Shown one piece after another: positions 1 to 64,000 of a stretch of 64,000 nt of DNA. The stretch covers positions 3,338 through 67,337 of the forward strand of contig CAYQCE010000009.1 in assembly GCA_964415885.1 (NCBI GenBank), given 5' to 3'. The notes beneath the pieces were generated by a model. The model did not search any database, was not told the origin of the DNA, and saw nothing but the letters and a program-made list of their open reading frames with translations. This DNA comes from an uncultured Ignavibacteria bacterium (lineage in GTDB: Bacteria; Zixibacteria; MSB-5A5; JAABVY01; JAHJOQ01). Position 1 is the first letter of the stretch; the number at the start of each line of letters is the position of its first letter. Both the position numbers and the translations under genes were made by a program.

Positions 1-174
1 GCGTTGATGGCCGCCGGCGTTCCGGAGGGGGAGCATGTTCTCGAATTTGTCTATAAATCCGATGTGTATCACGTATCCAGGATAGTAACATACCTGACGG
101 TCCTGTTCATAGCTGTTTCAATTGTGCTATCTGCGGCGGTACCTCGATTCAAGAAGGAGAAACATGTTGGCTGA
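1..174 (+). CDS. 3' end of an upstream gene (partial); the C-terminal fragment is hydrophobic and membrane-protein-like
   Basis: Frame 1 stays open from the window edge to TGA at 172-174 (…LTVLFIAVSIVLSAAVPRFKKEK*). It overlaps the next gene's start by 11 nt. No family recognised. Confidence 0.3.
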   Translation, partial: ALMAAGVPEGEHVLEFVYKSDVYHVSRIVTYLTVLFIAVSIVLSAAVPRFKKEKHVG

Positions 175-886
175 GAAAGCGCTCGTTCTGCTGCCTACAT
201 ATAATGAGAAGGAGAACATAGAACGGATCATACCGCTGATTCTGAAACAGGATGACCGTTTGTTCATCCTGGTCATTGATGACAATTCTCCCGACGGTAC
301 AGGGCAGATTGCAGACCGGATTTCGGAGGAGAATCCGAGAGTGTTCGTGCTGCACCGGGACAAGAAGGAAGGCCTGGGACAGGCGTACATTGCCGGATTC
401 AAATGGGCGCTGGAGCGTGACTATGACTATATCTTCGAGATGGACGCTGATTTCAGTCACGACCCGAAGTACCTCCCGGATTTTCTCGAGAACATCAAGG
501 AAGCGGACATCGTTCTCGGTTCGAGATACATCTCCGGGGTAAATGTCGTCAACTGGCCGATGATGCGCCTTCTTCTTTCCTATTATGCCAATGCCTACAC
601 GCGCTTTGTGACCGGGCTTCCGCTGCGCGACGCCACCGGTGGCTTCAAGTGCTTCCGCCGGGAGGTTCTCGAGGCGGTGAATTTCGATGAGGTCCGCTCG
701 AACGGATACTCTTTTCAGATAGAGATGAGTTTTCGCGCGCACAAGAAAGGATTCAAGATCAAGGAGATTCCGATCGTCTTCGTCGACAGAACAGCCGGTG
801 AATCGAAGATGTCGAAGAAGATAGTGCGCGAAGCCGTAATAATGGTCTGGCGACTCAGGCTCTGGGACATTCTCGGTAAGCTGTAG
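164..886 (+). CDS. GT2 glycosyltransferase, polyprenol-phosphate mannose/glucose synthase-like (Dpm1/ArnC-like)
   Basis: ATG at 164 is preceded by AAGGAG at 153-158. The protein has GT2 hallmarks (LLPTYNE, VIDDNSPDGT, EMDADFSHDP) and a Dpm1-like overall layout. The ORF track's 122 start is a TTG with no RBS. Confidence 0.85.
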   Translation: MLAEKALVLLPTYNEKENIERIIPLILKQDDRLFILVIDDNSPDGTGQIADRISEENPRVFVLHRDKKEGLGQAYIAGFKWALERDYDYIFEMDADFSHDPKYLPDFLENIKEADIVLGSRYISGVNVVNWPMMRLLLSYYANAYTRFVTGLPLRDATGGFKCFRREVLEAVNFDEVRSNGYSFQIEMSFRAHKKGFKIKEIPIVFVDRTAGESKMSKKIVREAVIMVWRLRLWDILGKL

Positions 887-892
887 ATTGCC

Positions 893-1735
893 GTGCTCTC
901 CGTAATCATAATCAACTACAACACACGTGAATTGACCGCGAATGCAGTCCGCTCTGTTCTAAGCAGTTCGGGTGACGTACCGATTGAGGTCGTTGTTTTC
1001 GACAACGGCTCCGTAGACAACTCAGTGGCGTACCTCCAGAGACGCTTCCCTGAGACACGCGTCATACAGTCGGAGTTCAATCTCGGCTTTGCGAGAGCTG
1101 TGAATCGTGCTGCTGAGGAAGCGAACGGTGAGTTTCTCTGGCTCGTCAACAGTGATTGTTTCGTGCGTGCGGACGCGGCTGCCGTACTCTACAACTACAT
1201 GCGCGAGAACCCGGATGTTGCGGTGGTCGCGGGAAAGCTGACCAACCCTGATGGGACATTCCAGGGATCATGCCGTCACTTCCCGACCTACTCCAATATC
1301 CTGTTTTCGCGTGGATCACCGCTCTCACGGCTTGCAGGAAAGGGCGTTTCGTACACTCATCCCGATTACTCGGAGCCGACCGGGGTTGATGCGTGCGCGC
1401 TCGCGAATGCGGTGATTCGAAGGGAGCATTTCGAAGAAATCGGCGGGTTCGATGAGAGATATTTCATATATCTTGAAGATACGGATTTGTGCAAGAGGCT
1501 TAAGGACCACGGCTACAGGACTGTCTATCATCCCGGGGCGGAATCGGTTCATCTTTGGGGCGTCAGCTTTCAGGGCAATCCTGTTCAGCGCTACTTCTAT
1601 CATCACGCCTCCGTGGTGAAGTACTTCCGTAAGCACTTCGAGAGCCGGAAACTCAAGAATTCACTCTTTGAGCTGATGCTCGAGCTTTGGCTGGGGATTA
1701 GATGTCTGTTTGTTATCATGAGGGGTCGTATCTGA
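893..1735 (+). CDS. GT2 family glycosyltransferase (rhamnosyl/galactofuranosyl-transferase-like)
   Basis: GTG start 7 nt after the previous stop, so operon coupling is likely. N-terminus reads SVIIINYNTREL…VVFDNGSVD… with a DxD-like segment (YLEDTDL), typical of GT2. Confidence 0.8.
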   Translation: MLSVIIINYNTRELTANAVRSVLSSSGDVPIEVVVFDNGSVDNSVAYLQRRFPETRVIQSEFNLGFARAVNRAAEEANGEFLWLVNSDCFVRADAAAVLYNYMRENPDVAVVAGKLTNPDGTFQGSCRHFPTYSNILFSRGSPLSRLAGKGVSYTHPDYSEPTGVDACALANAVIRREHFEEIGGFDERYFIYLEDTDLCKRLKDHGYRTVYHPGAESVHLWGVSFQGNPVQRYFYHHASVVKYFRKHFESRKLKNSLFELMLELWLGIRCLFVIMRGRI

Positions 1736-1736
1736 G

Positions 1737-2783
1737 ATGATCGTGTACGTCGCCACATCTGCTATCGCTCTGATCCTCGGTTTCAGTGGGGCATATCTGG
1801 CAATAGGATTCTGCGAGCGCTACTCGTATCTCGACTATCCTACTCGCCGCAAGCAGCATCTGTACCCGATTCCGCATCTCGGCGGGATTGCGCTGTACAT
1901 CGCCTTCTGGGTTGCGTTTGGAATCGGTTACTCATTCTCGGATGTGATTCGTCTGGAGCTGGAGTACAAGCTTCCACTTCTGTTTCTCGCTTCGACGATC
2001 GTGTTCCTCACCGGCCTGATCGATGATCTGATTGACCTGACACATCTTCACAAAATCGCGGGTCAGCTCGCAGCCGCACTTGTCGTTCTGGCGGCCGGGT
2101 TTGTTATACCGAGGTTTCATATCCCCTTTTGGGGTTCTATCGAGCTCGACTGGTGGGCCGCCTACCCGGTGACAATTGTGTGGATCGTCGTGCTGTCGAA
2201 CAGCATCAATCTGATCGATGGCTCGGATGGTCTTGCGGCTTCGGTATCGATTGTTGTATGTCTCGGATTCCTGATAACCGGAGTGCTATTGGATGTTCAG
2301 ACTGTGATTGTTGTATCTATTTGTCTCGGCGCTGCGCTGATAGGATTTCTCGTCTTCAACTGGCCTCCCGCGAAACTCTTCATGGGCGATTCGGGGTCGC
2401 TTTTCCTTGGATTCATATTCGCGCTGGAGGCGGTAATCTGCCCGATCAAGAGCTATGCAGCGGTGGCAATGTTCGTGCCGCTGGTTGCGGTGGGCGTGCC
2501 ATTGATCGAGGTCGCGGTGACCTTCGTACGGCGCACTATCTCGGGCCAGCGCTTCTATGTGGCCGATAATCGCCATATCTACAATTACCTGATGGACTAC
2601 GGTCTCGGCCCAAAGCAGACGATCTACATCCTTTCTGGTGTCTCACTTGCACTTACAGCGTTTATCCCGGCTCTTTTTTGGTTTGACCGCAAAAAAGTTT
2701 TTTCTATATTCGTATTGTTTCTTTTGACTTTGCTGGTATTATTCTTTGTTTTGAAGCTCAGAAGGAGCGAAAGCAGGTCTTGA
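1737..2783 (+). CDS. Polyprenol-phosphate N-acetylhexosamine-1-phosphate transferase (WecA/MraY family, GT4)
   Basis: Polytopic membrane protein with the family motifs [10 protein letters not shown] and [12 protein letters not shown]. Starts 2 nt after the upstream stop. Confidence 0.85.
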
Positions 2784-3745
2784 TGAGTAGCGGAATTGTT
2801 CTCGAATTCGAAAAGCCTATTGTCGAGCTTGAAAAGAAGATTCTCGAGATGCGGGAATTCGCCAAGGGCGAGTCTATTGAGCTGACGCGCGAGATTGAGA
2901 GTCTGGAGAAGAAGCTCGATAAGCTGACGCAGGAGATCTACTCGGGCCTCACGCGGTGGCAGAGAGTGCAGCTTGCACGTCACCCCAAGCGCCCATACAC
3001 GCTGGACTATGTTCAACATATGACAGACGGATTCCTTGAGTTGCACGGTGACCGGGGCTTCGCGGATGACAAGGCTGTGGTGTGCGGCCCGGCGAATTTC
3101 CGAGGCAGAAAAATCATGGTGATTGGGCAGCAGAAGGGTCGGGACACCAAGCAGAAGCTCTATCGCAACTTCGGAATGATGCATCCCGAGGGATATCGAA
3201 AGGCTCTCCGTTTCATGCGACTCGCCGAGAAATTCGGGTTGCCGATAATGATTTTCGTGGACACTCCGGGGGCGTACCCGGGTGTTGGAGCGGAACAAAG
3301 AGGCCAGGCCGAGGCGATAGCCTTCAATATTAAGGAGATGGCGCGAATTGAGGTGCCAATCATAATTTCAATAATCGGCGAGGGAGCTTCGGGGGGTGCA
3401 CTGGGTATCGGCGTCGGTGATGTCGTCCTGATGCTCGAGAACGCATGGTATTCGGTAATATCTCCTGAAGGCTGTGCGGCAATTCTCTGGAGAGATGCTG
3501 CCAAGGCGCCGGATGCTGCTGAGGCGCTTAAACTCACCGCCCCGGATTTGATCGAGCTCGGAATAGTCGACAAGATTGTGCCGGAGCCTCCGGGCGGTGC
3601 TCATCGCGACCATAAGGGAGCCGCCGGCATTCTCGCGGACGAAATAGAAGCCAACCTGAATAAGCTTCTCGAGCTGCCGAAGGATGATCTTCTTGACAAC
3701 AGACTCGAGAAGTTCCGCGCGATGGGGGTGTTTTATCACGAATAA
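2780..3745 (+). CDS. accA: Acetyl-CoA carboxylase carboxyltransferase subunit alpha
   Basis: N-terminal coiled region followed by [11 protein letters not shown]…, the crotonase-fold GAYPG…[10 protein letters not shown] segment and the AccA C-terminus. 4-nt overlap with the upstream gene. Confidence 0.9.
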
Positions 3746-3755
3746 GGAGTTGACC

Positions 3756-3917
3756 TTGTCGGACGAGTTGCTTGAGATACTCGCCTGCCCGAAATGTAAG
3801 GAAAAGCTGAAGTTTGATGAATCTGCCAATAAGTTGATTTGCAATAGATGCCGACTCAAGTACAGGGTGGAAGATGCTATCCCGGTTCTGCTTATTGACG
3901 AGGCTGAGACGTTTTAG
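3756..3917 (+). CDS. Trm112-like small zinc-ribbon protein (YcaR/UPF0434 family)
   Basis: LLEILACPKCKEKLKF…LICNRCRLKYRVEDAIPVLLIDEAE matches the Trm112/YcaR pattern. The start is chosen as TTG 6 nt after AAGGAG (3744-3749). The longer ORF beginning at 3684 overlaps accA and lacks an RBS. Confidence 0.55.
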   Translation: MSDELLEILACPKCKEKLKFDESANKLICNRCRLKYRVEDAIPVLLIDEAETF

Positions 3918-3934
3918 TGCCATAGGAGACCTAA

Positions 3935-4387
3935 ATGAAACTGTCAAAATTCTCTTCCGAAGAATTGGTTACATTCGACCTGAAGAGTACGGATAAAGTT
4001 GAAGTGATTCGCGAACTTGTGGAGCTTGCGGCCAATTCCCCGCTGGTCAAAGACAAGGAAGAGTTGTACAAGGACGTAGTAGAGCGCGAGAATCTCGTAA
4101 CGACCGGCGTCGGCTACGGTGTGGCGTTTCCGCATGCCAAGACGCGCGCCGCTCGCGGGATTGTAATTGCGTTCGGAAGGTCGGACGAGGGAGTGGATTT
4201 CGATGCGATGGACAAGAAACCGGTCAATCTCTTCTTCCTCATAGCGGCTCCCGAGGATGCAATCGGGGCGCATTTGAATGTGATGGCAAGACTGTCGTTT
4301 ATAATGAAGAGCGTCGAGAACCGTGAAAAACTGATGAACGTCCAAAGCCCTGGAGAACTTCTGCAGATAATCGATTCGGTGGAATAA
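3935..4387 (+). CDS. ptsN: PTS EIIA type-2 domain protein (PtsN / EIIA-Ntr-like regulator)
   Basis: 150-aa protein with the EIIA fructose/mannitol fold signature …GVGYGVAFPHAKT… (phosphorylatable His) and PtsN-like size. No PTS transporter genes are nearby. Confidence 0.7.
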   Translation: MKLSKFSSEELVTFDLKSTDKVEVIRELVELAANSPLVKDKEELYKDVVERENLVTTGVGYGVAFPHAKTRAARGIVIAFGRSDEGVDFDAMDKKPVNLFFLIAAPEDAIGAHLNVMARLSFIMKSVENREKLMNVQSPGELLQIIDSVE

Positions 4388-4397
4388 CTGAATATCA

Positions 4398-5189
4398 ATG
4401 AAATGGATTTCTTCTGTCGCAGCTAAACAGAAGCCGCTAAGGACTGGCATCATACTGGCAGGCCTGAGCCTGCTACTCCTCTTTCTGCCCTTTTCTGCGC
4501 AGGAGCTAATCGGCTCGGTCATACAGACGGTATTCTACTCGCACTTTTACGGCGTTTCAAATAAGCTCGGCGATCTTCTCGAAGTCTACGACATCAATCG
4601 CCAGTTGAAGGCTACCATTTCGCAGCAGAGACTGGAGTTAACAGCACTGCGTGAGTATGAGAAGGAGTCGAAGCGACTGCGGGAACTGCTCGGCTTCAAG
4701 GAATCGTATTCATTCGATATTGTGCCTGCGGAGATAGTCGCACTCGATCCCAAGCGCCGCCAGAACGCTGTGATTGCGGAAATCGGCCCGGAGCAGACGG
4801 TTTCGGCGAATCTGCCCGTGGTAAACGTCGACGGTCTTGTGGGGAAGACGACTGCCGTACTCGGCGATCTGGTCACTGTCGAGCTCTTGACATCACCGAA
4901 TTGCAGAGCCGCAGCACGCGATGCCAACACACGGGTGCTCGGAATTGTGAAATGGGCCGGTGGCCGATACCTCCAGTTCGACAATGTCTCGCTTAGTGAT
5001 TCAGTGTCGGTGGGCGATACAGTGATAACGTCCGGGCTGGGCGGGATATTCCCGGAGAATTTGCCTATTGGCACAATCAGCTCGGTCAAGGAGGGGACAT
5101 CTCCTTTTTTCAAGGAAATTGAGGTCGATCCGTTCGTCGACTTCGGTGCGCTCGATGAGCTAATCATTCTCACGAGAGGCGAGAGGTAA
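4398..5189 (+). CDS. mreC: Rod shape-determining protein MreC
   Basis: N-terminal TM segment, coiled-coil and C-terminal beta-domain (…TSGLGGIFPENLPIGTI…). Sits immediately upstream of the mreD/PBP2/rodA genes. Confidence 0.85.
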   Translation: MKWISSVAAKQKPLRTGIILAGLSLLLLFLPFSAQELIGSVIQTVFYSHFYGVSNKLGDLLEVYDINRQLKATISQQRLELTALREYEKESKRLRELLGFKESYSFDIVPAEIVALDPKRRQNAVIAEIGPEQTVSANLPVVNVDGLVGKTTAVLGDLVTVELLTSPNCRAAARDANTRVLGIVKWAGGRYLQFDNVSLSDSVSVGDTVITSGLGGIFPENLPIGTISSVKEGTSPFFKEIEVDPFVDFGALDELIILTRGER

Positions 5190-5199
5190 GGGTAATCGT

Positions 5200-5691
5200 T
5201 TGGCGCGGAAGGTGGTCATTTTCGTCGGGCTTCTGCTCGCGATCATAGTATACCAGACGCTGATTGCCGATCTGATCACGCTTGGCACAGCGCGCCCCGA
5301 CCTGATTATAGTGCTCATAGTGTGGCTTACTTTGACGCGCAATCTTATGTGGGGAGTGGCATTCGCATTCGCCGCCGGTATTCTTGAGGATTCCCACTCT
5401 CCCCATTTTCTCGGTCTCGGCGCTTTTCTGAAGCTCGGAGCGGCAGTGAGCGTTCATTTTCTCTCGCACAGGGTCAGAACGGAAGGCCTTTTCGTGCGTA
5501 TAATCATGGTTATCGGTGTGGTGATAGCGCATGACATTCTATACTTCCTTGTCGTCTATGCGTTCGATCCAGAGCTCGAGATAATTGCGCTCCTGAATAC
5601 AATTATACCGAGCGCGATATATACATCGTTTATTGCGGCGTTCGTTTTGTACATGTCTGAAAGGAAACTGACAATCACCTTGGAATCGTGA
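5200..5691 (+). CDS. mreD: Rod shape-determining protein MreD (small polytopic membrane protein)
   Basis: 163-aa hydrophobic multi-TM protein lying between mreC and mrdA. Assigned on position and hydropathy, since MreD is poorly conserved. Confidence 0.6.
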   Translation: MARKVVIFVGLLLAIIVYQTLIADLITLGTARPDLIIVLIVWLTLTRNLMWGVAFAFAAGILEDSHSPHFLGLGAFLKLGAAVSVHFLSHRVRTEGLFVRIIMVIGVVIAHDILYFLVVYAFDPELEIIALLNTIIPSAIYTSFIAAFVLYMSERKLTITLES

Positions 5692-7547
5692 TGGAAGGGC
5701 TTAATTCAAGATCATTAAGGGCTAATATCCTTGCCGGCTTCTTCGTGTTGCTGGTCGTTCTGCTGATAGGGAAGATGTTCTACATGCAGACGTTCCAGTA
5801 CGGCAACTACTTCGAGATATCCGAGGAGAACCGGATCAGGATAGTCCCACAGATAGCGGTTCGCGGCAAAATACTTGACCGGTTTGGCAAGCTGATCGTG
5901 GACAATCGTCCATCTTACGTGGTTGCGGCCGTGCCCAACGAGGTTACCGATGTCAGGGTTGCATCCTCCAACCTCTCCGATCTTTTGGGGATATCTGTCG
6001 AGCGGATCGAGAGCAAGATCCGACAAAGTCGATTACGGAGGCATCAGCCGGTAAGACTGAAACGTGACGCGCCTTTCGAGACAGTTTGCAGGATTGAAGA
6101 GGCTGCCAATCTTTACCCCGGAGTTGTCCTGCAGCTCAACCAATCGAGAAACTACCCTGAGGATGGGTCTGCTGCACATCTGCTGGGGTACCTATCCGAG
6201 GTGACAGAAGAGGAACTGGACAAGTATCGCTCGAAGGGGCTTCACTCCGGATCGCTGATCGGGCGAAAGGGCGTTGAGAGAGAATATGATGATTTCCTTC
6301 GGGGCATAGACGGCACCCGCTTTCTTGAGGTATCGGCGGAGGGGCGGATAATAGGACCTCTCGAAACACGCGACCCTGTGGAGCCGGTACCGGGATACTC
6401 GCTGAAACTCGGCCTCGACTACGATCTTCAACAGTTCGGTGAGTCGCTATTCGTCGCGGATACTCTGACAGGAGCGGCCGTGGCGCTTGATCCGAATAAT
6501 GGCCACGTTCTTGCGTTTGTTTCGGAACCGACATTCGACGCCAACCTGTTTACCGGTCCCCTGTCGCCGGAGGACTGGAAGAGCCTCTCCACCGACGGGC
6601 GTCACCCGCTGCTCAATCGTTGCATACAGGCGACCTACCCGCCCGGGTCAATTTACAAGCTTATCGTAGCCGGTGCCGCACTCGAATCAAAAACCGCAAC
6701 GCCGAACACGAAGTACCTGTCTTGCACGGGTGGTTATCGCTACGGCAATCGAATATTCAAGTGCCATAAGCTCTCCGGGCACGGTGTGCTGACTATGATT
6801 GACGCTATCGCTGCCTCCTGCGACGTTTACTTCTATCAGCTCGGCAAAGAGATGGGCCTGAAGCACTGGGCTGATTATTCGCGTGCCTGCGGTTTCGGCA
6901 CACCAACCGGCATAGACCTGGATGACGAAGCCGCCGGGCTGGTGCCGGATAAGCAGTACTACGACAGGAGGCACGGGGAGGGCCGATGGCCGTCATCACT
7001 GATTCTGAACCTGTCGATCGGCCAGGGTGAGCTTCTGGTTACGCCGCTACAGATGGCGCAGTTCTATGCTGCGCTGGCAAATGGCGGAACGCTGTACAAG
7101 CCGAAAGTGCTCTACAGCCTTGTCACGCCCGAGGGCGAGATTCACCGTGATCCGGAAGTCGCCGGGGAGCTTCCATTTTCACCATCGACAATAGCGCTGC
7201 TCGATTCTGCAGCGACGGATGTTGTCTACGGCGAGTTGGGCACCGCGTGGCGAGCGAGGGTAGATGGCACGACAGTCTGCGGCAAAACCGGCACCGCTCA
7301 GAATTCTCTTGGAGATGGTAACGAGCACGCGTGGTTCTGTGCGTATGCGCCGCGTGAGAATCCGAAAATCGCTATAGCGTGCATCGTCGAGACCGCCGGT
7401 CATGGTGGGACTGTTGCGGCTCCGATTGTCGGCAAGATGATAGAGAGATATCTGAAGAATATCGGTGTGATAAAGGACAGTATTCCGATGCCGCTGGAGC
7501 AGTTCATGGCGCAGGAGGACGAGGTGGATGATGACGGTGAACTTTAA
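5688..7547 (+). CDS. mrdA: Penicillin-binding protein 2 (peptidoglycan D,D-transpeptidase)
   Basis: N-terminal TM segment, PBP dimerisation domain and a transpeptidase domain with SxxK-type (…ATYPPGSIYKL…) and KTGT (…CGKTGTAQ…) motifs. GTGA/ATG start overlaps the mreD stop. Confidence 0.9.
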   Translation: MMEGLNSRSLRANILAGFFVLLVVLLIGKMFYMQTFQYGNYFEISEENRIRIVPQIAVRGKILDRFGKLIVDNRPSYVVAAVPNEVTDVRVASSNLSDLLGISVERIESKIRQSRLRRHQPVRLKRDAPFETVCRIEEAANLYPGVVLQLNQSRNYPEDGSAAHLLGYLSEVTEEELDKYRSKGLHSGSLIGRKGVEREYDDFLRGIDGTRFLEVSAEGRIIGPLETRDPVEPVPGYSLKLGLDYDLQQFGESLFVADTLTGAAVALDPNNGHVLAFVSEPTFDANLFTGPLSPEDWKSLSTDGRHPLLNRCIQATYPPGSIYKLIVAGAALESKTATPNTKYLSCTGGYRYGNRIFKCHKLSGHGVLTMIDAIAASCDVYFYQLGKEMGLKHWADYSRACGFGTPTGIDLDDEAAGLVPDKQYYDRRHGEGRWPSSLILNLSIGQGELLVTPLQMAQFYAALANGGTLYKPKVLYSLVTPEGEIHRDPEVAGELPFSPSTIALLDSAATDVVYGELGTAWRARVDGTTVCGKTGTAQNSLGDGNEHAWFCAYAPRENPKIAIACIVETAGHGGTVAAPIVGKMIERYLKNIGVIKDSIPMPLEQFMAQEDEVDDDGEL

Positions 7548-8760
7548 CGTCGGATTCTCCAAAATCACACTCATCCTCACCATCTGTGGGCTGCTGCTTA
7601 CGTTTATCGGGATTCTTTTTGTCCAGAGCGCGATGTACGCCGCACCGTCGAAATACGAGCAGGATTACTACAAGCGCCAGATGCTCTGGATGATGGTTTC
7701 GCTTCTGGTGTTCATCTTTGCTGCATTTCTGCCGATGCGTGTGTACGAAGTCCTGGCGTATGTCTTCTACGGAGTGGTGGTTATTCTGCTCATTGTACTC
7801 CTGCTGAAAGGGAGCGGGGGAAGATCGTCGCGATGGTTTAACTTCGGGTTTTTCAACTTCCAGGTCGCAGAGCTGGCGAAGCTGGCAGTGATTTTTGTTC
7901 TCGCGCGATATCTCGCCTATTCCCGTCGACCGGCAAACTCGGTTATCAAGCTCGCTGCAGTTATCTTCCTCGTTGCCGTACCTATGCTGCTCGTTCTCAA
8001 GCAGCCCGATCTCGGTACGTCGCTGGTATTTCTTGCGATTGTGATCGTGATCCTGTACTGGTCCGGAATCCCGGGGCCATACATGCTACTGATGATTTCA
8101 CCTGTGGTGAGTCTGATCGCATCGTCGCACTGGCTGTCATGGGTCGTATTTCTCCTGCTACTGCTTGTGCTTCTCCGGTTCATTAAGCCGGGAGCGCTGT
8201 TCGGGACTCTGACGATTGGCGTGAATCTTCTCGTGGGAATGATTATGCCTTTCGTATGGAATCGTTTGCAGGACTACCAGAAGAATCGAATCCTCGTGTT
8301 CCTTGATCCCGGGCGTGATCCACTCGGGGCAGGCTACCAGATAATTCAATCGAAAGTTGCAATTGGTTCCGGAGGGCTCTGGGGCAAGGGTTATATGTCG
8401 GGTACGCAGACAAACCTTGCGTTCATTCCGGAACGCCACACAGATTTCATATTCTCGGTGCTCGGTGAAGAGTTCGGATTCTGGGGCGGGCTTTTAGTGC
8501 TGGTGACGTTTTTGGTGATTATACTCCTCGGCATACATATAGCATTCAAGTGTCGAAATCGATTTATGTCCTATGTCGCGGTTGGTGCGATTACGGTTTT
8601 CACATTTCAACTCGTGGTAAATGTCGGGATGACTCTCGGCCTGATGCCCGTGACGGGTCTTCCGCTACCGTTCGTGTCGTACGGTGGATCGTCTCTGATT
8701 CTGAGTTGGGCGCTCCTCGGGCTGTTGGTGAATGCTGAGAACAACTGGCAGGAGTATTGA
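7528..8760 (+). CDS. rodA: Rod shape-determining protein RodA (SEDS family peptidoglycan polymerase)
   Basis: Ten-TM FtsW/RodA/SpoVE family features (…PDLGTSLV…, …FIFSVLGEEFGFWGG…, …GLPLPFVSYGGSS…). Overlaps the mrdA end by 20 nt. Confidence 0.9.
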   Translation: MMTVNFNVGFSKITLILTICGLLLTFIGILFVQSAMYAAPSKYEQDYYKRQMLWMMVSLLVFIFAAFLPMRVYEVLAYVFYGVVVILLIVLLLKGSGGRSSRWFNFGFFNFQVAELAKLAVIFVLARYLAYSRRPANSVIKLAAVIFLVAVPMLLVLKQPDLGTSLVFLAIVIVILYWSGIPGPYMLLMISPVVSLIASSHWLSWVVFLLLLLVLLRFIKPGALFGTLTIGVNLLVGMIMPFVWNRLQDYQKNRILVFLDPGRDPLGAGYQIIQSKVAIGSGGLWGKGYMSGTQTNLAFIPERHTDFIFSVLGEEFGFWGGLLVLVTFLVIILLGIHIAFKCRNRFMSYVAVGAITVFTFQLVVNVGMTLGLMPVTGLPLPFVSYGGSSLILSWALLGLLVNAENNWQEY

Positions 8761-8815
8761 CGTCAGATGCTGACGGATATGATTGAATATGTACAGAAAT
8801 CAAGGAGATAGAAGT

Positions 8816-10660
8816 ATGCACAGAGCCACACTTGTACTGCTCGTCCTGTTGGGCATGTTGCTTTCGGCAGGTGCTGCTCCGGCGATAGATATTGATGAAC
8901 TAATGGAGCGACATATCGAAGCCATGGGCGGCAGGTCTGCGCTCGAGTCGATTGAGTCCTCACACACAGTTGCCAAACTCAGTATGGCCGGGATGGAGGG
9001 GAAGAGTGTCTCATACTTCGAGATACCGAACAAGTACCGCGATGAAATCATACTGCCGATCGCGACGATCACCCGTATAGCCAACGGCGACCAGTTCTGG
9101 ACTGTGGATATGGGGGGGCAGCTTCGTCGCATGACCGGAGAGGAAGTCGAGGAGATACGGACATCCGTCTTTCTGGCCTCGGGTGAATACCTCGAAGAGA
9201 AGCACCGTGGTAGTGCCGTGCAGTATCTCGGGGATGAATCCACAGAAGGTGTGAGCTATCACAAGCTGTTAATCCAGCCCGAGGGCGGCCTCGAGATGAT
9301 ACTCCATATCGATCCGGAGACATACCTCATATCATTCGGCGATGCCGAGATACAGATGTTCAGTGTGCGCACGTACCAGTCAGATTATCGTGAGATTGAT
9401 GGTGTGATGGTGCCCTTCGAATTGAGGCAGGACGCCGGAGTGCCTCAGTTGAATGCGGATATTACAGTGATCGAACATGAGTTCAATATCGATCCGGCGG
9501 ATTCGCTGTTTGAACCGCAGACACAGGAGAAAAGGCGCGCTTACATTATGGACGGAGATCGCGAGACGATCAGATTCAGGCTCAGAAGCTCGCATGTTTA
9601 TGTACCGGTCATGATAAACGGCAAGGGGCCGTACTCGTTTGTTCTCGATTCCGGAGCCGGCCTGTCGCTTGTTGGGAGAAAGGCTGCCGACGAACTGGGG
9701 CTTCCCAAAACCGGAGAACTACCGGCAGTCGGAACGGGGGGAGTCGATATCGGGACGTTTGTAACGGCGGATTCGATCAGTGTCGGGAGTGCCGTGCTGA
9801 AGGAGATTGTCGCCGGACAGCTCGACTTCTCTAACTTGAATCAGTTCGCGCAGGAGCCTATCGAGGGAATTCTCGGATACGATTTCTTCAGCAATTTCAT
9901 AGTGGAACTTAACTATTTTGACAGCACGGTGACATTTATGGACCAATCGCTCGCGAGTGAGCTATCCGCGGATGATACGATTGCAATTGAAATCGAGACG
10001 AATCACCCGATGATCGCGGCTACTATCAACGATTCGATAGTGGGCCGTTTTCGTGTGGATACAGGCAGCATGAATTATGTGGATTTCAACACGCACTTTG
10101 TCGCGGAGCACAATCTGATCGAGCGGTCGGAGTCGACTATTCCGGGCGTTAAGATCCACGGTGTCGGCGGCGATGAGCTCGAGACCATCCTCGGGCGCGT
10201 TGACAAATTCACCATCGGTGAGTTCACGATTGAGAAACTGCCGTGCGGTTTCTCGACCTCTGAATCGGGGATATTTGCGGCCCAGGCAAACGACGGCAAC
10301 ATCGGGGGAGGAGTGCTCTCCAAGTTCACGTGCACGTTTGATTATGCCAATGAACGTTTGCTGATCGAGCCAAACGACAATTTCGGCGCAGGCGATGACA
10401 TGGTCTCGGCGGGAGTCGTTCTCGGCAAAGTGGATGGTACGGTGATCGTCAGTCAGGTACTGGACGGCTCATCGGCCCACGAGGAAGATATCGCAGTCGG
10501 TGACACGGTTCTGACGGTCGACGGACAGGATGTCCGAAACATGGAACTTTTTGAGCTTCACGAGCTTCTAAACGCTGAAGAGAGTGACGAGGTGACACTG
10601 GAGATCGCGGGATCAGACGGGACTCGGATTGTAACTTTGAAGAAGAAATCGCTCTTCTGA
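8816..10660 (+). CDS. Secreted protein with two retropepsin-like aspartic peptidase domains and a C-terminal PDZ domain
   Basis: ATG at 8816 lies 8 nt after AAGGAG and is followed by a signal peptide (MHRATLVLLVLLGMLLSAGAAPA). Two clan-AA-like active-site motifs are present (VLDSGAGLSLVG and RVDTGSMNYVD). The C-terminus (VVLGKVDGTVIVSQVLDGSSAHEEDIAVGDTVLTVDGQDV…) is PDZ-like. Confidence 0.7.
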   Translation: MHRATLVLLVLLGMLLSAGAAPAIDIDELMERHIEAMGGRSALESIESSHTVAKLSMAGMEGKSVSYFEIPNKYRDEIILPIATITRIANGDQFWTVDMGGQLRRMTGEEVEEIRTSVFLASGEYLEEKHRGSAVQYLGDESTEGVSYHKLLIQPEGGLEMILHIDPETYLISFGDAEIQMFSVRTYQSDYREIDGVMVPFELRQDAGVPQLNADITVIEHEFNIDPADSLFEPQTQEKRRAYIMDGDRETIRFRLRSSHVYVPVMINGKGPYSFVLDSGAGLSLVGRKAADELGLPKTGELPAVGTGGVDIGTFVTADSISVGSAVLKEIVAGQLDFSNLNQFAQEPIEGILGYDFFSNFIVELNYFDSTVTFMDQSLASELSADDTIAIEIETNHPMIAATINDSIVGRFRVDTGSMNYVDFNTHFVAEHNLIERSESTIPGVKIHGVGGDELETILGRVDKFTIGEFTIEKLPCGFSTSESGIFAAQANDGNIGGGVLSKFTCTFDYANERLLIEPNDNFGAGDDMVSAGVVLGKVDGTVIVSQVLDGSSAHEEDIAVGDTVLTVDGQDVRNMELFELHELLNAEESDEVTLEIAGSDGTRIVTLKKKSLF

Positions 10661-10745
10661 GCCGGGGTTTGATTCAGAATGGACTTTCCGGCGCACTTTT
10701 CTATAGAGTTAGTTGCCTGAGATCAACCTCTTCCGAGGAGGAGAA

Positions 10746-11423
10746 TTGAGAGTCCTTTTTCTTGCTTTTTCACTGACTTGTGTCCTGTCGATGAGTGCAT
10801 TCGCTCAGTCTGATGAGCAAAACGTGCTCATCGGTAACAAGGGCAATCAGATGCTCGGTGTGCGCTTCGGGGTACACAGCTTCACTACAAACGAGGAAGG
10901 GACTTTCGAAGATCTCGACGTGAACACTTCCACGGATGTGAGTTTTGCGGCTGAGTTCTATTTTAACTACTTCCTTGTTGACAAGCTGGGAATGGAGTTG
11001 TCTCTCGGCAGTGCTCATCGGGGTGAGGTCGTTTTCCGTGATTCGAATTCGGCCCTGGTATCTTACGGTTCGGCGAATGTCTACCCAATGTCTGTGGGGC
11101 TCAAGGCAACGCCACTATCCGGTTGGGTCAGCGACCATTATCAGCCGTTCTTTCTGATAGGCGGCTCACTCGTCGTAGCGCGTCGGATTTTCGAGACCGG
11201 TGACTTGGGTCTGTATGCATACGGTACCGAATCCGAGACAGATTTCGGATGGTTCTGGGGCGCCGGTTTCGAGTCGTACATTTCGCACAGCATCTGCGTG
11301 TCGTCATCTTTCAAGCAGTATTCAATCGACTATTCAGACTATATAGCAGGATATAAAGATCACTCGGGCTGGCAAATAATTGTCGGCATCGCATACATCT
11401 GGAGACAGATCCAGTTCGATTAG
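10746..11423 (+). CDS. Outer-membrane beta-barrel protein (OmpA-like membrane domain / OmpW-like)
   Basis: TTG at 10746 after GAGGAGGAG gives a signal peptide (LRVLFLAFSLTCVLSMSAFAQS). The remainder has alternating hydrophobic residues with aromatic girdles (…YGTESETDFGWFWGAGFESY…). Confidence 0.5.
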   Translation: MRVLFLAFSLTCVLSMSAFAQSDEQNVLIGNKGNQMLGVRFGVHSFTTNEEGTFEDLDVNTSTDVSFAAEFYFNYFLVDKLGMELSLGSAHRGEVVFRDSNSALVSYGSANVYPMSVGLKATPLSGWVSDHYQPFFLIGGSLVVARRIFETGDLGLYAYGTESETDFGWFWGAGFESYISHSICVSSSFKQYSIDYSDYIAGYKDHSGWQIIVGIAYIWRQIQFD

Positions 11424-11437
11424 TCTAAGGAGGAGTA

Positions 11438-12439
11438 ATGGGTTCCAAGGTTGCTGTTAACGGTTTTGGACGGATAGGACGGCTCGTACTGCGTTCCGCC
11501 CTCAAGAAGAAATCGGACCTCGATTTCGTGGCTATCAATGATATAACGGATGCCAAAACGCTGGCACATCTTTTCAAGTACGATTCCGTACACGGCATCT
11601 ATGACGGGGATGTTAAGGCGGACGGCGACGCGATAGTCGTAGACGGCAAGAAAATCCCGGTTACCGCGATATTCGAGCCCTCTGAACTGCCGCACAAATC
11701 GAATGGTGTCGATATCGTGATCGAGTGCACCGGCAAGTTCCGTGATAAGGCCGGCGCTGGCAAGCACATTCAGGCAGGCGCGAAGAAGGTGCTGATTTCG
11801 GCCCCCGCCAAGAACCCGGATGGAACTTTCGTGATCGGCGTGAACGATGATCAGTATGACAAGTCGAAGCATGACATTATCTCAATCGGCTCGTGCACCA
11901 CGAACTGCCTCGCTCCGGTGGTCAAGGTCCTCAATGACGAATTCGGGATCGCGCACGGTGTTATGACAACAATCCACAGCTATACTAACGATCAGCGAAT
12001 ACTCGATCTACCGCACGGGGACCTTCGCAGAGCACGCGCTGCGGCGATGTCGATGATACCGACCACGACGGGCGCCGCAAAGGCGATCTCGCTCGTGGTG
12101 CCGGAAGTTGAGGGCAAGCTGGATGGTCTCTCGATCCGTGTGCCGACACCGGATGCCTCGCTCGTCGATCTCGTAGCTACGCTCGAGAAGGACGTTACCA
12201 TAGATTCGGTTAACTCAGCCATGAAGTCCGCGGCAACATCCGGACCGCTCGCGCCGGTATTTCAGTACTCGGAGGAGCCGATCGTGTCGACCGATATCAT
12301 AGGCAATCCAAATTCATCCGTGTTCGATTCCCCGCTCACTATTTGCATGGCGAAGAGGATGGTCAAAGTGTTTAGCTGGTATGATAACGAGTGGGGTTTC
12401 TCCAACCGCATGGTCGACATGATGGAGAAGATGCTGTAG
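11438..12439 (+). CDS. gap: Type I glyceraldehyde-3-phosphate dehydrogenase
   Basis: AGGAGGAG RBS. NAD-binding motif VAVNGFGRIGR and the catalytic SCTTNCLAP motif are both present. Confidence 0.95.
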   Translation: MGSKVAVNGFGRIGRLVLRSALKKKSDLDFVAINDITDAKTLAHLFKYDSVHGIYDGDVKADGDAIVVDGKKIPVTAIFEPSELPHKSNGVDIVIECTGKFRDKAGAGKHIQAGAKKVLISAPAKNPDGTFVIGVNDDQYDKSKHDIISIGSCTTNCLAPVVKVLNDEFGIAHGVMTTIHSYTNDQRILDLPHGDLRRARAAAMSMIPTTTGAAKAISLVVPEVEGKLDGLSIRVPTPDASLVDLVATLEKDVTIDSVNSAMKSAATSGPLAPVFQYSEEPIVSTDIIGNPNSSVFDSPLTICMAKRMVKVFSWYDNEWGFSNRMVDMMEKML

Positions 12440-12510
12440 GGAACAGAGGCTGCAATTGTGCTTAAAGAGCGACGGGATCGTCGCTCTTCCTATATGGAGG
12501 TGATCGCTAT

Positions 12511-13704
12511 ATGGAGAAGCTGACAATAGATGATCTCGATCTCGTGGGGAAAAGGGTTCTCGTTCGGGTCGATTTCAATGTGCCGATCAGGGATGGCAAG
12601 GTGGCGGATGACCTCCGAGTCCGGTCGGCGGTGCCCACGATAAACAAGATCATCAAGTCCGGTGGATTCCCCGTGCTGATGTCACACCTGGGCCGGCCCA
12701 AAGGTGAGCGTGACGACGATTTCAGTCTCGAGCCCGTGGCATCATGTCTCGCCGGAATTCTCGGCAGCCCTGTTCGATTCTCGAACGAGTGTATCGGCGA
12801 GGATATCGTGGATCAGACGCGGTCGCTGCAAAGCTCGGAGTCAATCGTACTCGAAAACCTGCGTTTTCACGAGGGCGAGAAGAAGAACGACCCGAAGTTC
12901 GCTGAGGAACTTGCGAAGAACGGCGATCTGTACGTGAACGATGCTTTCGGAACCGCACACCGTGCGCATGCCTCGACAGTCGGTGTGACGAAACACTTCG
13001 ATCAGTGCGCGTCCGGATATCTGATCCAGAAAGAGCTGCAGTATCTTGTCAACGCTCTCGAAAAGCCGGAACGACCATTCGTCGCTATCCTCGGCGGCGC
13101 GAAGATCTCGGGTAAGATTGATGTCATCCGCAATCTGTTCGACAAGGTCGACTCGATTCTGATCGGCGGTGCGATGGCGTTCACATTCTTCAAGGCCAAA
13201 GGCTGGGAAGTCGGAGATTCGCTCGTCGAAGAGGAGCGTGTCGATATGGCCGGAGAGATTCTGAGCGAGGCCGAGTCGAAGGGAATAGACCTGGTTCTGC
13301 CGGTCGATATCGTTGTTTCGGAGAAGGACGACGGCTCAGCCGATGCTGCAACGGTAAGCGCGGACTCGATTCCATCAGGCAAGAAGGGCCTCGATGTCGG
13401 AGAGAAAACTCTCGAGCAATTCGAGAAGATTCTGTGTGAATCGAAAACGGTAGTCTGGAACGGCCCGATGGGGCTTTTCGAAGTCGACAAGTTCGCGAAG
13501 GGAACATACGAGATCGCCGAGATATTGTCGCGCATTTCAGGCAAGGGTGCGATCACGATAGTCGGTGGCGGCGACTCCGCATCGGCAGTGAAAAAAGCCG
13601 GAGTTCAGGACAAGATTTCCCACATCTCCACCGGCGGCGGCGCCAGCCTCGAACTTCTCGAGGGTAAGGAGTTGCCCGGAATCGCGGCGTTGACCGATAA
13701 GTAG
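12511..13704 (+). CDS. pgk: Phosphoglycerate kinase
   Basis: Carries the PGK signatures (…RVDFNVP…, …[12 protein letters not shown]…). GGAGGTGA RBS upstream. Confidence 0.95.
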
Positions 13705-13736
13705 AGACCAGAATTAAATCCGAACGGGAGTGATGA

Positions 13737-14495
13737 ATGATGCGACGATACCTGATTGCCGGTAACTGGAAGATGAATAAAGACCATCGGGAAACTGTCG
13801 ATCTGATTAATGGTATTAAGGATGGACTCACGCCGGATGAGAAATTCGAGGTCCTGGTTTTCCCGCCGTTTACCTCGATTCCAGCCGCTGTCGCTAACGC
13901 CGCTGAGACAAGAATCAAGGTCGGTGGCCAGAACATCTGCTGGGAGAATGAGGGCGCCTTTACTGGCGAAATCAGCGCTCGGATGCTCTTGACAATCGGT
14001 TGTGAATACGTTATTTTGGGTCACTCTGAGAGACGGGAGTTTCTCAAAGAGACCGATAAGGTTGTTTCCAGGAAGGTCAAGATTGCGCTCGATACCGGAT
14101 TAAAACCGATCGTCTGTATCGGCGAAACGCTTGACCAGAGAGAAGCAGATAAGACCGAGGAGGTAGTCGGCGGACAACTGGAGGGATCATTTGAAGGAGT
14201 GGATAAGGCCGGATTTGACAAATGTGTTATCGCCTACGAACCTGTCTGGGCGATTGGCACCGGGAAGACGGCGACTCCGGAGATGGCCGAAGATGTTCAC
14301 CGATTCATACGTGACAAGGTCAAGGAGAAATACGGAGAGGATAGCGCGGAGAAAGTCAGAGTCCTTTACGGCGGCTCGATGAAACCGTCCAATTCGGCCG
14401 ACTTGCTGTCGCAACCGGATATCGACGGAGGCCTGATCGGGGGTGCATCCTTGAAAGCGGAAGATTTCCTGGGAATCATAGCTACTGTTCCATAG
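13737..14495 (+). CDS. tpiA: Triose-phosphate isomerase
   Basis: Contains AGNWKMN, …[14 protein letters not shown]… and …YGGS…. GGGAG RBS upstream. Confidence 0.95.
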
Positions 14496-14529
14496 AGCGT
14501 CGGAATGACGCAAAGGGAGGATACAAAAG

Positions 14530-14985
14530 TTGTTTACGGTTTTGATAACGATACACGTTCTGGTCTCTTTCGGACTGATCATCAGCGTACTGATGCAGTC
14601 GGCCAAGGGTGAGGGACTCGCCGGTGCATTCGGCGGGGGCGCACTCTCGGGCGCGGTTTTTGGCGGGAGAGGCGCTGCCTCATTCCTGTCCAGAGCCACC
14701 ACAGTACTGGCAGTCATGTTCATGGGGATGTGTATCCTGCTTACGCTCGTGACGGGCGGCGGTCGCACCGGCGGCACGTTCGACGGAACCTCGGCTGTCC
14801 AGCAGTCAGTGCAGGGCGGAGCCGAATCTCCAAGGCCCGTATCGCCTTCCGATATTCCGGCGGTTAATGTCGGTGGGGAGGGCGCAGAGCCGCTGATGCC
14901 GAGTGAGACCCCGCAGCAGCAGCAGCCGGGCCAGACCGGTGGGACTCCTGCCGAGGAGCCCGCGGGCGAAGGCGGCGGTCAGTAA
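14530..14985 (+). CDS. secG: Preprotein translocase subunit SecG with a long low-complexity C-terminal extension
   Basis: TTG start after AGGGAGGA. The N-terminal 75 aa form the SecG two-TM core (…LISVLMQSAKGEGLAGAFGGG…). The gene follows tpiA as in many bacteria. The C-terminal ~70 aa are a P/G/E/Q-rich tail. Confidence 0.7.
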   Translation: MFTVLITIHVLVSFGLIISVLMQSAKGEGLAGAFGGGALSGAVFGGRGAASFLSRATTVLAVMFMGMCILLTLVTGGGRTGGTFDGTSAVQQSVQGGAESPRPVSPSDIPAVNVGGEGAEPLMPSETPQQQQPGQTGGTPAEEPAGEGGGQ

Positions 14986-15025
14986 TCTGTACGGGCGTGG
15001 CAGCACGCGAAAATATCGAGCTCTC

Positions 15026-15107
15026 GCCGAGGTGGTGGAATTGGTAGACACGCTATCTTGAGGGGGTAGTGAGGCAACTCGTGCGGGTTCAAATCCCGCC
15101 CTCGGCA
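15026..15107 (+). tRNA. tRNA-Leu (anticodon GAG)
   Basis: Cloverleaf folded by hand: acceptor stem GCCGAGG/CCTCGGC, a 5-bp anticodon stem, loop TTGAGGG (anticodon GAG), a long variable arm, and T-arm GCGGGTTCAAATCCCGC. Confidence 0.8.
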
Positions 15108-15119
15108 TGAAGATATAGA

Positions 15120-15149
15120 GGCCTGCAGTTTCTGCAGGCCTTTTCGTTT
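15120..15149 (+). terminator. Rho-independent terminator after tRNA-Leu
   Basis: 9-bp perfect stem GGCCTGCAG/CTGCAGGCC with a 3-nt loop, followed by TTTTCGTTT. Confidence 0.75.
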
Positions 15150-15262
15150 GAACAGTCCAGTCGGAACAACCTCGCACCGGTCGGCATTATTATGAAGTGT
15201 GATAAGGCTGTCCAGTTTCGGCTGGTGGCATTACGCTGATCTGACTCGAAAGGTGGATTGTT

Positions 15263-15985
15263 TTGGCAGATACAAGAACACTCGAAGGCAGGGTAGCTCT
15301 GGTTACCGGAGCGGGACGCGGGATCGGAAGGGCCACATGCGAGCTGTTCGCTGAGCATGGCGCTGACCTCGTGCTCGTATCACGCACGGAGAGTGAACTG
15401 GTGGAGACCGCGAAGAAGTGCTCGGCTCACGGCGCGAAGTCACTCGTGCGCCCAACAGACATATCATCCTCCGACGATGCCGATAACCTGTTCATCGATC
15501 TGCTTGCCAGATTTCCGAGGGTCGACATACTTGTAAACAACGCTGGTATCTTCCACGGCGCACCTATGGAGGAATTTGATCTCGATAAGTTCCGCGAGGT
15601 GATGAAGATAAATGTCGAGGCGCCACTTTATCTGTCCCAGAAGATGCTGAAGACGGTCGATCCTGAGGTCGGCGGTACGATAGTAAACATATCCTCGTAT
15701 TCGGGATGTTTCGGCACCTCGAAATTCCCCCGTTTCGGAGCCTATAACATGAGCAAATACGCGCTATGGGGTCTGACGGAAATTCTGGCTCTCGAATGCA
15801 AAGAGAGGGGTGTGCGCGTTAATCAGGTATCGCCTGCCGGAGTCGACACTCGGATGTTCCGCGAGGCCGTGGGGGAGGGCGTTACGCCGGGGCTCAAGCC
15901 GGAGGATGTCGCCGAGAAGATACTCTACTTTGCGTCCGATGAATCGGCACCTGCCACCGGCGAGAATCTCAAGGTGCCCGGATGA
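15263..15985 (+). CDS. SDR-family oxidoreductase (short-chain dehydrogenase/reductase)
   Basis: TTG start. Has the TGAGRGIGRA Rossmann motif and the catalytic YxxxK (…YNMSKYALWG…). Confidence 0.85.
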   Translation: MADTRTLEGRVALVTGAGRGIGRATCELFAEHGADLVLVSRTESELVETAKKCSAHGAKSLVRPTDISSSDDADNLFIDLLARFPRVDILVNNAGIFHGAPMEEFDLDKFREVMKINVEAPLYLSQKMLKTVDPEVGGTIVNISSYSGCFGTSKFPRFGAYNMSKYALWGLTEILALECKERGVRVNQVSPAGVDTRMFREAVGEGVTPGLKPEDVAEKILYFASDESAPATGENLKVPG

Positions 15986-16071
15986 TTGAATATTGGTATC
16001 GCCCGGCGATGCAATACGAATGAACCTTTTTTCGGTTTTCGTGTTTATCCGTAAGGGTATGACGAGGAAAA

Positions 16072-16479
16072 ATGAAGACTACAGTCGTTAGAAGGATGAG
16101 GTTTTCGGCCGGTCACAGGCTCTATCGGCCGGAATTGTCCGACGAGGAGAATTTCAATATCTACGGTCCCTGCTCACACCCGCAGGGCCACGGCCATAAT
16201 TATGAACTGGAGGTCTATGTCACCGGTGACACGGATCGGAAGACCGGTTTTGTCGTGGACCTGAAGAGCCTTAAAGAAATAATACACGAAAATGTAATAT
16301 CCAAGTTGGATCACAAGAATCTCAACGAGGATGTTGATTTCATGAAGGGTATGGTTCCTACAACGGAGAACCTCGCCGAGCAGATTTTCCGAATTCTCGA
16401 TGACAAGCTGGGTGGTGAAAGGCTGACTCGCGTTGTCATACGGGAGACAGAAAACAATCGCGTAGAGGTAAGCCGTTAG
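16072..16479 (+). CDS. queD: 6-carboxytetrahydropterin / 6-pyruvoyl-tetrahydropterin synthase (QueD/PTPS family)
   Basis: 135 aa with …FSAGHRLY… and …CSHPQGHGHNYELEV…, the Zn-binding His triad pattern of PTPS/QueD. Confidence 0.85.
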   Translation: MKTTVVRRMRFSAGHRLYRPELSDEENFNIYGPCSHPQGHGHNYELEVYVTGDTDRKTGFVVDLKSLKEIIHENVISKLDHKNLNEDVDFMKGMVPTTENLAEQIFRILDDKLGGERLTRVVIRETENNRVEVSR

Positions 16480-16494
16480 ATAGGAGTAATTGAC

Positions 16495-17340
16495 ATGATA
16501 GATGTACAGAATCTACCAGACGATCGCAAGATCTACATTGACAAGGTCGGAATCAAATCGCTCAAGTTTCCGGTTGTCGTTCAGGACAAGAAACACGGCA
16601 CCCAGAACACGATTGCAGAGGTCAATTTCTACGTTGATCTGCCGCACAGTTTCAAGGGAACCCACATGAGCAGATTCGTGGAAATTCTCAACGACCATTC
16701 CGGGGCGCTGTCGACCGAAAATGTGGGCGAAATTCTCGAGGCCGCCAAGAAAAAGCTGAAGGCCCTACGGGCGCATCTCGATCTCACGTTCCCGTACTTC
16801 ATCGAGAAGGAAGCACCGGTAACCGGCTCGAAGGGCGTTATCGACTACGAATGTACGATCTCGGCTGCAAGCAACGGCAACGAGAGGGATGATGTCGTGT
16901 TGACAGTTCGAGTTCCGGTAACGACTCTCTGTCCGTGCTCGAAAGAGATATCGGAGTATGGCGCACACAACCAGCGTTCGATCGTGACTGTCTCGGTTCG
17001 TCTTAACAGTTTCATTTGGCTCGAGGAACTGATCAAGAACATCGAGGAGCAGGCCAGTAGCGAGATATTCTCGCTGCTTAAGCGCGAGGACGAGAAGTTC
17101 GTGACGGAGACAGCGTACAACAACCCGGCGTTCGTCGAGGATATAGTGCGTTCGGTCACGAGTGTTCTTTCCAGCGACCCGCGTATCGATTGGTTCAGCG
17201 TTGAGTCGGAGAACCACGAGTCGATCCACAATCACAACGCATACGCATTTGTCGAGCGGAATGTAAAGGCGGAGCGCGAGGAGAAGTCTCGTATCGAATC
17301 CAGGCGCACTGTCGAGTCGACAGAGACTGTCGGCAAATGA
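16495..17340 (+). CDS. folE2: GTP cyclohydrolase FolE2 (GCYH-IB / MptA family)
   Basis: Contains …YIDKVGIKSLKFPV… and …TTLCPCSKEISEYGAHNQRS…, characteristic of type 2 GTP cyclohydrolase I. TAGGAG RBS. Confidence 0.85.
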   Translation: MIDVQNLPDDRKIYIDKVGIKSLKFPVVVQDKKHGTQNTIAEVNFYVDLPHSFKGTHMSRFVEILNDHSGALSTENVGEILEAAKKKLKALRAHLDLTFPYFIEKEAPVTGSKGVIDYECTISAASNGNERDDVVLTVRVPVTTLCPCSKEISEYGAHNQRSIVTVSVRLNSFIWLEELIKNIEEQASSEIFSLLKREDEKFVTETAYNNPAFVEDIVRSVTSVLSSDPRIDWFSVESENHESIHNHNAYAFVERNVKAEREEKSRIESRRTVESTETVGK

Positions 17341-17628
17341 GATGTAGTACGGCGGGATCAGCCGGTCCCGCCGACTCTTGAAGTACTCCAGTTAACAGCA
17401 ATCATAACATAGCCTTAACTTCATCGGTGCTTACCCGGCCAATATAGTGACACGGCAGGTCCATTATTTCTCGGAACCTGTGGCGGTTGCGAGCGTTGCA
17501 ACAAATTGATATGGCAACCAGGCGGTCAGATATTTGCTTCATCGCGCTAATGCATCAAGGATCCCACAAGACTGTCCCCCATATTGATTCGGCATACAAT
17601 TCCGGAATATTCTTCGAAAGGACCAGTG

Positions 17629-20307
17629 ATGTCTGCAGATGAGATACAAGGACCATCCAGAGAAATCGAATTCGAGAACAAGGAATGGATTCAGTCACTC
17701 GAATACGTGTATCGGAATCAGGGTCCAAAGCGAGTTCGCGAGCTATTGAAACTGATGCGGGAGCGGGCGTTCGAGATGGGTGTGCAGTTGCAGTCTGCTA
17801 TGAACACACCGTATCTGAATACAATTCCAGTTGACAGACAGCCCCCGTTCCCCGGCAGCCGCGATATAGAGAGACGTATCAAGAGTATTGTTCGATGGAA
17901 CGCGATGGCGATGGTCGTGCGGGCAAACCGAGCCGAGAGCGGAATCGGCGGGCACATTTCGACATATGCGTCAGTTGCCACGCTCTTCGAAGTCGGCTTC
18001 AATCATTTTTTCCGCGGGCATGGCGATAATCGCGACGGCGACCTCGTCTATTTCCAGGGGCACGCATCCCCGGGTGTTTACGCGAGGGCCTTCCTCGAAG
18101 GTAGAATAAGCGAGGAGCATCTGGTGAATTTCCGTAAAGAGCTTCGCAAGGGCGGCGGGTTGCCATCATATCCGCACCCTCGACTGATGCCTGATTTCTG
18201 GGAGTTTCCAACAGTCTCGATGGGACTCTCACCGATCATGGCTATCTATCAGGCCCGCTTCAACAGATATATCGAGGATCGCGGTATCCGTAAGACAAAG
18301 GGCCGCAACGTGTGGGCGTTTCTCGGTGACGGCGAGCTGGACGAGCCCGAATCGCTCGGCGCTATCACGCTTCCATCACGCGAAAAACTCGATAATCTCA
18401 TCTTTGTGGTCAACTGCAATCTTCAGAGGCTCGATGGCCCGGTGCGCGGCAACGGGAAGATAATCCAGGAATTGGAAGCCGCTTTCCGCGGGGCGGGATG
18501 GAATGTCATCAAAGTCATTTGGGGTTCCGACTGGGATCCGCTTTTGGCTCAGGATGACGGGGGACTTCTCGCCAGGCGCATGGCCGAAGTGCCCGACGGG
18601 CAGTATCAGAAGTACAGCGTTTCGGACGGAAGCTACATCCGCGAGGACTTCTTCGGGACGTACCCGCAGCTAACAGAGATGGTCAAGAACTACACCGACG
18701 AGCAGCTTCAGAAGCTGCGTCGCGGCGGACATGATCCGGCCAAGGTGTATGCCGCGTACAAGGCTGCGGTCGAGCATGAGGGCCAGCCGACTGTTATTCT
18801 GGCGAAGACGATAAAAGGCTACGGTCTCGGTGAGGCCGGCGAGGGTCGCAATGTTACTCATCAGCAGAAGAAGCTTAACGAACAGGAGCTAAGGCATTTC
18901 CGCAGCCGTTTCGGAATCCCGATTTCGGATAATCAGATAGCTGAAGCACCGTTCTATAAGCCCGCTCCCGAAAGCGAGGAAATGCGCTACCTGAAAGAGC
19001 GTCGCGAGTCACTCGGAGGCTATCTCCCCAAGAGGTCTGTGACAGTGCTGCCGTTCGAAACTCCGGGAGACAAAGTCTATAAGGAATTCCTCGATGGTTC
19101 AGGTGATCGTGAAGTCGCCAGCACGATGGCATTCGTTCACCTCCTCTCGAAGCTTATGGCAGACAAGGAGATCGGCAAGTATGTCGTGCCGATCGTGCCG
19201 GATGAAGCGCGCACCTTTGGAATGGAGGCGCTCTTCCGACGTTTCGGAATTTACTCGCACGTCGGCCAGAATTATGAACCTGTCGACAAGGAAAGCTTGC
19301 TCTATTACAAGGAGGCGGTTGACGGTCAGATTCTGGAAGAGGGAATCACCGAGGCGGGCTCGATGTCGTCATTCATAGCGGCAGCAACAGCCTACGCCAA
19401 TCACGGAATCAACATGATCCCGTTCTTCATATTCTATTCGATGTTCGGTTTTCAGCGAATCGGCGATTTGATCTGGGCCGCGGGCGATATACAGGCTCGC
19501 GGGTTCATGCTCGGCGGTACTGCAGGACGCACTACTCTCGCAGGGGAAGGACTCCAGCATCAGGATGGCCACAGCCATCTCAATGCCTTCGCGGTTACCT
19601 CGATGAAAGCATACGATCCCGCTTACTCATACGAGATAGCAGTGATCATCCGCGAAGGTCTCCGTCGCATGCTCGAAGAGCAGGAGAACATAATCTATTA
19701 CCTGACTCTGATGAACGAGTTCTATCAGATGCCGAAGATGCCGAAGGGTGTTGAGGAGGGGATCTTGAAAGGCATCTACAAATTCCGCGAGACCTCCAAT
19801 AAGCGTAAGACGTTCCGGGCACATCTGTTCGGCAGCGGCACGATTCTGAACGAAGCGCTGAAGGCTCAGGAGATTCTCGAGAAAGATTACGACATAGCCT
19901 CCGATGTGTGGAGTATAACAAGCTACAAGGAGCTATATCACGATGCTATGGAGGCCGAGCGATACAACCGGCTGAATCCGACGAAGACGCCCAGGGTGCC
20001 GTATTTGAAGAAGGAACTTGATGGCTCGAAGGGGATCTTTGTTGCGGCCAGCGACTACGTCAAAGCTCTGCCGGCATCGGTTGCCAAATGGGTGGATGAT
20101 CCGTTCGTAACGCTTGGAACCGATGGGTATGGACGCAGCGACGGCAGGTCGGACCTGCGCGATTATTTCGAGGTGGATGCGAGACAGATAGCGTTTGCGG
20201 CGGTTGTTGCGATGGCGGAAGAGAACAAGGTTAAGGCTTCGGTTGTGAAGAAGGCTATGAAGGATTTGGAAATCAAGCCCGACAAGCCGAATCCGTTCGA
20301 GATATAG
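17629..20307 (+). CDS. aceE: Pyruvate dehydrogenase E1 component (homodimeric type)
   Basis: ATG at 17629 (MSADEIQG…). ~890-aa AceE-type E1 with a ThDP-binding region (…GDGELDEPESLGA…NLIFVVNCNLQRLDGPVRGN…). Confidence 0.9.
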   Translation: MSADEIQGPSREIEFENKEWIQSLEYVYRNQGPKRVRELLKLMRERAFEMGVQLQSAMNTPYLNTIPVDRQPPFPGSRDIERRIKSIVRWNAMAMVVRANRAESGIGGHISTYASVATLFEVGFNHFFRGHGDNRDGDLVYFQGHASPGVYARAFLEGRISEEHLVNFRKELRKGGGLPSYPHPRLMPDFWEFPTVSMGLSPIMAIYQARFNRYIEDRGIRKTKGRNVWAFLGDGELDEPESLGAITLPSREKLDNLIFVVNCNLQRLDGPVRGNGKIIQELEAAFRGAGWNVIKVIWGSDWDPLLAQDDGGLLARRMAEVPDGQYQKYSVSDGSYIREDFFGTYPQLTEMVKNYTDEQLQKLRRGGHDPAKVYAAYKAAVEHEGQPTVILAKTIKGYGLGEAGEGRNVTHQQKKLNEQELRHFRSRFGIPISDNQIAEAPFYKPAPESEEMRYLKERRESLGGYLPKRSVTVLPFETPGDKVYKEFLDGSGDREVASTMAFVHLLSKLMADKEIGKYVVPIVPDEARTFGMEALFRRFGIYSHVGQNYEPVDKESLLYYKEAVDGQILEEGITEAGSMSSFIAAATAYANHGINMIPFFIFYSMFGFQRIGDLIWAAGDIQARGFMLGGTAGRTTLAGEGLQHQDGHSHLNAFAVTSMKAYDPAYSYEIAVIIREGLRRMLEEQENIIYYLTLMNEFYQMPKMPKGVEEGILKGIYKFRETSNKRKTFRAHLFGSGTILNEALKAQEILEKDYDIASDVWSITSYKELYHDAMEAERYNRLNPTKTPRVPYLKKELDGSKGIFVAASDYVKALPASVAKWVDDPFVTLGTDGYGRSDGRSDLRDYFEVDARQIAFAAVVAMAEENKVKASVVKKAMKDLEIKPDKPNPFEI

Positions 20308-20322
20308 GATCAGGGAGTTCAG

Positions 20323-21732
20323 ATGATAAAAGAGATTACTATTCCGGAAATTGGAGAGAATGTAGACTCCGGCGATGTCGTCAGCGTTCTTGTTTCTGAA
20401 GGCGATATGGTAGATGCGGATCAGGGGGTTATCGAGGTCGAGACTGAGAAGGCGGTTGTCGAGATACCTTCGCCCGACAAGGGCAAGATAGTCGAGATCA
20501 CGGTCAGCGAGGGCGACTCAGTCACGATCGGTCAGACAATTGGCAAGATTGACACGGAGGCGCCCGAGGAAGACGAGGCTGAGGAGAAGAAGGCTGAAAA
20601 ACCCGAACCGAAAAGGGAAGAGCGCGAAGAGCCGGAGCCGAAACAGCAAGAAAAGGAAGAGGAAGAGGAAGAGGAAGAGAAGGAAGAGGAGGTCGTGCGC
20701 GGAACTGTAAAGGGCGCTGCTCCTGAAGAGAAGGGTGGAGAGGCGCCATCCGTGGCCGGGGCGGAGGAGAAGCCTGACAAGCCGGATCGCAAAGAGAGGC
20801 CGAAAGAGCCGAAATCGAAGCCCGCGCCAGCCTCACCCTCGGTGCGGCGTCTCGCGCGTGAAGTCGGAGCCGACATTGACAAGATAGGCGGTTCGGGGCC
20901 CGGCGGGCGAATTACTGAGGAAGATGTCAAGGCATATGTCCGGTCGATCGTCCGTGGCGAGAAACGACCCGCGACTGCCGAGGGATCGGCACTCGGTATT
21001 TCCCGGAAGCCGCTTCCCGACTTCGGCAAGTGGGGCAAGATCGATAAAGAGCCGCTGTCGAAAGTTCGCAGGATCACCGCCGACAATGTATCGCACTCCT
21101 GGACTGTCGTCCCACATGTCACACAGTTCGATGAGGCGGATGTCACATGGTTCGAGGAGTTCCGTCAGAAATTCGGCAAGGAAGTCGAGCAGGCCGGCGG
21201 AAAGCTCACTCTGACTGCGGTCATAATCAAGACTATCGTCGCCGCGCTCAAGCGGTACTCGAAGTTCAATGCGACTGTGGATCCCGAGAAGGGCGAGATT
21301 ATCTACAAGCACTTCTTCAACATCGGCATAGCGGTCGATACCGATCGCGGACTTCTCGTGCCCGTGCTGCGGGATGCGGACCGAAAAGGCATCAAGCAGA
21401 TCGCGATTGAGATGACCGATCTCGCTGAACGTGCACGGAAGAAACGAATTGACCCGGATGAAATGGAAGGCGGGACGTTCACGATCTCGAACCAGGGTGC
21501 GATCGGTGGCGTTCAGTTCACGCCGATAATCTTCTGGCCGCAGGTGGCGATCCTCGGTGTCAGCCGGTCGTCGACACGACCGGAGTTCATTGACGGCGAA
21601 TGGAAACCGAGAACGATACTTCCGATCTCGCTTTCATACGATCACAGGCTAATCGACGGCGCGGATGCGGCACGTTTCCTGAAATGGGTTGCCGGGGCTC
21701 TCGAGCATCCGCTCGCGCTGGAATTCGATTGA
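20323..21732 (+). CDS. aceF: Dihydrolipoamide acetyltransferase (PDH E2)
   Basis: Lipoyl domain (…VETEKAVVEIPSP…), an extremely acidic E/K-rich linker, a peripheral-subunit-binding domain (PSVRRLAREVGADIDKIGGSGPGGRITEEDV) and the catalytic …SYDHRLIDGADAARFL… motif. Confidence 0.9.
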   Translation: MIKEITIPEIGENVDSGDVVSVLVSEGDMVDADQGVIEVETEKAVVEIPSPDKGKIVEITVSEGDSVTIGQTIGKIDTEAPEEDEAEEKKAEKPEPKREEREEPEPKQQEKEEEEEEEEKEEEVVRGTVKGAAPEEKGGEAPSVAGAEEKPDKPDRKERPKEPKSKPAPASPSVRRLAREVGADIDKIGGSGPGGRITEEDVKAYVRSIVRGEKRPATAEGSALGISRKPLPDFGKWGKIDKEPLSKVRRITADNVSHSWTVVPHVTQFDEADVTWFEEFRQKFGKEVEQAGGKLTLTAVIIKTIVAALKRYSKFNATVDPEKGEIIYKHFFNIGIAVDTDRGLLVPVLRDADRKGIKQIAIEMTDLAERARKKRIDPDEMEGGTFTISNQGAIGGVQFTPIIFWPQVAILGVSRSSTRPEFIDGEWKPRTILPISLSYDHRLIDGADAARFLKWVAGALEHPLALEFD

Positions 21733-21760
21733 GTACGGAAATAGAAACGGAGTTTTATAG

Positions 21761-23194
21761 ATGGTCGCGAATTCAAACAAGACTGGTCTTGCGGTAATCG
21801 GTGGTGGTCCCGGTGGATATGCCGCCGCGTTCTATGCCGCTGATCTGGGCATGGATGTCACACTGATCGATCCGGACGTCAACCCCGGTGGAGTCTGCCT
21901 CTATCGCGGATGTATCCCTTCGAAGGCGCTTCTGCATGTAGCGAAAGTCATCAACGAATCGAGCGAGGCCGCCGAATGGGGAGTCAAGTTCAAGAAGCCG
22001 GAGATCGACGTCAAGAAGCTCAGGAAATTCAAGAATGATGTTGTCGGGAGACTGACCGGCGGTCTTGGCCAGCTCTCCAGGCAGCGGAGTGTCAACTATG
22101 TCCGAGGGACAGCGGGGTTCATCGACAAGAATACTCTCGAGGTCACGCGCAGCAACGGCGACACCGGATCACTGACGTTTGACAATGCGATAGTCGCCAC
22201 CGGATCGCAACCGATAATGATCCCGTCGCTGACTGTGGACTCTCCGAGATTGCTTGATTCGACGAGTGCGCTTGAAGTCGAGAATATACCAAAAAGCCTG
22301 CTCGTTATCGGCGGTGGTTACATCGGCCTCGAACTCGGCACGGTCTACGCCACACTCGGGTCGGAGGTGACAGTTGTAGAGATGACGTCCGGCATTCTTC
22401 CAGGCGTGGATAAGGACCTCGTAAGTCCGCTCAAGAAGCGCTTGAAGGATCTTTTCGAGGATGTCTGGCTCGATACTACTGTGACGGGGCTCAAGGCACA
22501 GAAGAACGGGATCAAGGCGTCATTCAAGGGCGAAAACGCACCGGACAATGACAAGATATTCGATAAGGTTCTGATGGCGGTCGGGCGCAAGCCGAACAGC
22601 CGCGATGTCGGACTCGAAAAAGTGCACATTGAGATGGATGAGAAGGGATTCGTTAAGGTCGATGACGCTCGCCGAACTAATGTCGAAAACATATTCGCGA
22701 TCGGTGATGTTGCGGGTGAGCCGATGCTCGCTCACAAAGCGTCGCACGAGGGCAGAGTTGCAGTCGATGCTATCGCCGGGAAGAATGCGGCGTTTGAGCC
22801 GCGGGCCATTCCGGCGGTCGTGTTTACCGATCCGGAGATTGCGTGGTGCGGTCTGACTCAGACCGAGGCGAAAGAGAAGAACATCGATGTCGAGATCGCC
22901 AAGTTTCCATGGGGAGCATCCGGGCGGGCTCTGACTCTCGGACGCTCGGACGGAATTACGAAACTCATTATCGAGCCGAAAACCGAGCGTATACTCGGAG
23001 TTGGTATCTCAGGACCCGGTGCGGGTGAGCTTATCGCTGAGGGAGTACTCGCAGTCGAGATGGCGGCAGTGGCGTCCGATCTTGCAATGACTATACATGC
23101 GCACCCGACTCTATCCGAGACACTGATGGAGGCGGCGGATGTGTTTCTCGGGCATGCCACGCACTATTACAGGCCGAAACGGAAGAAGAAGTAG
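21761..23194 (+). CDS. lpdA: Dihydrolipoyl dehydrogenase (E3)
   Basis: FAD-binding GGGPGG and the redox disulfide …GGVCLYRGCIPSKAL…, plus the C-terminal HAHPTLSE motif. Confidence 0.9.
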   Translation: MVANSNKTGLAVIGGGPGGYAAAFYAADLGMDVTLIDPDVNPGGVCLYRGCIPSKALLHVAKVINESSEAAEWGVKFKKPEIDVKKLRKFKNDVVGRLTGGLGQLSRQRSVNYVRGTAGFIDKNTLEVTRSNGDTGSLTFDNAIVATGSQPIMIPSLTVDSPRLLDSTSALEVENIPKSLLVIGGGYIGLELGTVYATLGSEVTVVEMTSGILPGVDKDLVSPLKKRLKDLFEDVWLDTTVTGLKAQKNGIKASFKGENAPDNDKIFDKVLMAVGRKPNSRDVGLEKVHIEMDEKGFVKVDDARRTNVENIFAIGDVAGEPMLAHKASHEGRVAVDAIAGKNAAFEPRAIPAVVFTDPEIAWCGLTQTEAKEKNIDVEIAKFPWGASGRALTLGRSDGITKLIIEPKTERILGVGISGPGAGELIAEGVLAVEMAAVASDLAMTIHAHPTLSETLMEAADVFLGHATHYYRPKRKKK

Positions 23195-23542
23195 GATCCG
23201 TCGATTGCTGGAGTATTGTACGGTTCCGATACTGTCTTGTTCTTCACGATAGCTGTTTTGGCTGAGGTTTTGGAACTCCGCGCCAAACATCGCCACGAGT
23301 GCATCATCTGAACACGGAATACCGTAGCTGAATCCGATGTTTACCTGCGGTGATTCGTCTTCGCCGTTGTACTCGCTCACGGCTGCTTTGAGCTTCCGTG
23401 TGGCATCCTGAGTCAATGTCTGATCGCTTTTCAGGCCGATCTCCTGACTGGCTTTGATCTCACCAACTATCAAATGAGATTCGATCAGCTTCCGGGAGAC
23501 GTTCAACGGCACGCGACTTCGCTCCTTGAACCGTCCATTCAA
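23111..23542 (-). CDS. Hypothetical protein (doubtful ORF)
   Basis: 143-aa ORF with a TTG start and no recognisable domain. It overlaps the 3' end of lpdA by 84 nt on the opposite strand. Kept only as a low-confidence candidate. Confidence 0.2.
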   Translation of the reverse strand: MNGRFKERSRVPLNVSRKLIESHLIVGEIKASQEIGLKSDQTLTQDATRKLKAAVSEYNGEDESPQVNIGFSYGIPCSDDALVAMFGAEFQNLSQNSYREEQDSIGTVQYSSNRRILLLLPFRPVIVRGMPEKHIRRLHQCLG

Positions 23543-23550
23543 CAGACGAA

Positions 23551-24189
23551 CTACTTCATCTTGCGTGCGACAACCCGAGCAAATCCGTGCTTGTGTGGCT
23601 CTCCATGAGTGGTGTCGTGTTCCGTGCGTTCTTCGTACTTCTTGATGTGGAAATTGCCCTTCAGGTGTTTCAACAGCTCATTTGGACGGAAGTAGTGTTT
23701 AATTTCAGACGATAGTTCACTTGCGTTTTCGTCATCACCCTTGTATCCCGGATCCTCGATAGTGTGGACTTTGATGAAGATGTAACCGCCGCGCTTCAGG
23801 CTTTTCCGAACCTTGTAGAATAGCTTGCCGATATCGCCCGTTTCGAGATGGTCGAACAGGGTGATGGCGAATATAAGATCGAACTTGCGCTCAGGGTATT
23901 CCCATGTACGGGCGTCCCCATGCACGGTTTTCAGTCTGTCGCCAAGCCCCCTCTCGGCCGCGATCCGCTTAAGCTTCTCGATCCCGGTTTTGGAGCTGTC
24001 GAGCGCGATTACGTCAAAGCCTTTCTCCGCAAGATACAGAGAGTTTCGTCCGTCGCCGGCACCCATGTCCAGCGCGAGTCCGGAGCCGCCTAAATCCTGA
24101 AGATGCTCTTCGACTTCCTTAGTCGGTGCGTCTCCGAATGACAACTCATCCGAGTCGTAGAATTCATCAAACCGTTCCGTCATACTCAA
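23551..24189 (-). CDS. Class I SAM-dependent methyltransferase (TehB-like small-molecule MTase)
   Basis: SAM-binding motif I (…LDMGAGDGRNSLYLAEKGFDVIALD…) and size match TehB-like methyltransferases. Confidence 0.8.
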   Translation of the reverse strand: MSMTERFDEFYDSDELSFGDAPTKEVEEHLQDLGGSGLALDMGAGDGRNSLYLAEKGFDVIALDSSKTGIEKLKRIAAERGLGDRLKTVHGDARTWEYPERKFDLIFAITLFDHLETGDIGKLFYKVRKSLKRGGYIFIKVHTIEDPGYKGDDENASELSSEIKHYFRPNELLKHLKGNFHIKKYEERTEHDTTHGEPHKHGFARVVARKMK

Positions 24190-24351
24190 TTCCTGTGGGG
24201 CTTGTTTGAATTAGCACTTGTTGGCCGACAGCATGGCCTTCATCTCTGTATAACACCCCCGGCGCTTCTCTGTGCCCGTTTAGTTGATATCTCTGAGAAC
24301 CGCACGGTGGAGCAGAGCGTTATCGACATTATCGAGACGGGAGTGATTGTA

Positions 24352-25716
24352 TTGCGAAATCGAGTCGACGCAAGAAGAACACGGGTTCTCTCCGAGGGAT
24401 CGGACAGACCGGGCCCTGTTGTTTACTGGATGAGCCGCGATCAGAGGATGCGCGACAACTGGGCGCTCATGTACGCGAGTCAAATGGCGAAGGATCGAAG
24501 CGCTCCGCTGGTGGTCCTGTTTAGTCTCGTGCCGGAATTTCTCGGAGCGACCGCGCGACAGTACGCGTTTATGCTTAACGGTCTGGAGAAGGTTGCAAAC
24601 GGCCTTGCATCGAAGGGCATACCGTTCAGGCTCGAACTGGGCGAACCGTCAACCACGATTCCGCAGGCGATCAAGTCTCTGGGAGCATCCATCATCGTAT
24701 CCGATTTTAATCCGCTTCGCGTCAGCCGGCAGTGGAAGAATGACGTAATCGACCGGGTTGACATCCCGGTTATCGAAGTTGATGCTCATAACATCGTGCC
24801 ATGCTGGCTGGCATCCGATAAACAGGAGTTTGCCGCGAGAACATTCCGACCCAAAGTAATCAGCAGGCTGGATGACTTCCTGACTGACTTGCCAAACCCT
24901 GCAAAGCAGACCTCACCGGAGGGGATTGAATCAACACGCTTCGATTCCCGCTCGGTTTTCTCCGATCTTCCGATCGATTCGGGTGTCGCTGAAGTAGATT
25001 GGATCGAGCCGGGTGAGGATAAGGCGCGGGCAGTACTGAAGCGTTTCATCAAAAACCGTCTGTCTGATTATGCTGAAGATCGCAACGATCCGAATGCGGA
25101 TGTCCTGTCTGACCTTTCGCCCTACCTTCACTTCGGTCAGATCTCGGCTCAACGGGTCGCGCTCGAAATCGCGGCTTCGAATGCGCCAAAAGAGAGCCGG
25201 GATGCGTTTATCGAGGAATTGATTGTTCGAAGAGAGTTATCCGACAACTTCTGCTACTACAACGATGTGTATGATTCAATTGACGGCTTCCCGGACTGGG
25301 CAAAGAGGACGCTTGATGAGCACAGGGGCGATCTTCGTGAGTATCTCTACAGTCGCGATGAGCTTGAATTCGCCGAGACGCACGATCAGCTTTGGAACGC
25401 CGCTCAGATCGAAATGGTGAGACGTGGCAAGATGCACGGGTATATGCGGATGTACTGGGCTAAGAAGATACTCGAATGGACCGGATCGCCGGAGGATGCA
25501 CTTGCAGCAACAATCTATCTGAACGACAGGTACGAGTTGGATGGCCGCGATCCGAATGGCTATGTTGGTGCAGCCTGGAGCATTGGCGGAGTGCATGATC
25601 GAGCGTGGCAGGAACGTCCCGTATACGGAAAGATTCGTTATATGAACTATAGCGGATGTCGGCGCAAGTTCGATGTCGATGCCTACATCGAGAGAATCGG
25701 CGTCTCAAAAAAGTAA
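24352..25716 (+). CDS. phr: Class II CPD deoxyribodipyrimidine photolyase
   Basis: Contains …GPVVYWMSRDQRMRDNWAL…, the diagnostic class II N-terminus, plus a FAD-binding C-terminal half (…WNAAQIEMVRRGKMHGYMRMYWAKKIL…). Start is set at TTG 24352, 8 nt after GGGAG. The longer ORF from 24202 has no RBS and an implausible N-terminus. Confidence 0.8.
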   Translation: MRNRVDARRTRVLSEGSDRPGPVVYWMSRDQRMRDNWALMYASQMAKDRSAPLVVLFSLVPEFLGATARQYAFMLNGLEKVANGLASKGIPFRLELGEPSTTIPQAIKSLGASIIVSDFNPLRVSRQWKNDVIDRVDIPVIEVDAHNIVPCWLASDKQEFAARTFRPKVISRLDDFLTDLPNPAKQTSPEGIESTRFDSRSVFSDLPIDSGVAEVDWIEPGEDKARAVLKRFIKNRLSDYAEDRNDPNADVLSDLSPYLHFGQISAQRVALEIAASNAPKESRDAFIEELIVRRELSDNFCYYNDVYDSIDGFPDWAKRTLDEHRGDLREYLYSRDELEFAETHDQLWNAAQIEMVRRGKMHGYMRMYWAKKILEWTGSPEDALAATIYLNDRYELDGRDPNGYVGAAWSIGGVHDRAWQERPVYGKIRYMNYSGCRRKFDVDAYIERIGVSKK

Positions 25717-25856
25717 ACTATCTTGTCCGATTGTCGTACAAGATGCTGAGATTCTTTTTGTTGAACCTCCCGCAGTTCATCGGGATATTTATTTTCACGG
25801 ATGACAGTCCACCGAGACTCTTTTTTTGAGTTCGATGTCTAAGGAGAAACGCTTTA

Positions 25857-28800
25857 ATGGAATCCGGATCGCATGATGACGACAGGACTCAAGGTGTTAC
25901 CATAGTCCAACCGGGTACTCAAATTGCGCATTATGATGTAGTCGAGAAGATCGGCGAAGGCGGTATGGGAGAGGTGTATCTTGCAAATGATACTCGACTG
26001 AATCGCAAGGTTGCGCTGAAGTTTCTCCCGACGCACTTCCTCGCCGATAAAAGTGCCAAGGCGCGATTCGTGCGGGAGGCGCAATCCGCCGCCGGTCTTG
26101 ACCATCCGAACATCATCACGATCTACGAAGTCAGCGAGTTCAACGGCCGCCCGTTCTTCGCCATGCAGTACCTTGAGGGTGACTCTCTCAAAGACCTGAT
26201 TACCCGCGCGGAGATGCCGGTCGAGAAGATACTCGATGTCGCGATCCAGATAACATCCGGCCTAAAGCATGCTCATGAAAAGGGCGTGATTCACCGGGAT
26301 ATAAAGCCGGGAAATATCAGCGTGGACAAGACCGGCCGAGCTGTGATTCTCGATTTCGGCCTTGCTGCCGTTGAAAGCGAGGAGGCTCTTACACAGGCTG
26401 GAACCACGCTCGGGACGATCGGCTACATGGCTCCGGAGCAGATACAGGGGAAAGAGGTCGACGGCAGAAGCGACATCTTCTCCATGGGTGTCGTGCTGTT
26501 TGAGATGCTTGCGCGAACCGCGCCGTTCAAGCGAGACTCGCAGGCATCCACAATTAACGCCGTGCTGAATGAGCATCCCGGTCCTCTTTCGAACTACCGT
26601 GAGAATGTTGAGCAGGGGTTCGAGGAGGTTGTGAGCCGTGCGCTGGATAAGGATGTCGAAACGCGGTATCAGTCGGCTTCCGGCATGCTTGCCGATTTGA
26701 AGCGCCTGAAGAAAATACTCGATCCGGAATCATCGACGAAGACATTCGTATCGGTTGGTAGCCGGAAGAGCGATTCCGGGAAGAGGCGATTTGCGATCAC
26801 AGGTGGACTTTTGAGCATCGCGGTGGTTGTAGCGCTTCTTCTCATATTCCTCGCGAGCGACGGCACTTTCTTTGGCAATGGTGTCGGCCCAATGGGCACC
26901 GGGACCGCGACTGCCGGACAGTGGGCGTCGTCGATAGCGGTCCTGCCCTTCATGGATTTCAGCAGCGAGCAGAATCAGGAGTATTTCTGCGACGGCATGA
27001 CTGATGCTATAATCAGTAAGCTCACGGGGATTGACGAACTCAAGGTAATCTCCATGACCTCTGTAATGCGATACAAGTCTGAGGATCGTGACCTCGAGAA
27101 AATCGGCGAGGATCTCGATGTTGGCGCTGTTTTGGACGGTAGTGTGCAGAAGGAGGGGGACAACATACGCGTGAGCGCGCGGCTTGTCGATGTCGAGAAT
27201 GGCCAGCAGCTCTGGTCGCGTCAGTTCGACCGCAAACTGGAGAGCGTGTTCGCGATCCAGGATGAGATATCTCGCAATATAGTGGATGTACTGAAGCTTG
27301 AACTCCTCGGTACTGAGCAAAAGACTCTTACTCAGAGGCACACGGATAATATCGATGCATACAATCTATACGTTCAAGGCCGATTTTTCTGGCGTAAACG
27401 TACGGATGAAGCCCTGAGGACAGCCATAGATTACTTCGAGAGGGCAATCGAGCTCGATTCAAACTACGCTCTGGCATATGCGGGCCTGGCCGACGCCTGG
27501 GCAGTCCTTCCCGGCTACAGCACATCTCCGGAGGACTCCGCGACGGTGATGGCTGAGAAGGCCGCTACCCGAGCTGTCGAGTTAAACAGCAGTATTGCTG
27601 AGGCACATGCCTCCCTTGGGTTGACTCTTATGAACCTCGGCAATCTTCAGGAGGCGAGAGAGAGTCTCGAGAGAGCCATCGATCTGAACCCGGGCTACTC
27701 ATGGGCGCATACATGGTATTCCAATGTTCTCGGACAGTTGGGCATGAAGGAAGAGTCGCTAAAGGAATTGGAAATTGCGTATGAGCTCGATCCGCTCTCT
27801 ATAGTGAATCTGATGAATCTCGCTTCGGACCGATCAGAGCAGGGTCGGGTCGAGAGGGCGATTGAACTGTTGGAGCGCGCTCTCGAGATTGAAGAGAATG
27901 TCAAGATATATGCGATGTATGCCACAGTTCTGTCGCGGGCAGGACGACCCGACGAGGCAATCGATCAGTACGAGAAGGCTATCGCGCTGTTTCCCGAGAT
28001 GACATCTGCATGGAACAGCCTGGCATATATGTGCGGAGAGAATGTGAGCTACGACTCCGGTCTCGTAGTTTTTGATCGATGCCTGGAAGCCAATCCGGGT
28101 AATGCTGAGGTCTATACCGACAAGGGTTGGTATCAATCCCGCTATGGTGATCTCGAAGGCGCACGACAATCCGCGCAGAAGGCGCTGTCGATAGATCCAA
28201 GCCGACAGAAGGCAGGGCAGCTCCTGTTCACAGCCGCCATGTATCAGCAGGAATGGGATGTCGCCGGCTCGTTGCTCGAGAGATTCAAGGAATTCATACC
28301 ACCCAGCGAAGTGATGGCGCATGCCGAACTCGAGAAGGCACGGGCAGTGCTCTATGCCTATCAGGGCCGATTGGAGGACGCGATAGCGTTAGTTGAGCGT
28401 GAGTTCGAATACGATTCGGAGAGCGATTACAATCGTGAAGTGGCCGCGAGAAAGACCATGGCCGCCGGTTTCTACGTTGCTTTTGAAAAATACGAGGAAG
28501 CTCTTTCAGCGATAAGACAGGCTACAAGATACAGCGAGAAGGTGTTCGGCAAACAGAGCAGGTGTGACAACAACTACAATCGATACGCCCGGCTCCTTGC
28601 CTTAAACGGCGAGATTGCCCGAGCCACAGAGATTGGAGCAGAGTATAGTGAATGCTGGGTTGCGCAGGATACGATCTTTGAAGTCTTATCGGACAGGATA
28701 CAGGCGCACATTTACTATGCCGACGGAGAGTACGATACTGCCGGCGATTTCTATCTGGAAGTTATTGATGCGATGAAGAGAAATCGTAAGAGCGTAATGG

Positions 28801-29099
28801 ACTTCACACTTCGCTACAACTGCGCTCTCGCTCTTAACAATGCCGAAAGGTTCAGGGAGACTATCGAAGTCCTGTCGCCGGTTATTGATAACTACGCAGA
28901 GAATGAACGGTTTTCCGATCCAACAGCATGCGTGCACTCCTACTATGTACTTGGCGTAGCCTATGCTGAGACAAGCCAGATCGAGCCCGCGATTGAGCAC
29001 ATCGAGACATTCCTGAGTTTCTGGGGAAACGGTGATCCCGGGCTTCGTGGAGTTGAGGATGCCCGCGATCGTCTAAAACGACTGAGGTCGCAGACATAG
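25857..29099 (+). CDS. Hanks-type Ser/Thr protein kinase with TM segment and a long TPR-repeat region
   Basis: Kinase subdomains are present: …VALKFL… (Lys), HRDIKPGNI, DFGLA, GTIGYMAPE. A TM segment follows (LLSIAVVVALLLIFLA), then a TolB-N/CsgG-like region and about 10 TPR-like repeats (…ALAYAGLADAW…, …EAHASLGLTLMNLGNLQEA…). AAGGAG RBS. Confidence 0.85.
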   Translation: MESGSHDDDRTQGVTIVQPGTQIAHYDVVEKIGEGGMGEVYLANDTRLNRKVALKFLPTHFLADKSAKARFVREAQSAAGLDHPNIITIYEVSEFNGRPFFAMQYLEGDSLKDLITRAEMPVEKILDVAIQITSGLKHAHEKGVIHRDIKPGNISVDKTGRAVILDFGLAAVESEEALTQAGTTLGTIGYMAPEQIQGKEVDGRSDIFSMGVVLFEMLARTAPFKRDSQASTINAVLNEHPGPLSNYRENVEQGFEEVVSRALDKDVETRYQSASGMLADLKRLKKILDPESSTKTFVSVGSRKSDSGKRRFAITGGLLSIAVVVALLLIFLASDGTFFGNGVGPMGTGTATAGQWASSIAVLPFMDFSSEQNQEYFCDGMTDAIISKLTGIDELKVISMTSVMRYKSEDRDLEKIGEDLDVGAVLDGSVQKEGDNIRVSARLVDVENGQQLWSRQFDRKLESVFAIQDEISRNIVDVLKLELLGTEQKTLTQRHTDNIDAYNLYVQGRFFWRKRTDEALRTAIDYFERAIELDSNYALAYAGLADAWAVLPGYSTSPEDSATVMAEKAATRAVELNSSIAEAHASLGLTLMNLGNLQEARESLERAIDLNPGYSWAHTWYSNVLGQLGMKEESLKELEIAYELDPLSIVNLMNLASDRSEQGRVERAIELLERALEIEENVKIYAMYATVLSRAGRPDEAIDQYEKAIALFPEMTSAWNSLAYMCGENVSYDSGLVVFDRCLEANPGNAEVYTDKGWYQSRYGDLEGARQSAQKALSIDPSRQKAGQLLFTAAMYQQEWDVAGSLLERFKEFIPPSEVMAHAELEKARAVLYAYQGRLEDAIALVEREFEYDSESDYNREVAARKTMAAGFYVAFEKYEEALSAIRQATRYSEKVFGKQSRCDNNYNRYARLLALNGEIARATEIGAEYSECWVAQDTIFEVLSDRIQAHIYYADGEYDTAGDFYLEVIDAMKRNRKSVMDFTLRYNCALALNNAERFRETIEVLSPVIDNYAENERFSDPTACVHSYYVLGVAYAETSQIEPAIEHIETFLSFWGNGDPGLRGVEDARDRLKRLRSQT

Positions 29100-29349
29100 G
29101 TTCTCGCGTCGCGAACCTTCGCTTTTACCCGCCTGACACGGGGGAACATTCATTTGCCCGAATACGTTGTGAAAATTGGAGATTAAAGATTTCCTGCCGC
29201 GAGATGTAGAAGCAGCTAATCAGAGACTGGTCTGAGGTCGGTCTTTTGTCTTTGATAATGTGTACGTTGTCTATCCATGTTAGCAACAACAATCAATTGT
29301 CGTATATAAGCAAATCTATGATGGAACTAAAGAATACGGAGAATTTGTC

Positions 29350-31245
29350 ATGAAAAGCATGCGTTTGAAAGCCGCTGTATTGGGCGCCAGCTTATGTCTC
29401 ACGATTCTGCCTGCCGTTTTGTTCGGAATCTCCTCACAGCATCCGGACGACAAGGTACAGTCGTGGGAGATTGAAGCGGAATTGAACCCGCAGATGCTGC
29501 GAAAGATAATCCATGAGCACGGAGGCGAGTGGTGCGCTACACAGAATGTCTGGCAGGAGCATGCCGCAGAGCAGGAATCCCAGTTCAGCCCTCAGTTGCC
29601 ATGTCCTTCGCAGGGTGCCTGCGACAATCCGAACACCCGAGATCTCTACCTTCCGTCACCAGGAGAGGAGGTCTACTACGTTCGCCTGAAGTTCAATGTA
29701 TTTGCTCTCAACGATGGCTCGCTTCTGGCTGCCACCGAGACTGTAATCGCGCAGAGCGTTGAGCGTCTCAACGCGGACTATGCGCCGGGCGGAATTCAGT
29801 TCTTGTACGAATATGAGCAAATCAACGACACCGACTATCGGTATTTTACGAATGATGAGGAACTCCTTATGAAGGGCATTTATGCGGAGAGCCCGTCCAC
29901 GCAGCTAAACATATTCGTCGTTGATATCAATGAGTCATATATAGGTGTCGGAACTTTCCCGTGGGACAACCGTGCTCTTACGGCTCAGGGTGGGATAATC
30001 ATTGATGACAACGTTATCGCGCAGCAGTTTACTACTCTGTCACATGAGGTTGGTCACTGCCTCGGTCTTTGGCATACATTCCACGGTGTCTCCGAGGTCG
30101 GCCAGTGCGGCGGATGCTATGAGGAAGCCGGGACGACTCAGGGGGATGTGAAAGGCGACTTCTGTCAGGATACGGACCCGACACCCACGAACTTCACATG
30201 CAGTCCTCCGGGCGGAACGGACCCATGCAGCGGTATCAGCTGGGGACCGACGGATGTGCAGAATTACATGGGCTATTCACCTGATGCCTGTCAGACCGAG
30301 TTTTCGACCGAGCAGTTTGCGCGATCGCGTTGCTGGACTCAGGCAGAGCTAACATCCTGGCTCGACCAGGATGTTGATTCGGACGGGATTCTCAATCCGG
30401 ACGACAACTGTCCGCTCGTGGCGAATGTTGACCAGTTCGATGGTGATGGAGACGGCGTCGGCGACGACTGCGATAATTGCCTCACAACCTCGAACCCTTA
30501 TCAGTTCGACGGCGATCTCGACGGGACCGGTGATTCCTGCGATGTCTGCACCGACTCCGACTCCGACGGCTATGGTGATCCCGGTTATGCCCTGAACGAA
30601 TGTCCGGATGACAACTGCCCGTTCGAGGCGAATGCGGATCAGCTCGACTCCGACGGCGACACATACGGCGATGCTTGTGACAACTGCCCGTCGATATACA
30701 ATATATATCAGTATGACGAGGACGGAGATGGCACCGGCGATCCGTGCGAGCCGTCCGGTTTGTACATGCAATGCTGCCTCGACCTTCCACCTGCCTATGT
30801 TGGTGAGCTGTTCAGCTACACTTTCCGGGCAGTTGGTGGAACGGAACCGTACACGTTCCGCAAAGGCATTGGTACTCTCCCGGCGGGGCTATCTCTTGAT
30901 GCCAACACCGGTGAGCTTTCCGGCAGTCCGGCATTCAAGTTCGAGTACTTCTTCTCGATTATCGTTGAGGATGTCGGTGGTTTAGAGGATACGGTTGGTG
31001 TGCCGTTCCCGATCGATGATCCTCCTCCGCCACCGTGGATCTGCGGTGACGTGAATGACAGCGATGGTATTGATATTGATGATATCGTGTACACGATCTC
31101 GTATGTCTTCCAAGGCGGACCGGCGCCGATGCCGGAGGAATCCGGTGACGTGAATTGCTCCGGCGCAGTCGACATCGATGATATTGTCTACCTGATCGAC
31201 TACGTCTTCACCGGCGGAGATGATCCATGTACAGCCTGTCTGTAA
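29350..31245 (+). CDS. Secreted M43 (pappalysin/cytophagalysin-like) zinc metalloprotease with thrombospondin type-3 repeats, an Ig-like domain and a C-terminal dockerin
   Basis: Signal peptide, then the metzincin motif [15 protein letters not shown]. About 4 TSP3-like Ca-binding repeats follow (…[35 protein letters not shown]…). A putative Ig domain is seen (…[36 protein letters not shown]…). The C-terminus has a duplicated dockerin Ca-loop ([22 protein letters not shown]… / [22 protein letters not shown]…). Confidence 0.8.
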
Positions 31246-31276
31246 TCGGACGATAATCTCGTCTTAGGAGATTAAA

Positions 31277-31311
31277 GCCCCCGGGTAACAGTCCGGGGGC
31301 TTTCCTGTTTT
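31277..31311 (+). terminator. Rho-independent terminator after the M43 protease gene
   Basis: Stem GCCCCCGG / CCGGGGGC with loop GTAACAGT, followed by TTTCCTGTTTT. Confidence 0.7.
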
Positions 31312-31587
31312 GTACGCACCAGGTTTCGCCTGATCCTGCGTCCGCGCTCTACGGCCGTTTGACCCCGCGCAACCCCAACGGTCCCTTCGCTTATGCGGCA
31401 CTGCGGTCAGATCAAACCCGCCAACGGCGCGCAGGATCTGACCGAACCCCACCAGGGATCTTCTGAAGCGCCCGAGGGCCGGGGGCCTTTTCTTTGGCAT
31501 CTCAGTGGCGGTTTTCTCTCCAAATCGGTTGACCTCGCGCGATACTGGGCTATATTCGTCGTGACCAGTTTGGCTGTTGCGGATGCG

Positions 31588-33891
31588 ATGAATAGAATGA
31601 CCCTCTCGATATTATGTTTGTGCCTTGTTCTCTGCCTGATTCCATCTGTCAGTGCAAGCGGCGTTGAGCATTTGAAAATCGATCCGGTTCGGGATTCGAT
31701 GGCGTTGCCGTGCAGATTCGATTTGTTAAGAAGCAAAGTGTTCTGGGACAGTCAGAGGCTCTCGAAGCGCACAGGTCTCTACAGAGCTGTGAGATGGAGG
31801 GTAGACGGTTCGATGGGCTCGTATGTGGCGGTGAACAACTGGCTTATCAGCGATGCGAGATCCGGCATCGTGCTCTACGACGATATCGGCTCGGAAAGCA
31901 CTATCGAACATGTTAATGTACCTACGTCGAAGATCAGCGATGTGGAGGCATATCATCTCGACGACGATTCGACTGCGGAGCTGATTGTCACCTACTCACG
32001 GGACGATACCGCATGGGTTGAGCTGTTCAAGATCTCGAGCGACGACTCGATGAAAGCATTCCTGGCTACGGGCGAGGATCGAGATGGCAGCGGGCATTGG
32101 GACGGCTCCGCAGCGATCATCGGGCACTATGATGTCAACGGTGACGGCATCGAGGAGATATTCTTCAGTGTTGACACCGGGTACGATCTCTATCCTCGTG
32201 GATTGGTATGTCTGGACTGGACAGATGGGAGCATCTTGTGGAACGTGCCGCTTTCGAGTCTTATTGGTAAGGAGACTTTTCGTATCGTGACGCGCCCGGA
32301 TGGTATGAACGTCATTACGTTCGAGATCGGTTCCAAAGCGAACAACGCTGTCGCGGGGGAGCTGACCGACAGGAGGTCGTATATGGCGTGTGCGAGCCTC
32401 GAAGGCGATCTCCTGTGGGCGATCCCGTCTGGCGAGAAATTCACGTCTGCGAAGCTTGCATACCTGGATTTCGACGGGGACGGATACGTCGAGGTCCTCA
32501 TGCAGTGGACCCCCGAGGCAGAGATGCTCTTATGCGAGCGGGAAGATGACTACAATCCGGAACACTACCTTCAGATTATCGACCTTTACGGGAATGTGAT
32601 CAGAAGGATGTCCCTGGGGAAGGGTTTGCAGGTGCGTTGCACGCAGGCGGTCGATATGCTCGACGGTAGGGGGATGCAGATTGTTGTGTCTTTCACTGAT
32701 AATTTGATACGAACCTATGACCTGAACCTCGAGCTTAAGCGCTCCGTTACTACATATACTTCATTCGTAATAGTAGGCTTCCATAACTTCACCGGTGATG
32801 AGACTCGAGAGTTTTTTGCAAAATCGGATGATTCGCGTATGTGGATTCTCGATGCGGATTTCGAACCGCTGGCCCAGATTGGTTTCGCCGAGCCGCTCGT
32901 CTATCCATCACTCTATCCTTTGGATGATGATGATCGGTACGGTATCATCGCGGGGATTGAGGCCGGACACGAATTTCGTCGAATGGTCGTAGCGGATCTC
33001 CCGTGGAACTATGTTTTTTACCGCAAGCCGTGGCTGGCGTTTCTTGCAGCTTTTGTGCCCATGTTTCTCATAGCCTCGTTCGCTGTGTTTCACGGCGCTC
33101 GTATGAGACATAAGAACAGACAGATATCGAAGGCTCGCGATGATCTCGATGCCGCCCTGATAGAGCTGAGAGATACGCAGCAGAAGCTCGTTGCCGCCGA
33201 GAAATTCCGGGAAGCCAGGAGTATCGCAGGAGGCTTTGCCCATGAGATACGTAACGCCTTGTTTCCGGCTCGCGGCATTCTGTCCCGCATGGCTCAAACT
33301 GTCTCCGGCGGAGAATCTGCGGATTTGAACGAGCTCGCATCGCACAGCCGCTTCGCGGACAGGTCCATAGCCAAAGCAATCGAGCTGACTACACTAATCA
33401 CCAAGTATACCAGGATCGAGTCTGAATATGATCCGCAGCGCGTCTTGATAGATCCGGTCATTCGGGATGTTCTGAGCGAGAACAGGATCCGCGTGGAAGA
33501 GATGGATGTCGAGGTGAATGTCTCCGGTGAATCAGATACCGAAGTTGTATCGAATCGCAAGCAACTCTATTCCGTACTGAACAATTTGCTTCTTAACAGC
33601 CTCGACGCTTTAGCGCAGTCTGATGAACGAGAAATCGAGATTCGCTGGAGGCGGAGCAAGGAGAATGGAGTGACTCTCGTCTGGCGCGATACCGGCTGCG
33701 GAATACCGGAGGAAAATCTCGGTCGGGTGTTCGAGTCCTTTTTCTCAACCAAGCCTGACAAGGGAACCGGGATAGGACTTGCGACAGTTAAGAAGATCAT
33801 TGAACTATATGAGGGGACAGTGACTGTCAGCAGTGATGGCCGGAACGGTGCGGTGTTTGAGATAACTATGAAAGACGCACTCGAAAGTTGA
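31588..33891 (+). CDS. Sensor histidine kinase with a large extracytoplasmic FG-GAP/beta-propeller-like sensor domain
   Basis: Start chosen at ATG 31588 (MNRMTLSILCLCLVLCLIPSVSASG signal/TM segment). The earlier ORF portion is non-protein-like. The ~500-aa periplasmic part carries DxNGDG-type repeats (…YDVNGDGIEEIFF…, …LDFDGDGYVEVL…). A TM segment follows (…WLAFLAAFVPMFLIASFAVF…), then HisKA (…FAHEIRNALFPA…) and HATPase_c (…DTGCGIPEENLGRVFESFFSTK…GTGIGLA…). Confidence 0.75.
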   Translation: MNRMTLSILCLCLVLCLIPSVSASGVEHLKIDPVRDSMALPCRFDLLRSKVFWDSQRLSKRTGLYRAVRWRVDGSMGSYVAVNNWLISDARSGIVLYDDIGSESTIEHVNVPTSKISDVEAYHLDDDSTAELIVTYSRDDTAWVELFKISSDDSMKAFLATGEDRDGSGHWDGSAAIIGHYDVNGDGIEEIFFSVDTGYDLYPRGLVCLDWTDGSILWNVPLSSLIGKETFRIVTRPDGMNVITFEIGSKANNAVAGELTDRRSYMACASLEGDLLWAIPSGEKFTSAKLAYLDFDGDGYVEVLMQWTPEAEMLLCEREDDYNPEHYLQIIDLYGNVIRRMSLGKGLQVRCTQAVDMLDGRGMQIVVSFTDNLIRTYDLNLELKRSVTTYTSFVIVGFHNFTGDETREFFAKSDDSRMWILDADFEPLAQIGFAEPLVYPSLYPLDDDDRYGIIAGIEAGHEFRRMVVADLPWNYVFYRKPWLAFLAAFVPMFLIASFAVFHGARMRHKNRQISKARDDLDAALIELRDTQQKLVAAEKFREARSIAGGFAHEIRNALFPARGILSRMAQTVSGGESADLNELASHSRFADRSIAKAIELTTLITKYTRIESEYDPQRVLIDPVIRDVLSENRIRVEEMDVEVNVSGESDTEVVSNRKQLYSVLNNLLLNSLDALAQSDEREIEIRWRRSKENGVTLVWRDTGCGIPEENLGRVFESFFSTKPDKGTGIGLATVKKIIELYEGTVTVSSDGRNGAVFEITMKDALES

Positions 33892-33921
33892 GATTCGTAT
33901 TGCTGTCTAAAGGGAGGAAAC

Positions 33922-35319
33922 TTGGATTCTGCAGTACCGAAGCCGAAAGTGATATTCGTCGACGATGAGCCCGAAGCGCTCGAGCTGTTCGAAATCATCT
34001 ATTCCGCAAAGTACGATGTGGTCCTCTGTTCGTCGGGAAAAGCGGCGATAGAGGCCGCAAGAACAAACCCGGACTCGGCCGTAGTTGTGATGGACATCAG
34101 GATGCCCAACATGGATGGAGTCGAGGCACTGAGAGAGGTCCTGAAGATTCTCCCGAAGGCGAAGGGGATATTCCACACGGCTTTTGCCGGGGAGTACGAC
34201 GAAGATGAGATTGACGCCAGGGAGAAGCCGTACGAGTTCGTTCTTAAGGGTGAATCCTCAACCCGGCTGGATCGTGCGATCCGTCACGGTGTAAATGAGT
34301 ATCTGCTCGAGAGTGACAACAGCCGACTGATCAAAATGGCACGCAGGGATTTCGGCCTCATCGGCACTTCCGAGGTCATGCGGCATCTCTACACGCAGGT
34401 CAAGAAGGTCTCCGCGAGTGACTGCAAGGTGTTGCTGCTCGGAGAATCGGGCACGGGGAAAACCAGGATCGCGAAGGCGATTCATGGCAACAGCTCGAGA
34501 GCGCAGGCCAGGTTTTACGCATATTCATGCACCGGAAAACCGACGGAGATACTCGAATCCGAGCTTTTCGGCCACTGCAAGGGTGCATTCACAGGTGCAT
34601 ATGAGGACAGGATCGGATGGTTCGAATACACGCATAAGGGCACGATCCTTCTGGATGAGATTGGCGACCTCGATCAGCATACGCAGACGAAGATTCTCAA
34701 GGTCGTCGATGAAGGCGCGTTCAGCAGACTCGGAGAGACGATTGAGCGGGTGACGGATGTCCGCCTGATAACAGCAACCAACAGAGACATAAATGCTCTC
34801 GTCGAATCGGGTACTTTCAGGGAGGACCTGTATTATCGTATCGAGGGTGTCAAGATAACGGTACCTCCGCTTCGAAAACGAGCCGAGGACATTCGCCTGC
34901 TTGTGAATCACTTCGTAGGTATCGAGGCCGAGGAGAAAGAGCTGCCACCGCTGATTGTCGACGAATCCGGCTACTCTGTCCTCGAGGACTATCACTGGCC
35001 AGGGAATGTTCGTCAACTTGAAACTGTAGTCGAGAGGCTTGTCCTAACCTCAAGCTCCAGTCTCGTGACCGGAGATGAGGTTCGCAATGCGCTGGAGCTG
35101 AACGCTGCGTCAGACGAGAGCGACGACCTCAAATACGATGAATTCATGAGACGCGCTGAGCGAAAGCTGATTCTGGTCGCCCTGCGGCGAGCTGATTTCG
35201 TGGTAGCACATGCGGCGCAGCTACTCGATATCAGCCGTCAGAGCTTGTTCCGCAAGATCAAAGAACACGGCTTGGATCTGGATTCGCTGCGGGACGGTGA
35301 TTCCGCGTCCGAAACGTAA
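33922..35319 (+). CDS. Sigma-54-dependent response regulator (NtrC family: REC - AAA+ sigma54 activator - Fis-type HTH)
   Basis: TTG start after GGGAGGA. REC domain (…VIFVDDEP…VVMDIRMPNMDG…), Walker A GESGTGKT, the sigma-54 contact motif GAFTGA and a C-terminal HTH (…AHAAQLLDISRQSLFRKIKEHGL). Confidence 0.85.
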   Translation: MDSAVPKPKVIFVDDEPEALELFEIIYSAKYDVVLCSSGKAAIEAARTNPDSAVVVMDIRMPNMDGVEALREVLKILPKAKGIFHTAFAGEYDEDEIDAREKPYEFVLKGESSTRLDRAIRHGVNEYLLESDNSRLIKMARRDFGLIGTSEVMRHLYTQVKKVSASDCKVLLLGESGTGKTRIAKAIHGNSSRAQARFYAYSCTGKPTEILESELFGHCKGAFTGAYEDRIGWFEYTHKGTILLDEIGDLDQHTQTKILKVVDEGAFSRLGETIERVTDVRLITATNRDINALVESGTFREDLYYRIEGVKITVPPLRKRAEDIRLLVNHFVGIEAEEKELPPLIVDESGYSVLEDYHWPGNVRQLETVVERLVLTSSSSLVTGDEVRNALELNAASDESDDLKYDEFMRRAERKLILVALRRADFVVAHAAQLLDISRQSLFRKIKEHGLDLDSLRDGDSASET

Positions 35320-35625
35320 ACGAAGTGATACTCGCAGAGTCGCCAAAAGTCAGATATCTGAGACAAGGCGTGCGTCGCGCTGCTTGATGCCAAGCTCCAA
35401 GCCACTGGTTACCAGCCCTTTACACTCGGATTCCAGCCTTGTGTCGTTCCGGCACGGTTCTTGATACTGGACATTAGAAGAGGTGAATCCTATTTGGTTG
35501 CATCGTGCGTCTGTCCGGTGATGCTAAGAGTTAATACTCTGGGGATGGACTGGGCAGAGAATGTGCGATTCGCATGCTCAGCGTCGACTGGTGAAAGTGG
35601 CGCGCGGTGCAACAATAATCAGATC

Positions 35626-35656
35626 GGCCGCTCGTCCTCGGGCGGCCGTTTCATTT
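35626..35656 (+). terminator. Rho-independent terminator-like hairpin inside a gene-free region
   Basis: GGCCGCTCG-TCCT-CGGGCGGCC (9-bp stem with one mismatch) followed by GTTTCATTT. Confidence 0.5.
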
Positions 35657-35794
35657 ATGTAGATAGATAATCTCGCGATCCGATGCCGGTTTAACTTTGC
35701 CATAATACTATCTTAGCATTCGGCGGGCTTATTGGGCGTGCGCTCGTGTGCTAACTGCACCACAGGAAACCTCGCTACTATGGCGCGAGGTTAG

Positions 35795-35830
35795 GGAGCC
35801 TCAGCTCAGGCTACGCTGAGGCTCCTTTTT
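35795..35830 (+). terminator. Rho-independent terminator (plus strand)
   Basis: Perfect 11-bp stem GGAGCCTCAGC/GCTGAGGCTCC with a 9-nt loop, then TTTTT. The U-tract exists only on the plus strand. Confidence 0.7.
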
Positions 35831-35838
35831 CAAGACGC

Positions 35839-36531
35839 TTATCTCGGATAACGGATCCCGTTCACGTAGGCTGAGTCGAGCACTATATCGCCGTTGTCGA
35901 TCAAACCAACACCCGGGGCATAATACTCTCGGTAGGCATCCGGGCTGTCAATATCCGGCTTGCCGTTAGCATCGACCGGCGTATATAGCAGCGTCATGCA
36001 GTTCACGAACGTTCCCGCAGTTACGGTGTGCGTGCTGTAACCGTCGAAGATCAGGAATCCCTCAATGTCGAATGTTATCAGCTGATTACGGATATCAGTG
36101 GCCACTGAACTGTAGTAATGCGGCCTGTCGGATCTGAGATTGAACGGAATCTCGAGTGCCGGCTCAACCGAAAGAACTTCTGTCACTTGTGGTGAAATTC
36201 TCACGCCGAGGAAGTGCTGTTCGAACGAGAATGTATCCAGGCTCCAGCATTCGAAGAACCCGCCGTTCTCTGTGATACCAATGCAATCGCCGGCCGGAGT
36301 GCCTTCGATGGTTATATCGGGCGCTACTTCGCGCACTATTTCCCAGCTCTCGCCTGATTCATTAGTGTAGGTGTAGTACCAGATATCACAGCTGTCGAGA
36401 TGGAAATACTCGATGGCGTCCGGGATTCCGTCACCGGGGTCGTTTCTCAGAATCTTGACCGTATCTTCCGAACCGCAGCCGTAAAGGACAACCAGGGACA
36501 ATGCTACAGCTACTGTGATTAGATAGCGCAT
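35839..36531 (-). CDS. Hypothetical lipoprotein
   Basis: N-terminus MRYLITVAVALSLVVLYGC has a lipobox-like L-Y-G-C. No recognisable domain downstream. Confidence 0.55.
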   Translation of the reverse strand: MRYLITVAVALSLVVLYGCGSEDTVKILRNDPGDGIPDAIEYFHLDSCDIWYYTYTNESGESWEIVREVAPDITIEGTPAGDCIGITENGGFFECWSLDTFSFEQHFLGVRISPQVTEVLSVEPALEIPFNLRSDRPHYYSSVATDIRNQLITFDIEGFLIFDGYSTHTVTAGTFVNCMTLLYTPVDANGKPDIDSPDAYREYYAPGVGLIDNGDIVLDSAYVNGIRYPR

Positions 36532-36583
36532 TCCATATCTCCTGAAGCTTGATTTGTGTTACGCGGCGGCTTTCAAGCAGATC

Positions 36584-37099
36584 TCAACTGCTTATACTGA
36601 GTTCATACCCTTCGAGTTCGTCGGATTTCGCCAGTATCTCATCTATACGGCGATCGAAATTGCCGTATGCCTGGGAGGATCCCCAGAGCTTGACAGTCTT
36701 CGAACCGTGATCGACGCGCATCCTGCCGCCGCCGACTATTCTCCATTCGGGATCGCGAAAAGTTATCGTGTTTTCGCCCTTGTAGATCGAAATGCCCATC
36801 TCTTCAGCAAATTTCTCGACAATGTGAGCATGGTAGGTGAAGAGTGCGGTAGGCGCGAAGACTATAAACTGATCGTCGCCCCTTCGGAGCTGAACGAATT
36901 TGCCTTCGCGTATACCGGACGGGCTGTTATTGTCTTCGATTTCTTCCGGCGGGAAATAGTCAATGAACCGAGCCAAATGACGCTCCTTTCTCTGTTGCCG
37001 TGAATGCAATCTAAACTCAGCTTCTACCGTCATGCAACACAAAAACCGCGCGAAAGTTGTCGGATTGAGGCTTGCGGGCAAACGGAGACTCGATCTCAT
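36584..37099 (-). CDS. Hypothetical protein, translationally coupled to the upstream EamA transporter gene
   Basis: The ATG at 37099 overlaps the TGA of the EamA gene (ATGA). Composition is protein-like and no family was recognised. The competing plus-strand ORF 36554-37003 was judged less likely. Confidence 0.5.
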   Translation of the reverse strand: MRSSLRLPASLNPTTFARFLCCMTVEAEFRLHSRQQRKERHLARFIDYFPPEEIEDNNSPSGIREGKFVQLRRGDDQFIVFAPTALFTYHAHIVEKFAEEMGISIYKGENTITFRDPEWRIVGGGRMRVDHGSKTVKLWGSSQAYGNFDRRIDEILAKSDELEGYELSISS

Positions 37100-38028
37100 C
37101 TGAGGAACAGCAGCACGATTCCGCCGACCGTTATCAATGCTCCGATGACCGCGCGAGCAGATGGATACTGGTGGTACACGAAGATACTAACCGGAATGAT
37201 GACGACAGGCACGGATGCCATGATTGCCGCCGCTACGCCGGTTTCAGTATGTCTGACCGCAATGAGCGACATCCAGATTCCAAGAAACGGACCCGCGATG
37301 GCTCCGCCGAGAGTGTAGAGCATGGCATCGCGTTTCTTCATGGATCTCAATGCTCTCGCGGCCTTTCCGATCAACGAGGAGTATATCCAGATGACGGCGC
37401 AGGAGGCGACCATCCGGATCATGCTTGCTTCTATAGGCGTCAGAGTGTCCGCCATGGCGTGCTTTGCTATCACGAGCCCGACAGCCTGACCCAGAGCCCC
37501 AAGTATTGCGAAAGCTATTCCGAGTGCCTTGGGGCCGGCATCCAGATCACCCTCTTTCAGCTTCCACTCCGATTGCCGTTCGGCTGTGACCCAGGCTATG
37601 CCAATAAACGCCACAACGATACCGGAGACTGCCATTATGCCGAGCTTCTCGCTGAGAAAGAACCATGACATGACTGCGGTCATGAGCGGCCAACTCGCGA
37701 AAATGAGTGTGGCGAGCCGAGGACCGAGAATCACGAGTGACCGAAAGAGAAAAGAGTCTCCAAGAACCAGTCCGGCAATTCCACTGATTGCCAGTAATAT
37801 CATTTGGTAGTTGGAGGCGTGTGTCGGGAATAATTTCCCCGTTGTAATGTAGACGACTGTGCCGATCATGAAGATCGCCATCGGAATCCGAATCATGTTG
37901 ACATAGAAAGAGCCGATCCGTCTCGATGCAGCCGTGAAGAAGACGGCGGTTAGCGACCAGCAGAATGCTGTGGCGAGAGCTGCTATTTCACCGGCGAATT
38001 GTCCCATTTGATCTCCAGAAGCCAGCAA
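37096..38028 (-). CDS. EamA/DMT-superfamily transporter (10-TM permease)
   Basis: 310 aa and almost entirely hydrophobic. Two repeated 5-TM halves are typical of EamA domains. Confidence 0.8.
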   Translation of the reverse strand: MLASGDQMGQFAGEIAALATAFCWSLTAVFFTAASRRIGSFYVNMIRIPMAIFMIGTVVYITTGKLFPTHASNYQMILLAISGIAGLVLGDSFLFRSLVILGPRLATLIFASWPLMTAVMSWFFLSEKLGIMAVSGIVVAFIGIAWVTAERQSEWKLKEGDLDAGPKALGIAFAILGALGQAVGLVIAKHAMADTLTPIEASMIRMVASCAVIWIYSSLIGKAARALRSMKKRDAMLYTLGGAIAGPFLGIWMSLIAVRHTETGVAAAIMASVPVVIIPVSIFVYHQYPSARAVIGALITVGGIVLLFLR

Positions 38029-38493
38029 TATACGCTGTGGTCTGGCAAAAGCAATGTTAGAGATTCACCTCGACACACTCCATCAGTTGAATTACCCCAC
38101 TCAAATTCGGATAACACTTGTCGATTATGAGCCTTAACTCAAGAATTGGCTTGACAATAGCTAAACTGTTGGATATCATAGTTACAAGTTTGTTCCTATT
38201 TCTGGTGTTCTTGCAGATTTACACGTCTGCTGTTTTTGTTGAAAGATCGACAGAAAAAGCAATTGGTGTTCTCTATCGTTAGTCCAGCGGGAAGTTGCTT
38301 CCTTTGACGGGGGAGAGGCTTCTTTCCAGCCATTCTAACATATCTTTTTAGAAATTCTCAGATTGAACTAACTGTTTGGTGTATTCTTACCCGAACATTC
38401 AGATCTTGCAACAGTATTCAGCGAAACGACTGCAGAACGCCGGAATATCGACTGGAGAAAGATTACTCTGCAATACACGCACAGGAGTGACAC

Positions 38494-41400
38494 ATGAGAG
38501 GGAAGCTACTGTTATCCGCACTATTCGTGATGCTGATGTTGCTTTCAACATCGGTATTCGCAGCCGGCAATCTGCCGGATTCGCTCACAACCAAATTGGC
38601 GCTCAACGAATCAAACCTCCAGACTCTGCTCGATGATTTAGGGTACGATATCGATGTCGACGAGGACGAGCTCGGCACCGAGGTTTTCTGTGCCCTACCG
38701 GGCCAGAATCTCGCAACTATTATTCTCGAGGTTGCCGGTTCGGCATCGAGCGCGAGTTCAGGGTGGTATGTAGCAGGCGATAGCAGCTCGCTAAACGAGC
38801 TCTTTACCGGTGCTGCCGGTCCCGGTGACTCGGTTTCGTTTGCGATCGGGTCAGGGGATTCTGTCGGGTTCTATCTCGATGCCAGAGACTACGGGAGCCA
38901 GACCGATCTCTGGTTTACCGAGAACTGGATGAACGACGACGGTTACGATCATGCATGGGTCTTTGCTACCGGCGTCCCGCATGAGTACCTTATCGCCTGG
39001 GAAGATCTGGTCGACGGCGGTGACGAGGATCACAATGATCTCGTAATCAAGATTCGGTTCGCAAATCAGGTTCCGACTGTCACACTACCCGACGATTTCA
39101 CGGAATCTCAGTGTACACCAGCCGATATTTGCTTTGATGTCGACGCCGCCGATGCGAATTGCGAAGGCGATACTATAACACTCGAGATGGTTTCGGGATA
39201 CGGCTCCTTCACCACCGTGACGGACCAGGCCTCGATCTCGACCAGTCATTGTTTCACACCGACCGGCTCGGGTACGTACGAGTTTATCTTCAAGGTCACA
39301 GATGTTGTTGGCGACGAAGGCTTTGACACGCTCACCGTAACGGTTGCCCAGGATGATGAGCCACCGGTGGCAATATGCCCATCGGATATTGTCGTCGACA
39401 ACGATCCGGGCGAATGCGGCGCGATTGTCAGCTTCACAGTCGATGGTACAGACAACTGCGCTGGGGTAACGACGACAGCCACGCCAGCTTCCGGTTCGAG
39501 CTTCCCGATCGGAACGACGCAGGTGGAAGTTGTAGCGACTGATGCGGCAGGAAACGCAGATACCTGCAACTTCGATGTTACAGTGAATGATACAGAAGCT
39601 CCGGTCGCAGACTGCCCGGCGGACATTACGGTCGACAACGATCCGGGCGAATGCGGCGCGATTGTCAGCTTCACAGTCGATGGTACAGACAACTGCGCTG
39701 GGGTAACGACGACAGCCACGCCAGCTTCCGGTTCGAGCTTCCCGATCGGAACGACGCAGGTGGAAGTTGTAGCGACTGATGCGGCAGGAAACGCCGATAC
39801 CTGCAACTTCGATGTCACAGTGCTCGAGACAGAGCCTCCGGTTCTGACCTGCCCGACCGATATCATCGTGGCGAATGATCCGGGTCAGTGTGGCGCGGTA
39901 GTGACATTTGATCCAACAGCAACGGAGAATTGCGGCAGCGCGACTATCACTGCAAATCCGGCCAGCGGTTCTGTTTTCCCGATCGGGATCACCACTGTTG
40001 AGGTAATCGCTACCGATGGTTCCGGAAACGCGGATACGTGCTACTTCGATGTCACAGTAAATGACACCGAAGCTCCCGTTGCGGAATGCCCATCCGACAT
40101 TTCGATCGGCAACGATCCGGGCGAATGCGGCGCGGTCGTAGACTTCACTCCGACGGCGAACGATAACTGCGCCGGTGTGACGGTTTCATCGACACCCGCG
40201 AGCGGTTCGTTCTTCGATGTCGGCACGACAACGGTTGAGGTTATAGCCTTTGATGCCGCCGGTAATGCCGATACTTGCTACTTCGATGTTACAGTGCAGG
40301 ACCTCGAAGATCCAATTCTGCAGTGCTCCGGTACTATCGAAGTTGACAATGATCCCGGCGAATGCGGTGCGATCGTAAATTTCACCTCGACGGTCACTGA
40401 CAACTGCCCGGGTGCTACGGTTACCTGCGATCCGGCTTCCGGTTCGTTCTTCGATGTCGGCACGACAACGGTGAATTGTACGGCTATCGATGCAGCAGGG
40501 AATGAATCAGTCTGTTCATTCGCTGTCATAGTCAATGACACCGAGAATCCGATGATTGCATGTCCTCCGGATGTGCAGCTCGATTGCGGTGATCCGACCG
40601 ATCCCGCAAACACCGGCGAGGCCACAGCAACCGACAATTGCGATACAGATTTAGACATTACATATACCGACGTTCAGGTCGATAACGTGATAACGAGGAC
40701 CTGGACAGCTACGGACGATGAGGGCAACAACGCCTCATGCGATCAGACTATAACGCTCGGCGACGGCACGCCGCCGGTCTGTTCCGTGCCTAACGATACC
40801 ACGATATTCCAGTGCGACTTCGCAGAGGTTCAGTTGCCGGTTTCGGCAACTCATGATGCCACCTGCGAGGTTATTAGCGGTCCTGGCGTGATCTCCGGCG
40901 GCTACTGGGTCTACACGCCGACATCAGAGGGTACGGTCAATGTCACCGTCCGCTGCACCGATGAGTGCGATTATTTCTGCGAGGCGAGCTTCTCCGTGAC
41001 CTTCGATCTGAATGCCGCTCCAGTTTGCAGCACTCCTCCAGCCGAGGATTTCTTCGTCTGCGAAGATACGACGTTTAACCTGGAATTCCTGAGCGAGGAC
41101 GAGGACGGCAATCTTGCCGGCTGTACAATGGTCTCAGGTCCGGGGACTTTCGACCCGGTAACCAATGTGTGGACATTCACAACCAGCGGCACCGGTACTT
41201 ACGCGGCGACTTTCGAGTGCGTGGATGAGTGCGGCGCCACCTGCACGGGAGAGCTCGCGGTGAATGTCACCGTGAATTCAGCGCCCGTTTGCAGTGTGCC
41301 GAACGACACTACTGTGTTCCAGTGTTCACCTGCTCAGGTCGCTTTCCCGTTCAGTGTAACTGACACCGATGGTAACATTGTCGACAGTGCAATCGTCTCC

Positions 41401-44088
41401 GGTCCGGGGGCGCTCGTGGACGGCAACTGGGTATTCACTCCCTTAGCGGCTGATACGTTTAGCGTGACATTACGCTTTGAAGATGAATGCGGCGCATTCT
41501 GTGAGGAGACATTTAACGTGTACTTCGAGATGAATGTTGCGCCGGTTTGCGATCTTCCTGCCTCCGATGAGTTCTTCGTCTGCGGCGACACTACATTCAG
41601 CTTCCCGGTATCCGCCACCGATGCCGATGACAACCTGTCCGGCTGCACGCTGGTATCAGGCGACGGCACGCTCGATCAGGGTAACTGGACATTTACCACG
41701 AGCGGTCCGGGTGTCTATTCAGCCGAATTCCTCTGTGAGGATGAGTGCGGGGAGACATGCGGCGGGACAGTTGAGGTCACCGTAAATCAGAATACCGCAC
41801 CGAGCTGCGAGTTTCCGGGCGATACGGCCATCTTCCTTTGCGAGTCGCAGGAAGTATGCCTCCCGGTTTCCGGTTCCGATCCGGACGATAATCTCGTGAG
41901 TTGCGAGGTGGTCAATGACAAGGGCGGTATTGAAAATGGCGAGTGGTGCTACACTCCGACACAGGACGAGGTCGTTGAGGTCACTGTTCGCTGCACCGAT
42001 GAGTGTGGAGCGTACTGCGAGTCTGACTTCGCAATCACATTCGACATTAATGAGGAGCCCGTCTGCGACATACCGGACGGCGGCGAGTTCTTCGCCTGCT
42101 CGGATACTACGTTCAGCTTCCAGATCGGCGCCAGCGATCCGGACGGCAACCTGAGCGGGTGTACGAAGATATCCGGCCCGGGAACCTACGATGGCACGAC
42201 CTGGACATTCACGACCAGCGGAAGCGGCCAGTATATCGGTGATTTCGAGTGTACCGATGAGTGCGGACTGACGTGCAGCGGCTCGATAGTTGTCGACTTC
42301 ACGCTCAACTCCGCACCGGTCTGCGATCTTCCGAGCAGCCAGATGATAGGACAGTGCGAGCCGATTCCGGTTGCGCTGCCGGTTGCTGCTACGGACGTCG
42401 ATGACAATCTCGCATCATGCCAGGTGGTCAGCGGTCCGGGTACGATTCAGAACGGTCTGTGGCAGTACACACCGACCGGTTCCGAGACTGTCAACGTTAC
42501 GGTTCGTTGCACAGATGAGTGCGGTGCCTACTGTGAGGATAGTTTCGAGATCACGATAGACATCGGTCAGGAATACTGCGTACCACCGCTTTTGACCATT
42601 GAGAAGACGCACGGTGCGATTCAGGGTCGAATAGATACACTCAAGATAACAATGGAAAACAGCCAGCTTCAGATGGGCGGGTTCGACTTCCTGATCGCCT
42701 ACGACGCCTCGGCCCTGACGGTTTCGGACGTTTTGCCGGGTCAGTTGCTCGTTGATTGCGGATGGGAGTACTTCACATACCGTCACGGCCCGTTCGGCCA
42801 GTGTGACGGGCCATGCCCGAGCGGATTTCTCCGCATAGTGGCGATGGCCGAGCTCAATGACGGTCCGAACCATCCGGATTGTTATGGTCCGAGCACGACC
42901 GATCCAAGCGAGCTGGTTACGATACTCTTCTATGTCACCAACGATAGAACATATGAATGTCAGTATGCTCCGGTTGAGTGGTTCTGGTTCGACTGCGGCG
43001 ACAACTCGATCTCCAATGTCGAGGGTACTGTGCTCTATGTCGATAAGATCGTCTACCGCTTCGAGGGCGATGTCTACTGGGATGAGGAAGACAACGTCGA
43101 CTATCCCGAGTCCGAGCGTATTCCGCATGTCGGTGCGCCGGATGCCTGCCTTGAGCCGCTGCCCGGAAAGCCTGGGGCAATACGGTTCCTCGAGTTCAAG
43201 AACGGCGGTGTGGATATCATCTGTGCGGATTCGATCGATGCTCGCGGTGATGTTAACCTCAACGAGGTCGCGAATGAGATCGGTGATGCTGTTCTCTTCA
43301 CTAACTACTTCATCTACGGTATGGCCGTATTCACGCTGAATGTGGAGGGCCAGATTGCGGCATCGGATGTGAATGCCGATGGTCGTCCGCTCACCGTTGG
43401 TGATCTGGTCTACCTCGTCAGGATAGTCACCGGCGATGCCGCCCCGTACTCGAAAATCACCGGATTCGAGCACGAGGCCGTGCTCGGTATGAACGAGACC
43501 GCGACCGGGCTTGATCTCTCGCTAAGCAGTGCAACCGATATCGGCGCTGTCTATCTTACCTTCGATGCACGTGATGCGACCGTTTCCGACGTTACTCTCA
43601 CGAGTGAACTCGGAGATATGAGCGTCAAGCATGGTGTTGTTGAAGGCGAGCTTCGCGTGCTGATCTTCGACATCGGCGAGGGCAGGATACGCTCCGGCAG
43701 CAGCGATATCCTGAACATAGTCGCCGAAGGCTCACTCGAGCTGATTGACTATGAAATAGTCGATTATTACGGCGCTGATGTTAGCGTCTCGCTGAAAAAC
43801 GAGATCGTACCGACAGACTTCAAGCTCGCGCAGAATTATCCTAACCCGTTCAATCCGGAAACGGAGATTTCGCTCTATCTGCCGGAGACTACCGACTGGT
43901 CGATAGCGATCTACAACATCGCCGGTCAGAAGGTAAAGACCTTCACCGGATTCAGTTCTGCGGGATCTGTCACCGTTCGCTGGTTCGGTCGGGATGACAA
44001 CGGAGCCGAGGTTGCCTCGGGTGTCTACTTCTACAAGGCGACTGCCGGCAATTACAGTGAAACGAAAAAGATGCTTCTGCTCAAGTAG
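38494..44088 (+). CDS. Giant secreted surface protein: DUF4114-like + HYR repeats + Cys-rich repeats + cohesin-dockerin-cohesin + T9SS C-terminal sorting domain
   Basis: AGGAG RBS and a signal peptide (MRGKLLLSALFVMLMLLSTSVFA). A DUF4114-like segment is present (…WMNDDGYDHAWVFATG…EDLVDGGDEDHNDLVIKI). 5-6 HYR-like repeats follow (CPxDIxVDNDPGECGAIVxFT…). Seven alternating Cys-rich ~87-aa repeats follow (APVCSVPNDTTxFQC…VRCTDECGAYCE…). Two cohesin-like modules (…LKITMENSQLQMGGFDFLIAYDASALTVSDV…) flank a dockerin-like segment (…SDVNADGRPLTVGDLVYLVRIVTG…). The C-terminus (…KLAQNYPNPFNPETEISLYLPE…IAIYNIAGQKVKTF…SGVYFYKATAGNYSETKKMLLLK) is a textbook Por/T9SS tail. Confidence 0.9.
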   Translation: MRGKLLLSALFVMLMLLSTSVFAAGNLPDSLTTKLALNESNLQTLLDDLGYDIDVDEDELGTEVFCALPGQNLATIILEVAGSASSASSGWYVAGDSSSLNELFTGAAGPGDSVSFAIGSGDSVGFYLDARDYGSQTDLWFTENWMNDDGYDHAWVFATGVPHEYLIAWEDLVDGGDEDHNDLVIKIRFANQVPTVTLPDDFTESQCTPADICFDVDAADANCEGDTITLEMVSGYGSFTTVTDQASISTSHCFTPTGSGTYEFIFKVTDVVGDEGFDTLTVTVAQDDEPPVAICPSDIVVDNDPGECGAIVSFTVDGTDNCAGVTTTATPASGSSFPIGTTQVEVVATDAAGNADTCNFDVTVNDTEAPVADCPADITVDNDPGECGAIVSFTVDGTDNCAGVTTTATPASGSSFPIGTTQVEVVATDAAGNADTCNFDVTVLETEPPVLTCPTDIIVANDPGQCGAVVTFDPTATENCGSATITANPASGSVFPIGITTVEVIATDGSGNADTCYFDVTVNDTEAPVAECPSDISIGNDPGECGAVVDFTPTANDNCAGVTVSSTPASGSFFDVGTTTVEVIAFDAAGNADTCYFDVTVQDLEDPILQCSGTIEVDNDPGECGAIVNFTSTVTDNCPGATVTCDPASGSFFDVGTTTVNCTAIDAAGNESVCSFAVIVNDTENPMIACPPDVQLDCGDPTDPANTGEATATDNCDTDLDITYTDVQVDNVITRTWTATDDEGNNASCDQTITLGDGTPPVCSVPNDTTIFQCDFAEVQLPVSATHDATCEVISGPGVISGGYWVYTPTSEGTVNVTVRCTDECDYFCEASFSVTFDLNAAPVCSTPPAEDFFVCEDTTFNLEFLSEDEDGNLAGCTMVSGPGTFDPVTNVWTFTTSGTGTYAATFECVDECGATCTGELAVNVTVNSAPVCSVPNDTTVFQCSPAQVAFPFSVTDTDGNIVDSAIVSGPGALVDGNWVFTPLAADTFSVTLRFEDECGAFCEETFNVYFEMNVAPVCDLPASDEFFVCGDTTFSFPVSATDADDNLSGCTLVSGDGTLDQGNWTFTTSGPGVYSAEFLCEDECGETCGGTVEVTVNQNTAPSCEFPGDTAIFLCESQEVCLPVSGSDPDDNLVSCEVVNDKGGIENGEWCYTPTQDEVVEVTVRCTDECGAYCESDFAITFDINEEPVCDIPDGGEFFACSDTTFSFQIGASDPDGNLSGCTKISGPGTYDGTTWTFTTSGSGQYIGDFECTDECGLTCSGSIVVDFTLNSAPVCDLPSSQMIGQCEPIPVALPVAATDVDDNLASCQVVSGPGTIQNGLWQYTPTGSETVNVTVRCTDECGAYCEDSFEITIDIGQEYCVPPLLTIEKTHGAIQGRIDTLKITMENSQLQMGGFDFLIAYDASALTVSDVLPGQLLVDCGWEYFTYRHGPFGQCDGPCPSGFLRIVAMAELNDGPNHPDCYGPSTTDPSELVTILFYVTNDRTYECQYAPVEWFWFDCGDNSISNVEGTVLYVDKIVYRFEGDVYWDEEDNVDYPESERIPHVGAPDACLEPLPGKPGAIRFLEFKNGGVDIICADSIDARGDVNLNEVANEIGDAVLFTNYFIYGMAVFTLNVEGQIAASDVNADGRPLTVGDLVYLVRIVTGDAAPYSKITGFEHEAVLGMNETATGLDLSLSSATDIGAVYLTFDARDATVSDVTLTSELGDMSVKHGVVEGELRVLIFDIGEGRIRSGSSDILNIVAEGSLELIDYEIVDYYGADVSVSLKNEIVPTDFKLAQNYPNPFNPETEISLYLPETTDWSIAIYNIAGQKVKTFTGFSSAGSVTVRWFGRDDNGAEVASGVYFYKATAGNYSETKKMLLLK
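39394..39815 (+). repeat. Near-identical tandem duplication (period 237 bp) inside the HYR region of the giant gene
   Basis: Bases 39394-39578 and 39631-39815 are identical except for 2 substitutions (about 185 of 237 bp). They encode two identical 79-aa HYR units (DNDPGECGAIVSFTVDGTDNCAGVTTTATPASGSSFPIGTTQVEVVATDAAGNADTCNFDVTV). Confidence 0.85.
40771..42570 (+). repeat. Seven tandem Cys-rich ~87-aa repeats (two alternating subtypes) within the giant gene
   Basis: Repeats begin (S/A)APVC(S/D)(V/L)P… and end …C(T/E)DECGA(Y/F/T)CE…(V/I)(N/G). Protein-level identity is about 40-60% and DNA has diverged. Confidence 0.8.
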
Positions 44089-44115
44089 CAGGGTACCCCT
44101 GTCTCAATAGATACG

Positions 44116-44158
44116 AATCCCCCTTTGTCGGCTGAAGCCGGAGGGGGATTCGTTTTTG
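44116..44158 (+). terminator. Rho-independent terminator after the giant gene
   Basis: Stem GAATCCCCCT…AGGGGGATTC with an internal sub-hairpin (CGGCTGAAGCCG), followed by GTTTTTG. Confidence 0.75.
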
Positions 44159-44212
44159 CGACAAATCTCTTGCGGGATCATTCCGACGGATTATATTGTA
44201 GCCCGAGAAAAT

Positions 44213-44296
44213 GCCGAAGTGGTGAAACAGGTAGACACGCTGTGTTCAGGGCGCAGTGTCCTTGCGGGCGTGGGGGTTCGAATCCCCCCTTCGGCA
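44213..44296 (+). tRNA. tRNA-Leu (anticodon CAG)
   Basis: Acceptor stem GCCGAAG/CTTCGGC, anticodon stem CTGTG/CGCAG with loop TTCAGGG (anticodon CAG), a long variable arm, and T-arm GGGGGTTCGAATCCCCC. Confidence 0.8.
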
Positions 44297-44383
44297 TTTG
44301 AAACTCCCCCAGTAAAGGCAATCATTGCATTTGACTTGTACCGAGAAGACCATTGATGTTGGACTGTTCGACCAGAGAGATAG

Positions 44384-46108
44384 TTAGTTTGATTCGCTGA
44401 ATTTCGCGAGTCTTTTGATGAAGTTACGGAGCTTGTCGGCACCGACAGCTTTTCCGAGTTCCTTTGCAATTGCTCTGGAGCGCCGCACGTGTGTCTGAAG
44501 CGTGTCTTTCATGCGGATTTCAGCGATCGTGACTCCCGGCATCGCCAGTGCCTTCGCCACCTCTGCAGTATAGTCGCTGGAGAGGAGCATGTAGTTGGCT
44601 CCGATGCCTTTCGCGAACTGTTCGAAGTCGACCTGTGATGTCTTTGTGGCGTGCCCTCTGCCGTAGCGCGAGAGCTGCTGGATGCGGATCTGTCCGAGAT
44701 TGTTGTCATTGACGAGCAGAACAAGCAACTGGAGGTTCTCTCGGACTGCGGTCGTCAGCTCCGTACCGGTCATGAGCATTCCGCCGTCACCAACCACGAG
44801 TACGACCGGAATATCCGGCCGGGCTGCCTTCGCGCCGACGGCCGCCGGTGCACCGTATCCCATCGACTGAAAGTCAGACGGTGCGAGCATACCGCGTGCG
44901 CACTCGACACTGAACCGCGTTCGCACGAGAAGCTGATGGAGACCGGAGTCTGTGACAACGACGCATTCCTTCGGTAGCATCTTTCGCAATACGTCTACGA
45001 CATGCGGTTCCTTTTCACCACCGCCGCTTTTCGGTACTGGCAGGAGCTTGAATGCCCGTTCTCGATCCAGCTCATGCTGTAACTTGATGTCTTTCATTTC
45101 AGCATCAGTCCATGCCGATTTCAAGTCGGTACCGGTAATCGCCTGGCTCAGAGCTTGTGCAAACGACGGGATGTCTGCTTCGATGGCGATCGATGCGGGG
45201 TAGTTGGCGTTGAGTACATTCTTTGATGCATCAATATGGATGAGCTTTTCCTGTGGCAGGTTCAAGCGATAACCTGCGGAGCCATTGTGAGAGAACTTGC
45301 ATCCGAGAGCGAGTACGAGATCGCTCTTGCCGAGTACACGGTTGACGGTCTTGATTCCCCATGAGCCGAAGTCGGAGCAGACGGCCAATGGATGGCTTTC
45401 GGGTACGATTCCTCGACCGGAACAGGTGGCAATAACTGGCGCATTCAATTTCTCTGCGATTTCGACGATCTTCTTCGCGCATCCGGCTGCCCCTTGACCA
45501 AGGAAGAGCGCAACTCGGGATGAACTTTCGATTGATGCTATAACTTGCTCGATTTGCTCTCTGAGGACCTTCGACTCCTGTATGAGGCCATCACGCGGTT
45601 CGCTCCGATTCGCGGGTTCCTCCACAATACGATTGTCTATTTCGACTATCACCGGCCCAGGTTCGCCGGATAGCGCGGCGTAACATGCCTCGGCTACATT
45701 CTGTTCGGCATCCTTCGCATTGTCCAGCCGTATGTATGCCTTGGAGATACTCCTGGAGATCGCCTCGTGATCGATTTCCTGCAGCCCGAACGCCATTTTC
45801 TGTTCGTCGGGCGCCTTGACGAGCAGGTGCACGAATGCGGCGGAGTCGTGGTATGCTTCGGCTATTCCCGTGGATGCAAGCGTGAACCCGGGACCCTGTA
45901 TTGTCGCGACAGCGCCAAGTTTCCCGGACGAGCGATAGTAGCCATTTGCAGCCATTGTTGCGCCGATCTCTGTTGTGGTCAGCACGGTGCGGATCCCGGA
46001 TTTTCGTACGCATTCGAAGAATGATACTGACTGTGTGCCGGGGATGCCGAAGACAATCTCGATTCCCGCACGCTTCAGGCACTCACAGATAAAATCACCG
46101 TTTGTCAT
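44384..46108 (-). CDS. Thiamine-diphosphate-dependent enzyme (acetolactate-synthase-like carboligase/decarboxylase family)
   Basis: N-terminal Pyr domain (…IVFGIPGTQSV…), a central domain and a C-terminal ThDP-binding motif (…VVGDGGMLMTGTELTTAVRENLQLLVLLVNDNNLGQI…). 574 aa. Confidence 0.85.
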   Translation of the reverse strand: MTNGDFICECLKRAGIEIVFGIPGTQSVSFFECVRKSGIRTVLTTTEIGATMAANGYYRSSGKLGAVATIQGPGFTLASTGIAEAYHDSAAFVHLLVKAPDEQKMAFGLQEIDHEAISRSISKAYIRLDNAKDAEQNVAEACYAALSGEPGPVIVEIDNRIVEEPANRSEPRDGLIQESKVLREQIEQVIASIESSSRVALFLGQGAAGCAKKIVEIAEKLNAPVIATCSGRGIVPESHPLAVCSDFGSWGIKTVNRVLGKSDLVLALGCKFSHNGSAGYRLNLPQEKLIHIDASKNVLNANYPASIAIEADIPSFAQALSQAITGTDLKSAWTDAEMKDIKLQHELDRERAFKLLPVPKSGGGEKEPHVVDVLRKMLPKECVVVTDSGLHQLLVRTRFSVECARGMLAPSDFQSMGYGAPAAVGAKAARPDIPVVLVVGDGGMLMTGTELTTAVRENLQLLVLLVNDNNLGQIRIQQLSRYGRGHATKTSQVDFEQFAKGIGANYMLLSSDYTAEVAKALAMPGVTIAEIRMKDTLQTHVRRSRAIAKELGKAVGADKLRNFIKRLAKFSESN

Positions 46109-46133
46109 TTGCTCATCCGTTGTTGGTGAGATG

Positions 46134-47183
46134 TCACCGACGGCGAATACCGGCTTTTCTCAGAACCGCAGTTCCTCGAGACGAAACCCGTTCGAGTATT
46201 CGACTCGATGCGCATTTCAGCCCGTTTTCTTTGCTGACAACGAGATTCGTCACGAGCCTGCCGCCCAGTTGGCTTTTGAACTTTGCTACCGGATTGAGAG
46301 CCGCGTCCGTGAGATCATTAGCCTTGTAGCCGAGCTCGGAGAGCGACTGAAACACGCGCCACCGGAGACAGGGGTTCACGCCGTGCTTCATGTACTCATC
46401 GCTCGCAGCAGCGCTCACCGTGTGAGTTACGGGATGCTCTCCGAGGAGAACGAGTTGTGTTGCTACCGACTTGCCGTTGTTCGTGCGCAGGTGATACAGC
46501 CTGCAGAGGTCGTTTGCCTTCAGAGTGTCGAAGTACTTCCTGAAGTCCTTCTTCGGAAGATAAAGCGGAGCGCCCTTTCGCTCATGAATTTCCCTGTGGA
46601 GATCGAAGAAGCTATCGAAATCGTCATCCTCGCTGAACTCGAATTCTCCGGACTCGCACCGCCTCACGAGCCGCCGAAGATTGTGCGCGATCGTGGACCA
46701 GGTTTTGTCCAGGTCGTCGATGTCAACTTCGTAGCTGTATCCGAGGTCGATTTTCCAGCCTCGCGATGCGAAGACGCGGATATCATCGATAGTATGCCGG
46801 TTTCGGAATCGAATTCGATCATAGTGCTGTTGCGAGAGCGCCTCTTCGAGGGCATCCATGGCTTCAAGCGCGCGGGATGTCGCCTCCGATGGGTACTTCG
46901 TAGGATGATCCTGCAGCACGATCCCGTTGTAGTAGAGAAGCAGTCTGTTGGTGACTTCGTCGATTATGCCGCGCTTATGTTCATACAGTGCAATCCCGCC
47001 GAGCATCTCTTCGCCTTTGCAGGCGGCGAGCACTTTGAAATTTCCCCCGGTAACGCCGCAGAGCGCATCGAGATATTCGGTCCGGCTGTATACACTTCCG
47101 GCCGGAGAAGTAACTACCAGATTATTCCATTCGGGGAACTGCTCCTCGGACAGTATTTTCGTTTCGATCTTCTTCTTGCCCAT
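46134..47183 (-). CDS. FemAB-like / BioF2-like GNAT-fold acyl(aminoacyl)transferase (Acetyltransf_6-like)
   Basis: ~350 aa with the duplicated-GNAT FemAB-like layout (…YLDALCG…GGIALYEHKR…LLYYNGIV…; …GKSVATQLVLLGEHPVTHTVSAAASDEY…NPCLRWRVF…). Its start overlaps the ATP-grasp gene's stop (TAATG). Confidence 0.65.
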   Translation of the reverse strand: MGKKKIETKILSEEQFPEWNNLVVTSPAGSVYSRTEYLDALCGVTGGNFKVLAACKGEEMLGGIALYEHKRGIIDEVTNRLLLYYNGIVLQDHPTKYPSEATSRALEAMDALEEALSQQHYDRIRFRNRHTIDDIRVFASRGWKIDLGYSYEVDIDDLDKTWSTIAHNLRRLVRRCESGEFEFSEDDDFDSFFDLHREIHERKGAPLYLPKKDFRKYFDTLKANDLCRLYHLRTNNGKSVATQLVLLGEHPVTHTVSAAASDEYMKHGVNPCLRWRVFQSLSELGYKANDLTDAALNPVAKFKSQLGGRLVTNLVVSKENGLKCASSRILERVSSRGTAVLRKAGIRRR

Positions 47184-48517
47184 TAAAGCCTGACCTTACC
47201 GTGCGTTTCTGCCGATTCGTCCGACATTCCCAGCCTGTTCTTAACAGACCACATAATGCGCCTGGCTGTTCCGACGAGAGACGGCATTGGGTCCCTTAAT
47301 GACAGATTCGCCTTCTTTGCGGTAATCCAGGATCCAATCCAACTGCTCACACTCAGTTTCCCGCTTTTTACCATCTCCAGCCCGGCGAAGAGATCATAGT
47401 ACGGATAGACAAGACCGTGTCCAGTACGATAGTTGCCGACTGTCTCGACATCCCGTTCGAGCGCATCCTGATACGCCATCAGCGCCACAGGCACACGGCA
47501 AATCTCTGCGAACCAGATGTACCACCACGGGCGAACATTGACCTCGAGCAGCTTGAACTCGTTGTCTCGCGGGTCAAGCTTGAATTCGGCGGAGAAAATG
47601 CCCCGGTAGCTGGTTTTCTCAAGAAGCATCATAAGCGAGTCGTGTGCGGCCTGCACCTCCGAGATCGGCACACTTACAACGAAAGAACTGTTGCCGAAGT
47701 CCGGCGGATACATTCTGAGCCTGTGACGCGCGAACGACGCGCGACAGACTCCATGCCGGTCGACGAAACCATCGATGAAATAGTGATTTGAGGCTGGTCC
47801 GGGAATGTACTCCTGATAGACCGCCTCCATTCCGAGAGAGCTGACTCGATTGTATTTGTCGAGGGCGTCTTCGTACGACTTCAGTCGAAACGCCTTCACT
47901 CTGAATGTCTTGAAGAACTTCTCTGAATCTGTTGGCTTGAGGAATGAGTTGGTTATCCGGTCTCTTGCCACCGCATCGAGGTCTGATTTCTCGGAGAGAA
48001 TCAGTGTGGAAGGATGTGGTATTCCGAGCGAGACCATGAGCTCGGCAAGACTGGCCTTGTCCATGAGCTGCTTTACTACGCTCTCCTCCGGGAGGCTGAA
48101 TCTGTAGTTTGATCGAAGTTCAGTCGGAAGGGCGGACAATGCCCGTGTCCAGCTATCGCTGCATGGCATGATCACGAGGCGTCTAAATGGAAGCGATTTC
48201 AGGTAGCCGGCGAGATCGCCGTCAGGACACGTTTCCTTTCTTTCGACCGGTACCCAGTTGAACCACCTTGAGGCACGGACGAAGCCGGACTGCCGTCCGG
48301 CTGCGTAGCATTTGATACCGTGTGATGCAAGAGACCGCATTACCCCGAGCGCTGTGATACCGGTACCCAGTATCAGAACCGGAGGATTTGTATCTTCCGA
48401 TTTGGCAGCCCCTGAACTATGTCCCAAGCTCGGATTCACGCAAGCCTCGTAACGCACCGAAGTGAAGTATCCGAAATGGATTGATGCCACAGACCGGACA
48501 GTGCTCAAGCATAGCAA
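47183..48517 (-). CDS. ATP-grasp family ligase (D-aspartate-ligase / PylC-like carboxylate-amine ligase); start codon uncertain
   Basis: Pre-ATP-grasp Gly-rich N-terminus (…PPVLILGTGITALGVMRSLASHGIKCYAA…), a central B-loop region and the C-terminal …EFKLLEVNVRPWWY… Mg/ATP motif. The TTG at 48517 is the longest-ORF start. An in-frame GTG/TTG roughly 20-25 codons downstream is equally plausible. Confidence 0.65.
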   Translation of the reverse strand: MLCLSTVRSVASIHFGYFTSVRYEACVNPSLGHSSGAAKSEDTNPPVLILGTGITALGVMRSLASHGIKCYAAGRQSGFVRASRWFNWVPVERKETCPDGDLAGYLKSLPFRRLVIMPCSDSWTRALSALPTELRSNYRFSLPEESVVKQLMDKASLAELMVSLGIPHPSTLILSEKSDLDAVARDRITNSFLKPTDSEKFFKTFRVKAFRLKSYEDALDKYNRVSSLGMEAVYQEYIPGPASNHYFIDGFVDRHGVCRASFARHRLRMYPPDFGNSSFVVSVPISEVQAAHDSLMMLLEKTSYRGIFSAEFKLDPRDNEFKLLEVNVRPWWYIWFAEICRVPVALMAYQDALERDVETVGNYRTGHGLVYPYYDLFAGLEMVKSGKLSVSSWIGSWITAKKANLSLRDPMPSLVGTARRIMWSVKNRLGMSDESAETHGKVRL

Positions 48518-48777
48518 TCATGACTGTAGGTCCCAAAGGACCACAAGATAGGTCATCGCTCTGCCGGTCGCAAGCTTTTACTCTTTCGTCGGCCGTTGGG
48601 GTAAGTTCCTCCACACGAAGTTCATGTGGAGTCACGCGATGCTGCCAAATGTGGTGAAAACACTCCCGTATAGGTCCCGAGTGTGTTGTGTTGGCTTGGT
48701 CGTATTCGACGGCACAAAGACTCTCTGAGATGAGGCGTTTCCGCCTCATCCGCCGGGTCGTTCATCAGGATGTTTAC

Positions 48778-49263
48778 CTACCACTCGTATGCGTAAGCCG
48801 GGGTAGTGTTGAGCTTCAAACCGACAGTATCGGCGCCGTCAACAACAGGCTGAACCTGATAGATGATGAACCTCTCTCCGCCGTTTACCCACCCGCCGGA
48901 TATGGCGGTTTTCGGATTGTACATGACCCAGTTACCGGTTGCACGCCATGACCAGCTTCCATCGGGCGTGTTCACGGTTGTTATCGGGTCGTTGCCGCCC
49001 TCGTAGTTGGTTGGTGTGTTTGAGAGCAGGTCAAACGGATTCTGGAGCTGAATCGATTCACCCTCGACGAATTGCTTGGCGACATAGATCGACATTGCAG
49101 ATTCGAGGTTGGAGACCATGGATGCCACCGAGGCTTTTTCGGCCTCTTCGGTAACTTTGAAGAGCTTGGGAATCGCAACCGCTGCGAGGATGGCCAGCAC
49201 GACAATGATAACCACCAGTTCGATCAAAGTGAATCCGCGACTGCTTTTGAGCATTCTTGACAT
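48778..49263 (-). CDS. Type IV pilin / pseudopilin (prepilin-type N-terminal cleavage/methylation domain)
   Basis: MSRMLKSSRG|FTLIELVVIIVVLAILAAVAIP… is the class III signal peptide with Gly-1, Phe+1 and Glu+5. 161 aa. No pilB/pilC/pilD/pilM-Q genes lie within the window. Confidence 0.8.
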   Translation of the reverse strand: MSRMLKSSRGFTLIELVVIIVVLAILAAVAIPKLFKVTEEAEKASVASMVSNLESAMSIYVAKQFVEGESIQLQNPFDLLSNTPTNYEGGNDPITTVNTPDGSWSWRATGNWVMYNPKTAISGGWVNGGERFIIYQVQPVVDGADTVGLKLNTTPAYAYEW

Positions 49264-49742
49264 AGTTCTTCCTCCCGCAGTATATTGTCCGGGTTCGCTA
49301 CACTTCTCTTGGGGGCAAGGCTTTGCCGGTCTTGCACACTTCTAATATTATGTTTCGGAACGAAAGAGGAAAAATTGAGCCGGGAGCGAATCTCGGATCA
49401 AAAAAGTCCTGTTGAAGTTTCGAACAAAAAATAACTCCGGGTCTGGATAACCAAACCCGGAGCCCATGAAACGCACGAAAAGAAGGATCGCTCAGCGATA
49501 ACGCCTTGCATAACGTTAAACGTTCTGAGCGATACTTAAGTTTCAAAAAAGTAAGGATTTTGTCAAGATTTTTCTCAAGTGAATTCGGCGTGGGGTGCCT
49601 GCATTGTTGGAGAAACAGCTTGCAAGCCTCGGAATACATTGTTAGATTTGATGTTACAGTTGAAACTGAGTAGTTCGTTGCTGATGAGACAGGCAATGTT
49701 ATCCACAATACACTTGTTGAACCTGAAAGGTTGCGTTGAGAT

Positions 49743-50255
49743 ATGGCTGACACCAAAGAGGCGATCTCGAAAGGACTGCTGACCGCCATGAAGGCCGAGC
49801 GTGAAGGGCACAGCTTCTACATGATGGCTGCGAACGCGACGGACGATCCCAAGGGGAAAGAGGTGTTCGCGCAGCTCGCAAAGGATGAGCACGACCATTT
49901 GATCTACCTCAAGAACCAGTACGAGTCCCTGCAGAAGACCGGCAAGGTCGATCCAAGCCTGAAACTGGGTGAGAAAACCCGTTACGGCGGACCCGCGCCG
50001 ATCTTTTCGGAGAATTTCAAGAGCCGCATCAAGGATCGGCACTACGAAATGAGCGCGCTTTCGATCGGGATCCAGCTCGAACTGGATGCTATCAAGCATT
50101 ACAAGTCGCAGGCAGAGAGCTTTGATGATCCGACCGTAAAATCGTTCTACACGGATTTGGCCGACTGGGAGAAAGAGCACTATGACGCTCTCAACAATCA
50201 GTATGATTCATTGAAAGAGGATTACTGGTCAGATGCAGGTTTCAGTCCGTTCTAA
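49743..50255 (+). CDS. Ferritin-like diiron protein (rubrerythrin-family, no rubredoxin domain)
   Basis: Two ExxH-containing helix pairs (…AEREGHSFY…KDEHDHLIYL… and …LELDAIKHY…WEKEHYDAL…) are typical of the rubrerythrin/ferritin-like fold. Confidence 0.65.
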   Translation: MADTKEAISKGLLTAMKAEREGHSFYMMAANATDDPKGKEVFAQLAKDEHDHLIYLKNQYESLQKTGKVDPSLKLGEKTRYGGPAPIFSENFKSRIKDRHYEMSALSIGIQLELDAIKHYKSQAESFDDPTVKSFYTDLADWEKEHYDALNNQYDSLKEDYWSDAGFSPF

Positions 50256-50652
50256 CGATGCAGCAAAGACCGACCGGCCGCGCAGCGGGATGTGTCTCGT
50301 GGAGGGCTGTTGGAGGACCAAGCTGCGCCAGGCTCTATCGTAACTTCAGGAAGTGTGCGGTGTCCTGCGTCTTTAGGCTTGACGCAAGGCACTGAGAGTT
50401 CTGGCTCCTACAAAGACATTCGTTCCTTTTCCAACAAAGGTGTTCTGAACAAAGTGAACTATTCCGTGTTCAATTAACAATCAGATCGATTGCAGTGCCG
50501 GCTTTCAAGCGAAAGGACACAGTTTCACGTGATCGTCCGTACTGATCGAGATTACTGGCTGCGAATTACTGACTCTGCAGTCAGCATATTCCGGGACGGA
50601 CGCATCGCTACCCGGCTGAAAACAGGCCAGTGTCCGCTTGTTCGGAGAGGGT

Positions 50653-53400
50653 ATGATGTATATGATTGAGAAGAAGCATACCGACAAGTCACCCGAAGAT
50701 AACTGGCACTCTCTAGAAATAGAGACTATACTTGAGCAGCTGGAAACCAGCCCTGAAGGCCTAAGCGGGGAAGATGCTTCTGAGCGCCTGAGTACCCATG
50801 GGCCGAATACACTTCCGGCCAAGGAACCCCCTACCATTTGGGCCGTCCTGCTCAATCAGATCCTCAATCCGCTGATTTTCATCCTCTTGGCCGCTGCCGT
50901 GGCATCCCTGGCAATAGGCGAGCTTTCCGATGCCATCTTCATCCTGGCCGTCATCGTCCTAAACAGCGCGCTCGGTGCCTACCAGGAGTTCAATGCGGAG
51001 AAAAGCGCGGCCGCCCTCCAGCGAATCATGAAGTTATGGGCAAGAGTGCGGCGCGACAACAAGGAAGCCGAGATCGAGTCGAAAGAAGTGGTTCCCGGCG
51101 ATATCGTTCTGCTTGAGTCAGGCCGAAAAGTGCCCGCCGACCTCCGTTTGCTGCAGGCTCACGGACTTGCGGCCGACGAGAGCTTCCTGACCGGCGAATC
51201 CATGGCTGCTGAAAAACATACAGACCGTTTGCCTCAGGATACGGTCGTGAGCGACCGAAACAATATGGTCTTCGCCGGGTCGACGATCACTTCGGGTAGA
51301 GGTTCCGGGGTCGTTGTAGGCACCGGAACTCAGACTCAGGTTGGTATCATAGCTGAAAAAGTCTCTCATTCGGAAGGCGGCAAGCCTCCCCTCGTTTTGC
51401 GGATGGAGAAGTTCGTAAAGCAGATCAGTATCCTGATCCTCGTTATCAGCGCGGGACTGTCGCTGCTATTGGGATTACAGGGAGAGAGTGCCACCGCTAT
51501 TTTCTTCTTCGTGGTCGCTATGGCCGTCTCGGCTATCCCCGAGGGAATGCCGGTTGCTATGACAGTGGCTCTTTCGATTGCTACGAAACGTATGTCCGAG
51601 CGGAACGTGATCGTGCGCAGGCTAACAGCCGTGGAAAGCCTTGGAAGCTGTACCGTTATAGCCAGCGACAAGACCGGAACATTGACCGTCAATCAGCAGA
51701 CGGCGCGTATGATCATTCTCCCGGACGGGCAGACCTTTACAGCTTCAGGGGAGGGTTACAACGGCGAGGGGGAAGTCTCTGGCGGTGACAGTACCCGGTT
51801 GACTGAACCTGCACGGGAGCGGCTGGAAAGACTGGCCCAAATCGCAGTTCTGGCAAACGAGGCATCGCTGGTCAGGGAGGACGAAGAGTGGAGGCATAGG
51901 GGGGATGCGATGGATGTCGCATTCCTCGCATTTGCTTTTAAGCTCGGTCTGAATCCGGCGGAAGTGAGGGATCAGTTCAAAGTTGTGGATGAGATACCCT
52001 ACGAGTCGGAGCAGAAGTTCTCAGCGACTTTCTATGAAGATCGAGACACGCGGTACGTCGCCGCCAAGGGTGCGGTGGAGAGAATTCTGGACTTCTGCAC
52101 TCAGATGCACCAAGACGGAGACCTTGCAGACCTCGACAGAGAGGTCGTAGAGCGTCAGGAAACTGAAATGGCGGAGAAGGGATTGCGCGTCCTTGCTGTA
52201 GCCGGCGGGGAACTCTCCGCAACTGACGTCGATGAGGATTCAACAGGATCGGCATTATCCGGTCTCGTCTTGCACGGTCTCGTGGGATTCATCGACCCGC
52301 TTCGAGCGGAAGCGAGGGAGGCCGTTGAAAACTGCAGGAGAGCGGGCATCAAAGTCATGATGATTACGGGAGACCACCCCTCCACTGCCGGAGCTATCGC
52401 GGAAGAACTCTCTCTGTCAGACGGTAATGAGCCGGTTGTGACCGGCCATGATTTGAGTAAGGCCGGCAGTTCGGACAGCCCGGAATTCGAAGAGAAGGTA
52501 ATGTCGACACATGTGTTCGCACGGGTAGCACCCGCACAGAAGCTTGAGATTGTCGGGGTACTGATTCGAAATGGCGAGTTTGTTGCCGTGACCGGGGATG
52601 GCGTCAACGACGCTCCCGCACTTCGAAGAGCCAATATCGGAGTGGCGATGGGTTCCGGAACGGATGTGGCCAAGGAAGTCGGCTCGATGATCGTTACCGA
52701 TGACAATTTCGCCTCCATAGTCGCCGGTGTTGAGGAGGGACGATTCGCCTATGACAACGTGCGCAAAGTGATCTACCTGCTGATTTCCACCGGTGCTGCT
52801 GAGGTCCTGATGTTTATGGCGGCGATTATAACCGGCTTGAAGATTCCATTGGTGGCTGTCCAGCTCCTGTGGCTCAACCTTGTTACGAACGGAATTCAGG
52901 ATGTGGCACTCGCATTCGAGGGAGGAGAGCCAGGCGCTATGAAACGTAAACCTCGAAGACCTGATGAGAAAATCTTCGATTCACAGATGGTCAGTCAGAC
53001 AGCCGTCTCGGGCATGGTGATCGGGTCTTTGGCTTTTGGGTTCTGGTACTGGCTGATGGAGATTGAGAAAGTGGAGAGCCTGGCCTCAGCCCGTAACAGC
53101 GTCCTGCTCCTGATGGTACTGTTGCAGAACGTGCACGTCTTTAATTGCAGATCGGAGTCGGTATCCGCCTTCAGGGTTCCTATCAACCGCAATTATATAC
53201 TTCTATTTGGAGTGGTCATAGCGCAGGGTATCCATATTCTCAGCATGCGCCTACCGTTCATGCAGTCCATTCTTGGCGTGGAAACCGTCACGTTATCCCA
53301 GTGGTTTATCGCGCTGGGTCTGGCGCTAACAGTTCTGTTTGCAATGGAGATATTCAAATGGTTGGCCAGGCGCGGGCATTTACCAATCGAACCCAGGTGA
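50653..53400 (+). CDS. P-type cation-transporting ATPase (type II, Ca2+/Mg2+-ATPase-like)
   Basis: Contains DKTGTLT (phosphorylation site), TGES, …MITGDHPSTA…, …VAVTGDGVNDAPAL… and 10 predicted TM helices. Start is set at the first ATG after GGAGAGGG. The second or third ATG (50656/50662) is also possible. Confidence 0.9.
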   Translation: MMYMIEKKHTDKSPEDNWHSLEIETILEQLETSPEGLSGEDASERLSTHGPNTLPAKEPPTIWAVLLNQILNPLIFILLAAAVASLAIGELSDAIFILAVIVLNSALGAYQEFNAEKSAAALQRIMKLWARVRRDNKEAEIESKEVVPGDIVLLESGRKVPADLRLLQAHGLAADESFLTGESMAAEKHTDRLPQDTVVSDRNNMVFAGSTITSGRGSGVVVGTGTQTQVGIIAEKVSHSEGGKPPLVLRMEKFVKQISILILVISAGLSLLLGLQGESATAIFFFVVAMAVSAIPEGMPVAMTVALSIATKRMSERNVIVRRLTAVESLGSCTVIASDKTGTLTVNQQTARMIILPDGQTFTASGEGYNGEGEVSGGDSTRLTEPARERLERLAQIAVLANEASLVREDEEWRHRGDAMDVAFLAFAFKLGLNPAEVRDQFKVVDEIPYESEQKFSATFYEDRDTRYVAAKGAVERILDFCTQMHQDGDLADLDREVVERQETEMAEKGLRVLAVAGGELSATDVDEDSTGSALSGLVLHGLVGFIDPLRAEAREAVENCRRAGIKVMMITGDHPSTAGAIAEELSLSDGNEPVVTGHDLSKAGSSDSPEFEEKVMSTHVFARVAPAQKLEIVGVLIRNGEFVAVTGDGVNDAPALRRANIGVAMGSGTDVAKEVGSMIVTDDNFASIVAGVEEGRFAYDNVRKVIYLLISTGAAEVLMFMAAIITGLKIPLVAVQLLWLNLVTNGIQDVALAFEGGEPGAMKRKPRRPDEKIFDSQMVSQTAVSGMVIGSLAFGFWYWLMEIEKVESLASARNSVLLLMVLLQNVHVFNCRSESVSAFRVPINRNYILLFGVVIAQGIHILSMRLPFMQSILGVETVTLSQWFIALGLALTVLFAMEIFKWLARRGHLPIEPR

Positions 53401-53762
53401 AGGGATCGGCCATAAGCGAGATGCATACCCGACATCCGATTTCAGCACACTTACGGCCTTGGCATGTGGTCGGCCCGACCCGGGGCAAAGGACTTGTTGA
53501 GGAACCCGAGAAAATCTGTCACTGCGAGCGAGCATAGCGAGCGCGGCAATCTCAAACGTCGCCGTATTGTGTTGGCCGCCTCAATGATCGACACGTCGTA
53601 ATGCTTCCAGCGGAATTCCTCGCGATGATGCGTCTTCCAGCGGTACGGATCTTTTCAACAAGCCCCAATTCCACGGGGCACGAAGGGTTGGACACGTGAA
53701 GCGCAGTGCGTCAGCATCGCGCTTCACAATATCACAAACGATATGATGAGTGAGACAGGTTA

Positions 53763-54200
53763 TCAGCCTGCTTTGAGTTGCCTGGCCGCTTTAACAGGCT
53801 CGTATACGAGCGCCTTGGTCGGGCAGAAGTGCGCGCAGACAGGATCTCCCTTGCACAAGTCACACTTGACATACTTGTCGTGCTGTTTGTCATACAGAGT
53901 GCATCCGAACGGGCATGCCGCCTCGCATGCTCCGCATTTCACGCAGATATCCTGATGCAGTTCAATGGCTCCGGTGTCCGGATTCCTGCGGAGAGCATTC
54001 ACCAGGCATGACTTCACGCATGCGGCTTCTTCGCACTGGAGACACACGACCGGAGTCCACATCTCTTTGAATCCGCCATCGAGCGGGTAGATTCTGCTGC
54101 GGCCGGGCTTCCCATCCTCGGCGTGGGCGAAAGCGCAGGCGAGCTCGCACGTGCGGCATCCGATACAGAGATTCGGTTTCACAATCAAACGTGCATTCAT
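53763..54200 (-). CDS. Four-cluster [4Fe-4S] ferredoxin (HycB/HydN/DmsB-like electron-transfer subunit)
   Basis: Four Cys clusters: CIGCRTCELAC, CLQCEEAACVKSC, CVKCGACEAACP, CDLCKGDPVCAHFCP. The start overlaps the upstream gene's stop (ATGA). Confidence 0.8.
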   Translation of the reverse strand: MNARLIVKPNLCIGCRTCELACAFAHAEDGKPGRSRIYPLDGGFKEMWTPVVCLQCEEAACVKSCLVNALRRNPDTGAIELHQDICVKCGACEAACPFGCTLYDKQHDKYVKCDLCKGDPVCAHFCPTKALVYEPVKAARQLKAG

Positions 54201-54976
54201 TCCTCAACCACCTCTCTTTCCCACTGTGATATTCTGCCCATCGTGAGTGCGGTATCTTTCCTGCGACACTCATCGCAGACATCGAAGTAGTCTTCTCCGA
54301 GCCCGCGCATCTTGATCAGCGCCTCGGCGAATATCTTCGTAATCCCGAGTTTACCGCACTTCTCGCACTGAATCCGCTCGAACTGCTTGTCCCAGATTGT
54401 ACGGTAGATTCCTTCATCCTCATACGGGATTACGTTGGTCGGACAATTCAGCGAACAGGCGAGGCACCCCACACAGTCCGGCGGCGGCTCATTGAGTGGA
54501 GGAGCAACCTCTTTCAGATGTCCGCGCCCGACGGTGGAGATAGCTGCGAATCCCATCTCCTCGCAGATTCTCGTACAGAGCCCGCAGAGTATGCAGTTAT
54601 CGGAATCGACATATTCCTCATAGCTTGTCTGCGTGATGCCGTAATCTGCGGCGAGCTGTTGAATTTCCGGCGAGGTTGGGCAGCGCGCGAGCTGAAGATC
54701 GAGAACTGTCTTACGAAGCTCGTTCACCTTCTCAGTATGTGTCTGGACTATCAGGCCTTTCTCGACCGGATAGAGGCAGGAAGTGACATACTTCTTCCAG
54801 CCGTCCCAGCTCTCCTTCGTGATCTCTACCATGCAAAGTCTGCAGGCGCCAAACGGTTCGACTGCGCCGTGATCACAGAGCGCGGGGATATCGATTCCCT
54901 GCCGCCGGATAACCGCGAGCAGCAATTCACCTTCTTCGGCCTTACAGATTTTGCCATTTATCGTGATATTTACCAT
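54197..54976 (-). CDS. NuoG/HydA-N-terminal-like iron-sulfur protein ([2Fe-2S] + multiple [4Fe-4S]) lacking any catalytic domain
   Basis: Start at MVNITINGK (ATG 54976, AGGAG 7 nt upstream) with a 2Fe-2S ferredoxin fold (…ALCDHGAVEPFGACRLCMVEI…). Then …CILCGLCTRICEE…, …CVGCLACSLNCP… and …CEKCGK…CDEC…. The ORF-track start at 55045 would overlap the NuoF-like gene by 58 nt. Confidence 0.75.
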   Translation of the reverse strand: MVNITINGKICKAEEGELLLAVIRRQGIDIPALCDHGAVEPFGACRLCMVEITKESWDGWKKYVTSCLYPVEKGLIVQTHTEKVNELRKTVLDLQLARCPTSPEIQQLAADYGITQTSYEEYVDSDNCILCGLCTRICEEMGFAAISTVGRGHLKEVAPPLNEPPPDCVGCLACSLNCPTNVIPYEDEGIYRTIWDKQFERIQCEKCGKLGITKIFAEALIKMRGLGEDYFDVCDECRRKDTALTMGRISQWEREVVEE

Positions 54977-54986
54977 CAGCCAACTC

Positions 54987-56852
54987 CTACAGAACCTTGA
55001 TGGCGTTTCTCTGACAGACGGCATAACATGCGCCGCACTTGTCACAGAGCGATTTATCTATAGTATGCGGTTGTTTCTTCGCACCGGTAATGGCGTCATG
55101 CGGGCACACCCCAATACACGCCATGCAACCGTCACAAAGCGACTCATCGATCTCATATTCGATAAGTTCGCGGCAGACACCCGCGCAGCATTTTTTGTCG
55201 CGGATATGCTCGAGGTACTCATCCCGAAAATACATCACCGTGGACAAAAACGGATTCGGTCCTGACTTGCCGAGACCGCACAGCGATCCCATCACGATGT
55301 TGTCCGACAACCTGCCCATCAGCGCCAGATCCTCTTCGGTTGCGCGACCTTCGGAGACTTTGACCGCGAGGCCGTGAAGCTGATAGAGTCCCTCGCGACA
55401 CGGCACACACTTACCGCATGATTCGTCATTCAGGAAAGCGAGAAAGTACTTGGCGACATCCACCACGCACGTACGGTCATCCATCACAATCATTCCGCCG
55501 GAACCCATCATCGAGCCGGCCTTGGTCAGCGTATCGAAATCGACCGAGAGATCGAGCTTGTCAGCGGGTAGACATCCACCGGACGGTCCGCCGGTCTGTA
55601 CGGCCTTGAATGGCCGATCATCCTGGATTCCGCCGCCAATGTCATAGATGATCTCGCGCAGTGTTGTACCCATCGGTACTTCGATTAGCCCGCTGTTTCT
55701 GACCTTGCCGACGAGCGAGAAGGCCTTTGTGCCGGCGCTCGTGGAGGTACCTATCCTGGCGAACCAGTCGCCGCCTTTGTCGAGAATAACCGGTATGTTG
55801 GCGTAGCTCTCGACGTTGTTCAGCACAGTCGGTTTGTCGAAGAGTCCTTTCTGGACCGATCTAATATACTTGGCTCGCGGTTCGCCGACTTCACCCGCGA
55901 CCGATTTCATCAGTGCAGACGATTCGCCGCAAACGAACGCACCGCCGCCTCGGCTGATCTTGATTACGAAATGGAAATCGGTGCCGAATATCTTCGTCCC
56001 GAGGAAGCCGTACTCGGTCGCCTGCTCGATTGCCTTCTGGAGGTTTACCACAGCGAGCGGGTATTCCTCGCGAACATAGATGTATCCCTCATTAGCACCT
56101 ACGGCGTACGCGGCGATTATCATCCCCTCGATGACGGTGTGCGGGTCGCCTTCCATGATCACGCGATCCATGAAAGCTCCCGGGTCGCCCTCGTCACCGT
56201 TGCATATCACATAATGAGGCTGCTCTTCAAGTGTGGCGCAGCTCTCCCACTTGCGTCCGGTTGGGAACCCGCCACCGCCTCGGCCTCTGAGCCCGGATTT
56301 CTTGACCTGCTCAATCACCTGTTCGGGCTTCATTTTGGTAAGAACCTTCCCCAGGCCCTTGTAGCCGCCCGTGGCGATGTACTCATCGATATCGCACTGC
56401 TTTATCTTGCCAACGTTCCGAAGTGCGATGCGCGTTTGTTTCGCGTAGAACGGGATATCGGAGTACTTTTCTATTTTGTCACCGGTATTGGGGTCCTCGT
56501 AAAGAAGACGCTCGATAACTTCTTCGTTGCGTATAGACTTGTCGATAATCTCCTCGACGTCCTTCACCTTCACCTTGGTATAAAAAGTGCCGTCCGGCTC
56601 AATGACGACGAGCGGCCCCTGCTCACAGAAGCCGTGACATCCGGTCTCCTTCATTGCCTCGACCGAGAAGTTCTTGATGCGCTTGCTCTTCAGTCTCTTC
56701 TTGAATTCATCCGCGATCTTCTGCGCTCCGCTGGCCAGACAGCCCGGACCACAGCAGACGAGGACCTTGCGCGGGAACTTGTCGAGTCGAGCAATGCACT
56801 CTTTCCGGTGCTTTTCCAATTGCTGCGGACTTGTTATGCGCATATCTATCAA
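54987..56852 (-). CDS. NuoF-like NADH-binding flavoprotein (HydB/HndC-type: Trx-like 2Fe-2S + FMN/NADH + SLBB + 4Fe-4S + two extra ferredoxin clusters)
   Basis: N-terminal …VLVCCGPGCLASGA…, FMN site …GRGGGGFPTGRKWE…, the NuoF 4Fe-4S motif …CGKCVPCREG… and C-terminal …CDGCMACIGVCPHDAI…CDKCGACYAVC…. Confidence 0.9.
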   Translation of the reverse strand: MIDMRITSPQQLEKHRKECIARLDKFPRKVLVCCGPGCLASGAQKIADEFKKRLKSKRIKNFSVEAMKETGCHGFCEQGPLVVIEPDGTFYTKVKVKDVEEIIDKSIRNEEVIERLLYEDPNTGDKIEKYSDIPFYAKQTRIALRNVGKIKQCDIDEYIATGGYKGLGKVLTKMKPEQVIEQVKKSGLRGRGGGGFPTGRKWESCATLEEQPHYVICNGDEGDPGAFMDRVIMEGDPHTVIEGMIIAAYAVGANEGYIYVREEYPLAVVNLQKAIEQATEYGFLGTKIFGTDFHFVIKISRGGGAFVCGESSALMKSVAGEVGEPRAKYIRSVQKGLFDKPTVLNNVESYANIPVILDKGGDWFARIGTSTSAGTKAFSLVGKVRNSGLIEVPMGTTLREIIYDIGGGIQDDRPFKAVQTGGPSGGCLPADKLDLSVDFDTLTKAGSMMGSGGMIVMDDRTCVVDVAKYFLAFLNDESCGKCVPCREGLYQLHGLAVKVSEGRATEEDLALMGRLSDNIVMGSLCGLGKSGPNPFLSTVMYFRDEYLEHIRDKKCCAGVCRELIEYEIDESLCDGCMACIGVCPHDAITGAKKQPHTIDKSLCDKCGACYAVCQRNAIKVL

Positions 56853-56857
56853 CTCTC

Positions 56858-57307
56858 CTACTTGACCAGCTTTTTGCAGTTGCCGACGGTAATGTGTCCG
56901 TGGAAATCCTCATTGACCGCGACAACCGGGGCCATCGCACAGGCTCCGACGCAGGCCACAGTTTCGAGCGTGAATTTGCCGTCTTCGGTCGTATTGCCCG
57001 CCTTTACCCCGAGTTCGTTTTCGAGGCGCTCCAGAACTATCTGCGCGCCTCTAATGTGGCAGGTCGTACCCATGCAGATACGGATCACTTTGTCTCCACG
57101 GGGGATCAGGCTGAATGCGTTATAAAACGTCGATACCGAATATACCTTCGACAGAGGAACATCGAGATGTTCCGATGTCTTTCGCATCGCCTCATCCGGC
57201 AGGTATTTGAATTCCTTCTGTATGTCCTGGAGCACCGCAATCAATGACTGCGATGTCTTTGGATAGCGTTCGAATATCTCCGGTAGTTTATCAAGATCAA
57301 CCTTCAT
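56858..57307 (-). CDS. NuoE-like thioredoxin-fold [2Fe-2S] ferredoxin (HydC/HndA-type)
   Basis: …CMGTTCHIRGA…ETVACVGACAMAPV… carries the four conserved Cys of the NuoE family. 5-nt gap to the NuoF-like gene. Confidence 0.85.
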   Translation of the reverse strand: MKVDLDKLPEIFERYPKTSQSLIAVLQDIQKEFKYLPDEAMRKTSEHLDVPLSKVYSVSTFYNAFSLIPRGDKVIRICMGTTCHIRGAQIVLERLENELGVKAGNTTEDGKFTLETVACVGACAMAPVVAVNEDFHGHITVGNCKKLVK

Positions 57308-57870
57308 GCCTTGACCTTCTTCTTTCCTATATGTTCTTGCGCGAGCTTTACGCCCTCGTCGAGTGCTTTGAAGTTTATCTCGAGCACGTCCGCCTTACGG
57401 GCGAGCTTCTCCTTGATGGTGTCCTTGACCGTTTGGTATTTCACGACTCCGGTTGCGCCGATGAATGCGCCGAGTATGGCGATGTTGGCCGCTTTGGCGT
57501 TGCCTGCGTTCAGCGCTATCTCATTCGCAGGGACGAGGATTTCGGTGATGTCGTCTCGATCGCTTGTGACATCGATGAGCGATGAATTGACTATCGCGAG
57601 TCCGCCCGCCTTGATCTTCGGGAGGAATTTGTCGAATGACGGGCGGTTGAACACGCATGCGCCTTTTGGATTGCTGATGATCGGCGAACCGATTCGCTTG
57701 TCGGAAACGACGACCGTGCAGTACGCTGTGCCTCCGCGCATCTCGGGACCGTACGACGGGATCCAGACTACCTGCTTCTCTTCGGCAATGCCCGCGTAGG
57801 CGAGAAGCTGTCCGGCGGTGAGGATACCCTGACCGCCGAATCCGGCGAATGTGACCTCATACTGTTCCAT
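57304..57870 (-). CDS. 2-oxoacid:ferredoxin oxidoreductase gamma subunit
   Basis: …[13 protein letters not shown]…[12 protein letters not shown]… is a typical PorG/KorC. ATGA overlap with the downstream nuoE-like gene. Confidence 0.85.
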
Positions 57871-58642
57871 TGTCTATCCTCCCAATATCCGGGTCCTTGA
57901 AACAGCCAAGCGGATAGTAAGGCGACATATTCTCCTGCAGCCACTTCGTGGCCTCGCGTGGAGATAGTCCCCAGTTCGTCGGGCATGTCGAGAGCACTTC
58001 GATCAGCGTGAAGCACTTGCCCTGCTCCTGATACTCGAATGCCTTTTTGATGGCACGTTTGGCTTTGACCACGTTCCGGGGGGTGTGAACCGCAACTCTC
58101 TCGAGATATGCCGGGGTCTGAAGCGCAGCGAGCAGCTCGACCATCTTGATCGGCTGACCCGTCAAAGCTGTGTCACGTCCCATTGGACAGGTTGTTGTAA
58201 TCTGATCCTGAAGTGTCGTCGGCGCCATCTGTCCGCCCGTCATGCCGTAGATTGCGTTGTTCACGAAAATCGTGGTGAATTTCTCGCCGCGATTTGCGGC
58301 GTGAATAATCTCCGCCATCCCGATCGATGCTAGGTCACCGTCGCCCTGGTACGTAAAGACTATCATGTCAGGGCGAAGTCTCTTGAAACCGGTCGCGAGA
58401 GCCGGCGCTCTGCCATGAGGCGCCTCGAGAAAATCACAGTTGAAGTAATTGTAACAGAGAACAGAGCACCCGACGGGTGCGACTCCGCATGTCTTTTCGC
58501 GAAGGTTGAGCTCATCGAGTGCCTCCGCAACGAGACGATGTATCACGCCGTGCGTGCAGCCGGGGCAATAGTGGGTTACGACGTCTCTAAGAGCCTCCGG
58601 CCGTTCAAATATCTTCTGTTCCGGCCTGAATGTTTCAGCCAT
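57857..58642 (-). CDS. 2-oxoacid:ferredoxin oxidoreductase beta subunit (ThDP-binding)
   Basis: …[10 protein letters not shown]…, …GDGD…NN…YGMTGGQ… ThDP motif, and the C-terminal Cys for the proximal cluster. Confidence 0.9.
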
Positions 58643-58650
58643 GGCTCCCC

Positions 58651-59817
58651 CTAACCTTTCTTCTTCGACTTAGACTTCGCGGTGGATTTTCGGGAAGTCT
58701 TTTTTGTCGATTTTTTTGCAGTTGTCTTGGCTTTTCCCGACTTGCCACCGGTCGTCTGCCTTGAGTATTTCAGGACCTGCTCGATGATCTCCTCCGGAGA
58801 CGGCACAATGCCTCCGGTCCGACCGTAGAAGTGAACCGGCTTCGCACCGAGTATCGCTCGCTCGACGTCTTCCATCATCTGAGCAGTGCTCATCTCGACC
58901 GTCAACACGTTCTTAATGTTAGACTTCGCGGCTTCCTTTTCGATCTGCTTTGCGGGGAATGGGAAGAGCGATATCGGCCGGAATAGACCGACGGAAACTC
59001 CCTGTCTGTCGAGTTCGTCGATTGCGGTCTGGCAGATTCGAGCCATGGTTCCGTATGCCACTAACAACAGGTCGTTCTTTTTTGAAATCTTGTAATTCTC
59101 GTAACGTACCTCGTCCTTCTCCATCTGCTTGTATTTCCTGTCAAGGACCCAGGAATTTTCTTCAAGCTGTGTTGGATCGAGAAAGAGAGATTTGATAATG
59201 TACGGGTCGCGTCCCTCGCAGCCATCTGCTGCCCATTCTTTCGCGGGAAGCTCGGGCTCTTCGTATTTTTCCGGGAATTCCACCGGCTCCATCATCTGAC
59301 CGATCATGCCGTCGCCGATCATCATGACCGGATTGCGGTACTTGTCGGCGAGATGGAACGAGAGCATCATGAGATCCACGGCTTCCTGGATGCTCGACGG
59401 TGCGAGAACCAGGAGCCTGTAGTCGCCGTGACCACCGCCCTTGACCGACTGGTAGTAATCCGACTGTGCGGGAAGAATTCCACCGAGGCCGGGACCGCCA
59501 CGCATGATATTGACAATCACACACGGCAACTGTGCGCCGGCCATGTAGGAGATCGCCTCCTGCATCAACGATATTCCGGGGCTCGAGGATGTCGTGAAAA
59601 CGCGCTTTCCGGTTGAGGCCGCGCCGAAGAGCATGTTTGCCACGGCCAGCTCCGACTCACCCTGCAGGAAGACACCACCGACCTCCGGGATACGTTTCGA
59701 CAGATACTCGGCGACCTCGGTCTGCGGCGTAATAGGATAGCAGAAGTAGTTGTTTGCACCCGCACGCAGAGCAGCTTCCGCAATCGCCTCGTTACCTTTC
59801 ATCAATATTCGTGCCAT
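58651..59817 (-). CDS. 2-oxoacid:ferredoxin oxidoreductase alpha subunit with Lys-rich C-terminal tail
   Basis: [20 protein letters not shown]…[10 protein letters not shown]… is the PorA/KorA N-terminus. The last ~35 aa (…[34 protein letters not shown]) form a histone-H1-like K/T/S-rich tail. Confidence 0.9.
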
Positions 59818-59843
59818 ATAGATATTTCCTGTTATGCGTCAGC

Positions 59844-60077
59844 TTAGTATTCGAAGAGGCTGAACTGCAGCCCGTTCGTGTGCACATCAATTGCTACATC
59901 GGGGCAGACCAAAGCACATATTCGGCAGCCGATGCAGCGCGAAGGATCGTGAACCTGAGCGTAGAAATACCCGCGAACGGTGATGTCTTTCGACATCGAG
60001 AGTATCTCCATCGGGCATGCCTGCACACAGAGCTCGCAACCCTTACAGTGATTCTTGTCTATTGTTACTCTGGGCAT
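59844..60077 (-). CDS. 2-oxoacid:ferredoxin oxidoreductase delta subunit (2x[4Fe-4S] ferredoxin)
   Basis: 77 aa with CKGCELCVQACP and CIGCRICALVCP. Confidence 0.8.
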   Translation of the reverse strand: MPRVTIDKNHCKGCELCVQACPMEILSMSKDITVRGYFYAQVHDPSRCIGCRICALVCPDVAIDVHTNGLQFSLFEY

Positions 60078-60096
60078 AAATCCCCTCGATATATGT

Positions 60097-60834
60097 TTAT
60101 TGTTTGCCGGCTTTCGATTCTCTCTCCCACGGCTTGAGCAGCATTCGCTCGAGAGGAAGAACCGGAAGCCCGTCTGTATTTACGTCGCTCTTGTCGAGAA
60201 TCGCTTTGAGCGCACTGACAAATACGATGGGCAGCCCGGATTCGCGGGAGACCTCCCGCGCGAGCTTGATCCCATCCTGGACTACGGTCGCGTCGGTAAA
60301 TTCCATCATATGGCTGTTTGAAATCAGGCCGGTGAATGTCAGTCGTGACGCACGCTCGATACCGTTCAACATTTTTACACTGCTCGTCATGTCCCTGGTG
60401 AATGGCCGGTTGGCGTTCAGGACGAGAAACATGTCATAATCCACGCCATCGTCAAACGCGTCGGAGAGGGAGGACAGCACTCTCGCACCCACATCATCTC
60501 CACCGACGTCCAGTATGGTCTTACCCTGATGACCTTCTATCGCCCCTTTGACTTGCGGAAGTATGATCGGGAGATCGGCGTATTCGTGCGCGCCCTCGGG
60601 CACTATTGCCTCGATGCCGTACTCAGCGAGAGCCTTGCGTGCTTCGCGTGATCTGAAGTACGGGTTGACGATATCGAGATCCACGATCACAACAGGCTGA
60701 TCCTGAGATTCCGCGACGTGACGAGACAGATTGACAGCAACTTCGGATTTACCACTACCGTAACCGCCGACGATTATAATGATGTCTTTGGAGAAAGAGG
60801 GAAGGTCCCGCTGTTTAGACACTCTGCGCATCAT
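60097..60834 (-). CDS. P-loop NTPase of unknown function (Walker A GGYGSGKS), first gene of the oxidoreductase operon
   Basis: …IIIIVGGYGSGKSEVAVNL… Walker A, plus …VIVDLDIVNPYF… and hhhhD (…MFLVLNAN…) Walker-B-like segments. No closer family assignment possible by eye. Confidence 0.55.
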   Translation of the reverse strand: MMRRVSKQRDLPSFSKDIIIIVGGYGSGKSEVAVNLSRHVAESQDQPVVIVDLDIVNPYFRSREARKALAEYGIEAIVPEGAHEYADLPIILPQVKGAIEGHQGKTILDVGGDDVGARVLSSLSDAFDDGVDYDMFLVLNANRPFTRDMTSSVKMLNGIERASRLTFTGLISNSHMMEFTDATVVQDGIKLAREVSRESGLPIVFVSALKAILDKSDVNTDGLPVLPLERMLLKPWERESKAGKQ

Positions 60835-61121
60835 CTCCCGTCATCCCCGGAGCCGCAGAAAGTGAAGCCCCGAATTCGCATTTATGCCTCGTCAGCACAT
60901 CCGATCCCGCATCGATCGATTGCACCCCGATGACAATTCATAATATATACGAAACGAATCTCCGCAGAGTCAAGCGGATTGGCAAAAAATGGATTGTAAC
61001 ATAATAGGTTGACACCCACTGGTACCTCCGCTATATTCATTCTCTGATTCATCTCTGTAATACGATTATGTGTATTGAGTTATGACATTTAAGCATCTGT
61101 TTGAACCGTCAGGAGAGGGAA

Positions 61122-61949
61122 ATGGATAGAATCGGGAGAAAAAACACCGTGCAGTATATGGCGATTATTCTCGCTTCGCTCCTTGCGCTCTGCTTTGTCG
61201 GGGGTTGCGATAGCGGCACCGAGGATGAAGCCGCGAAGGGTGAGCGGACCTCGTCAGCCGATATTGGCCGGGAGTACTATGCGGATTGGTTGAAACACAG
61301 ATCCAAGTATTTCGAGATCAGATACGCTCCGAACGAGGAACTTCACTCGCGAATTCAGGCGATTGGTGAGAAGATGGATGAGGTAATCCTCTTCAACTCC
61401 ATGGTGCTCCGGACAAAGGCGCCGGACAGCCTGTTCGTGATGCTGTTCGAGAACAAGACCGAGGGGAATAGAGTGACCGGCAGGCTACTGCCTTTCTTCT
61501 CCAATGACACGATATATTATGAGGTCATGTCGCCGATTGGGCTGGCCGTATCCGACTATATGCTGCACAAGGCGGCGGGGGACTCGATACGCTACAAGTT
61601 CATCGAGGAGGGGTATCCCGCGTTGCTCGACTTTTCAGGCTTCAACTATCACGAGATGGCGCAGGAGTATTTCGATCGCGAAGAGGGGTATACCGCGATG
61701 CAGCTCGTCGACAACAAAATATACAACAGCATGATGCGCGGTCCTCGCCGTACTTTGGCAGCGTCTTTCATTGCCTACTTGACCTACAATTACGGTTCCG
61801 CTCCGATAGTCGGCCTGCTTCGCCAGGAGGGAACTGCAGAAGATATCCTGCAACTGGCCACCAGGAAGTCGATACCGGAGTTGCACGCCGGCTGGGAGAG
61901 AGATCTCCCGGCTCTGGCAGAAATCAAGAGTAACGAGGCGCAACCATGA
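61122..61949 (+). CDS. Hypothetical lipoprotein
   Basis: ATG after AGGAGAGGG. N-terminus MDRIGRKNTVQYMAIILASLLALCFVGGC (signal plus lipobox-like Cys). No recognised domain. Confidence 0.55.
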   Translation: MDRIGRKNTVQYMAIILASLLALCFVGGCDSGTEDEAAKGERTSSADIGREYYADWLKHRSKYFEIRYAPNEELHSRIQAIGEKMDEVILFNSMVLRTKAPDSLFVMLFENKTEGNRVTGRLLPFFSNDTIYYEVMSPIGLAVSDYMLHKAAGDSIRYKFIEEGYPALLDFSGFNYHEMAQEYFDREEGYTAMQLVDNKIYNSMMRGPRRTLAASFIAYLTYNYGSAPIVGLLRQEGTAEDILQLATRKSIPELHAGWERDLPALAEIKSNEAQP

Positions 61950-62713
61950 GCGATAACAGCAAGTGGAAAACAAGCATAACCGCCATCGGCCCCGGCAGGA
62001 TTGAGGTCCGCGGATACCCTATCGAGCAGTTGATGGAGAAGAAGAGCTTTGCCGAGACGGTCTATCTCGTTCTCAAGGGCGACTTGCCGTCGGAAGCCGA
62101 GGCCGAGATGTTCGAAGCTATTCTCGTTTCGTCCGTAGATCATGGCATCTCTCCGCCATCGGTTCTCGGTGCCCGGAACAGCGTGTCGGCGGGGAATCAA
62201 CTGAATGCCGCCGTTGCTGCGGGAATACTCTCGATCGGCGATGTCCACGGTGGTGCAATCGAACAGGCGGCGCGCATTATGCAGGAGGTCGCCGAGAAGG
62301 ACGGTCCCCCCGAGGCTCTCGCGGCCGAGCTCGTCGATGACCTTGCGTCGCGCAAGAAAAGAATGCCCGGATTCGGTCATCGCCTGCACAAGACGGATCC
62401 CCGGACATTGAAAATGTTCGAGAAGGCTGACAGGCTCGGTTTCGGCGGCAGACATTTGGCGCTCTGCAAGGCTATTGAGGTTGCTCTCGAGAACAAGACC
62501 GGAAAGAAGCTTCCTATAAATGTCGACGGCGCGATTGCAGCGGTTATCTCCGATATGGGTTTCGACTGGAAGCTCGGCAAGGGCTTCTTTATTCTCAGCC
62601 GTACGGTTGGCCTGATAGCACACGTTTATGAGGAATGGACGACACAGCGTCCCATGCGCAAACTCGGTGACACCAACGCCGAGTATGTTGGCCCCGATCG
62701 CAGAGATGTATGA
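61946..62713 (+). CDS. Short citrate-synthase-family protein (citryl-CoA lyase-like, about 255 aa)
   Basis: Retains the citrate synthase catalytic segments (…GDVHGGAIE…, …PGFGHRLHKTDPR…, …NVDGAIAAV…) but lacks the large N-terminal domain of full-length citrate synthase. ATGA overlap with the upstream gene. Confidence 0.7.
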   Translation: MSDNSKWKTSITAIGPGRIEVRGYPIEQLMEKKSFAETVYLVLKGDLPSEAEAEMFEAILVSSVDHGISPPSVLGARNSVSAGNQLNAAVAAGILSIGDVHGGAIEQAARIMQEVAEKDGPPEALAAELVDDLASRKKRMPGFGHRLHKTDPRTLKMFEKADRLGFGGRHLALCKAIEVALENKTGKKLPINVDGAIAAVISDMGFDWKLGKGFFILSRTVGLIAHVYEEWTTQRPMRKLGDTNAEYVGPDRRDV

Positions 62714-62753
62714 ATTTCGGATTGCCGAGAGCGTGGTTCAGGAGTAGTTTGAT

Positions 62754-63596
62754 TTGAGACGATTTCGAAGGCTGTTAAAGGGTGTTATCTGCGCAGTTCT
62801 GCCTGTCCTGATTGTGGCGTTGTCATGCGGTCCCGCTCCAAAAGAAGAGCCGGAGCGAGTGCGGATTCCGGTGCCCTCTGATTTGACTGCGGTGGTCGGG
62901 CACGAGCAGGTCGAACTGCGGTGGACGACAAACCGTGGCGATGCCTTAATACAGGGATACAATATCTATATCGATGAGTCGCCGGTCGTCGGGCCGGATG
63001 GCGCGGTTGTATTGCCTGATGAGGAGACGTTTCACGCGGATGTCTACCCGGGTGACCTCGATCCCGCCACGGAATTCGAGACATTCGAGGCTCGCAAGCT
63101 TCGCGATGGAGTTAAGTACTACGCTGCGGTGACTATCATGATGGCGAGCGGAATCGAGGGGCCTCCCTCCAATATGATAGAGTTCGTGTGTCATCCGCAC
63201 GGTGAGATTTCGCTCGGCACGAGCTTCAGCGGCGAAAGAGAGGGGTTCTCATTCGAGCGTGCGGAGTTTGTCAATACCGATGCCGCCGCCAATCAGATAT
63301 ATTTCACGCAGATCAATGGCGAGGACTACCTGGCGTCTCCGGGCCGAATTGATGACATATTGCAGACTGTGCGATTCTATCCCTTGAATATCAACTCTAT
63401 AGGTGATCGATTCGATCCTCCGAGTGGGACCGGTTCGGACAAGATTCGTGTGGTGGAGGGCGGCAGCTATCTGCTTCGCACGTCTGACAACAAACATGCC
63501 AAGATAATCGTAACCGGATTCACAGGGAGCGGAGACGATCGTATGATTCGATTCGCCTACAGCTACATGCCAAAGCCCGGTTACACCAACTTCTGA
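62754..63596 (+). CDS. Hypothetical lipoprotein with fibronectin-III-like N-terminal domain
   Basis: TTG start 9 nt after AGGAG. N-terminus RRFRRLLKGVICAVLPVLIVALSCG (lipobox). …PSDLTAVVGHEQVELRWTTN… is FN3-like. Confidence 0.5.
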   Translation: MRRFRRLLKGVICAVLPVLIVALSCGPAPKEEPERVRIPVPSDLTAVVGHEQVELRWTTNRGDALIQGYNIYIDESPVVGPDGAVVLPDEETFHADVYPGDLDPATEFETFEARKLRDGVKYYAAVTIMMASGIEGPPSNMIEFVCHPHGEISLGTSFSGEREGFSFERAEFVNTDAAANQIYFTQINGEDYLASPGRIDDILQTVRFYPLNINSIGDRFDPPSGTGSDKIRVVEGGSYLLRTSDNKHAKIIVTGFTGSGDDRMIRFAYSYMPKPGYTNF

Positions 63597-63602
63597 TAGG
63601 AA

Positions 63603-64000
63603 ATGCGTTCAGAGTTTCCCAAGCTTCTCACCCTGTCGTTGAAGAAGAACCTTCAGCTCGGGGCGAGGATGGAAGTCTGCACTCTCGAGCTAACTTCGTA
63701 CGATCAGCTTCGGAAGAAAGAGAGAGAGACACTCACTGTCACGCGACTCTCCGGTGAGAGCCGCGTAGCGAATCGCCCGCAGTGGGACAGATTCGTGAAT
63801 CTGGTCCAGGGCGGATTCGCCGCCGTGTATGACTACTGGACTCTCGATAGCTTCTGGCCTTACGAGCTCGTGGAGTCATTCTACAACCGAAATCGACACG
63901 AGATCCTCGACCTCCAACAGGCGCTTCAGTTGTTTTTTCCCGGGATGCTGTTCTCCGGCATCGACCATGCAATCGAGTTGCTCGCGAGCTTCACCAGGCC
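63603..64000 (+). CDS. Hypothetical protein (5' part; runs off the window edge)
   Basis: ATG at 63603 with an open frame to the end of the window (132 codons, no stop). No family recognised. Confidence 0.4.
   Translation, partial: MRSEFPKLLTLSLKKNLQLGARMEVCTLELTSYDQLRKKERETLTVTRLSGESRVANRPQWDRFVNLVQGGFAAVYDYWTLDSFWPYELVESFYNRNRHEILDLQQALQLFFPGMLFSGIDHAIELLASFTR

Follow-up and report, generated by a model that had tools for sequence, protein, structure and literature searches.

The protein encoded at positions 38494..44088 (+) of the window, the whole 64,000-nucleotide stretch of DNA analysed here, is on balance probably a fibrillar surface adhesin, delivered by T9SS in a Zixibacteria-like bacterium (FCB group), with a lectin-like tip and a base that would take part in a family-wide cohesin–dockerin network. 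Judged by comparison with its relatives, the C-terminal 500 aa of this protein form one fixed cassette rather than an ad hoc scaffold, composed of a cohesin (Coh1), a dockerin-like module (Doc), a second cohesin-like module (Coh2), and a C-terminal sorting domain (CTD). The 1864-residue gene product is itself genuine. ORF calling and translation yielded an intact frame with an ATG start, on the forward strand and at exactly the coordinates first reported for it, the base composition of the ORF is native to the surrounding DNA, and an identical protein has already been deposited in NCBI. A reading of the gene as an artefact or pseudogene was rejected on these grounds.

Export signals, tip, and stalk

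The translation opens with the expected signal peptide, of Sec (SPI-type) character (aa 1–24; 38494..38565, +), in which a basic n-region, a hydrophobic core, and a small-residue c-region can be read by eye (MRGKLLLSALFVMLMLLSTSVFAA followed by G, that is MRGK, an 18-residue hydrophobic core, and VFA/AG), and which has no lipobox cysteine. At the opposite end (aa 1773–1864 and stop codon; 43810..44088, +), the Por/T9SS sorting domain called in the original prediction is of type A and exceeds the curated cut-offs of TIGR04183 (43.1 vs 23 bits) and PF18962 (31.3 vs 27 bits), as well as that of FlgD_ig (33.8 vs 27 bits). The sorting domain covers aa 1782–1861 of 1864, i.e. the extreme C-terminus, and the type B profile CHU_C (PF13585) reached only 18.5–20.9 bits against a cut-off of 27. 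Placement on the cell surface via T9SS, as had been proposed, is well supported by this CTD. Zixibacteria are part of the FCB group, thousands of CTD proteins were attributed to them in a database search, and T9SS has been reported for the FCB superphylum (PMC11205867, PMC9170169). No paper treating Zixibacteria together with dockerins or T9SS was found in the literature searched. Scanning 40 neighbouring ORFs in the 64-kb window revealed housekeeping genes, regulators, and unannotated frames, but neither a T9SS component nor an operon partner. Using BLASTP and HMMs of Coh1, Doc, Coh2, and CTD on six-frame ORFs of the window, we retrieved the gene itself and no second CTD, cohesin, or dockerin ORF.

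The signal peptide is followed by an N-terminal tip domain (38566..39069, +) that includes the anticipated DUF4114 module (PF13448; aa 110–189). The match is borderline (cut-off 27 bits; 27.5 for the whole protein, 32.1 for the segment alone) and covers profile positions 3–84 of 85. This tip domain holds an acidic, Ca-binding-type motif, WEDLVDGGDEDHNDLV. A word-index search returned four homologues of the N-terminal region, two of them named Zixibacteria, a small number that is probably a prefilter effect, while a PDB profile search gave noise only and no solved homologue of the tip. In M. xanthus PilY1.1 (PMC9109919), DUF4114 has been connected with sugar binding that depends on Ca and takes place at the tip of an adhesive structure, and likewise in an Acanthamoeba mannose-binding protein (PMC11934332). 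Both proteins carry the domain at the distal N-terminal end, as the adhesive protein described here does, and in the Acanthamoeba protein it is also followed by Cys-rich repeats. The carriers differ, however, in that PilY1.1 is a pilus tip protein and the Acanthamoeba one a eukaryotic membrane protein, whereas here sugar binding is putative and the Pfam score borderline. By analogy with these two proteins, DUF4114 is probably a distal Ca-dependent glycan-binding (lectin-like) tip.

Between tip and cassette extends a stalk which, according to profile searches and repeat alignment, consists of about 15 Ig-like domains: seven of PKD/Big_9 type, six of HYR type, and one more that is Big_9-like. 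The last of these comes first in the protein (aa 193–288; 39070..39357, +), scores 23.5 bits against the Big_9 cut-off of 23.6, and, being 22–31% identical to the seven Cys-rich repeats in alignment, can be counted as their divergent eighth copy. Next come five HYR domains (aa 289–685; 39358..40548, +), matched by PF02494 in five stretches (E 3.5e-58, 194.3 bits), the first two of which arose by recent tandem duplication (Tandem Repeats Finder at 39394–39822: period 237, 1.8 copies, 98% identity). A sixth, HYR_4C-like domain (aa 686–760; 40549..40773, +) remains below the cut-off of PF23237 HYR_4C (22.1 vs 27 bits), which agrees with the five to six HYR repeats originally counted; a cassette-bearing relative (P0152) carries seven HYR_4C copies.

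The seven Cys-rich repeats (aa 761–1360; 40774..42573, +) were located by alignment, with starts at aa 761, 843, 931, 1017, 1103, 1189, and 1275 and lengths of 82–88 aa (about 86), and subtypes A and B alternate among them, as predicted. The repeats hold five to six cysteines each, only four in repeat 3, and a C-x3-C-x3-C ending is present in six of the seven. The suggestion that they may represent an undescribed extracellular module did not hold up. Their profile matches the PKD domains of collagenases (4jrw, 2y72, 4aqo; E 4e-6 to 5e-6), a two-repeat segment exceeds the Big_9 cut-off (28.2 vs 23.6 bits), and on this homology the repeats belong to the PKD/Big_9-type Ig domains, with extra cysteines added. 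The same Cys motif recurs in four relatives (P0133, P0165, P0129, P0268), relatives with the motif being annotated as Big_9/PKD_4 (PF17963/PF18911), and a word-index search with a repeat pair gave three matches, a low number that is probably again due to the prefilter. Two further readings of these repeats, as a novel fold and as a site for metal or haem, were rejected, as they contain no CxxCH and no His and their homology to PKD/Big_9 is clear.

Fibrillar adhesins and large type A T9SS cargo of Bacteroidota share the order of signal peptide, distal binding domain, Ig-repeat stalk, and C-terminal anchor signal, and their stalks are commonly built from HYR and Big_9/PKD repeats, as is the one described here. 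Unlike in these proteins, a cohesin–dockerin–cohesin triad is placed between stalk and CTD in the present one, and the stalk repeats are Cys-rich.

The cohesin–dockerin cassette and its family

Two cohesin-like modules around a dockerin-like segment had been proposed from the sequence, and both parts of this proposal were borne out, by cohesin folds and by a type I dockerin profile match, respectively. Coh1 (aa 1361–1578; 42574..43227, +) does not reach the PF00963 threshold (22.7 vs 24.1 bits, profile positions 4–55 of 139), but 20 of 51 full-length homologues do match this profile at E<=0.01 (best 4.5e-8). Coh1 is an elaborated cohesin, about 215 aa long, that contains insertions and eight conserved cysteines. 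When its AlphaFold model (pLDDT mostly >85) was compared with known structures using Foldseek, cohesins ranked first (1g1k_A, TM 0.80), and the fold matches type I cohesins of C. cellulolyticum and C. thermocellum. In the predicted structures, both beta-sandwiches of the cassette are cohesin-like, with the nine-stranded jelly-roll typical of the fold, which speaks against their being unrelated beta-sandwiches. For Coh2 (aa 1656–1772; 43459..43809, +), this predicted fold is what suggests a cohesin: the module gave no match to PF00963, no sequence-level link to any cohesin was found, and profile-profile comparison detected no homology between Coh1 and Coh2 (probability 2%).

Doc (aa 1579–1655; 43228..43458, +) scores 16.1 bits against the PF00404 cut-off of 22.9, and only one of the 51 homologues matches this profile at E<=0.01. 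It nonetheless displays the duplicated Ca-loop and helix of dockerins, DVNLNEVANEIGDAVLFTNYF and DVNADGRPLTVGDLVYLVRIV, in the form of two D-x-N-x-[ND]-[GE] loops with a helix after each. The best PDB match of the Doc family profile is the type I dockerin 3ul4_B (E 0.015), with both repeats aligned and one extra residue in each Ca loop relative to the canonical form. Three helices are predicted for Doc in the AlphaFold model, at a pLDDT of only 36–77. The module is joined to Coh1 through a short conserved linker, CADSIDARGD, and shows the strongest conservation within the cassette, with 70% pairwise identity vs 33% for Coh2. Because fold, motif, and family evidence support them, we accept Coh1 and Doc despite their sub-threshold Pfam scores.

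Conservation extends over the full length of the cassette, for which a search gave >3800 matches when clustered at 90% and about 1700 clusters at 50%, and all named members are Zixibacteria, GN15, or FCB group; in a genome scan with the cassette alignment, the generic CTD pattern predominates among the matches listed. Exactly Coh1-Doc-Coh2-CTD is present in 226 of the 267 proteins collected, and many different N-terminal passengers precede it. Among 270 relatives examined, these passengers were Ig-like, HYR, lectin-like, or absent, and no enzyme passenger was seen. One relative (L004) has the same architecture of DUF4114, Ig stalk, and cassette as the protein described here. Other members depart from the common composition: some contain two or three tandem triads, one (P0203) consists of Coh1x4-Doc, and another (P0126) starts with Coh1x4-Doc. 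In a complete Zixibacterial genome, minimal lipoprotein genes stand in a tandem array and encode Doc-Coh2-CTD, Coh1-Doc-Coh2, and the full cassette. Finally, two cassette genes adjoin each other at locus L006, where one protein has a canonical Pfam cohesin far from Doc.

Cohesin and dockerin proteins also occur outside cellulosomes, as in Archaeoglobus fulgidus (cohesin, PDB 2xdh), and are the subject of a survey by Peer et al. 2009 (FEMS Microbiol Lett 291:1), as cited in PMC8542988 and PMC9012536. Unlike these non-cellulosomal examples, the triad described here has a fixed order and continues into a type A T9SS CTD, its Coh1 is enlarged and carries conserved cysteines, its dockerin loops have one additional residue, and it defines a family of about 1700 clusters whose named members all belong to the taxa given above. 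A scaffoldin-like protein of Ca. Stygibacter (Cloacimonadota), proposed to be surface-anchored, combines tandem cohesins and CBM2/3 modules with a T9SS CTD (PMC8542988). Both it and the present protein come from an FCB-group candidate phylum and pair cohesins with a T9SS CTD. The Ca. Stygibacter protein has many tandem cohesins along with its CBMs, and dockerin-tagged enzyme partners (PMC8542988), whereas here two dissimilar cohesins flank the protein's own dockerin, CBMs are absent, and the passenger is of adhesin type. Adaptor and anchoring scaffoldins of clostridial cellulosomes likewise carry cohesin and dockerin on one polypeptide, which in principle both binds and is bound. Compared with these, the present protein is of Gram-negative source and relies on a T9SS anchor where the clostridial scaffoldins use SLH or sortase, its linkers are short and conserved and not, like theirs, long and flexible, neither enzymes nor CBMs are apparent, and its cohesin and dockerin similarity lies below Pfam thresholds.

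Possible binding within or between family members

The composition of the family supports action of the cassette in trans, because its modules are separable and unequal in number, as would be expected for trans partners. This is seen in the members with four Coh1 to one Doc, in the Doc-Coh2-CTD genes that lack Coh1 and adjoin Coh1-bearing genes, and in the adjoining cassette genes. These arrangements, together with the canonical cohesin distant from Doc at L006, speak against a purely structural pedestal, in which Coh1-Doc-Coh2 would be one rigid intramolecular unit, with Doc clamped on its own cohesin. Such a unit would do no more than connect the CTD anchor to the passenger through a stiff stalk, Ca-stabilised and close to the membrane, and would bind nothing in trans. 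A rigid intramolecular unit also fits part of the data, because the module order is fixed, Doc follows Coh1 after a very short linker that hardly varies, and the composition is 1:1:1 in most members (226/267). Entire triads are moreover repeated in tandem as units, and Doc is the part best conserved across the phylum, unlike the dockerins of cellulosomes, which diverge between species. Weighing both sides, we regard a pedestal as a doubtful explanation, although one that accounts for several features of the family.

The original prediction was instead closer to a cellulosome-like scaffoldin, i.e. a surface scaffold whose cohesins recruit dockerin-bearing partners. In a cellulosome-like form, as proposed for Cloacimonadota, these partners would be enzymes such as glycosidases and peptidases. 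The surface location is well supported by the CTD, and the combination of two cohesin-fold modules with a T9SS anchor is what such a scaffold would be expected to have. Enzyme recruitment of this kind is nevertheless unlikely: the cohesins are not in tandem, the protein has a dockerin of its own and shares its cassette with a large family, Pfam searches of the protein found no CBM and no catalytic domain, and the window contains no dockerin-bearing ORF besides the gene itself. In addition, the N-terminal 1360 aa resemble the stalk and tip of an adhesin, and an enzyme passenger was seen in none of the 270 relatives examined. Gliding adhesins of Bacteroidota are also large, repetitive, Ig/HYR-rich T9SS cargo, and the same description applies to the present protein, which could in this respect be an SprB-like adhesin moved over the surface by the T9SS/gliding motor. 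We consider this highly improbable, however, since its CTD is of type A by TIGR04183 and remains below the CHU_C cut-off, no gld, sprF, or porP-like gene is found near the gene among the ORFs of the window, and SprB has no counterpart of the cohesin–dockerin base.

With an adhesin docked in a surface network thus preferred over these readings, the likely binding partners would be other members of the same family (paralogues), not enzymes, because the protein has its own Doc, the cassette recurs in about 1700 clusters with varied passengers, and the passenger here is adhesin-like. For the present protein, being recruited by a partner may be no less likely than recruiting one.

A putative surface-assembly module of Zixibacteria

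As a docked adhesin, the protein would be exported through Sec, after which its type A CTD would be recognised and T9SS, acting as known T9SS do, would carry it across the outer membrane and leave it attached to the cell surface. From the cell outwards, it would then present Coh2 as a spacer, Doc as a Ca-binding module, the disulfide-rich Coh1, the stalk, and the DUF4114 tip. Binding, as well as its direction and partners, we infer from domain identities and the distribution of the family: the Doc of one member may bind the Coh1 of another, or that of a multi-Coh1, scaffold-like member. T9SS cargo would in this way be tied into a cohesin–dockerin network on the surface, of which the present protein would be one adhesive spoke.

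More tentatively, the triad may be the building block of an as yet undescribed T9SS-coupled cohesin–dockerin surface-assembly system, apparently centred on Zixibacteria. Adhesins, multi-triad or multi-Coh1 scaffolds, and minimal lipoproteins could all dock by Ca-dependent Coh1-Doc binding into a self-assembling lattice or daisy chain. Such a lattice, if real, would organise the cell surface and correspond, in a Gram-negative and non-cellulolytic setting, to the anchoring of cellulosomes. If the base does dock proteins, cohesin–dockerin assembly would be a general organiser of Gram-negative surfaces beyond cellulose degradation, and the family would offer a new orthogonal cohesin–dockerin pair for protein engineering. 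For Zixibacteria, which have yet to be cultured, a putative DUF4114 tip on a stalk of roughly 15 domains would be a concrete candidate for attachment to glycans on particles or other cells.

The probable adhesin gene and its C-terminal cassette

The adhesin gene (window positions 38494..44088, + strand) translates from an ATG start into 1864 aa, as originally predicted, and an identical protein is deposited at NCBI (P0125, on a 77,181-bp contig). Thr, Asp, Val and Gly are abundant in this acidic protein, and almost all of its 82 Cys lie in the Cys-rich repeats and the first cohesin module (Coh1). Its N-terminus reads as the anticipated signal peptide, of standard Sec type without a lipobox (MRGKLLLSALFVMLMLLSTSVFAA, then cleavage before G).

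The C-terminal 500 aa form one conserved cassette, consisting of Coh1, a dockerin-like module (Doc), a second cohesin-like module (Coh2) and a T9SS C-terminal sorting domain (CTD). Coh1 (aa 1361-1578) yielded a partial Pfam Cohesin match slightly under threshold; 20 of 51 full-length homologues match PF00963 (best E 4.5e-8). In an AlphaFold model (mean pLDDT 81, Coh1 blocks mainly >85), cohesins were the top-ranking solved structures (1g1k_A, TM 0.80), and not the unrelated sandwich folds that had been considered as a refuting outcome. Coh1 spans ~215 aa versus the usual ~140, with insertions and eight invariant or near-invariant Cys. The segments DVNLNEVANEIGDAV... and DVNADGRPLTVGDLV... of the dockerin-like module (aa 1579-1655) both consist of a D-x-N-x-[ND]-[GE] loop that leads into a helix. 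The best PDB match of the module's family profile was 3ul4_B, a type I dockerin (E 0.015), in an alignment that spans both repeats and gives each loop one extra residue, making 13-residue loops. Because the Dockerin_1 score (16 bits) did not reach the 22.9 threshold and model confidence is low in this region, the label dockerin-like carries moderate confidence. The predicted cohesin-dockerin-cohesin triad was thus recovered by fold and motif, and not by the Pfam Cohesin and Dockerin_1 sequence thresholds; it is best described as probably working like a cohesin-dockerin system, not as a curated member of either family. The predicted sorting domain is a type A CTD (TIGR04183, 43 bits vs 23; PF18962, 31 bits vs 27). 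A type B, SprB-like cargo was ruled out by CHU_C, which scored below its cut-off.

A search with aa 1360-1864 returned >3800 proteins, nearly all with 99% query coverage and 47-58% identity, and all named sources were Zixibacteria, GN15 or the FCB group. An exhaustive HMMER search leaving out the CTD yielded ~1700 clusters at 50% identity (proteins of 447-3626 aa), including 832 at E<=1e-30. The exact Coh1-Doc-Coh2-CTD order occurs in 226 of 267 collected proteins, with pairwise conservation highest for Doc (70%), followed by Coh1 (56%), CTD (55%) and Coh2 (33%). The passengers preceding the cassette vary (He_PIG, Big_9, PKD, cadherin-like, fn3, laminin-G, HYR_4C, or none); one related locus (L004) matches the layout of this gene, with DUF4114, an Ig stalk and the cassette. 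In the literature that could be searched, no paper joins Zixibacteria with dockerin or T9SS.

Tip and stalk of the passenger

The predicted DUF4114-like module (aa 110-189) exceeds the DUF4114 cut-off of 27 bits in the whole protein (27.5) and as a segment (32.1), and the protein carries the acidic motif WEDLVDGGDEDHNDLV. Work on M. xanthus PilY1.1 (PMC9109919) and on the Acanthamoeba mannose-binding protein (PMC11934332) links DUF4114 to Ca-dependent binding of sugars by the tips of adhesive structures, and by analogy this tip may be a Ca-dependent sugar binder. It is followed by a Big_9-like Ig domain (aa 193-288, 23.5 bits vs a 23.6 threshold), five HYR domains (aa 289-685, 194 bits in total) and a sixth, HYR_4C-like domain (aa 686-760, 22 bits vs 27), in line with the five to six HYR repeats expected. 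HYR copies 1 and 2 (window 39394-39822) share 98% DNA identity with a 237-bp period, which suggests a recent tandem duplication, or else may reflect an assembly copy-number error.

Seven Cys-rich repeats of 82-88 aa, starting at aa 761, 843, 931, 1017, 1103, 1189 and 1275, alternate between two subtypes as predicted; their proposed status as an undescribed module did not hold. A profile of eight copies, the divergent one at aa 193-288 included, matched solved PKD domains of clostridial collagenases (E 4e-6), in an alignment that places the Cys as substitutions in the last two strands and intervening loop of the PKD fold. A two-repeat segment passes Pfam Big_9 (28.2 bits vs 23.6), and relatives sharing C-x-[DE]-[DE]-C-x3-C, including P0133, P0165, P0129 and P0268 (of these four, only P0133 has a source name, Zixibacterial), are annotated PF17963/PF18911. 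Together, these similarities indicate that the repeat is a lineage-specific variant, putatively stabilised by disulfides, of a widespread stalk domain of already known fold. The repeats contain no CxxCH motif and no His, which makes haem or metal binding unlikely.

Genomic neighbourhood

The gene stands alone. A divergent EamA transporter gene (37096-38028, -) lies upstream; downstream are tRNA-Leu(CAG) (44212-44297, +), 124 bp 3' of the stop codon, and a convergent TPP-enzyme gene (44384-46108, -). Its GC content (0.52-0.56) is that of the remainder of the window, and a scan of ORFs in the 64-kb window found no T9SS core genes. A close relative at locus L081 lies near a GAPDH-PGK-TIM cluster, also found in the window. 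On that 1.9-Mb contig (5720-12400), the cassette gene P0010 is preceded at ~600 bp, on its own strand, by a 1225-aa PKD/cadherin-repeat gene; P0010 has a stop-to-stop ORF that reaches upstream to 9578, and the two genes may be a single long gene broken by a frameshift.

Elsewhere in the window, 29350-31245 (+) encodes a 631-aa, probably secreted protein made up of Peptidase_M43, a thrombospondin type 3 Ca-binding repeat and a He_PIG Ig domain, in which neither a CTD nor a dockerin was detected. A regulatory cluster 3-12 kb upstream of the adhesin gene includes a 1080-aa Ser/Thr kinase with numerous TPR repeats (25857-29099, +) and, after the M43 gene, a histidine kinase and sigma-54 response regulator (31393-35319, +). 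A 161-aa N-methyl (type IV pilin-like) protein adjoins 444-aa and 163-aa ORFs without Pfam match (47183-49789, -), and may mark a locus for pili or pseudopilins. No Pfam family matches four ORFs of 230-282 aa (35839-36531, -; 60097-60834, -; 61101-61949, +; 62754-63596, +); the first of them has a lipoprotein-like signal, LVVLYGCGS. A second tRNA-Leu, tRNA-Leu(GAG), is at 15026-15107.

Variant architectures and the base of the proposed adhesin

More than one dockerin module occurs in 25 proteins, and most of those mapped have two or three tandem triads. Scaffoldin-like proteins (P0126-P0132, P0137, P0203) include several with two to three tandem triads plus CTD and some with four Coh1 then one dockerin: P0203 is Coh1x4-Doc, and P0126 starts this way. 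P0127 derives from a Zixibacteria contig of 2.6 Mb, the one that holds UCD94658.1. In a complete Zixibacterial genome (OY760907.1, locus L008, 1-4419), four adjacent small genes form a tandem array of minimal cassettes: Doc-Coh2-CTD without Coh1 (296 aa), Coh1-Doc-Coh2 without CTD (434 aa), a full cassette (518 aa) and one further gene truncated at the locus edge; the three with complete 5' ends encode lipoprotein-type signals. Two cassette genes also adjoin in a Zixibacteria MAG (L006, 1269-3929 and 4486-6879), the second encoding an N-terminal canonical Pfam cohesin, cadherin-like and Big_9 domains, then Doc-Coh2-CTD without Coh1. Coh1 and Doc are therefore separable and unequal in number, as expected for trans-binding partners.

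We propose that, following Sec export, the type A CTD would be recognised by the T9SS, leading to outer membrane crossing and surface attachment, as in established T9SS biology. T9SS has been reported for the FCB superphylum (PMC11205867, PMC9170169), of which Zixibacteria are members. Once mature, the protein would form a fibre of ~15 Ig-like domains with DUF4114 distal, and its base would tie it to other family members via Coh1-Doc docking. A triad acting as a rigid intramolecular unit would also fit the short, invariant linker between Coh1 and Doc and the fact that the dockerin is conserved across the phylum, whereas the unequal numbers of separable Coh1 and Doc among relatives argue against it. 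Overall, we slightly favour a T9SS-delivered surface adhesin whose cohesin-dockerin base links family members, and hold the trans Coh1-Doc network specifically with less confidence. The module calls of the original prediction stand; its reading as a scaffold recruiting dockerin-bearing partners should give way to that of an adhesin whose cohesin-dockerin base is family-wide.

The nearest known counterparts are non-cellulosomal cohesin and dockerin proteins (A. fulgidus; ANME archaea, PMC9012536), a proposed Cloacimonadota scaffoldin-like protein with cohesin plus CTD (PMC8542988), clostridial adaptor scaffoldins and ordinary T9SS fibrillar adhesins. This family is set apart by a fixed triad fused to a CTD, an enlarged Cys-rich Coh1, 13-residue dockerin loops, and the number and apparent taxonomic focus of its members. 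At the system level, the point worth pursuing is that Zixibacteria may possess a T9SS-coupled cohesin-dockerin surface network.

Follow-up and report, generated by a model that had tools for sequence, protein, structure and literature searches.

A conserved ATP-grasp, FemX-fold transferase and ThDP enzyme cassette beside a pilin gene in an uncultured Ignavibacteria bacterium, with a possible role in envelope glycan decoration

We analysed a window of 64,000 nucleotides from an uncultured Ignavibacteria bacterium, in which three enzyme genes lie next to a gene for a prepilin-type protein (Table 1). All four genes claimed for the minus strand by the preliminary description were found at their coordinates, and the overlap and the short gap which couple the enzyme genes were both read directly from the sequence. 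The ATP-grasp gene most likely starts at GTG 48457 and not at TTG 48517, since the same start is used in the 89%-identical P0001; with this start, the spacer separating it from the pilin gene would be 320 nt. An ORF on the minus strand at 49298-49789 had no family match and is probably spurious. The tRNA-Leu(CAG) gene beside the cassette is kept in the close relative L002, and the best match of the enzymes from a named genome is to Ignavibacteriales; the named homologues of the pilin would instead place the organism most likely in Zixibacteria. The pilin gene does stand alone, as described earlier: a family scan of about 40 larger ORFs of the window recovered no PilB/C/M-Q or GspD/E/F gene.

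Table 1. Features of the cassette and its surroundings (positions counted from the first nucleotide of the window).
Feature	Position	Strand	Remarks
tRNA-Leu(CAG)	44212..44297	+	ARAGORN; convergent with the cassette, marks its downstream edge
ThDP enzyme gene, acetolactate-synthase superfamily	44384..46108	-	25 nt after the transferase gene; distinct subfamily
FemX-fold tandem-GNAT transferase gene (PF13480)	46134..47183	-	TAATG overlap with the ATP-grasp gene
ATP-grasp carboxylate-amine ligase gene	47183..48457	-	First cassette gene; start GTG 48457 preferred, alternative GTG 48439
Putative cassette promoter TTGCGA, 17-nt spacer, TATCTT	48545..48573	-	Inference only
Hairpin GATGAGGCG-GAAA-CGCCTCATC	48729..48750	-	27 nt beyond the pilin stop codon
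Prepilin-type pilin or pseudopilin gene (GFTLIEL)	48778..49263	-	Neighbour of the cassette, not a member
Rubrerythrin gene, divergent	49743-50255	+	

The product of the first cassette gene had no match in Pfam, even at E≤10, and a profile search of the PDB sequences found no relative. Its assignment as an ATP-grasp enzyme is borne out by the AlphaFold model (pLDDT 89.6), the fold of which is clearly that of the superfamily: 537 PDB structures matched at E≤0.001, the top 50 of them all ATP-grasp enzymes, and the matches include PurK, PurD, biotin carboxylase, Ddl and RizA. An alignment of 20 sequences showed K168, E210, E285 and E299/N301/R303 to be invariant, and the protein thus combines the fold with the conserved Lys, Glu and Mg-binding E-x-N residues that define the superfamily. 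Homologues are numerous (n = 1489, the best 120 of the 1489 being at E≤1e-100), and a tblastn search of plasmids found only ATP-grasp proteins of about 25% identity.

The transferase matched Pfam PF13480 (Acetyltransf_6, 50.5 bits) and not PF02388 (FemAB), a family that was 'faint' in the Dokdonella orthologue; searches of the PDB sequences, by single sequence and by profile, recovered nothing. The AlphaFold model (pLDDT 91.6) has the tandem GNAT fold of FemX, in agreement with the FemAB-like identity proposed earlier. The top Foldseek matches were S. aureus FemX, Sbb17/Sba18 and W. viridescens FemX (6snr, 9wqw/9wqy and 1xe4/1ne9; E 1e-13 to 3e-16), followed by the MprF aa-PG synthases, and the Orf14 tandem GNAT (2wpw) was also recovered. 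TM-scores were 0.66-0.69 on the query and 0.82 on Sbb17/Sba18, and a C-terminal F302-K303 motif is conserved, whereas sequence identity to FemX/FemABX and Sba18/Sbb17 is only 12-15%. FemX aminoacylates the lysine of peptidoglycan precursors from aminoacyl-tRNA, and Sba18 aminoacylates the amino sugar of streptothrisamine in a tRNA-dependent reaction.

The comparison with the TIGR03019 model of PEP-CTERM FemAB proteins, proposed earlier as a check, was negative: the transferase scored 37 bits against a cutoff of 260.35, and this assignment is ruled out, while a protein of locus L007 used as positive control reached 341.7 bits. Both families share PF13480, and since they coexist in L007 they represent distinct paralogues.

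The third gene encodes an acetolactate-synthase-like ThDP enzyme, as announced in the preliminary description: PF02776, PF00205 and PF02775 all pass their cutoffs (E 1e-27 to 1e-31), giving the N, M and C domains, the catalytic Glu and the GDG...NN motif of the POX/ALS-type superfamily. The catalytic Glu and the GDG motif align with those of AHAS, the large subunit of which shares the three-domain architecture, and the best match among PDB sequences was E. coli AHAS I (4e-59). An ordinary acetolactate synthase of branched-chain amino acid synthesis, with two unrelated genes as neighbours, would account for the fact that AHAS large subunits are the top NCBIfam and PDB matches, but it is most improbable. 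The best NCBIfam model, TIGR00118, gave 279 bits against a cutoff of 538, about half of what an equivalog should score, and all 25 listed equivalog or subfamily models were below their cutoffs. In place of the AHAS motif G-x-R-F-D-D-R the enzyme has G-C-K-x-S-H-N-G (CKFSHNG at the RFDDR site in the window), with S-H-N kept in 51 cassette orthologues. True AHAS is ruled out by this score and this replacement. Moreover, no ilvN/ilvH-like small regulatory subunit or ilv gene adjoins the ThDP gene among the ORFs of the window, and in 64 of 73 judgeable loci the ThDP gene accompanies the ATP-grasp gene, if three loci that have it at a different position are counted. Nucleotide sugars can be substrates of AHAS-like enzymes, as the sugar-branching ThDP enzyme YerE illustrates.

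The tight coupling of the three genes is not peculiar to the window. Among the 73 judgeable GTDB loci, from at least eight phyla, 54 keep the arrangement of the window, with all three genes on one strand in the order ATP-grasp, transferase, ThDP; the trio is represented in Gemmatimonadota, Zixibacteria, Acidobacteriota, Ignavibacteriales, Proteobacteria, Planctomycetota, Bdellovibrionales and others. Seven further loci have the ATP-grasp gene followed by the ThDP gene and lack the transferase, and the trio is kept in Dokdonella soli and in L088 despite a divergent ATP-grasp gene. No other gene family was present in more than 13 of 80 trio loci, and distribution is patchy, with 407 loci among 185,579 GTDB species genomes. 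The trio is a real, widely conserved and self-contained cassette, which is most likely autonomous and horizontally mobile. Each enzyme family is well known, but all three proteins fall short of the curated equivalog models, and for the fixed three-enzyme combination we found no curated model, no solved structure and, in the searchable literature, no description.

One possibility raised in the preliminary description was that the trio acts on the neighbouring pilin, or builds a moiety that is attached to it. The pilin assignment itself is sound: PF07963 (N_methyl, 30 bits for a cutoff of 21.2) and TIGR02532 (20.8 for 16.3) both pass, and the protein carries the G-F-T-L-I-E cleavage and methylation motif of type IV pilins and T2SS pseudopilins. 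The GspG major pseudopilin was rejected as an identity, TIGR01710 giving 43 bits against a cutoff of 88.85 over the N-terminal 53 residues only. Homologues numbered 407; the best 120 of these cover 89-100% of the query at 61-93% identity, and nearly all that bear a name are from Zixibacteria.

To examine the link between pilin and trio, the four window proteins were compared with 85 loci by tblastn, and a six-frame scan for the prepilin motif was added. The window shares the adjacency of pilin and trio, on one strand, with L002/L003 and probably with a third close relative; in these closest relatives the entire neighbourhood is syntenic. In contrast, the motif was found in none of the 80 other trio loci, eight of which are from Zixibacteria, nor in Dokdonella, and the four further Zixibacteria pilin loci all lack the trio: L090, L091 and L093 have a solitary pilin, and L092 keeps the window's synteny of NuoF-like, ferredoxin and rubrerythrin genes and a conserved RNA element. 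The pilin is also far more conserved between the window and L002 (86% identity) than the enzymes (60-71%).

The 320-nt spacer points in the same direction. In the window it contains a hairpin; at the corresponding place after the L002 pilin gene there is a canonical intrinsic terminator, GCGCGG-CATCTGT-CCGCGC followed by TTTTTCTTT, which was seen by direct reading of the sequence and was not listed by the consensus terminator scan. Both hexamers of the promoter-like box are conserved between the window and L002, the spacer between them is not, and the box has 8 of 12 matches, below the scan threshold. In the pilin region, Rfam found nothing beyond an L20_leader match below threshold. The hairpin or terminator and the conserved box suggest that pilin and trio may be separately transcribed.

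An ATP-grasp enzyme can act on a pilus subunit, as the TupA-like CfmP modifies the fimbrial subunit FimA in Klebsiella (PMC12632600). However, CfmP belongs to another, unrelated ATP-grasp family, is encoded by a single gene and acts on a chaperone-usher fimbria and not on a type IV pilin, and synteny lends no support to a similar role for the window protein. The pilin-modification operon fails the synteny test that the preliminary description had set for it, pilin and trio being co-located in the closest relatives only, and we reject the link, a role of the trio in modifying the pilin being very unlikely. Their proximity is most likely a local accident of one lineage, Zixibacteria if one goes by the named pilin homologues. 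For pilus biology the result is negative and brings no evidence of a new pilin modification.

In other genomes, glycan genes recur beside the trio. At least one glycan-type gene (RmlC-like, NAD epimerase, GT1/GT4, Wzc-like, UDP-GlcNAc 2-epimerase, DUF4910, class III aminotransferase or deacetylase) lies within 8 kb of the trio in 41 of 80 loci, counted with a home-made gene caller and BLAST clusters on loci that are not phylogenetically independent. These cluster counts derive from the ORFs of a first simple caller, which in high-GC loci also called false antisense ORFs (clusters 4 and 5), and the counted clusters were checked by Pfam on representatives; the Pfam scans of neighbours used a caller trained on codon usage. 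A CE4 or CE4-like deacetylase is present in 22 of the 80 loci, and Polysacc_deac_1 ranks first of all Pfam families in the genes directly beside the trio. On the raw counts, CE4 deacetylases and other glycan genes appear over-represented as direct neighbours. A search of the PDB sequences with the cluster-8 neighbour found nothing.

Some of these loci carry marker genes of XrtA/PEP-CTERM systems. The deacetylases of L018 and L032 pass TIGR03006, the XrtA system deacetylase model (325 bits for a cutoff of 276), and in L007 the trio lies amid a flippase, glycosyltransferases, a PEP_O_lig_1 that scores near its cutoff and the true TIGR03019 FemAB. XrtA-system markers are likely present as well in the seven loci that have DUF3473 deacetylases. 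Nucleotide-sugar genes adjoin the trio in the Zixibacteria loci L038 and L077. XrtA-system markers are absent at the trio of the window and at about half of the trio loci. The cassette recurs in XrtA-type EPS loci, and among the readings offered earlier, envelope or EPS modification with a PEP-CTERM link is supported by the neighbourhood analysis, while the pilin link is not.

We hold with middling confidence that the autonomous, mobile cassette adds an amide-linked aminoacyl or acyl side-group to an amino-sugar-containing envelope glycan precursor (EPS, capsule or O-antigen), the pilin being a mere neighbour. Every step of the following scheme is inferred. The ThDP enzyme, which retains the catalytic Glu and the GDG...NN site and has lost the acceptor-binding RFDDR arginine of AHAS, would decarboxylate a 2-oxo acid and use or release the activated aldehyde, yielding an unusual hydroxy-keto or acid building block. 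The ATP-grasp enzyme would turn a carboxylate into an acyl-phosphate and join it to an amine, likely that of a de-N-acetylated amino sugar because CE4 deacetylases are the commonest neighbours. The FemX-fold transferase would then move an amino acid from aminoacyl-tRNA onto a free amine of the product. Since none of the three proteins has an apparent signal peptide, as judged by eye, this chemistry would be cytoplasmic and take place on a nucleotide- or lipid-linked precursor. The modelled transferase fold is consistent with the glycan reading, its best matches being tRNA-dependent aminoacyl transferases, one of which, Sba18, takes an amino sugar as acceptor, as in the context proposed here.

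Several observations speak against the glycan reading. About half of the loci, the window included, have no recognisable glycan gene within 8 kb, and the nearest glycosyltransferases of the window are 42 kb from the trio. The substrates are guesses, there being no characterised member in any of the three subfamilies, and the role given to the ThDP enzyme is conjectural. PKS/NRPS genes adjoin the trio in Dokdonella soli and L088, a setting which a soluble metabolite fits equally.

Modification of peptidoglycan precursors, with a D-aspartate-ligase-like ATP-grasp enzyme and a FemX-like transferase building a side-chain or branch of the stem peptide, appears unlikely. Many ATP-grasp homologues are named 'D-aspartate ligase' in JGI, FemX enzymes of peptidoglycan synthesis come first among the fold matches of the transferase, and some CE4 neighbours weakly resemble peptidoglycan deacetylases. 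Aslfm of E. faecium, the D-aspartate ligase (EC 6.3.1.12) of Enterococcus peptidoglycan synthesis, likewise has an ATP-grasp fold and is paired with a Fem-type enzyme class. However, the JGI name is an automatic label, the window protein lacks any Pfam match, and the genomic context of the cassette is related to glycans and not to peptidoglycan, with no recurrent mur, fts or pbp genes beside the trio. The patchy distribution of the cassette and its frequent location within EPS loci also argue against this role, and we know of no role for ThDP enzymes in peptidoglycan synthesis.

A cassette that is unconnected with glycans and makes a soluble peptide-like compound out of amino acids and a unit derived from a 2-oxo acid is a stronger competitor, though we still regard it as rather improbable; an antimetabolite, an osmolyte or a signal would be examples of its product. 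It would suit the loci devoid of glycan genes, and the PKS/NRPS, Cupin_8 and thioesterase genes that border the trio in Dokdonella soli and L088. Clavulanic acid biosynthesis unites the same three enzyme classes in CEAS (ThDP), Orf17 (ATP-grasp) and Orf14 (tandem GNAT), and both CEAS and Orf14 were among our PDB matches. These matches are nevertheless weaker than those to AHAS and FemX, and beta-lactam synthetase, clavaminate synthase and the remainder of that cluster are absent. The conserved unit has no core scaffold enzyme (beta-lactam synthetase, NRPS or PEP mutase) and no consistently linked transporter, regulator or resistance gene, and across phyla glycan genes, CE4 deacetylases above all, appear, on the raw counts, strongly over-represented beside the trio.

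Going beyond glycan decoration in general, we tentatively suggest, as a possibility that we favour less, that the cassette is a hitherto undescribed module for glycan tailoring that is widespread among uncultured phyla of soils and sediments, and that it would join tRNA-dependent aminoacylation, ATP-grasp amide ligation and ThDP-dependent C-C chemistry and place a new peptide-like or branched acyl appendage on XrtA/PEP-CTERM-type exopolysaccharides. The cassette is spread over several hundred species, almost all uncultured, and the phyla which carry it dominate soils and sediments. Dokdonella soli is a named and presumably culturable species with the trio, which makes the question testable. 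If the decoration of exopolysaccharides is true, it would add a tRNA-dependent and a ThDP-dependent step to EPS chemistry and give a function to a recurrent unknown of XrtA/PEP-CTERM loci, which have a link to the formation of flocs and biofilms.

Four minus-strand genes lie side by side in the window and encode a prepilin-type protein, an ATP-grasp ligase, a FemX-fold transferase and an acetolactate-synthase-like ThDP enzyme. The stop codon of the ATP-grasp gene overlaps the start codon of the transferase gene in TAATG, and 25 nt separate the latter from the ThDP gene. This layout was as given in the preliminary description apart from small corrections, and its gene classes were confirmed by Pfam domains for the ThDP enzyme, by a Pfam match and a structural model for the transferase, by a model for the ATP-grasp protein and by two profiles for the pilin. 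The three enzyme genes (hereafter the cassette, or trio) are flanked by the pilin gene on one side and a tRNA-Leu(CAG) gene on the other. The remaining genes (MreC, PBP2, RodA, glycolysis, pyruvate dehydrogenase, a PFOR/NuoEF-like block, a P-type ATPase) are ordinary chromosome. As also described earlier, no pilus assembly genes accompany the pilin in the window, and no type II secretion assembly genes were found there either.

Coordinates of features in the window and in the loci compared
Feature	Locus	Position	Strand	Remark
Surface protein, 1864 aa	window	38494-44088	+	Convergent with the cassette; five HYR repeats, DUF4114, FlgD-Ig, type IX secretion C-terminal sorting domain
tRNA-Leu(CAG) gene	window	44212-44297	+	Between ThDP and HYR protein genes; kept in L002
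ThDP enzyme gene, 574 aa	window	44384-46108	-	All three ThDP-enzyme domains present
Transferase gene, 349 aa	window	46134-47183	-	PF13480 Acetyltransf_6
ATP-grasp ORF	window	47183-48517	-	Start most likely GTG 48457
Prepilin-type gene	window	48778-49263	-	PF07963 and TIGR02532 matches
ORF	window	49298-49789	-	Probably spurious, because it has no family match
Non-coding element	window	49423-49566	-	
Rubrerythrin gene	window	49743-50255	+	Divergent
P-type cation ATPase gene	window	50638-53400	+	Between rubrerythrin gene and ferredoxin/NuoF-like block
Non-coding element	L002	8930-9058	+	
Non-coding element	L092	3860-4006	+	
CE4-like protein	L009	3212-4387		
CE4-like protein	L012	1-588		
CE4-like protein	L075	332-1420		
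CE4-like protein	L078	3652-4644		
XrtA/PEP-CTERM-type EPS block	L007	2303-7493		Full block, immediately upstream of the trio; includes two deacetylases
Hybrid PKS/NRPS with Cupin_8/JmjC and thioesterase genes, adjoining the trio	L086/L087 (Dokdonella soli)	1-8200		
Same gene types adjoining the trio	L088	1-7600		

Relatives of the ATP-grasp protein were sought in one genome per GTDB species, which led to the recovery of 407 loci. The best 80 of these, all from MAGs, belonged to Gemmatimonadota, Zixibacteria, Acidobacteriota, Ignavibacteriales, Proteobacteria, Actinomycetota, Planctomycetota, Bdellovibrionales, Cytophagales and Calditrichaceae. Arrangements were classed by tblastn with the window proteins in the 73 loci whose length allowed a judgement: the ATP-grasp, transferase and ThDP genes stood in the same order and on the same strand in 54, the ThDP gene followed the ATP-grasp gene without a transferase in 7 and lay elsewhere in the locus in 3, and the ATP-grasp gene was alone in 9. 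The trio is also together in Dokdonella soli and in a related 3.5-Mb contig (L088), with the ATP-grasp gene divergent from the transferase-ThDP pair; both are Proteobacteria. In D. soli (assemblies GCA_042655465.1 and GCA_039523175.1) the trio occupies positions 8304-12765 of locus L086. Beyond the trio, every protein cluster obtained by BLAST was limited to at most 13 of the 80 loci. The conserved unit therefore consists of exactly three enzyme genes, with the ATP-grasp and ThDP genes as its core.

The pilin behaved differently, and the functional link that had been proposed between it and the trio failed the synteny test. Among the loci compared, both occur together only in the window's close relative (L002/L003), which shares with it the entire neighbourhood of rubrerythrin, pilin, trio, tRNA-Leu and HYR/T9SS protein genes; the layout is probably the same in a third close relative. 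A six-frame scan found no prepilin motif in the 80 other loci (8 of them Zixibacteria) or in the Dokdonella-type loci. Conversely, of 407 pilin homologues, the 120 listed share 61-93% identity with the query across 89-100% of its length, and those with names are almost all Zixibacteria; in all four further genomes studied (L090-L093) the pilin gene occurs without the trio. The most telling case is L092, which retains the NuoF-like, ferredoxin, rubrerythrin and pilin genes (63-82% amino-acid identity to the window) as well as a conserved non-coding element, and carries a different, convergent gene directly after the pilin in place of the trio. Between the window and L002, identity is 86% for the pilin and 60-71% for the enzymes. 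The 320-nt spacer between pilin and trio contains a 9-bp GC-rich hairpin just past the pilin stop codon, where L002 has a canonical hairpin and a T-run, and further along a TTGCGA-17 nt-TATCTT box whose hexamers, unlike the intervening 17 nt, are shared by both genomes. Judged from these signals, the pilin and the trio are probably transcribed separately. Independence of the trio from the pilin can be claimed with high confidence, and pilin modification by the trio appears very improbable.

The pilin itself, whose gene is usually solitary and often transcribed divergently from rubrerythrin, is unusually conserved and is probably the major pilin or pseudopilin of the Zixibacteria phylum. Upstream of its gene lies the non-coding element, near-invariant in three genomes (window, L002, L092) whose flanking proteins are just 63-86% identical, and absent from L090. 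It carries a TTGACA box and a terminator (14-bp stem and T-run) as well as an internal hairpin, and its RNA folds at -51.7 kcal/mol (z = -6.6). Rfam gave no match (best L20_leader, 21 bits, E 0.27). The element is perhaps a small RNA, or else a leader or attenuator of the pilin gene. At the other end of the cassette, the tRNA-Leu(CAG) gene may mark an insertion or deletion boundary, because the trio is absent from L092; no integrase was seen. The P-type ATPase gene is missing at the same position in L002 and L092 and is therefore a lineage-specific insertion.

None of the three cassette proteins, although of known superfamilies, scored above the cutoff of a curated equivalog model. The best family for the ThDP enzyme was the AHAS large subunit (TIGR00118, 279 bits; cutoff 538), and its best structure-database match E. 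coli AHAS I (E 4e-59); it fell below every NCBIfam equivalog cutoff. Alignment with AHAS showed a retained ThDP site (GDG...NN) and catalytic Glu, and the replacement of the G-x-R-F-D-D-R motif by G-C-K-F-S-H-N-G. In AHAS, the acceptor 2-keto acid is bound by the arginine of the replaced motif. The K-x-S-H-N-G residues are kept across 51 cassette orthologues. The enzyme therefore belongs to a distinct ThDP subfamily, which probably uses an acceptor other than that of AHAS. That the gene encodes an ordinary AHAS is scarcely credible, given the low score, the lost motif and the lack of an adjoining regulatory subunit gene.

Even at E<=10, Pfam gave no match for the ATP-grasp protein, and some of its 1489 homologues carry PF15632 or the JGI label 'D-aspartate ligase'. 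Its AlphaFold model, built from 20 sequences (pLDDT 89.6), unambiguously predicts an ATP-grasp fold. The transferase model (pLDDT 91.6) was closest to S. aureus FemX, the tRNA-dependent synthases Sbb17/Sba18 and W. viridescens FemX, followed by MprF-type aminoacyl-PG synthases and tandem GNATs. Among the top matches was the structure of Sba18 with streptothrisamine, which shows that amino sugars can be aminoacylated by this enzyme class. PDB sequence searches detected no solved relatives of the ATP-grasp and transferase subfamilies. On TIGR03019, the model of PEP-CTERM FemAB proteins, the window's transferase reached only 37 bits (cutoff 260); the cassette transferase is a distinct paralogue.

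To describe the neighbourhood, genes were called from codon usage, the model for each locus being trained on the trio found there, and the two nearest neighbours per side were scanned against Pfam in 65 loci. Polysaccharide deacetylase was the commonest family (11 upstream, 3 downstream; 7 also with DUF3473), followed by GT1, GT2 and GT4 glycosyltransferases, Wzx-type flippases, Bac_transf, Wzz/GNVR, DegT aminotransferases, and dTDP-sugar isomerases and epimerases. By BLAST clusters, with labels verified by Pfam on representatives, one or more glycan-type genes lay within 8 kb in 41 of the 80 loci, and CE4 or CE4-like deacetylases were present in 22, often directly adjoining the ATP-grasp gene. 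Where the cassette has no transferase, a divergent gene immediately upstream of the ATP-grasp gene encodes a CE4-like protein (Polysacc_deac_1 at only E 0.002-0.015; no PDB relative found). The suggested link with PEP-CTERM/EPS loci held in part. NCBIfam models support it for L018 and L032, whose deacetylases exceed TIGR03006 (325 bits, cutoff 276), and for L007, where a TIGR03019 FemAB (342 bits vs 260), a near-cutoff PEP_O_lig_1, a flippase and glycosyltransferases surround the trio; on these profiles, some cassette loci are genuine XrtA/PEP-CTERM EPS loci. It did not extend to the window, where no glycan gene adjoins the cassette. The co-occurrence in L007 of this FemAB and the cassette transferase shows that two different Fem-type paralogues can share one locus.

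We propose that the ThDP enzyme would process a 2-oxo acid, the ATP-grasp enzyme would form an amide bond via an acyl-phosphate, and the FemX-fold enzyme would add an amino acid from aminoacyl-tRNA, the acceptor being most probably a de-N-acetylated amino sugar in a nucleotide- or lipid-linked glycan precursor. We give about even chances to the cassette decorating a glycan. The production of a soluble peptide-like metabolite, consistent with the missing glycan genes in half of the loci and with the PKS/NRPS genes adjoining the trio in Dokdonella, is a rather unlikely reading, and a role of the trio in peptidoglycan side-chain synthesis seems improbable.

Full-text searches of a limited literature collection found no relevant description of this combination of enzyme classes. 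The eye-catching connection with the pilin does not hold. Taken together, our results describe a cassette in which well-known types of enzyme form a conserved combination not described before, with a proposed role in glycan or peptide tailoring; it is widespread, and its presence in a named species, Dokdonella soli, allows testing.

Follow-up and report, generated by a model that had tools for sequence, protein, structure and literature searches.

A Zixibacteria operon predicted to link a 2-oxoacid:ferredoxin oxidoreductase to NAD(H) and ferredoxin through a BfuABC module

The window, a stretch of 64,000 nucleotides, contains a run of nine genes in which a P-loop NTPase and a four-subunit 2-oxoacid:ferredoxin oxidoreductase (OFOR) are followed by NuoE-, NuoF- and NuoG-like proteins and a polyferredoxin. 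The question raised by this locus is whether the nine genes encode one enzyme and, if so, where the electrons of the 2-oxoacid would go. A sequence-only reading had described the locus as a nine-gene minus-strand operon whose OFOR might be tied to NAD(P)H by electron bifurcation or confurcation. Here we examine that proposal by homology, cofactor-binding motifs and gene order.

Layout of the operon

A check of the open reading frames (ORFs) found all nine on the minus strand between 53763 and 60834, in the order NTPase, delta, alpha, beta, gamma, BfuC, BfuB, BfuA and polyferredoxin. The operon was therefore as first described, with tight junctions and an order that recurs in relatives, and Pfam and NCBIfam matches agreed with the domain content first read for all nine genes. 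The features, in the direction of transcription and with predicted cofactors, are as follows.

60835..61100, no strand assigned: divergent intergenic region of 266 nt, upstream of the NTPase gene
60097..60834, minus strand: SIMIBI-class P-loop NTPase, 245 aa, first operon gene; weak P-loop match
59844..60077, minus strand: OFOR delta, 77 aa, 2x[4Fe-4S]; Fer4 domains, best NCBIfam match OorD / OGOR delta
58651..59817, minus strand: OFOR alpha, 388 aa, Lys-rich C-terminal tail; POR_N and PFOR_II, YPITP motif
57857..58642, minus strand: OFOR beta, 261 aa, TPP and one [4Fe-4S]; TPP_enzyme_C, GDG-X25-NN motif
57304..57870, minus strand: OFOR gamma, 188 aa; Pfam POR domain (4.6e-39)
56858..57307, minus strand: BfuC (NuoE/HydC-like), 149 aa, [2Fe-2S] cluster C1; 2Fe-2S_thioredx (1.8e-49)
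54987..56843, minus strand: BfuB (NuoF/HydB-like), 618 aa, FMN/NAD(H) site, B1, B3, B4, B5 and B2/Zn; Complex1_51K and NADH_4Fe-4S
54197..54976, minus strand: BfuA (WorA-type), 259 aa, A1 [2Fe-2S], A2 and A4 [4Fe-4S]; Fer2_4 and 2x[4Fe-4S]
53763..54200, minus strand: polyferredoxin, 145 aa, 16 Cys, 4x[4Fe-4S]; homolog of WorS/AorA and of the PadI N-terminal domain
53696..53727, minus strand: stem-loop, ~36 nt past the last stop codon

Computed with refined starts for BfuB (ATG at 56843) and BfuA (ATG at 54976), the junctions in transcription order were +19, +26, +8, -14, -4, +14, +10 and -4 nt. The 14-nt overlap joins beta and gamma, and the two 4-nt overlaps (ATGA) join gamma to BfuC and BfuA to the polyferredoxin. 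Judging from these junctions of -14 to +26 nt, the genes appear to be translationally coupled. Purine-rich stretches of the GGAG/GAGG type lie immediately 5' of most starts, and an independent gene caller, run on the same sequence in another assembly, also gave products of 618, 259 and 145 aa. The stem-loop past the last gene (fold -29 kcal/mol; z -2.57 versus shuffles) may mark the end of the operon; it has no U-tract and was not picked up in a consensus terminator scan. The promoter is presumed to lie in the 266-nt intergenic region, where the sole strong sigma-70-like match (11/12) faces the divergent plus-strand gene; minus-strand sigma-70-like matches in this region were not above chance, and an Rfam search of it found no match.

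The OFOR and its NTPase

The catalytic module has all the features of a four-subunit OFOR (GDG-X(24-27)-NN, YPITP, the gamma domain and the clusters), and we assign it to that class on its motifs and domains. Residues C26, C29, C59 and C220 of beta are 100% conserved, as is every one of the eight Cys of delta. The OFOR appears to be VorB/Kor-like rather than Por-like: alpha scored 525 bits on the NCBIfam NF005507 "VorB" subfamily model (cut-off, 399) but 111 bits on PorA_Arch (cut-off, 550) and 33 bits on PFOR, and its best PDB relatives were 1yd7, 8ys5 (2-oxoglutarate synthase alpha) and 6n2n (OGOR). Beta, gamma and delta scored under every NCBIfam equivalog cut-off. It is important to note that such family scores do not fix the substrate and that pyruvate, 2-oxoglutarate and branched-chain 2-oxoacids are all candidates. 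The delta-alpha-beta-gamma gene order is common to the operon and to OFORs of the VorCBA and Oor/Kor types; further points in common with this group are an alpha above the VorB cut-off, a delta that resembles OorD and nearest structures that are OFORs of the 2-oxoglutarate type.

The NTPase has a fold of the SIMIBI class, with SRP/FtsY/FlhF and Get3/Mrp/MinD as equally near relatives. Its Walker A motif, VGGYGSGKS, is without the signature Lys of KGGxGK[ST], and the protein contains zero Cys. We rejected a place in the MinD/ParA/Mrp branch, given the missing Lys and the absence of the CxxC expected for Mrp/NBP35, and we also set aside the NCBI name "cobalamin biosynthesis protein CbiA," which rests on a sub-threshold domain match. 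Among metagenome loci seeded with the NTPase, the gene always stood before this OFOR clade, whether or not Bfu genes were present, and the five-gene NTPase-OFOR module occurred without Bfu genes in at least 17 long loci. This distribution suggests that the NTPase is part of the OFOR module, not of Bfu, and a hallmark of the OFOR clade, where it most likely serves as an assembly or cofactor-insertion factor. We know of no dedicated SIMIBI NTPase described before the OFOR in characterised OFOR operons.

The BfuABC module and the polyferredoxin

Compared with HydABC and Bfu family members, BfuB matched best, and over its full length, to WorB (9mqx_B, 750 bits), to bifurcating HydB (8a6t_B, 737 bits; 7q4v_B, 709.5 bits) and to NiFe-Bfu subunit B (7t2r_B, 707.7 bits). 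Measured against WorB, which was solved with NAD bound (PMC12318220), BfuB has conserved GRGGGGFPTG, NGDEGDPGAFMDR and GGGAFVCGESSAL motifs, NGDEGDPGAFMDR being identical in the two; the NuoF-like protein thus keeps the FMN/NAD(H) motifs on which its first interpretation depended. The NuoF core is flanked by an extra 2Fe-2S domain on the N-terminal side and by a 2x[4Fe-4S] domain on the C-terminal side, and the B5 domain matches 2Fe-2S_thioredx (residues 29-105 in the 621-aa ORF as scanned). With ligand equivalences taken from Supplementary Fig. 9 of Schut 2022, the predicted ligands in the 618-aa numbering are C30/35/69/73 for B5 and C476/479/482/522 for B1 (99-100% conserved). Those of the B2/Zn site are C459, H546, C552 and C557, all 100% conserved, and those of B3/B4 are C570/573/576/580 and C600/603/606/610. 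The His and Cys of the B2 site, B3/B4 and B5 are absent from non-bifurcating homologs according to Schut 2022 (PMC9304861), and by these motifs BfuB has every bifurcation-specific feature listed there. The predicted C1 ligands of BfuC (C78, C83, C119 and C123) are 100% conserved.

The NuoG-like protein, which had been read as truncated, is a genuine protein without a catalytic domain. Its family has more than 1,100 members, with lengths of 249-262 aa in all of the best 120, and the family profile aligns with WorA (9mqx_A, 247 aa) over residues 3-244 (E = 5.7e-57). We rejected a pseudogene or a frameshifted hydrogenase or formate dehydrogenase on account of this uniform length and the end-to-end alignment with WorA. 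Pfam and NCBIfam searches found no catalytic domain and no A5/H-cluster domain in BfuA, which ends at residue 259, and its invariant Cys (34/45/48/67, 128-138 and 168-178) form three cluster motifs only. The A3 motif, H-x3-C-x2-C-x5-C, is absent; the region reads LARCPTSPE, with a Cys that is 37% conserved, and WorA is also without A3 (PMC12318220). Having A1, A2 and A4 only, BfuA is a Type 2 Bfu protein, in which the catalytic site lies on extra subunits. Toward the C terminus, a Zn-finger-like CxxC...CxxC has Cys that are only 59-81% conserved and are lost in ~40% of relatives. The 22 residues that follow it contain R239 and W252, which are invariant, and a low-confidence AF2 prediction puts a helix at 235-250 (overall pLDDT 67, a poor model). 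With no catalytic domain of its own, BfuA would need a donor partner to function, and the operon encodes none but the OFOR.

All 16 Cys of the polyferredoxin are 100% conserved. Its PDB matches were AorA (8c0z_C, 107 bits) and, over residues 4-139, WorS (9mqx_E, 96 bits), which are the electron wires of tungsten aldehyde oxidoreductases, and we propose from this homology that it may be the wire from OFOR delta to BfuA. The C-terminal region of WorS and AorA is used for polymerisation, and WorS stacks head to tail into a nanowire by means of a C-terminal helix (PMC12318220). Past the aligned region, the operon protein has 6 residues, compared with ~15 in WorS and ~25 in AorA, and it ends ~9 residues before WorS, within the nanowire-stacking region. 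Since it is shorter at the C terminus, the 1:3 "plug and wire" stoichiometry is not implied, and since it is without ~10-20 polymerisation residues, the Wor analogy may hold only partly.

Among the NCBIfam models, the polyferredoxin matched best to the N terminus of PadI (86 bits), the beta subunit of NADH-dependent phenylglyoxylate dehydrogenase, which is a precedent for such wiring in an NAD-linked enzyme of the OFOR family. PadEFGHI, the phenylglyoxylate:NAD+ oxidoreductase of Azoarcus/Aromatoleum, is an OFOR-family enzyme that passes electrons to NAD+, as the NCBIfam family names also indicate. The ferredoxin domain of PadI is fused to the beta subunit, whereas in the operon it is a separate gene after BfuA. 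Both PadEFGHI and AorABC of Aromatoleum aromaticum (8c0z), the source of the top PDB match, have a simple FAD subunit (PadH and AorC) and are non-bifurcating; the operon, in contrast, has a full BfuABC.

Conservation and the proposed OFOR-Bfu complex

The full nine-gene order was found in 51 of 80 species-level genome loci, mostly from Zixibacteria. The others were contiguous subsets ending at contig ends (28 loci) or were without a beta match only (1 locus), and none of the 80 had a contradicting order. The arrangement is thus conserved far beyond chance, although part of this synteny may reflect shared ancestry because most of it comes from one phylum. In the NTPase-seeded metagenome loci, BfuC-BfuB-BfuA came directly after gamma whenever present, 9 of the 10 loci where BfuA was seen had the polyferredoxin after it, and no polyferredoxin occurred without BfuCBA. 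Further, BfuA of the operon family was always behind an OFOR of the operon type in sufficiently long loci. The search for this gene order therefore bore out the sequence-only reading, and co-inheritance together with the ATGA overlap of gamma and BfuC supports one OFOR-Nuo unit at the level of gene order rather than of transcripts.

A citryl-CoA lyase gene (NF004869, 303 bits, cut-off 212; 6hxp, 237 bits) was a conserved neighbour in 39 of the 51 complete loci and still adjoined the operon after rearrangement in L050, L060-L062 and L079. This linkage was absent from more distant Bfu-linked loci. The lyase is flanked by two lipoprotein genes, and no citryl-CoA synthetase was found near the operon. 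Other conserved neighbours were lipoproteins and partner-switching regulators; there was no other conserved electron donor near the operon and no WOR-family gene in the operon or its flanks.

An OFOR bifurcating to NAD(H) turned out to have been proposed before: with the same logic, Schut et al. 2022 (PMC9304861) had predicted a pyruvate-oxidoreductase-linked BfuABC, "Por-Bfu," in Dehalococcoides mccartyi and syntrophic Proteobacteria. In the literature that we searched, Por-Bfu occurs in two papers, both times as a prediction, and no assay of an OFOR-Bfu enzyme was found. The operon and Por-Bfu, both predicted enzymes, share a four-subunit OFOR and BfuABC in one cluster, a Type 2 BfuA (no A3 or A5) and a proposed coupling of 2-oxoacid, NAD(H) and ferredoxin. 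Por-Bfu is described with seven subunits (A-G), no WorS homolog and a BfuA Zn finger without a C-terminal helix (PMC12318220; Feng/Schut PNAS 2025), whereas the operon has nine genes, a WorS/AorA-like polyferredoxin, a SIMIBI NTPase, a BfuA with a conserved tail after the Zn finger and an OFOR that appears VorB/Kor-like, not Por-like. The hosts also differ, with the operon in Zixibacteria and relatives and Por-Bfu in Chloroflexi or Proteobacteria. Set against the published description, the operon is a variant of Por-Bfu and not Por-Bfu as described.

The closest solved system is the WorABCSL complex of Acetomicrobium mobile (PDB 9mqx; PMC12318220), a bifurcating tungsten aldehyde oxidoreductase in which WorS is wired to WorA (S4 to A4 at 10.7 A). 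It contains the best solved homologs of BfuB and BfuA, including the CxxC...CxxC Zn finger, and, after AorA, the second-best of the polyferredoxin. In the operon, the gene for a WorS-type four-cluster subunit lies beside the WorA-type BfuA gene, and the logic would be that of WorABCSL, from a catalytic module through a 4x[4Fe-4S] subunit to A4 of BfuA and the BfuBC core. The operon differs in having a TPP-dependent OFOR in place of the tungstopterin WorL and an additional NTPase gene.

We favour, with a probability of roughly 0.6, the reading that the operon encodes one multi-subunit OFOR-Bfu enzyme in which 2-oxoacid oxidation is bifurcated to NAD+ and ferredoxin. The TPP-dependent OFOR would convert the 2-oxoacid to acyl-CoA and CO2 by oxidative decarboxylation, and the electrons would leave through the [4Fe-4S] cluster of beta and the two clusters of delta to the four clusters of the polyferredoxin. 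From there they would pass to A4, A2 and A1 of BfuA, then to B1 of BfuB and the FMN. If the FMN splits them in the way of the other Bfu enzymes, NAD+ would receive a hydride, and ferredoxin would receive two single low-potential electrons by C1 of BfuC and B3/B4 of BfuB. The net reaction would be 2 RCOCOO- + 2 CoA + NAD+ + 2 Fd(ox) -> 2 RCO-SCoA + 2 CO2 + NADH + 2 Fd(red), which is reversible in principle. The suggested tie between the OFOR, NAD(H) and ferredoxin through flavin-based bifurcation appears well supported by the sequence evidence. What the sequences show is the set of genes, the motifs for cofactor binding, the relation to solved complexes and the joint inheritance; the association of the subunits, the electron path, an obligate coupling between the reduction of NAD+ and of ferredoxin, the direction in the cell, the substrate and the role of the NTPase are inferred.

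It is not evident why bifurcation would be needed, since 2-oxoacid oxidation, at ~-500 mV, is reducing enough for NAD+ alone or for ferredoxin alone. Even uncoupled, the reaction is exergonic, and in AorABC (8c0z) and PadEFGHI a WorS-like polyferredoxin wires the catalytic subunit to a simple NAD-reducing flavoprotein. BfuABC could accordingly be an NADH-forming diaphorase like HoxFU or PadH/AorC in a non-bifurcating NAD+-dependent OFOR, with ferredoxin uninvolved. We regard this as unlikely because the N-terminal [2Fe-2S], the C-terminal 2x[4Fe-4S] and the B2/Zn His of BfuB are 93-100% conserved but missing from characterised non-bifurcating homologs (Schut 2022, PMC9304861), and because Wor-Bfu, the closest solved relative, depends on NAD+ and ferredoxin together although each of its half-reactions is exergonic. 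It is slightly less probable still that one transcript encodes two enzymes, a ferredoxin-dependent OFOR with its NTPase and a BfuABC-polyferredoxin that serves another donor, encoded outside the operon, or equilibrates NADH and ferredoxin. Modular gene clusters can mean co-regulation rather than a complex, and the NTPase-OFOR module is widespread without Bfu, so the OFOR would be functional alone. Several observations count against two enzymes: in sufficiently long loci this BfuA family keeps to its place behind the OFOR, the gamma/BfuC junction overlaps, the polyferredoxin is found only where Bfu is attached to the OFOR, neither it nor BfuA has a catalytic site, and no other conserved donor lies nearby.

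The same complex might also run in reverse, confurcating NADH and reduced ferredoxin into the reductive carboxylation of an acyl-CoA to pyruvate or 2-oxoglutarate, perhaps linked to the citryl-CoA lyase, and we consider this improbable to about the same degree as the diaphorase. For Por-Bfu, NADH and ferredoxin have been proposed to drive the synthesis of pyruvate (Schut 2022), and the lyase is the conserved neighbour described above. However, NADH (~-280 mV) averaged with ferredoxin (~-500 mV) gives ~-400 mV, a weaker reductant for a carboxylation at -500 mV than ferredoxin by itself, and confurcation would therefore hinder synthesis. The lack of a nearby synthetase, the lipoprotein genes around the lyase and the loss of the linkage in more distant loci also speak against it, and RBG-1 Zixibacteria were judged non-autotrophic (PMC3903129). 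A more specific version, and the most doubtful of these alternatives, is a confurcating acetyl-/succinyl-CoA-using 2-oxoacid synthase working with the citryl-CoA lyase, with the NTPase as the dedicated assembly factor of the OFOR clade; if true, it would be an unrecognised reductive-TCA-type route of CO2 assimilation or anaplerosis in Zixibacteria. For the bifurcating OFOR-Bfu enzyme that we favour, the operon would represent a variant of the predicted Por-Bfu with two extra parts, the WorS-like subunit and the NTPase, conserved across Zixibacteria.

Layout and products of the operon

The genes in question occupy one stretch of the minus strand, with a feature of the alpha subunit within it:

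53763-60834 (-): nine-gene operon, in the order NTPase, 2-oxoacid:ferredoxin oxidoreductase (OFOR) delta, alpha, beta, and gamma, BfuC, BfuB, BfuA, and polyferredoxin
58651-58755 (-): basic C-terminal tail of OFOR alpha (residues ∼354 to 388), rich in Lys, Ser, and Thr

All nine ORFs of the sequence-only reading were found to be real, and the close packing described there was borne out by the junction lengths, which were +19, +26, +8, -14, -4, +14, +10, and -4 nt once the starts had been refined, for BfuB to an ATG at 56843 and for BfuA to one at 54976. Most starts are closely preceded by purine-rich stretches of the GGAG or GAGG type, and independent gene calls on an identical sequence in another assembly gave the same lengths for the last three genes (618, 259, and 145 aa). 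The 266-nt divergent intergenic region 5' of the operon is AT-rich, and an Rfam scan of this leader returned no riboswitch. A stable hairpin (-29 kcal/mol; z, -2.57) lies 3' of the last stop codon; scans of the operon for consensus promoters and terminators gave nothing above chance.

Gene content was assigned with Pfam and NCBIfam, and ligand conservation was assessed among 53 to 84 homologs per subunit from related loci (14 for delta). All predicted cluster ligands were conserved in these homologs. As predicted from these motifs, each protomer set would hold about 15 Fe-S clusters, FMN, and TPP.

Table. Products of the nine genes, in operon order, with predicted features and conserved ligands
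Product; length; features; conserved ligands
NTPase; 245 aa; P-loop, family matches all sub-threshold; none listed
OFOR delta; 77 aa; 2x[4Fe-4S]; 8 Cys
OFOR alpha; 388 aa; POR_N and PFOR_II, NF005507 "VorB" (525 bits; cutoff, 399); none listed
OFOR beta; 261 aa; TPP_enzyme_C, GDG-X25-NN; C26, C29, C59, C220
OFOR gamma; 188 aa; POR domain; none listed
BfuC; 149 aa; NuoE-like, [2Fe-2S]; C78, C83, C119, C123
BfuB; 618 aa; NuoF-like, with N-terminal thioredoxin-like [2Fe-2S] domain and C-terminal 2x[4Fe-4S] domain; B5: C30, C35, C69, C73; B1: C476, C479, C482, C522; B2/Zn site: C459, H546, C552, C557; B3/B4: C570-580 and C600-610
BfuA; 259 aa; Fer2_4 and 2x[4Fe-4S]; C34, C45, C48, C67; C128-138; C168-178
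Polyferredoxin; 145 aa; 16 Cys; all 16 Cys

The OFOR family scores do not single out a substrate; alpha passes the cutoff of the "VorB" subfamily. In Zixibacteria, most alpha subunits linked to Bfu end in a basic tail of 10 to 45 aa (median length, 12 aa, including 6 K/R), and relatives without Bfu have none (median, 1 aa). The tail is probably a lineage trait, because L087, L106, and L112, which are Bfu-linked but more distant, also lack it.

The flavin core, the short NuoG-like protein, and the putative connector

In a search of the PDB, the best solved relatives of BfuB were all bifurcating enzymes matched over the full length: WorB, a subunit of the bifurcating tungsten aldehyde oxidoreductase WorABCSL of Acetomicrobium mobile (750 bits), HydB of T. 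kivui (737 bits), HydB of A. woodii (709.5 bits), and NiFe-Bfu subunit B (708 bits). With plain NuoF/Nqo1 proteins, the alignment was confined to the core (residues ∼140 to 550; ∼365 bits). Clusters B5 and B3/B4 and the His of the B2 site, which are absent from non-bifurcating homologs according to Schut et al. 2022 (PMC9304861), are all present and conserved here. The NuoE/NuoF-like pair with extra clusters noted from the sequence is thus a BfuBC core. Its NAD(H)-binding motifs are also intact: BfuB and WorB share conserved FMN/NAD(H) motifs, of which NGDEGDPGAFMDR is identical in the two. Many database proteins of ∼165 to 175 aa consist of the C-terminal part of BfuB alone (NADH_4Fe-4S plus 2x Fer4; P0143, P0175, P0197, P0225, P0239, and similar). 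Some are encoded on contigs of 16 to 37 kb, so not all are truncated genes, and the set may represent C-terminal modules of BfuB that stand alone or have been split off.

At E < 1e-5, over 1,140 homologs of BfuA were found in the database, and the best 120 were all 249 to 262 aa long. The BfuA family profile matched the 247-aa WorA (cryo-EM structure 9mqx) over residues 3 to 244 (E, 5.7e-57), including the C-terminal CxxC...CxxC that binds Zn in WorA (PMC12318220). No motif for the His-ligated cluster (A3 in Bfu nomenclature) was found in BfuA, and its predicted clusters A1, A2, and A4 would make it Type 2 under the scheme of Schut et al. 2022 (PMC9304861). A frameshifted hydrogenase or formate dehydrogenase was therefore ruled out by the conserved length and the full-length WorA match, together with this architecture; what had been read as a short NuoG-like protein without a catalytic domain is a complete, conserved protein. 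Beyond the second CxxC are 22 residues, R239 and W252 invariant among them, with a helix predicted at 235 to 250 (in a weak AF2 model; pLDDT, 67).

The best solved relative of the polyferredoxin was its homolog AorA (8c0z_C; 107 bits), the electron-wire subunit of the A. aromaticum tungsten aldehyde oxidoreductase, and residues 4 to 139 matched WorS of WorABCSL (9mqx_E; 96 bits). Its best NCBIfam match was the N-terminal ferredoxin domain of PadI, from phenylglyoxylate dehydrogenase, an NAD-linked enzyme of the OFOR family. Whereas WorS and AorA have 15 to 25 further residues that mediate polymerization, the polyferredoxin has only 6 past the WorS-aligned region, so we do not assume a nanowire. 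In 9mqx, WorS is recruited by the C-terminal helix of WorA, and its cluster S4 lies 10.7 Å from WorA cluster A4 (PMC12318220).

Conservation and modular structure across genomes

When a BfuA profile was run against a single genome for each GTDB species, 80 loci were obtained, nearly all from Zixibacteria MAGs (some labeled Ignavibacteriales, GN15, or FCB), with one Calditrichaeota and one Acidoferrum among them. All nine genes were found in the same order in 51 loci; contig ends left contiguous subsets in 28, and in the remaining locus the beta match alone was missing. None of the 80 had a differing gene arrangement. Three apparent BfuA paralogs in Zixibacteria bin1124 (L013, L029, and L076) could not be counted as such, because L013 and L029 are fragments on short contigs: the "chromosome" that carries them, CP070824.1, is a concatenation of 1- to 2.5-kb contigs with 100-N spacers.

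Another 80 loci came from a metagenome scan with a profile of distant NTPase relatives. The NTPase was always directly upstream of delta-alpha-beta-gamma or delta-beta-gamma-alpha, and BfuC-BfuB-BfuA followed gamma in only ∼11 of these loci. Bfu was wholly absent from at least 17 with enough downstream sequence. The polyferredoxin stood behind BfuA in 9 of the 10 metagenome loci where BfuA was seen and was never seen in them without Bfu. From this placement, the NTPase goes with the OFOR, and the polyferredoxin goes with the OFOR-Bfu junction, a distribution that fits what is expected of a connector subunit.

In 13 of the relatives without Bfu, the gene next after OFOR gamma encodes a class I/II aminotransferase and is itself followed by cmk and rpsA (L114, L123, L127, L137, L140, L144, L145, L147, L149, L152, L154, L155, and others). 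This hints at 2-oxoacids derived from amino acids as substrates of the OFOR clade, although the cmk-rpsA context may reflect no more than housekeeping synteny.

The NTPase family comprises 5,786 proteins at E < 1e-3 in a word-indexed search and 2,125 clusters at 50% identity in an exhaustive one, 289 of them below 1e-30. No curated model describes it, and the NCBI name "CbiA" borne by members is a mis-annotation resting on a sub-threshold domain. Since many SIMIBI proteins insert metal centers or assemble complexes, the NTPase may be an assembly or maturation factor for this OFOR clade. Three ∼670-aa fusions (P0396, P0439, and P0481) join a Mur-ligase middle domain and C-terminal domain pair, at the N terminus, to an NTPase-family protein, which suggests that some branches work with ATP-dependent amide-bond ligases rather than OFORs.

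Proposed coupling, genomic neighbors, and significance

The OFOR, the polyferredoxin, and BfuABC would form one complex, in which oxidation of a 2-oxoacid would be coupled to simultaneous reduction of NAD+ and ferredoxin. We give this reading a probability of about 0.62; the OFOR-Bfu coupling put forward earlier was supported in all sequence-level tests available. An NAD+-linked OFOR that does not bifurcate would accord with the PadI match of the polyferredoxin and is unlikely, given that BfuB has the features that non-bifurcating homologs lack. Two separate enzymes that are merely co-transcribed are also improbable; occurrence of the OFOR without Bfu speaks for them, and the restriction of the polyferredoxin to loci with Bfu speaks against them. 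The same complex might instead operate in the opposite direction and act as a synthase, perhaps together with the neighboring citryl-CoA lyase, but thermodynamics argue against this direction, which we likewise consider unlikely: with the potentials given in Schut 2022 (Table 1, PMC9304861), mixing electrons from NADH and ferredoxin raises the average to ∼-400 mV, and carboxylation needs ∼-500 mV.

Other genes in the window include the following:

61101-63596 (+): citryl-CoA lyase block, divergent from the operon
61101-61949 (+): lipoprotein gene without a family, overlapping the lyase gene downstream by 4 nt
61946-62713 (+): predicted citryl-CoA lyase
62754-63596 (+): second lipoprotein gene, after the lyase, with a weak fn3 match
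49743-53400 (+): rubrerythrin-like gene (170 aa) and 920-aa P-type cation ATPase, directly downstream of the operon and convergent with it
44384-48517 (-): three adjacent genes, for a 574-aa acetolactate-synthase-like TPP enzyme (scoring under every equivalog cutoff), a 349-aa protein with a GNAT domain, and a product of 444 aa with faint ATP-grasp-like matches only
38494-44088 (+): very large ORF (1,864 aa)

Judged by its matches to NCBIfam NF004869 (303 bits; cutoff, 212) and PDB 6hxp (237 bits), the lyase is bona fide. It adjoins 39 of the 51 complete OFOR-Bfu loci, an adjacency that survives rearrangement (L050, L060 to L062, and L079), and is absent at more distant Bfu-linked loci. No citryl-CoA synthetase was found near it in the window, and its two flanking genes were rejected as candidates: both products have a lipoprotein signal peptide and, bar the weak fn3 match, no Pfam or NCBIfam family. 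Other Zixibacteria have STAS, anti-sigma kinase, and SpoIIE partner-switching genes in place of the rubrerythrin-like and ATPase pair; these and the other conserved neighbors in related genomes (NUDIX, Omp85, histidine kinase, and sigma-54 regulator) were uninformative on metabolism. The three genes at 44384-48517 may be a small biosynthetic cluster.

The coupling idea is not original. The Bfu family was defined by Schut et al. 2022, who also predicted a "Por-Bfu (A-G)" that would either make pyruvate from NADH and ferredoxin or oxidize it only with joint reduction of NAD+ and ferredoxin (PMC9304861); the mechanism suggested in the sequence-only reading was therefore already in print. The 2025 report of the WorABCSL structure describes Por-Bfu as having no WorS homolog and a BfuA that keeps the Zn finger and lacks the C-terminal helix (PMC12318220). 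In the literature searched, "Por-Bfu" occurred in these two papers only; the paper on the first Zixibacteria genome lists OFORs annotated as ferredoxin dependent and does not mention a Bfu link (PMC3903129). Compared with Por-Bfu by its published description, the present locus differs in its WorS/AorA-like ninth gene, its dedicated NTPase, its VorB/Kor-like rather than Por-like OFOR, and its taxonomic home. A search with the BfuB fragment of Schut Supplementary Fig. 9, for Dehalococcoides Por-Bfu, returned only fragments at ∼70% identity.

The locus defines a widespread, strictly conserved nine-gene OFOR-Bfu version, present in at least 51 species-level genomes, mostly of Zixibacteria, a group abundant in sediments and aquifers. 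To our knowledge, no other class of enzymes for flavin-based electron bifurcation is at present as poorly understood as Bfu, and purification or structure solution has been limited to its hydrogenase, Nfn, and tungsten-aldehyde members; the OFOR-linked member has so far been a prediction only. The wiring plan, whose electron path would borrow a WorS/AorA "wire" subunit, is testable, and the locus is less a surprise than a good, well-defined target for biochemical and cryo-EM work. As a by-product for annotation, the SIMIBI NTPase emerges as a universal companion of the whole OFOR clade. Oxidation of 2-oxoacids is a central step in anaerobic carbon and amino-acid metabolism. If the proposed coupling is true, it would yield NADH and reduced ferredoxin at a fixed ratio of 1:2, Rnf or Nfn would not be needed, and models of redox balance and energy yield for these organisms would change.
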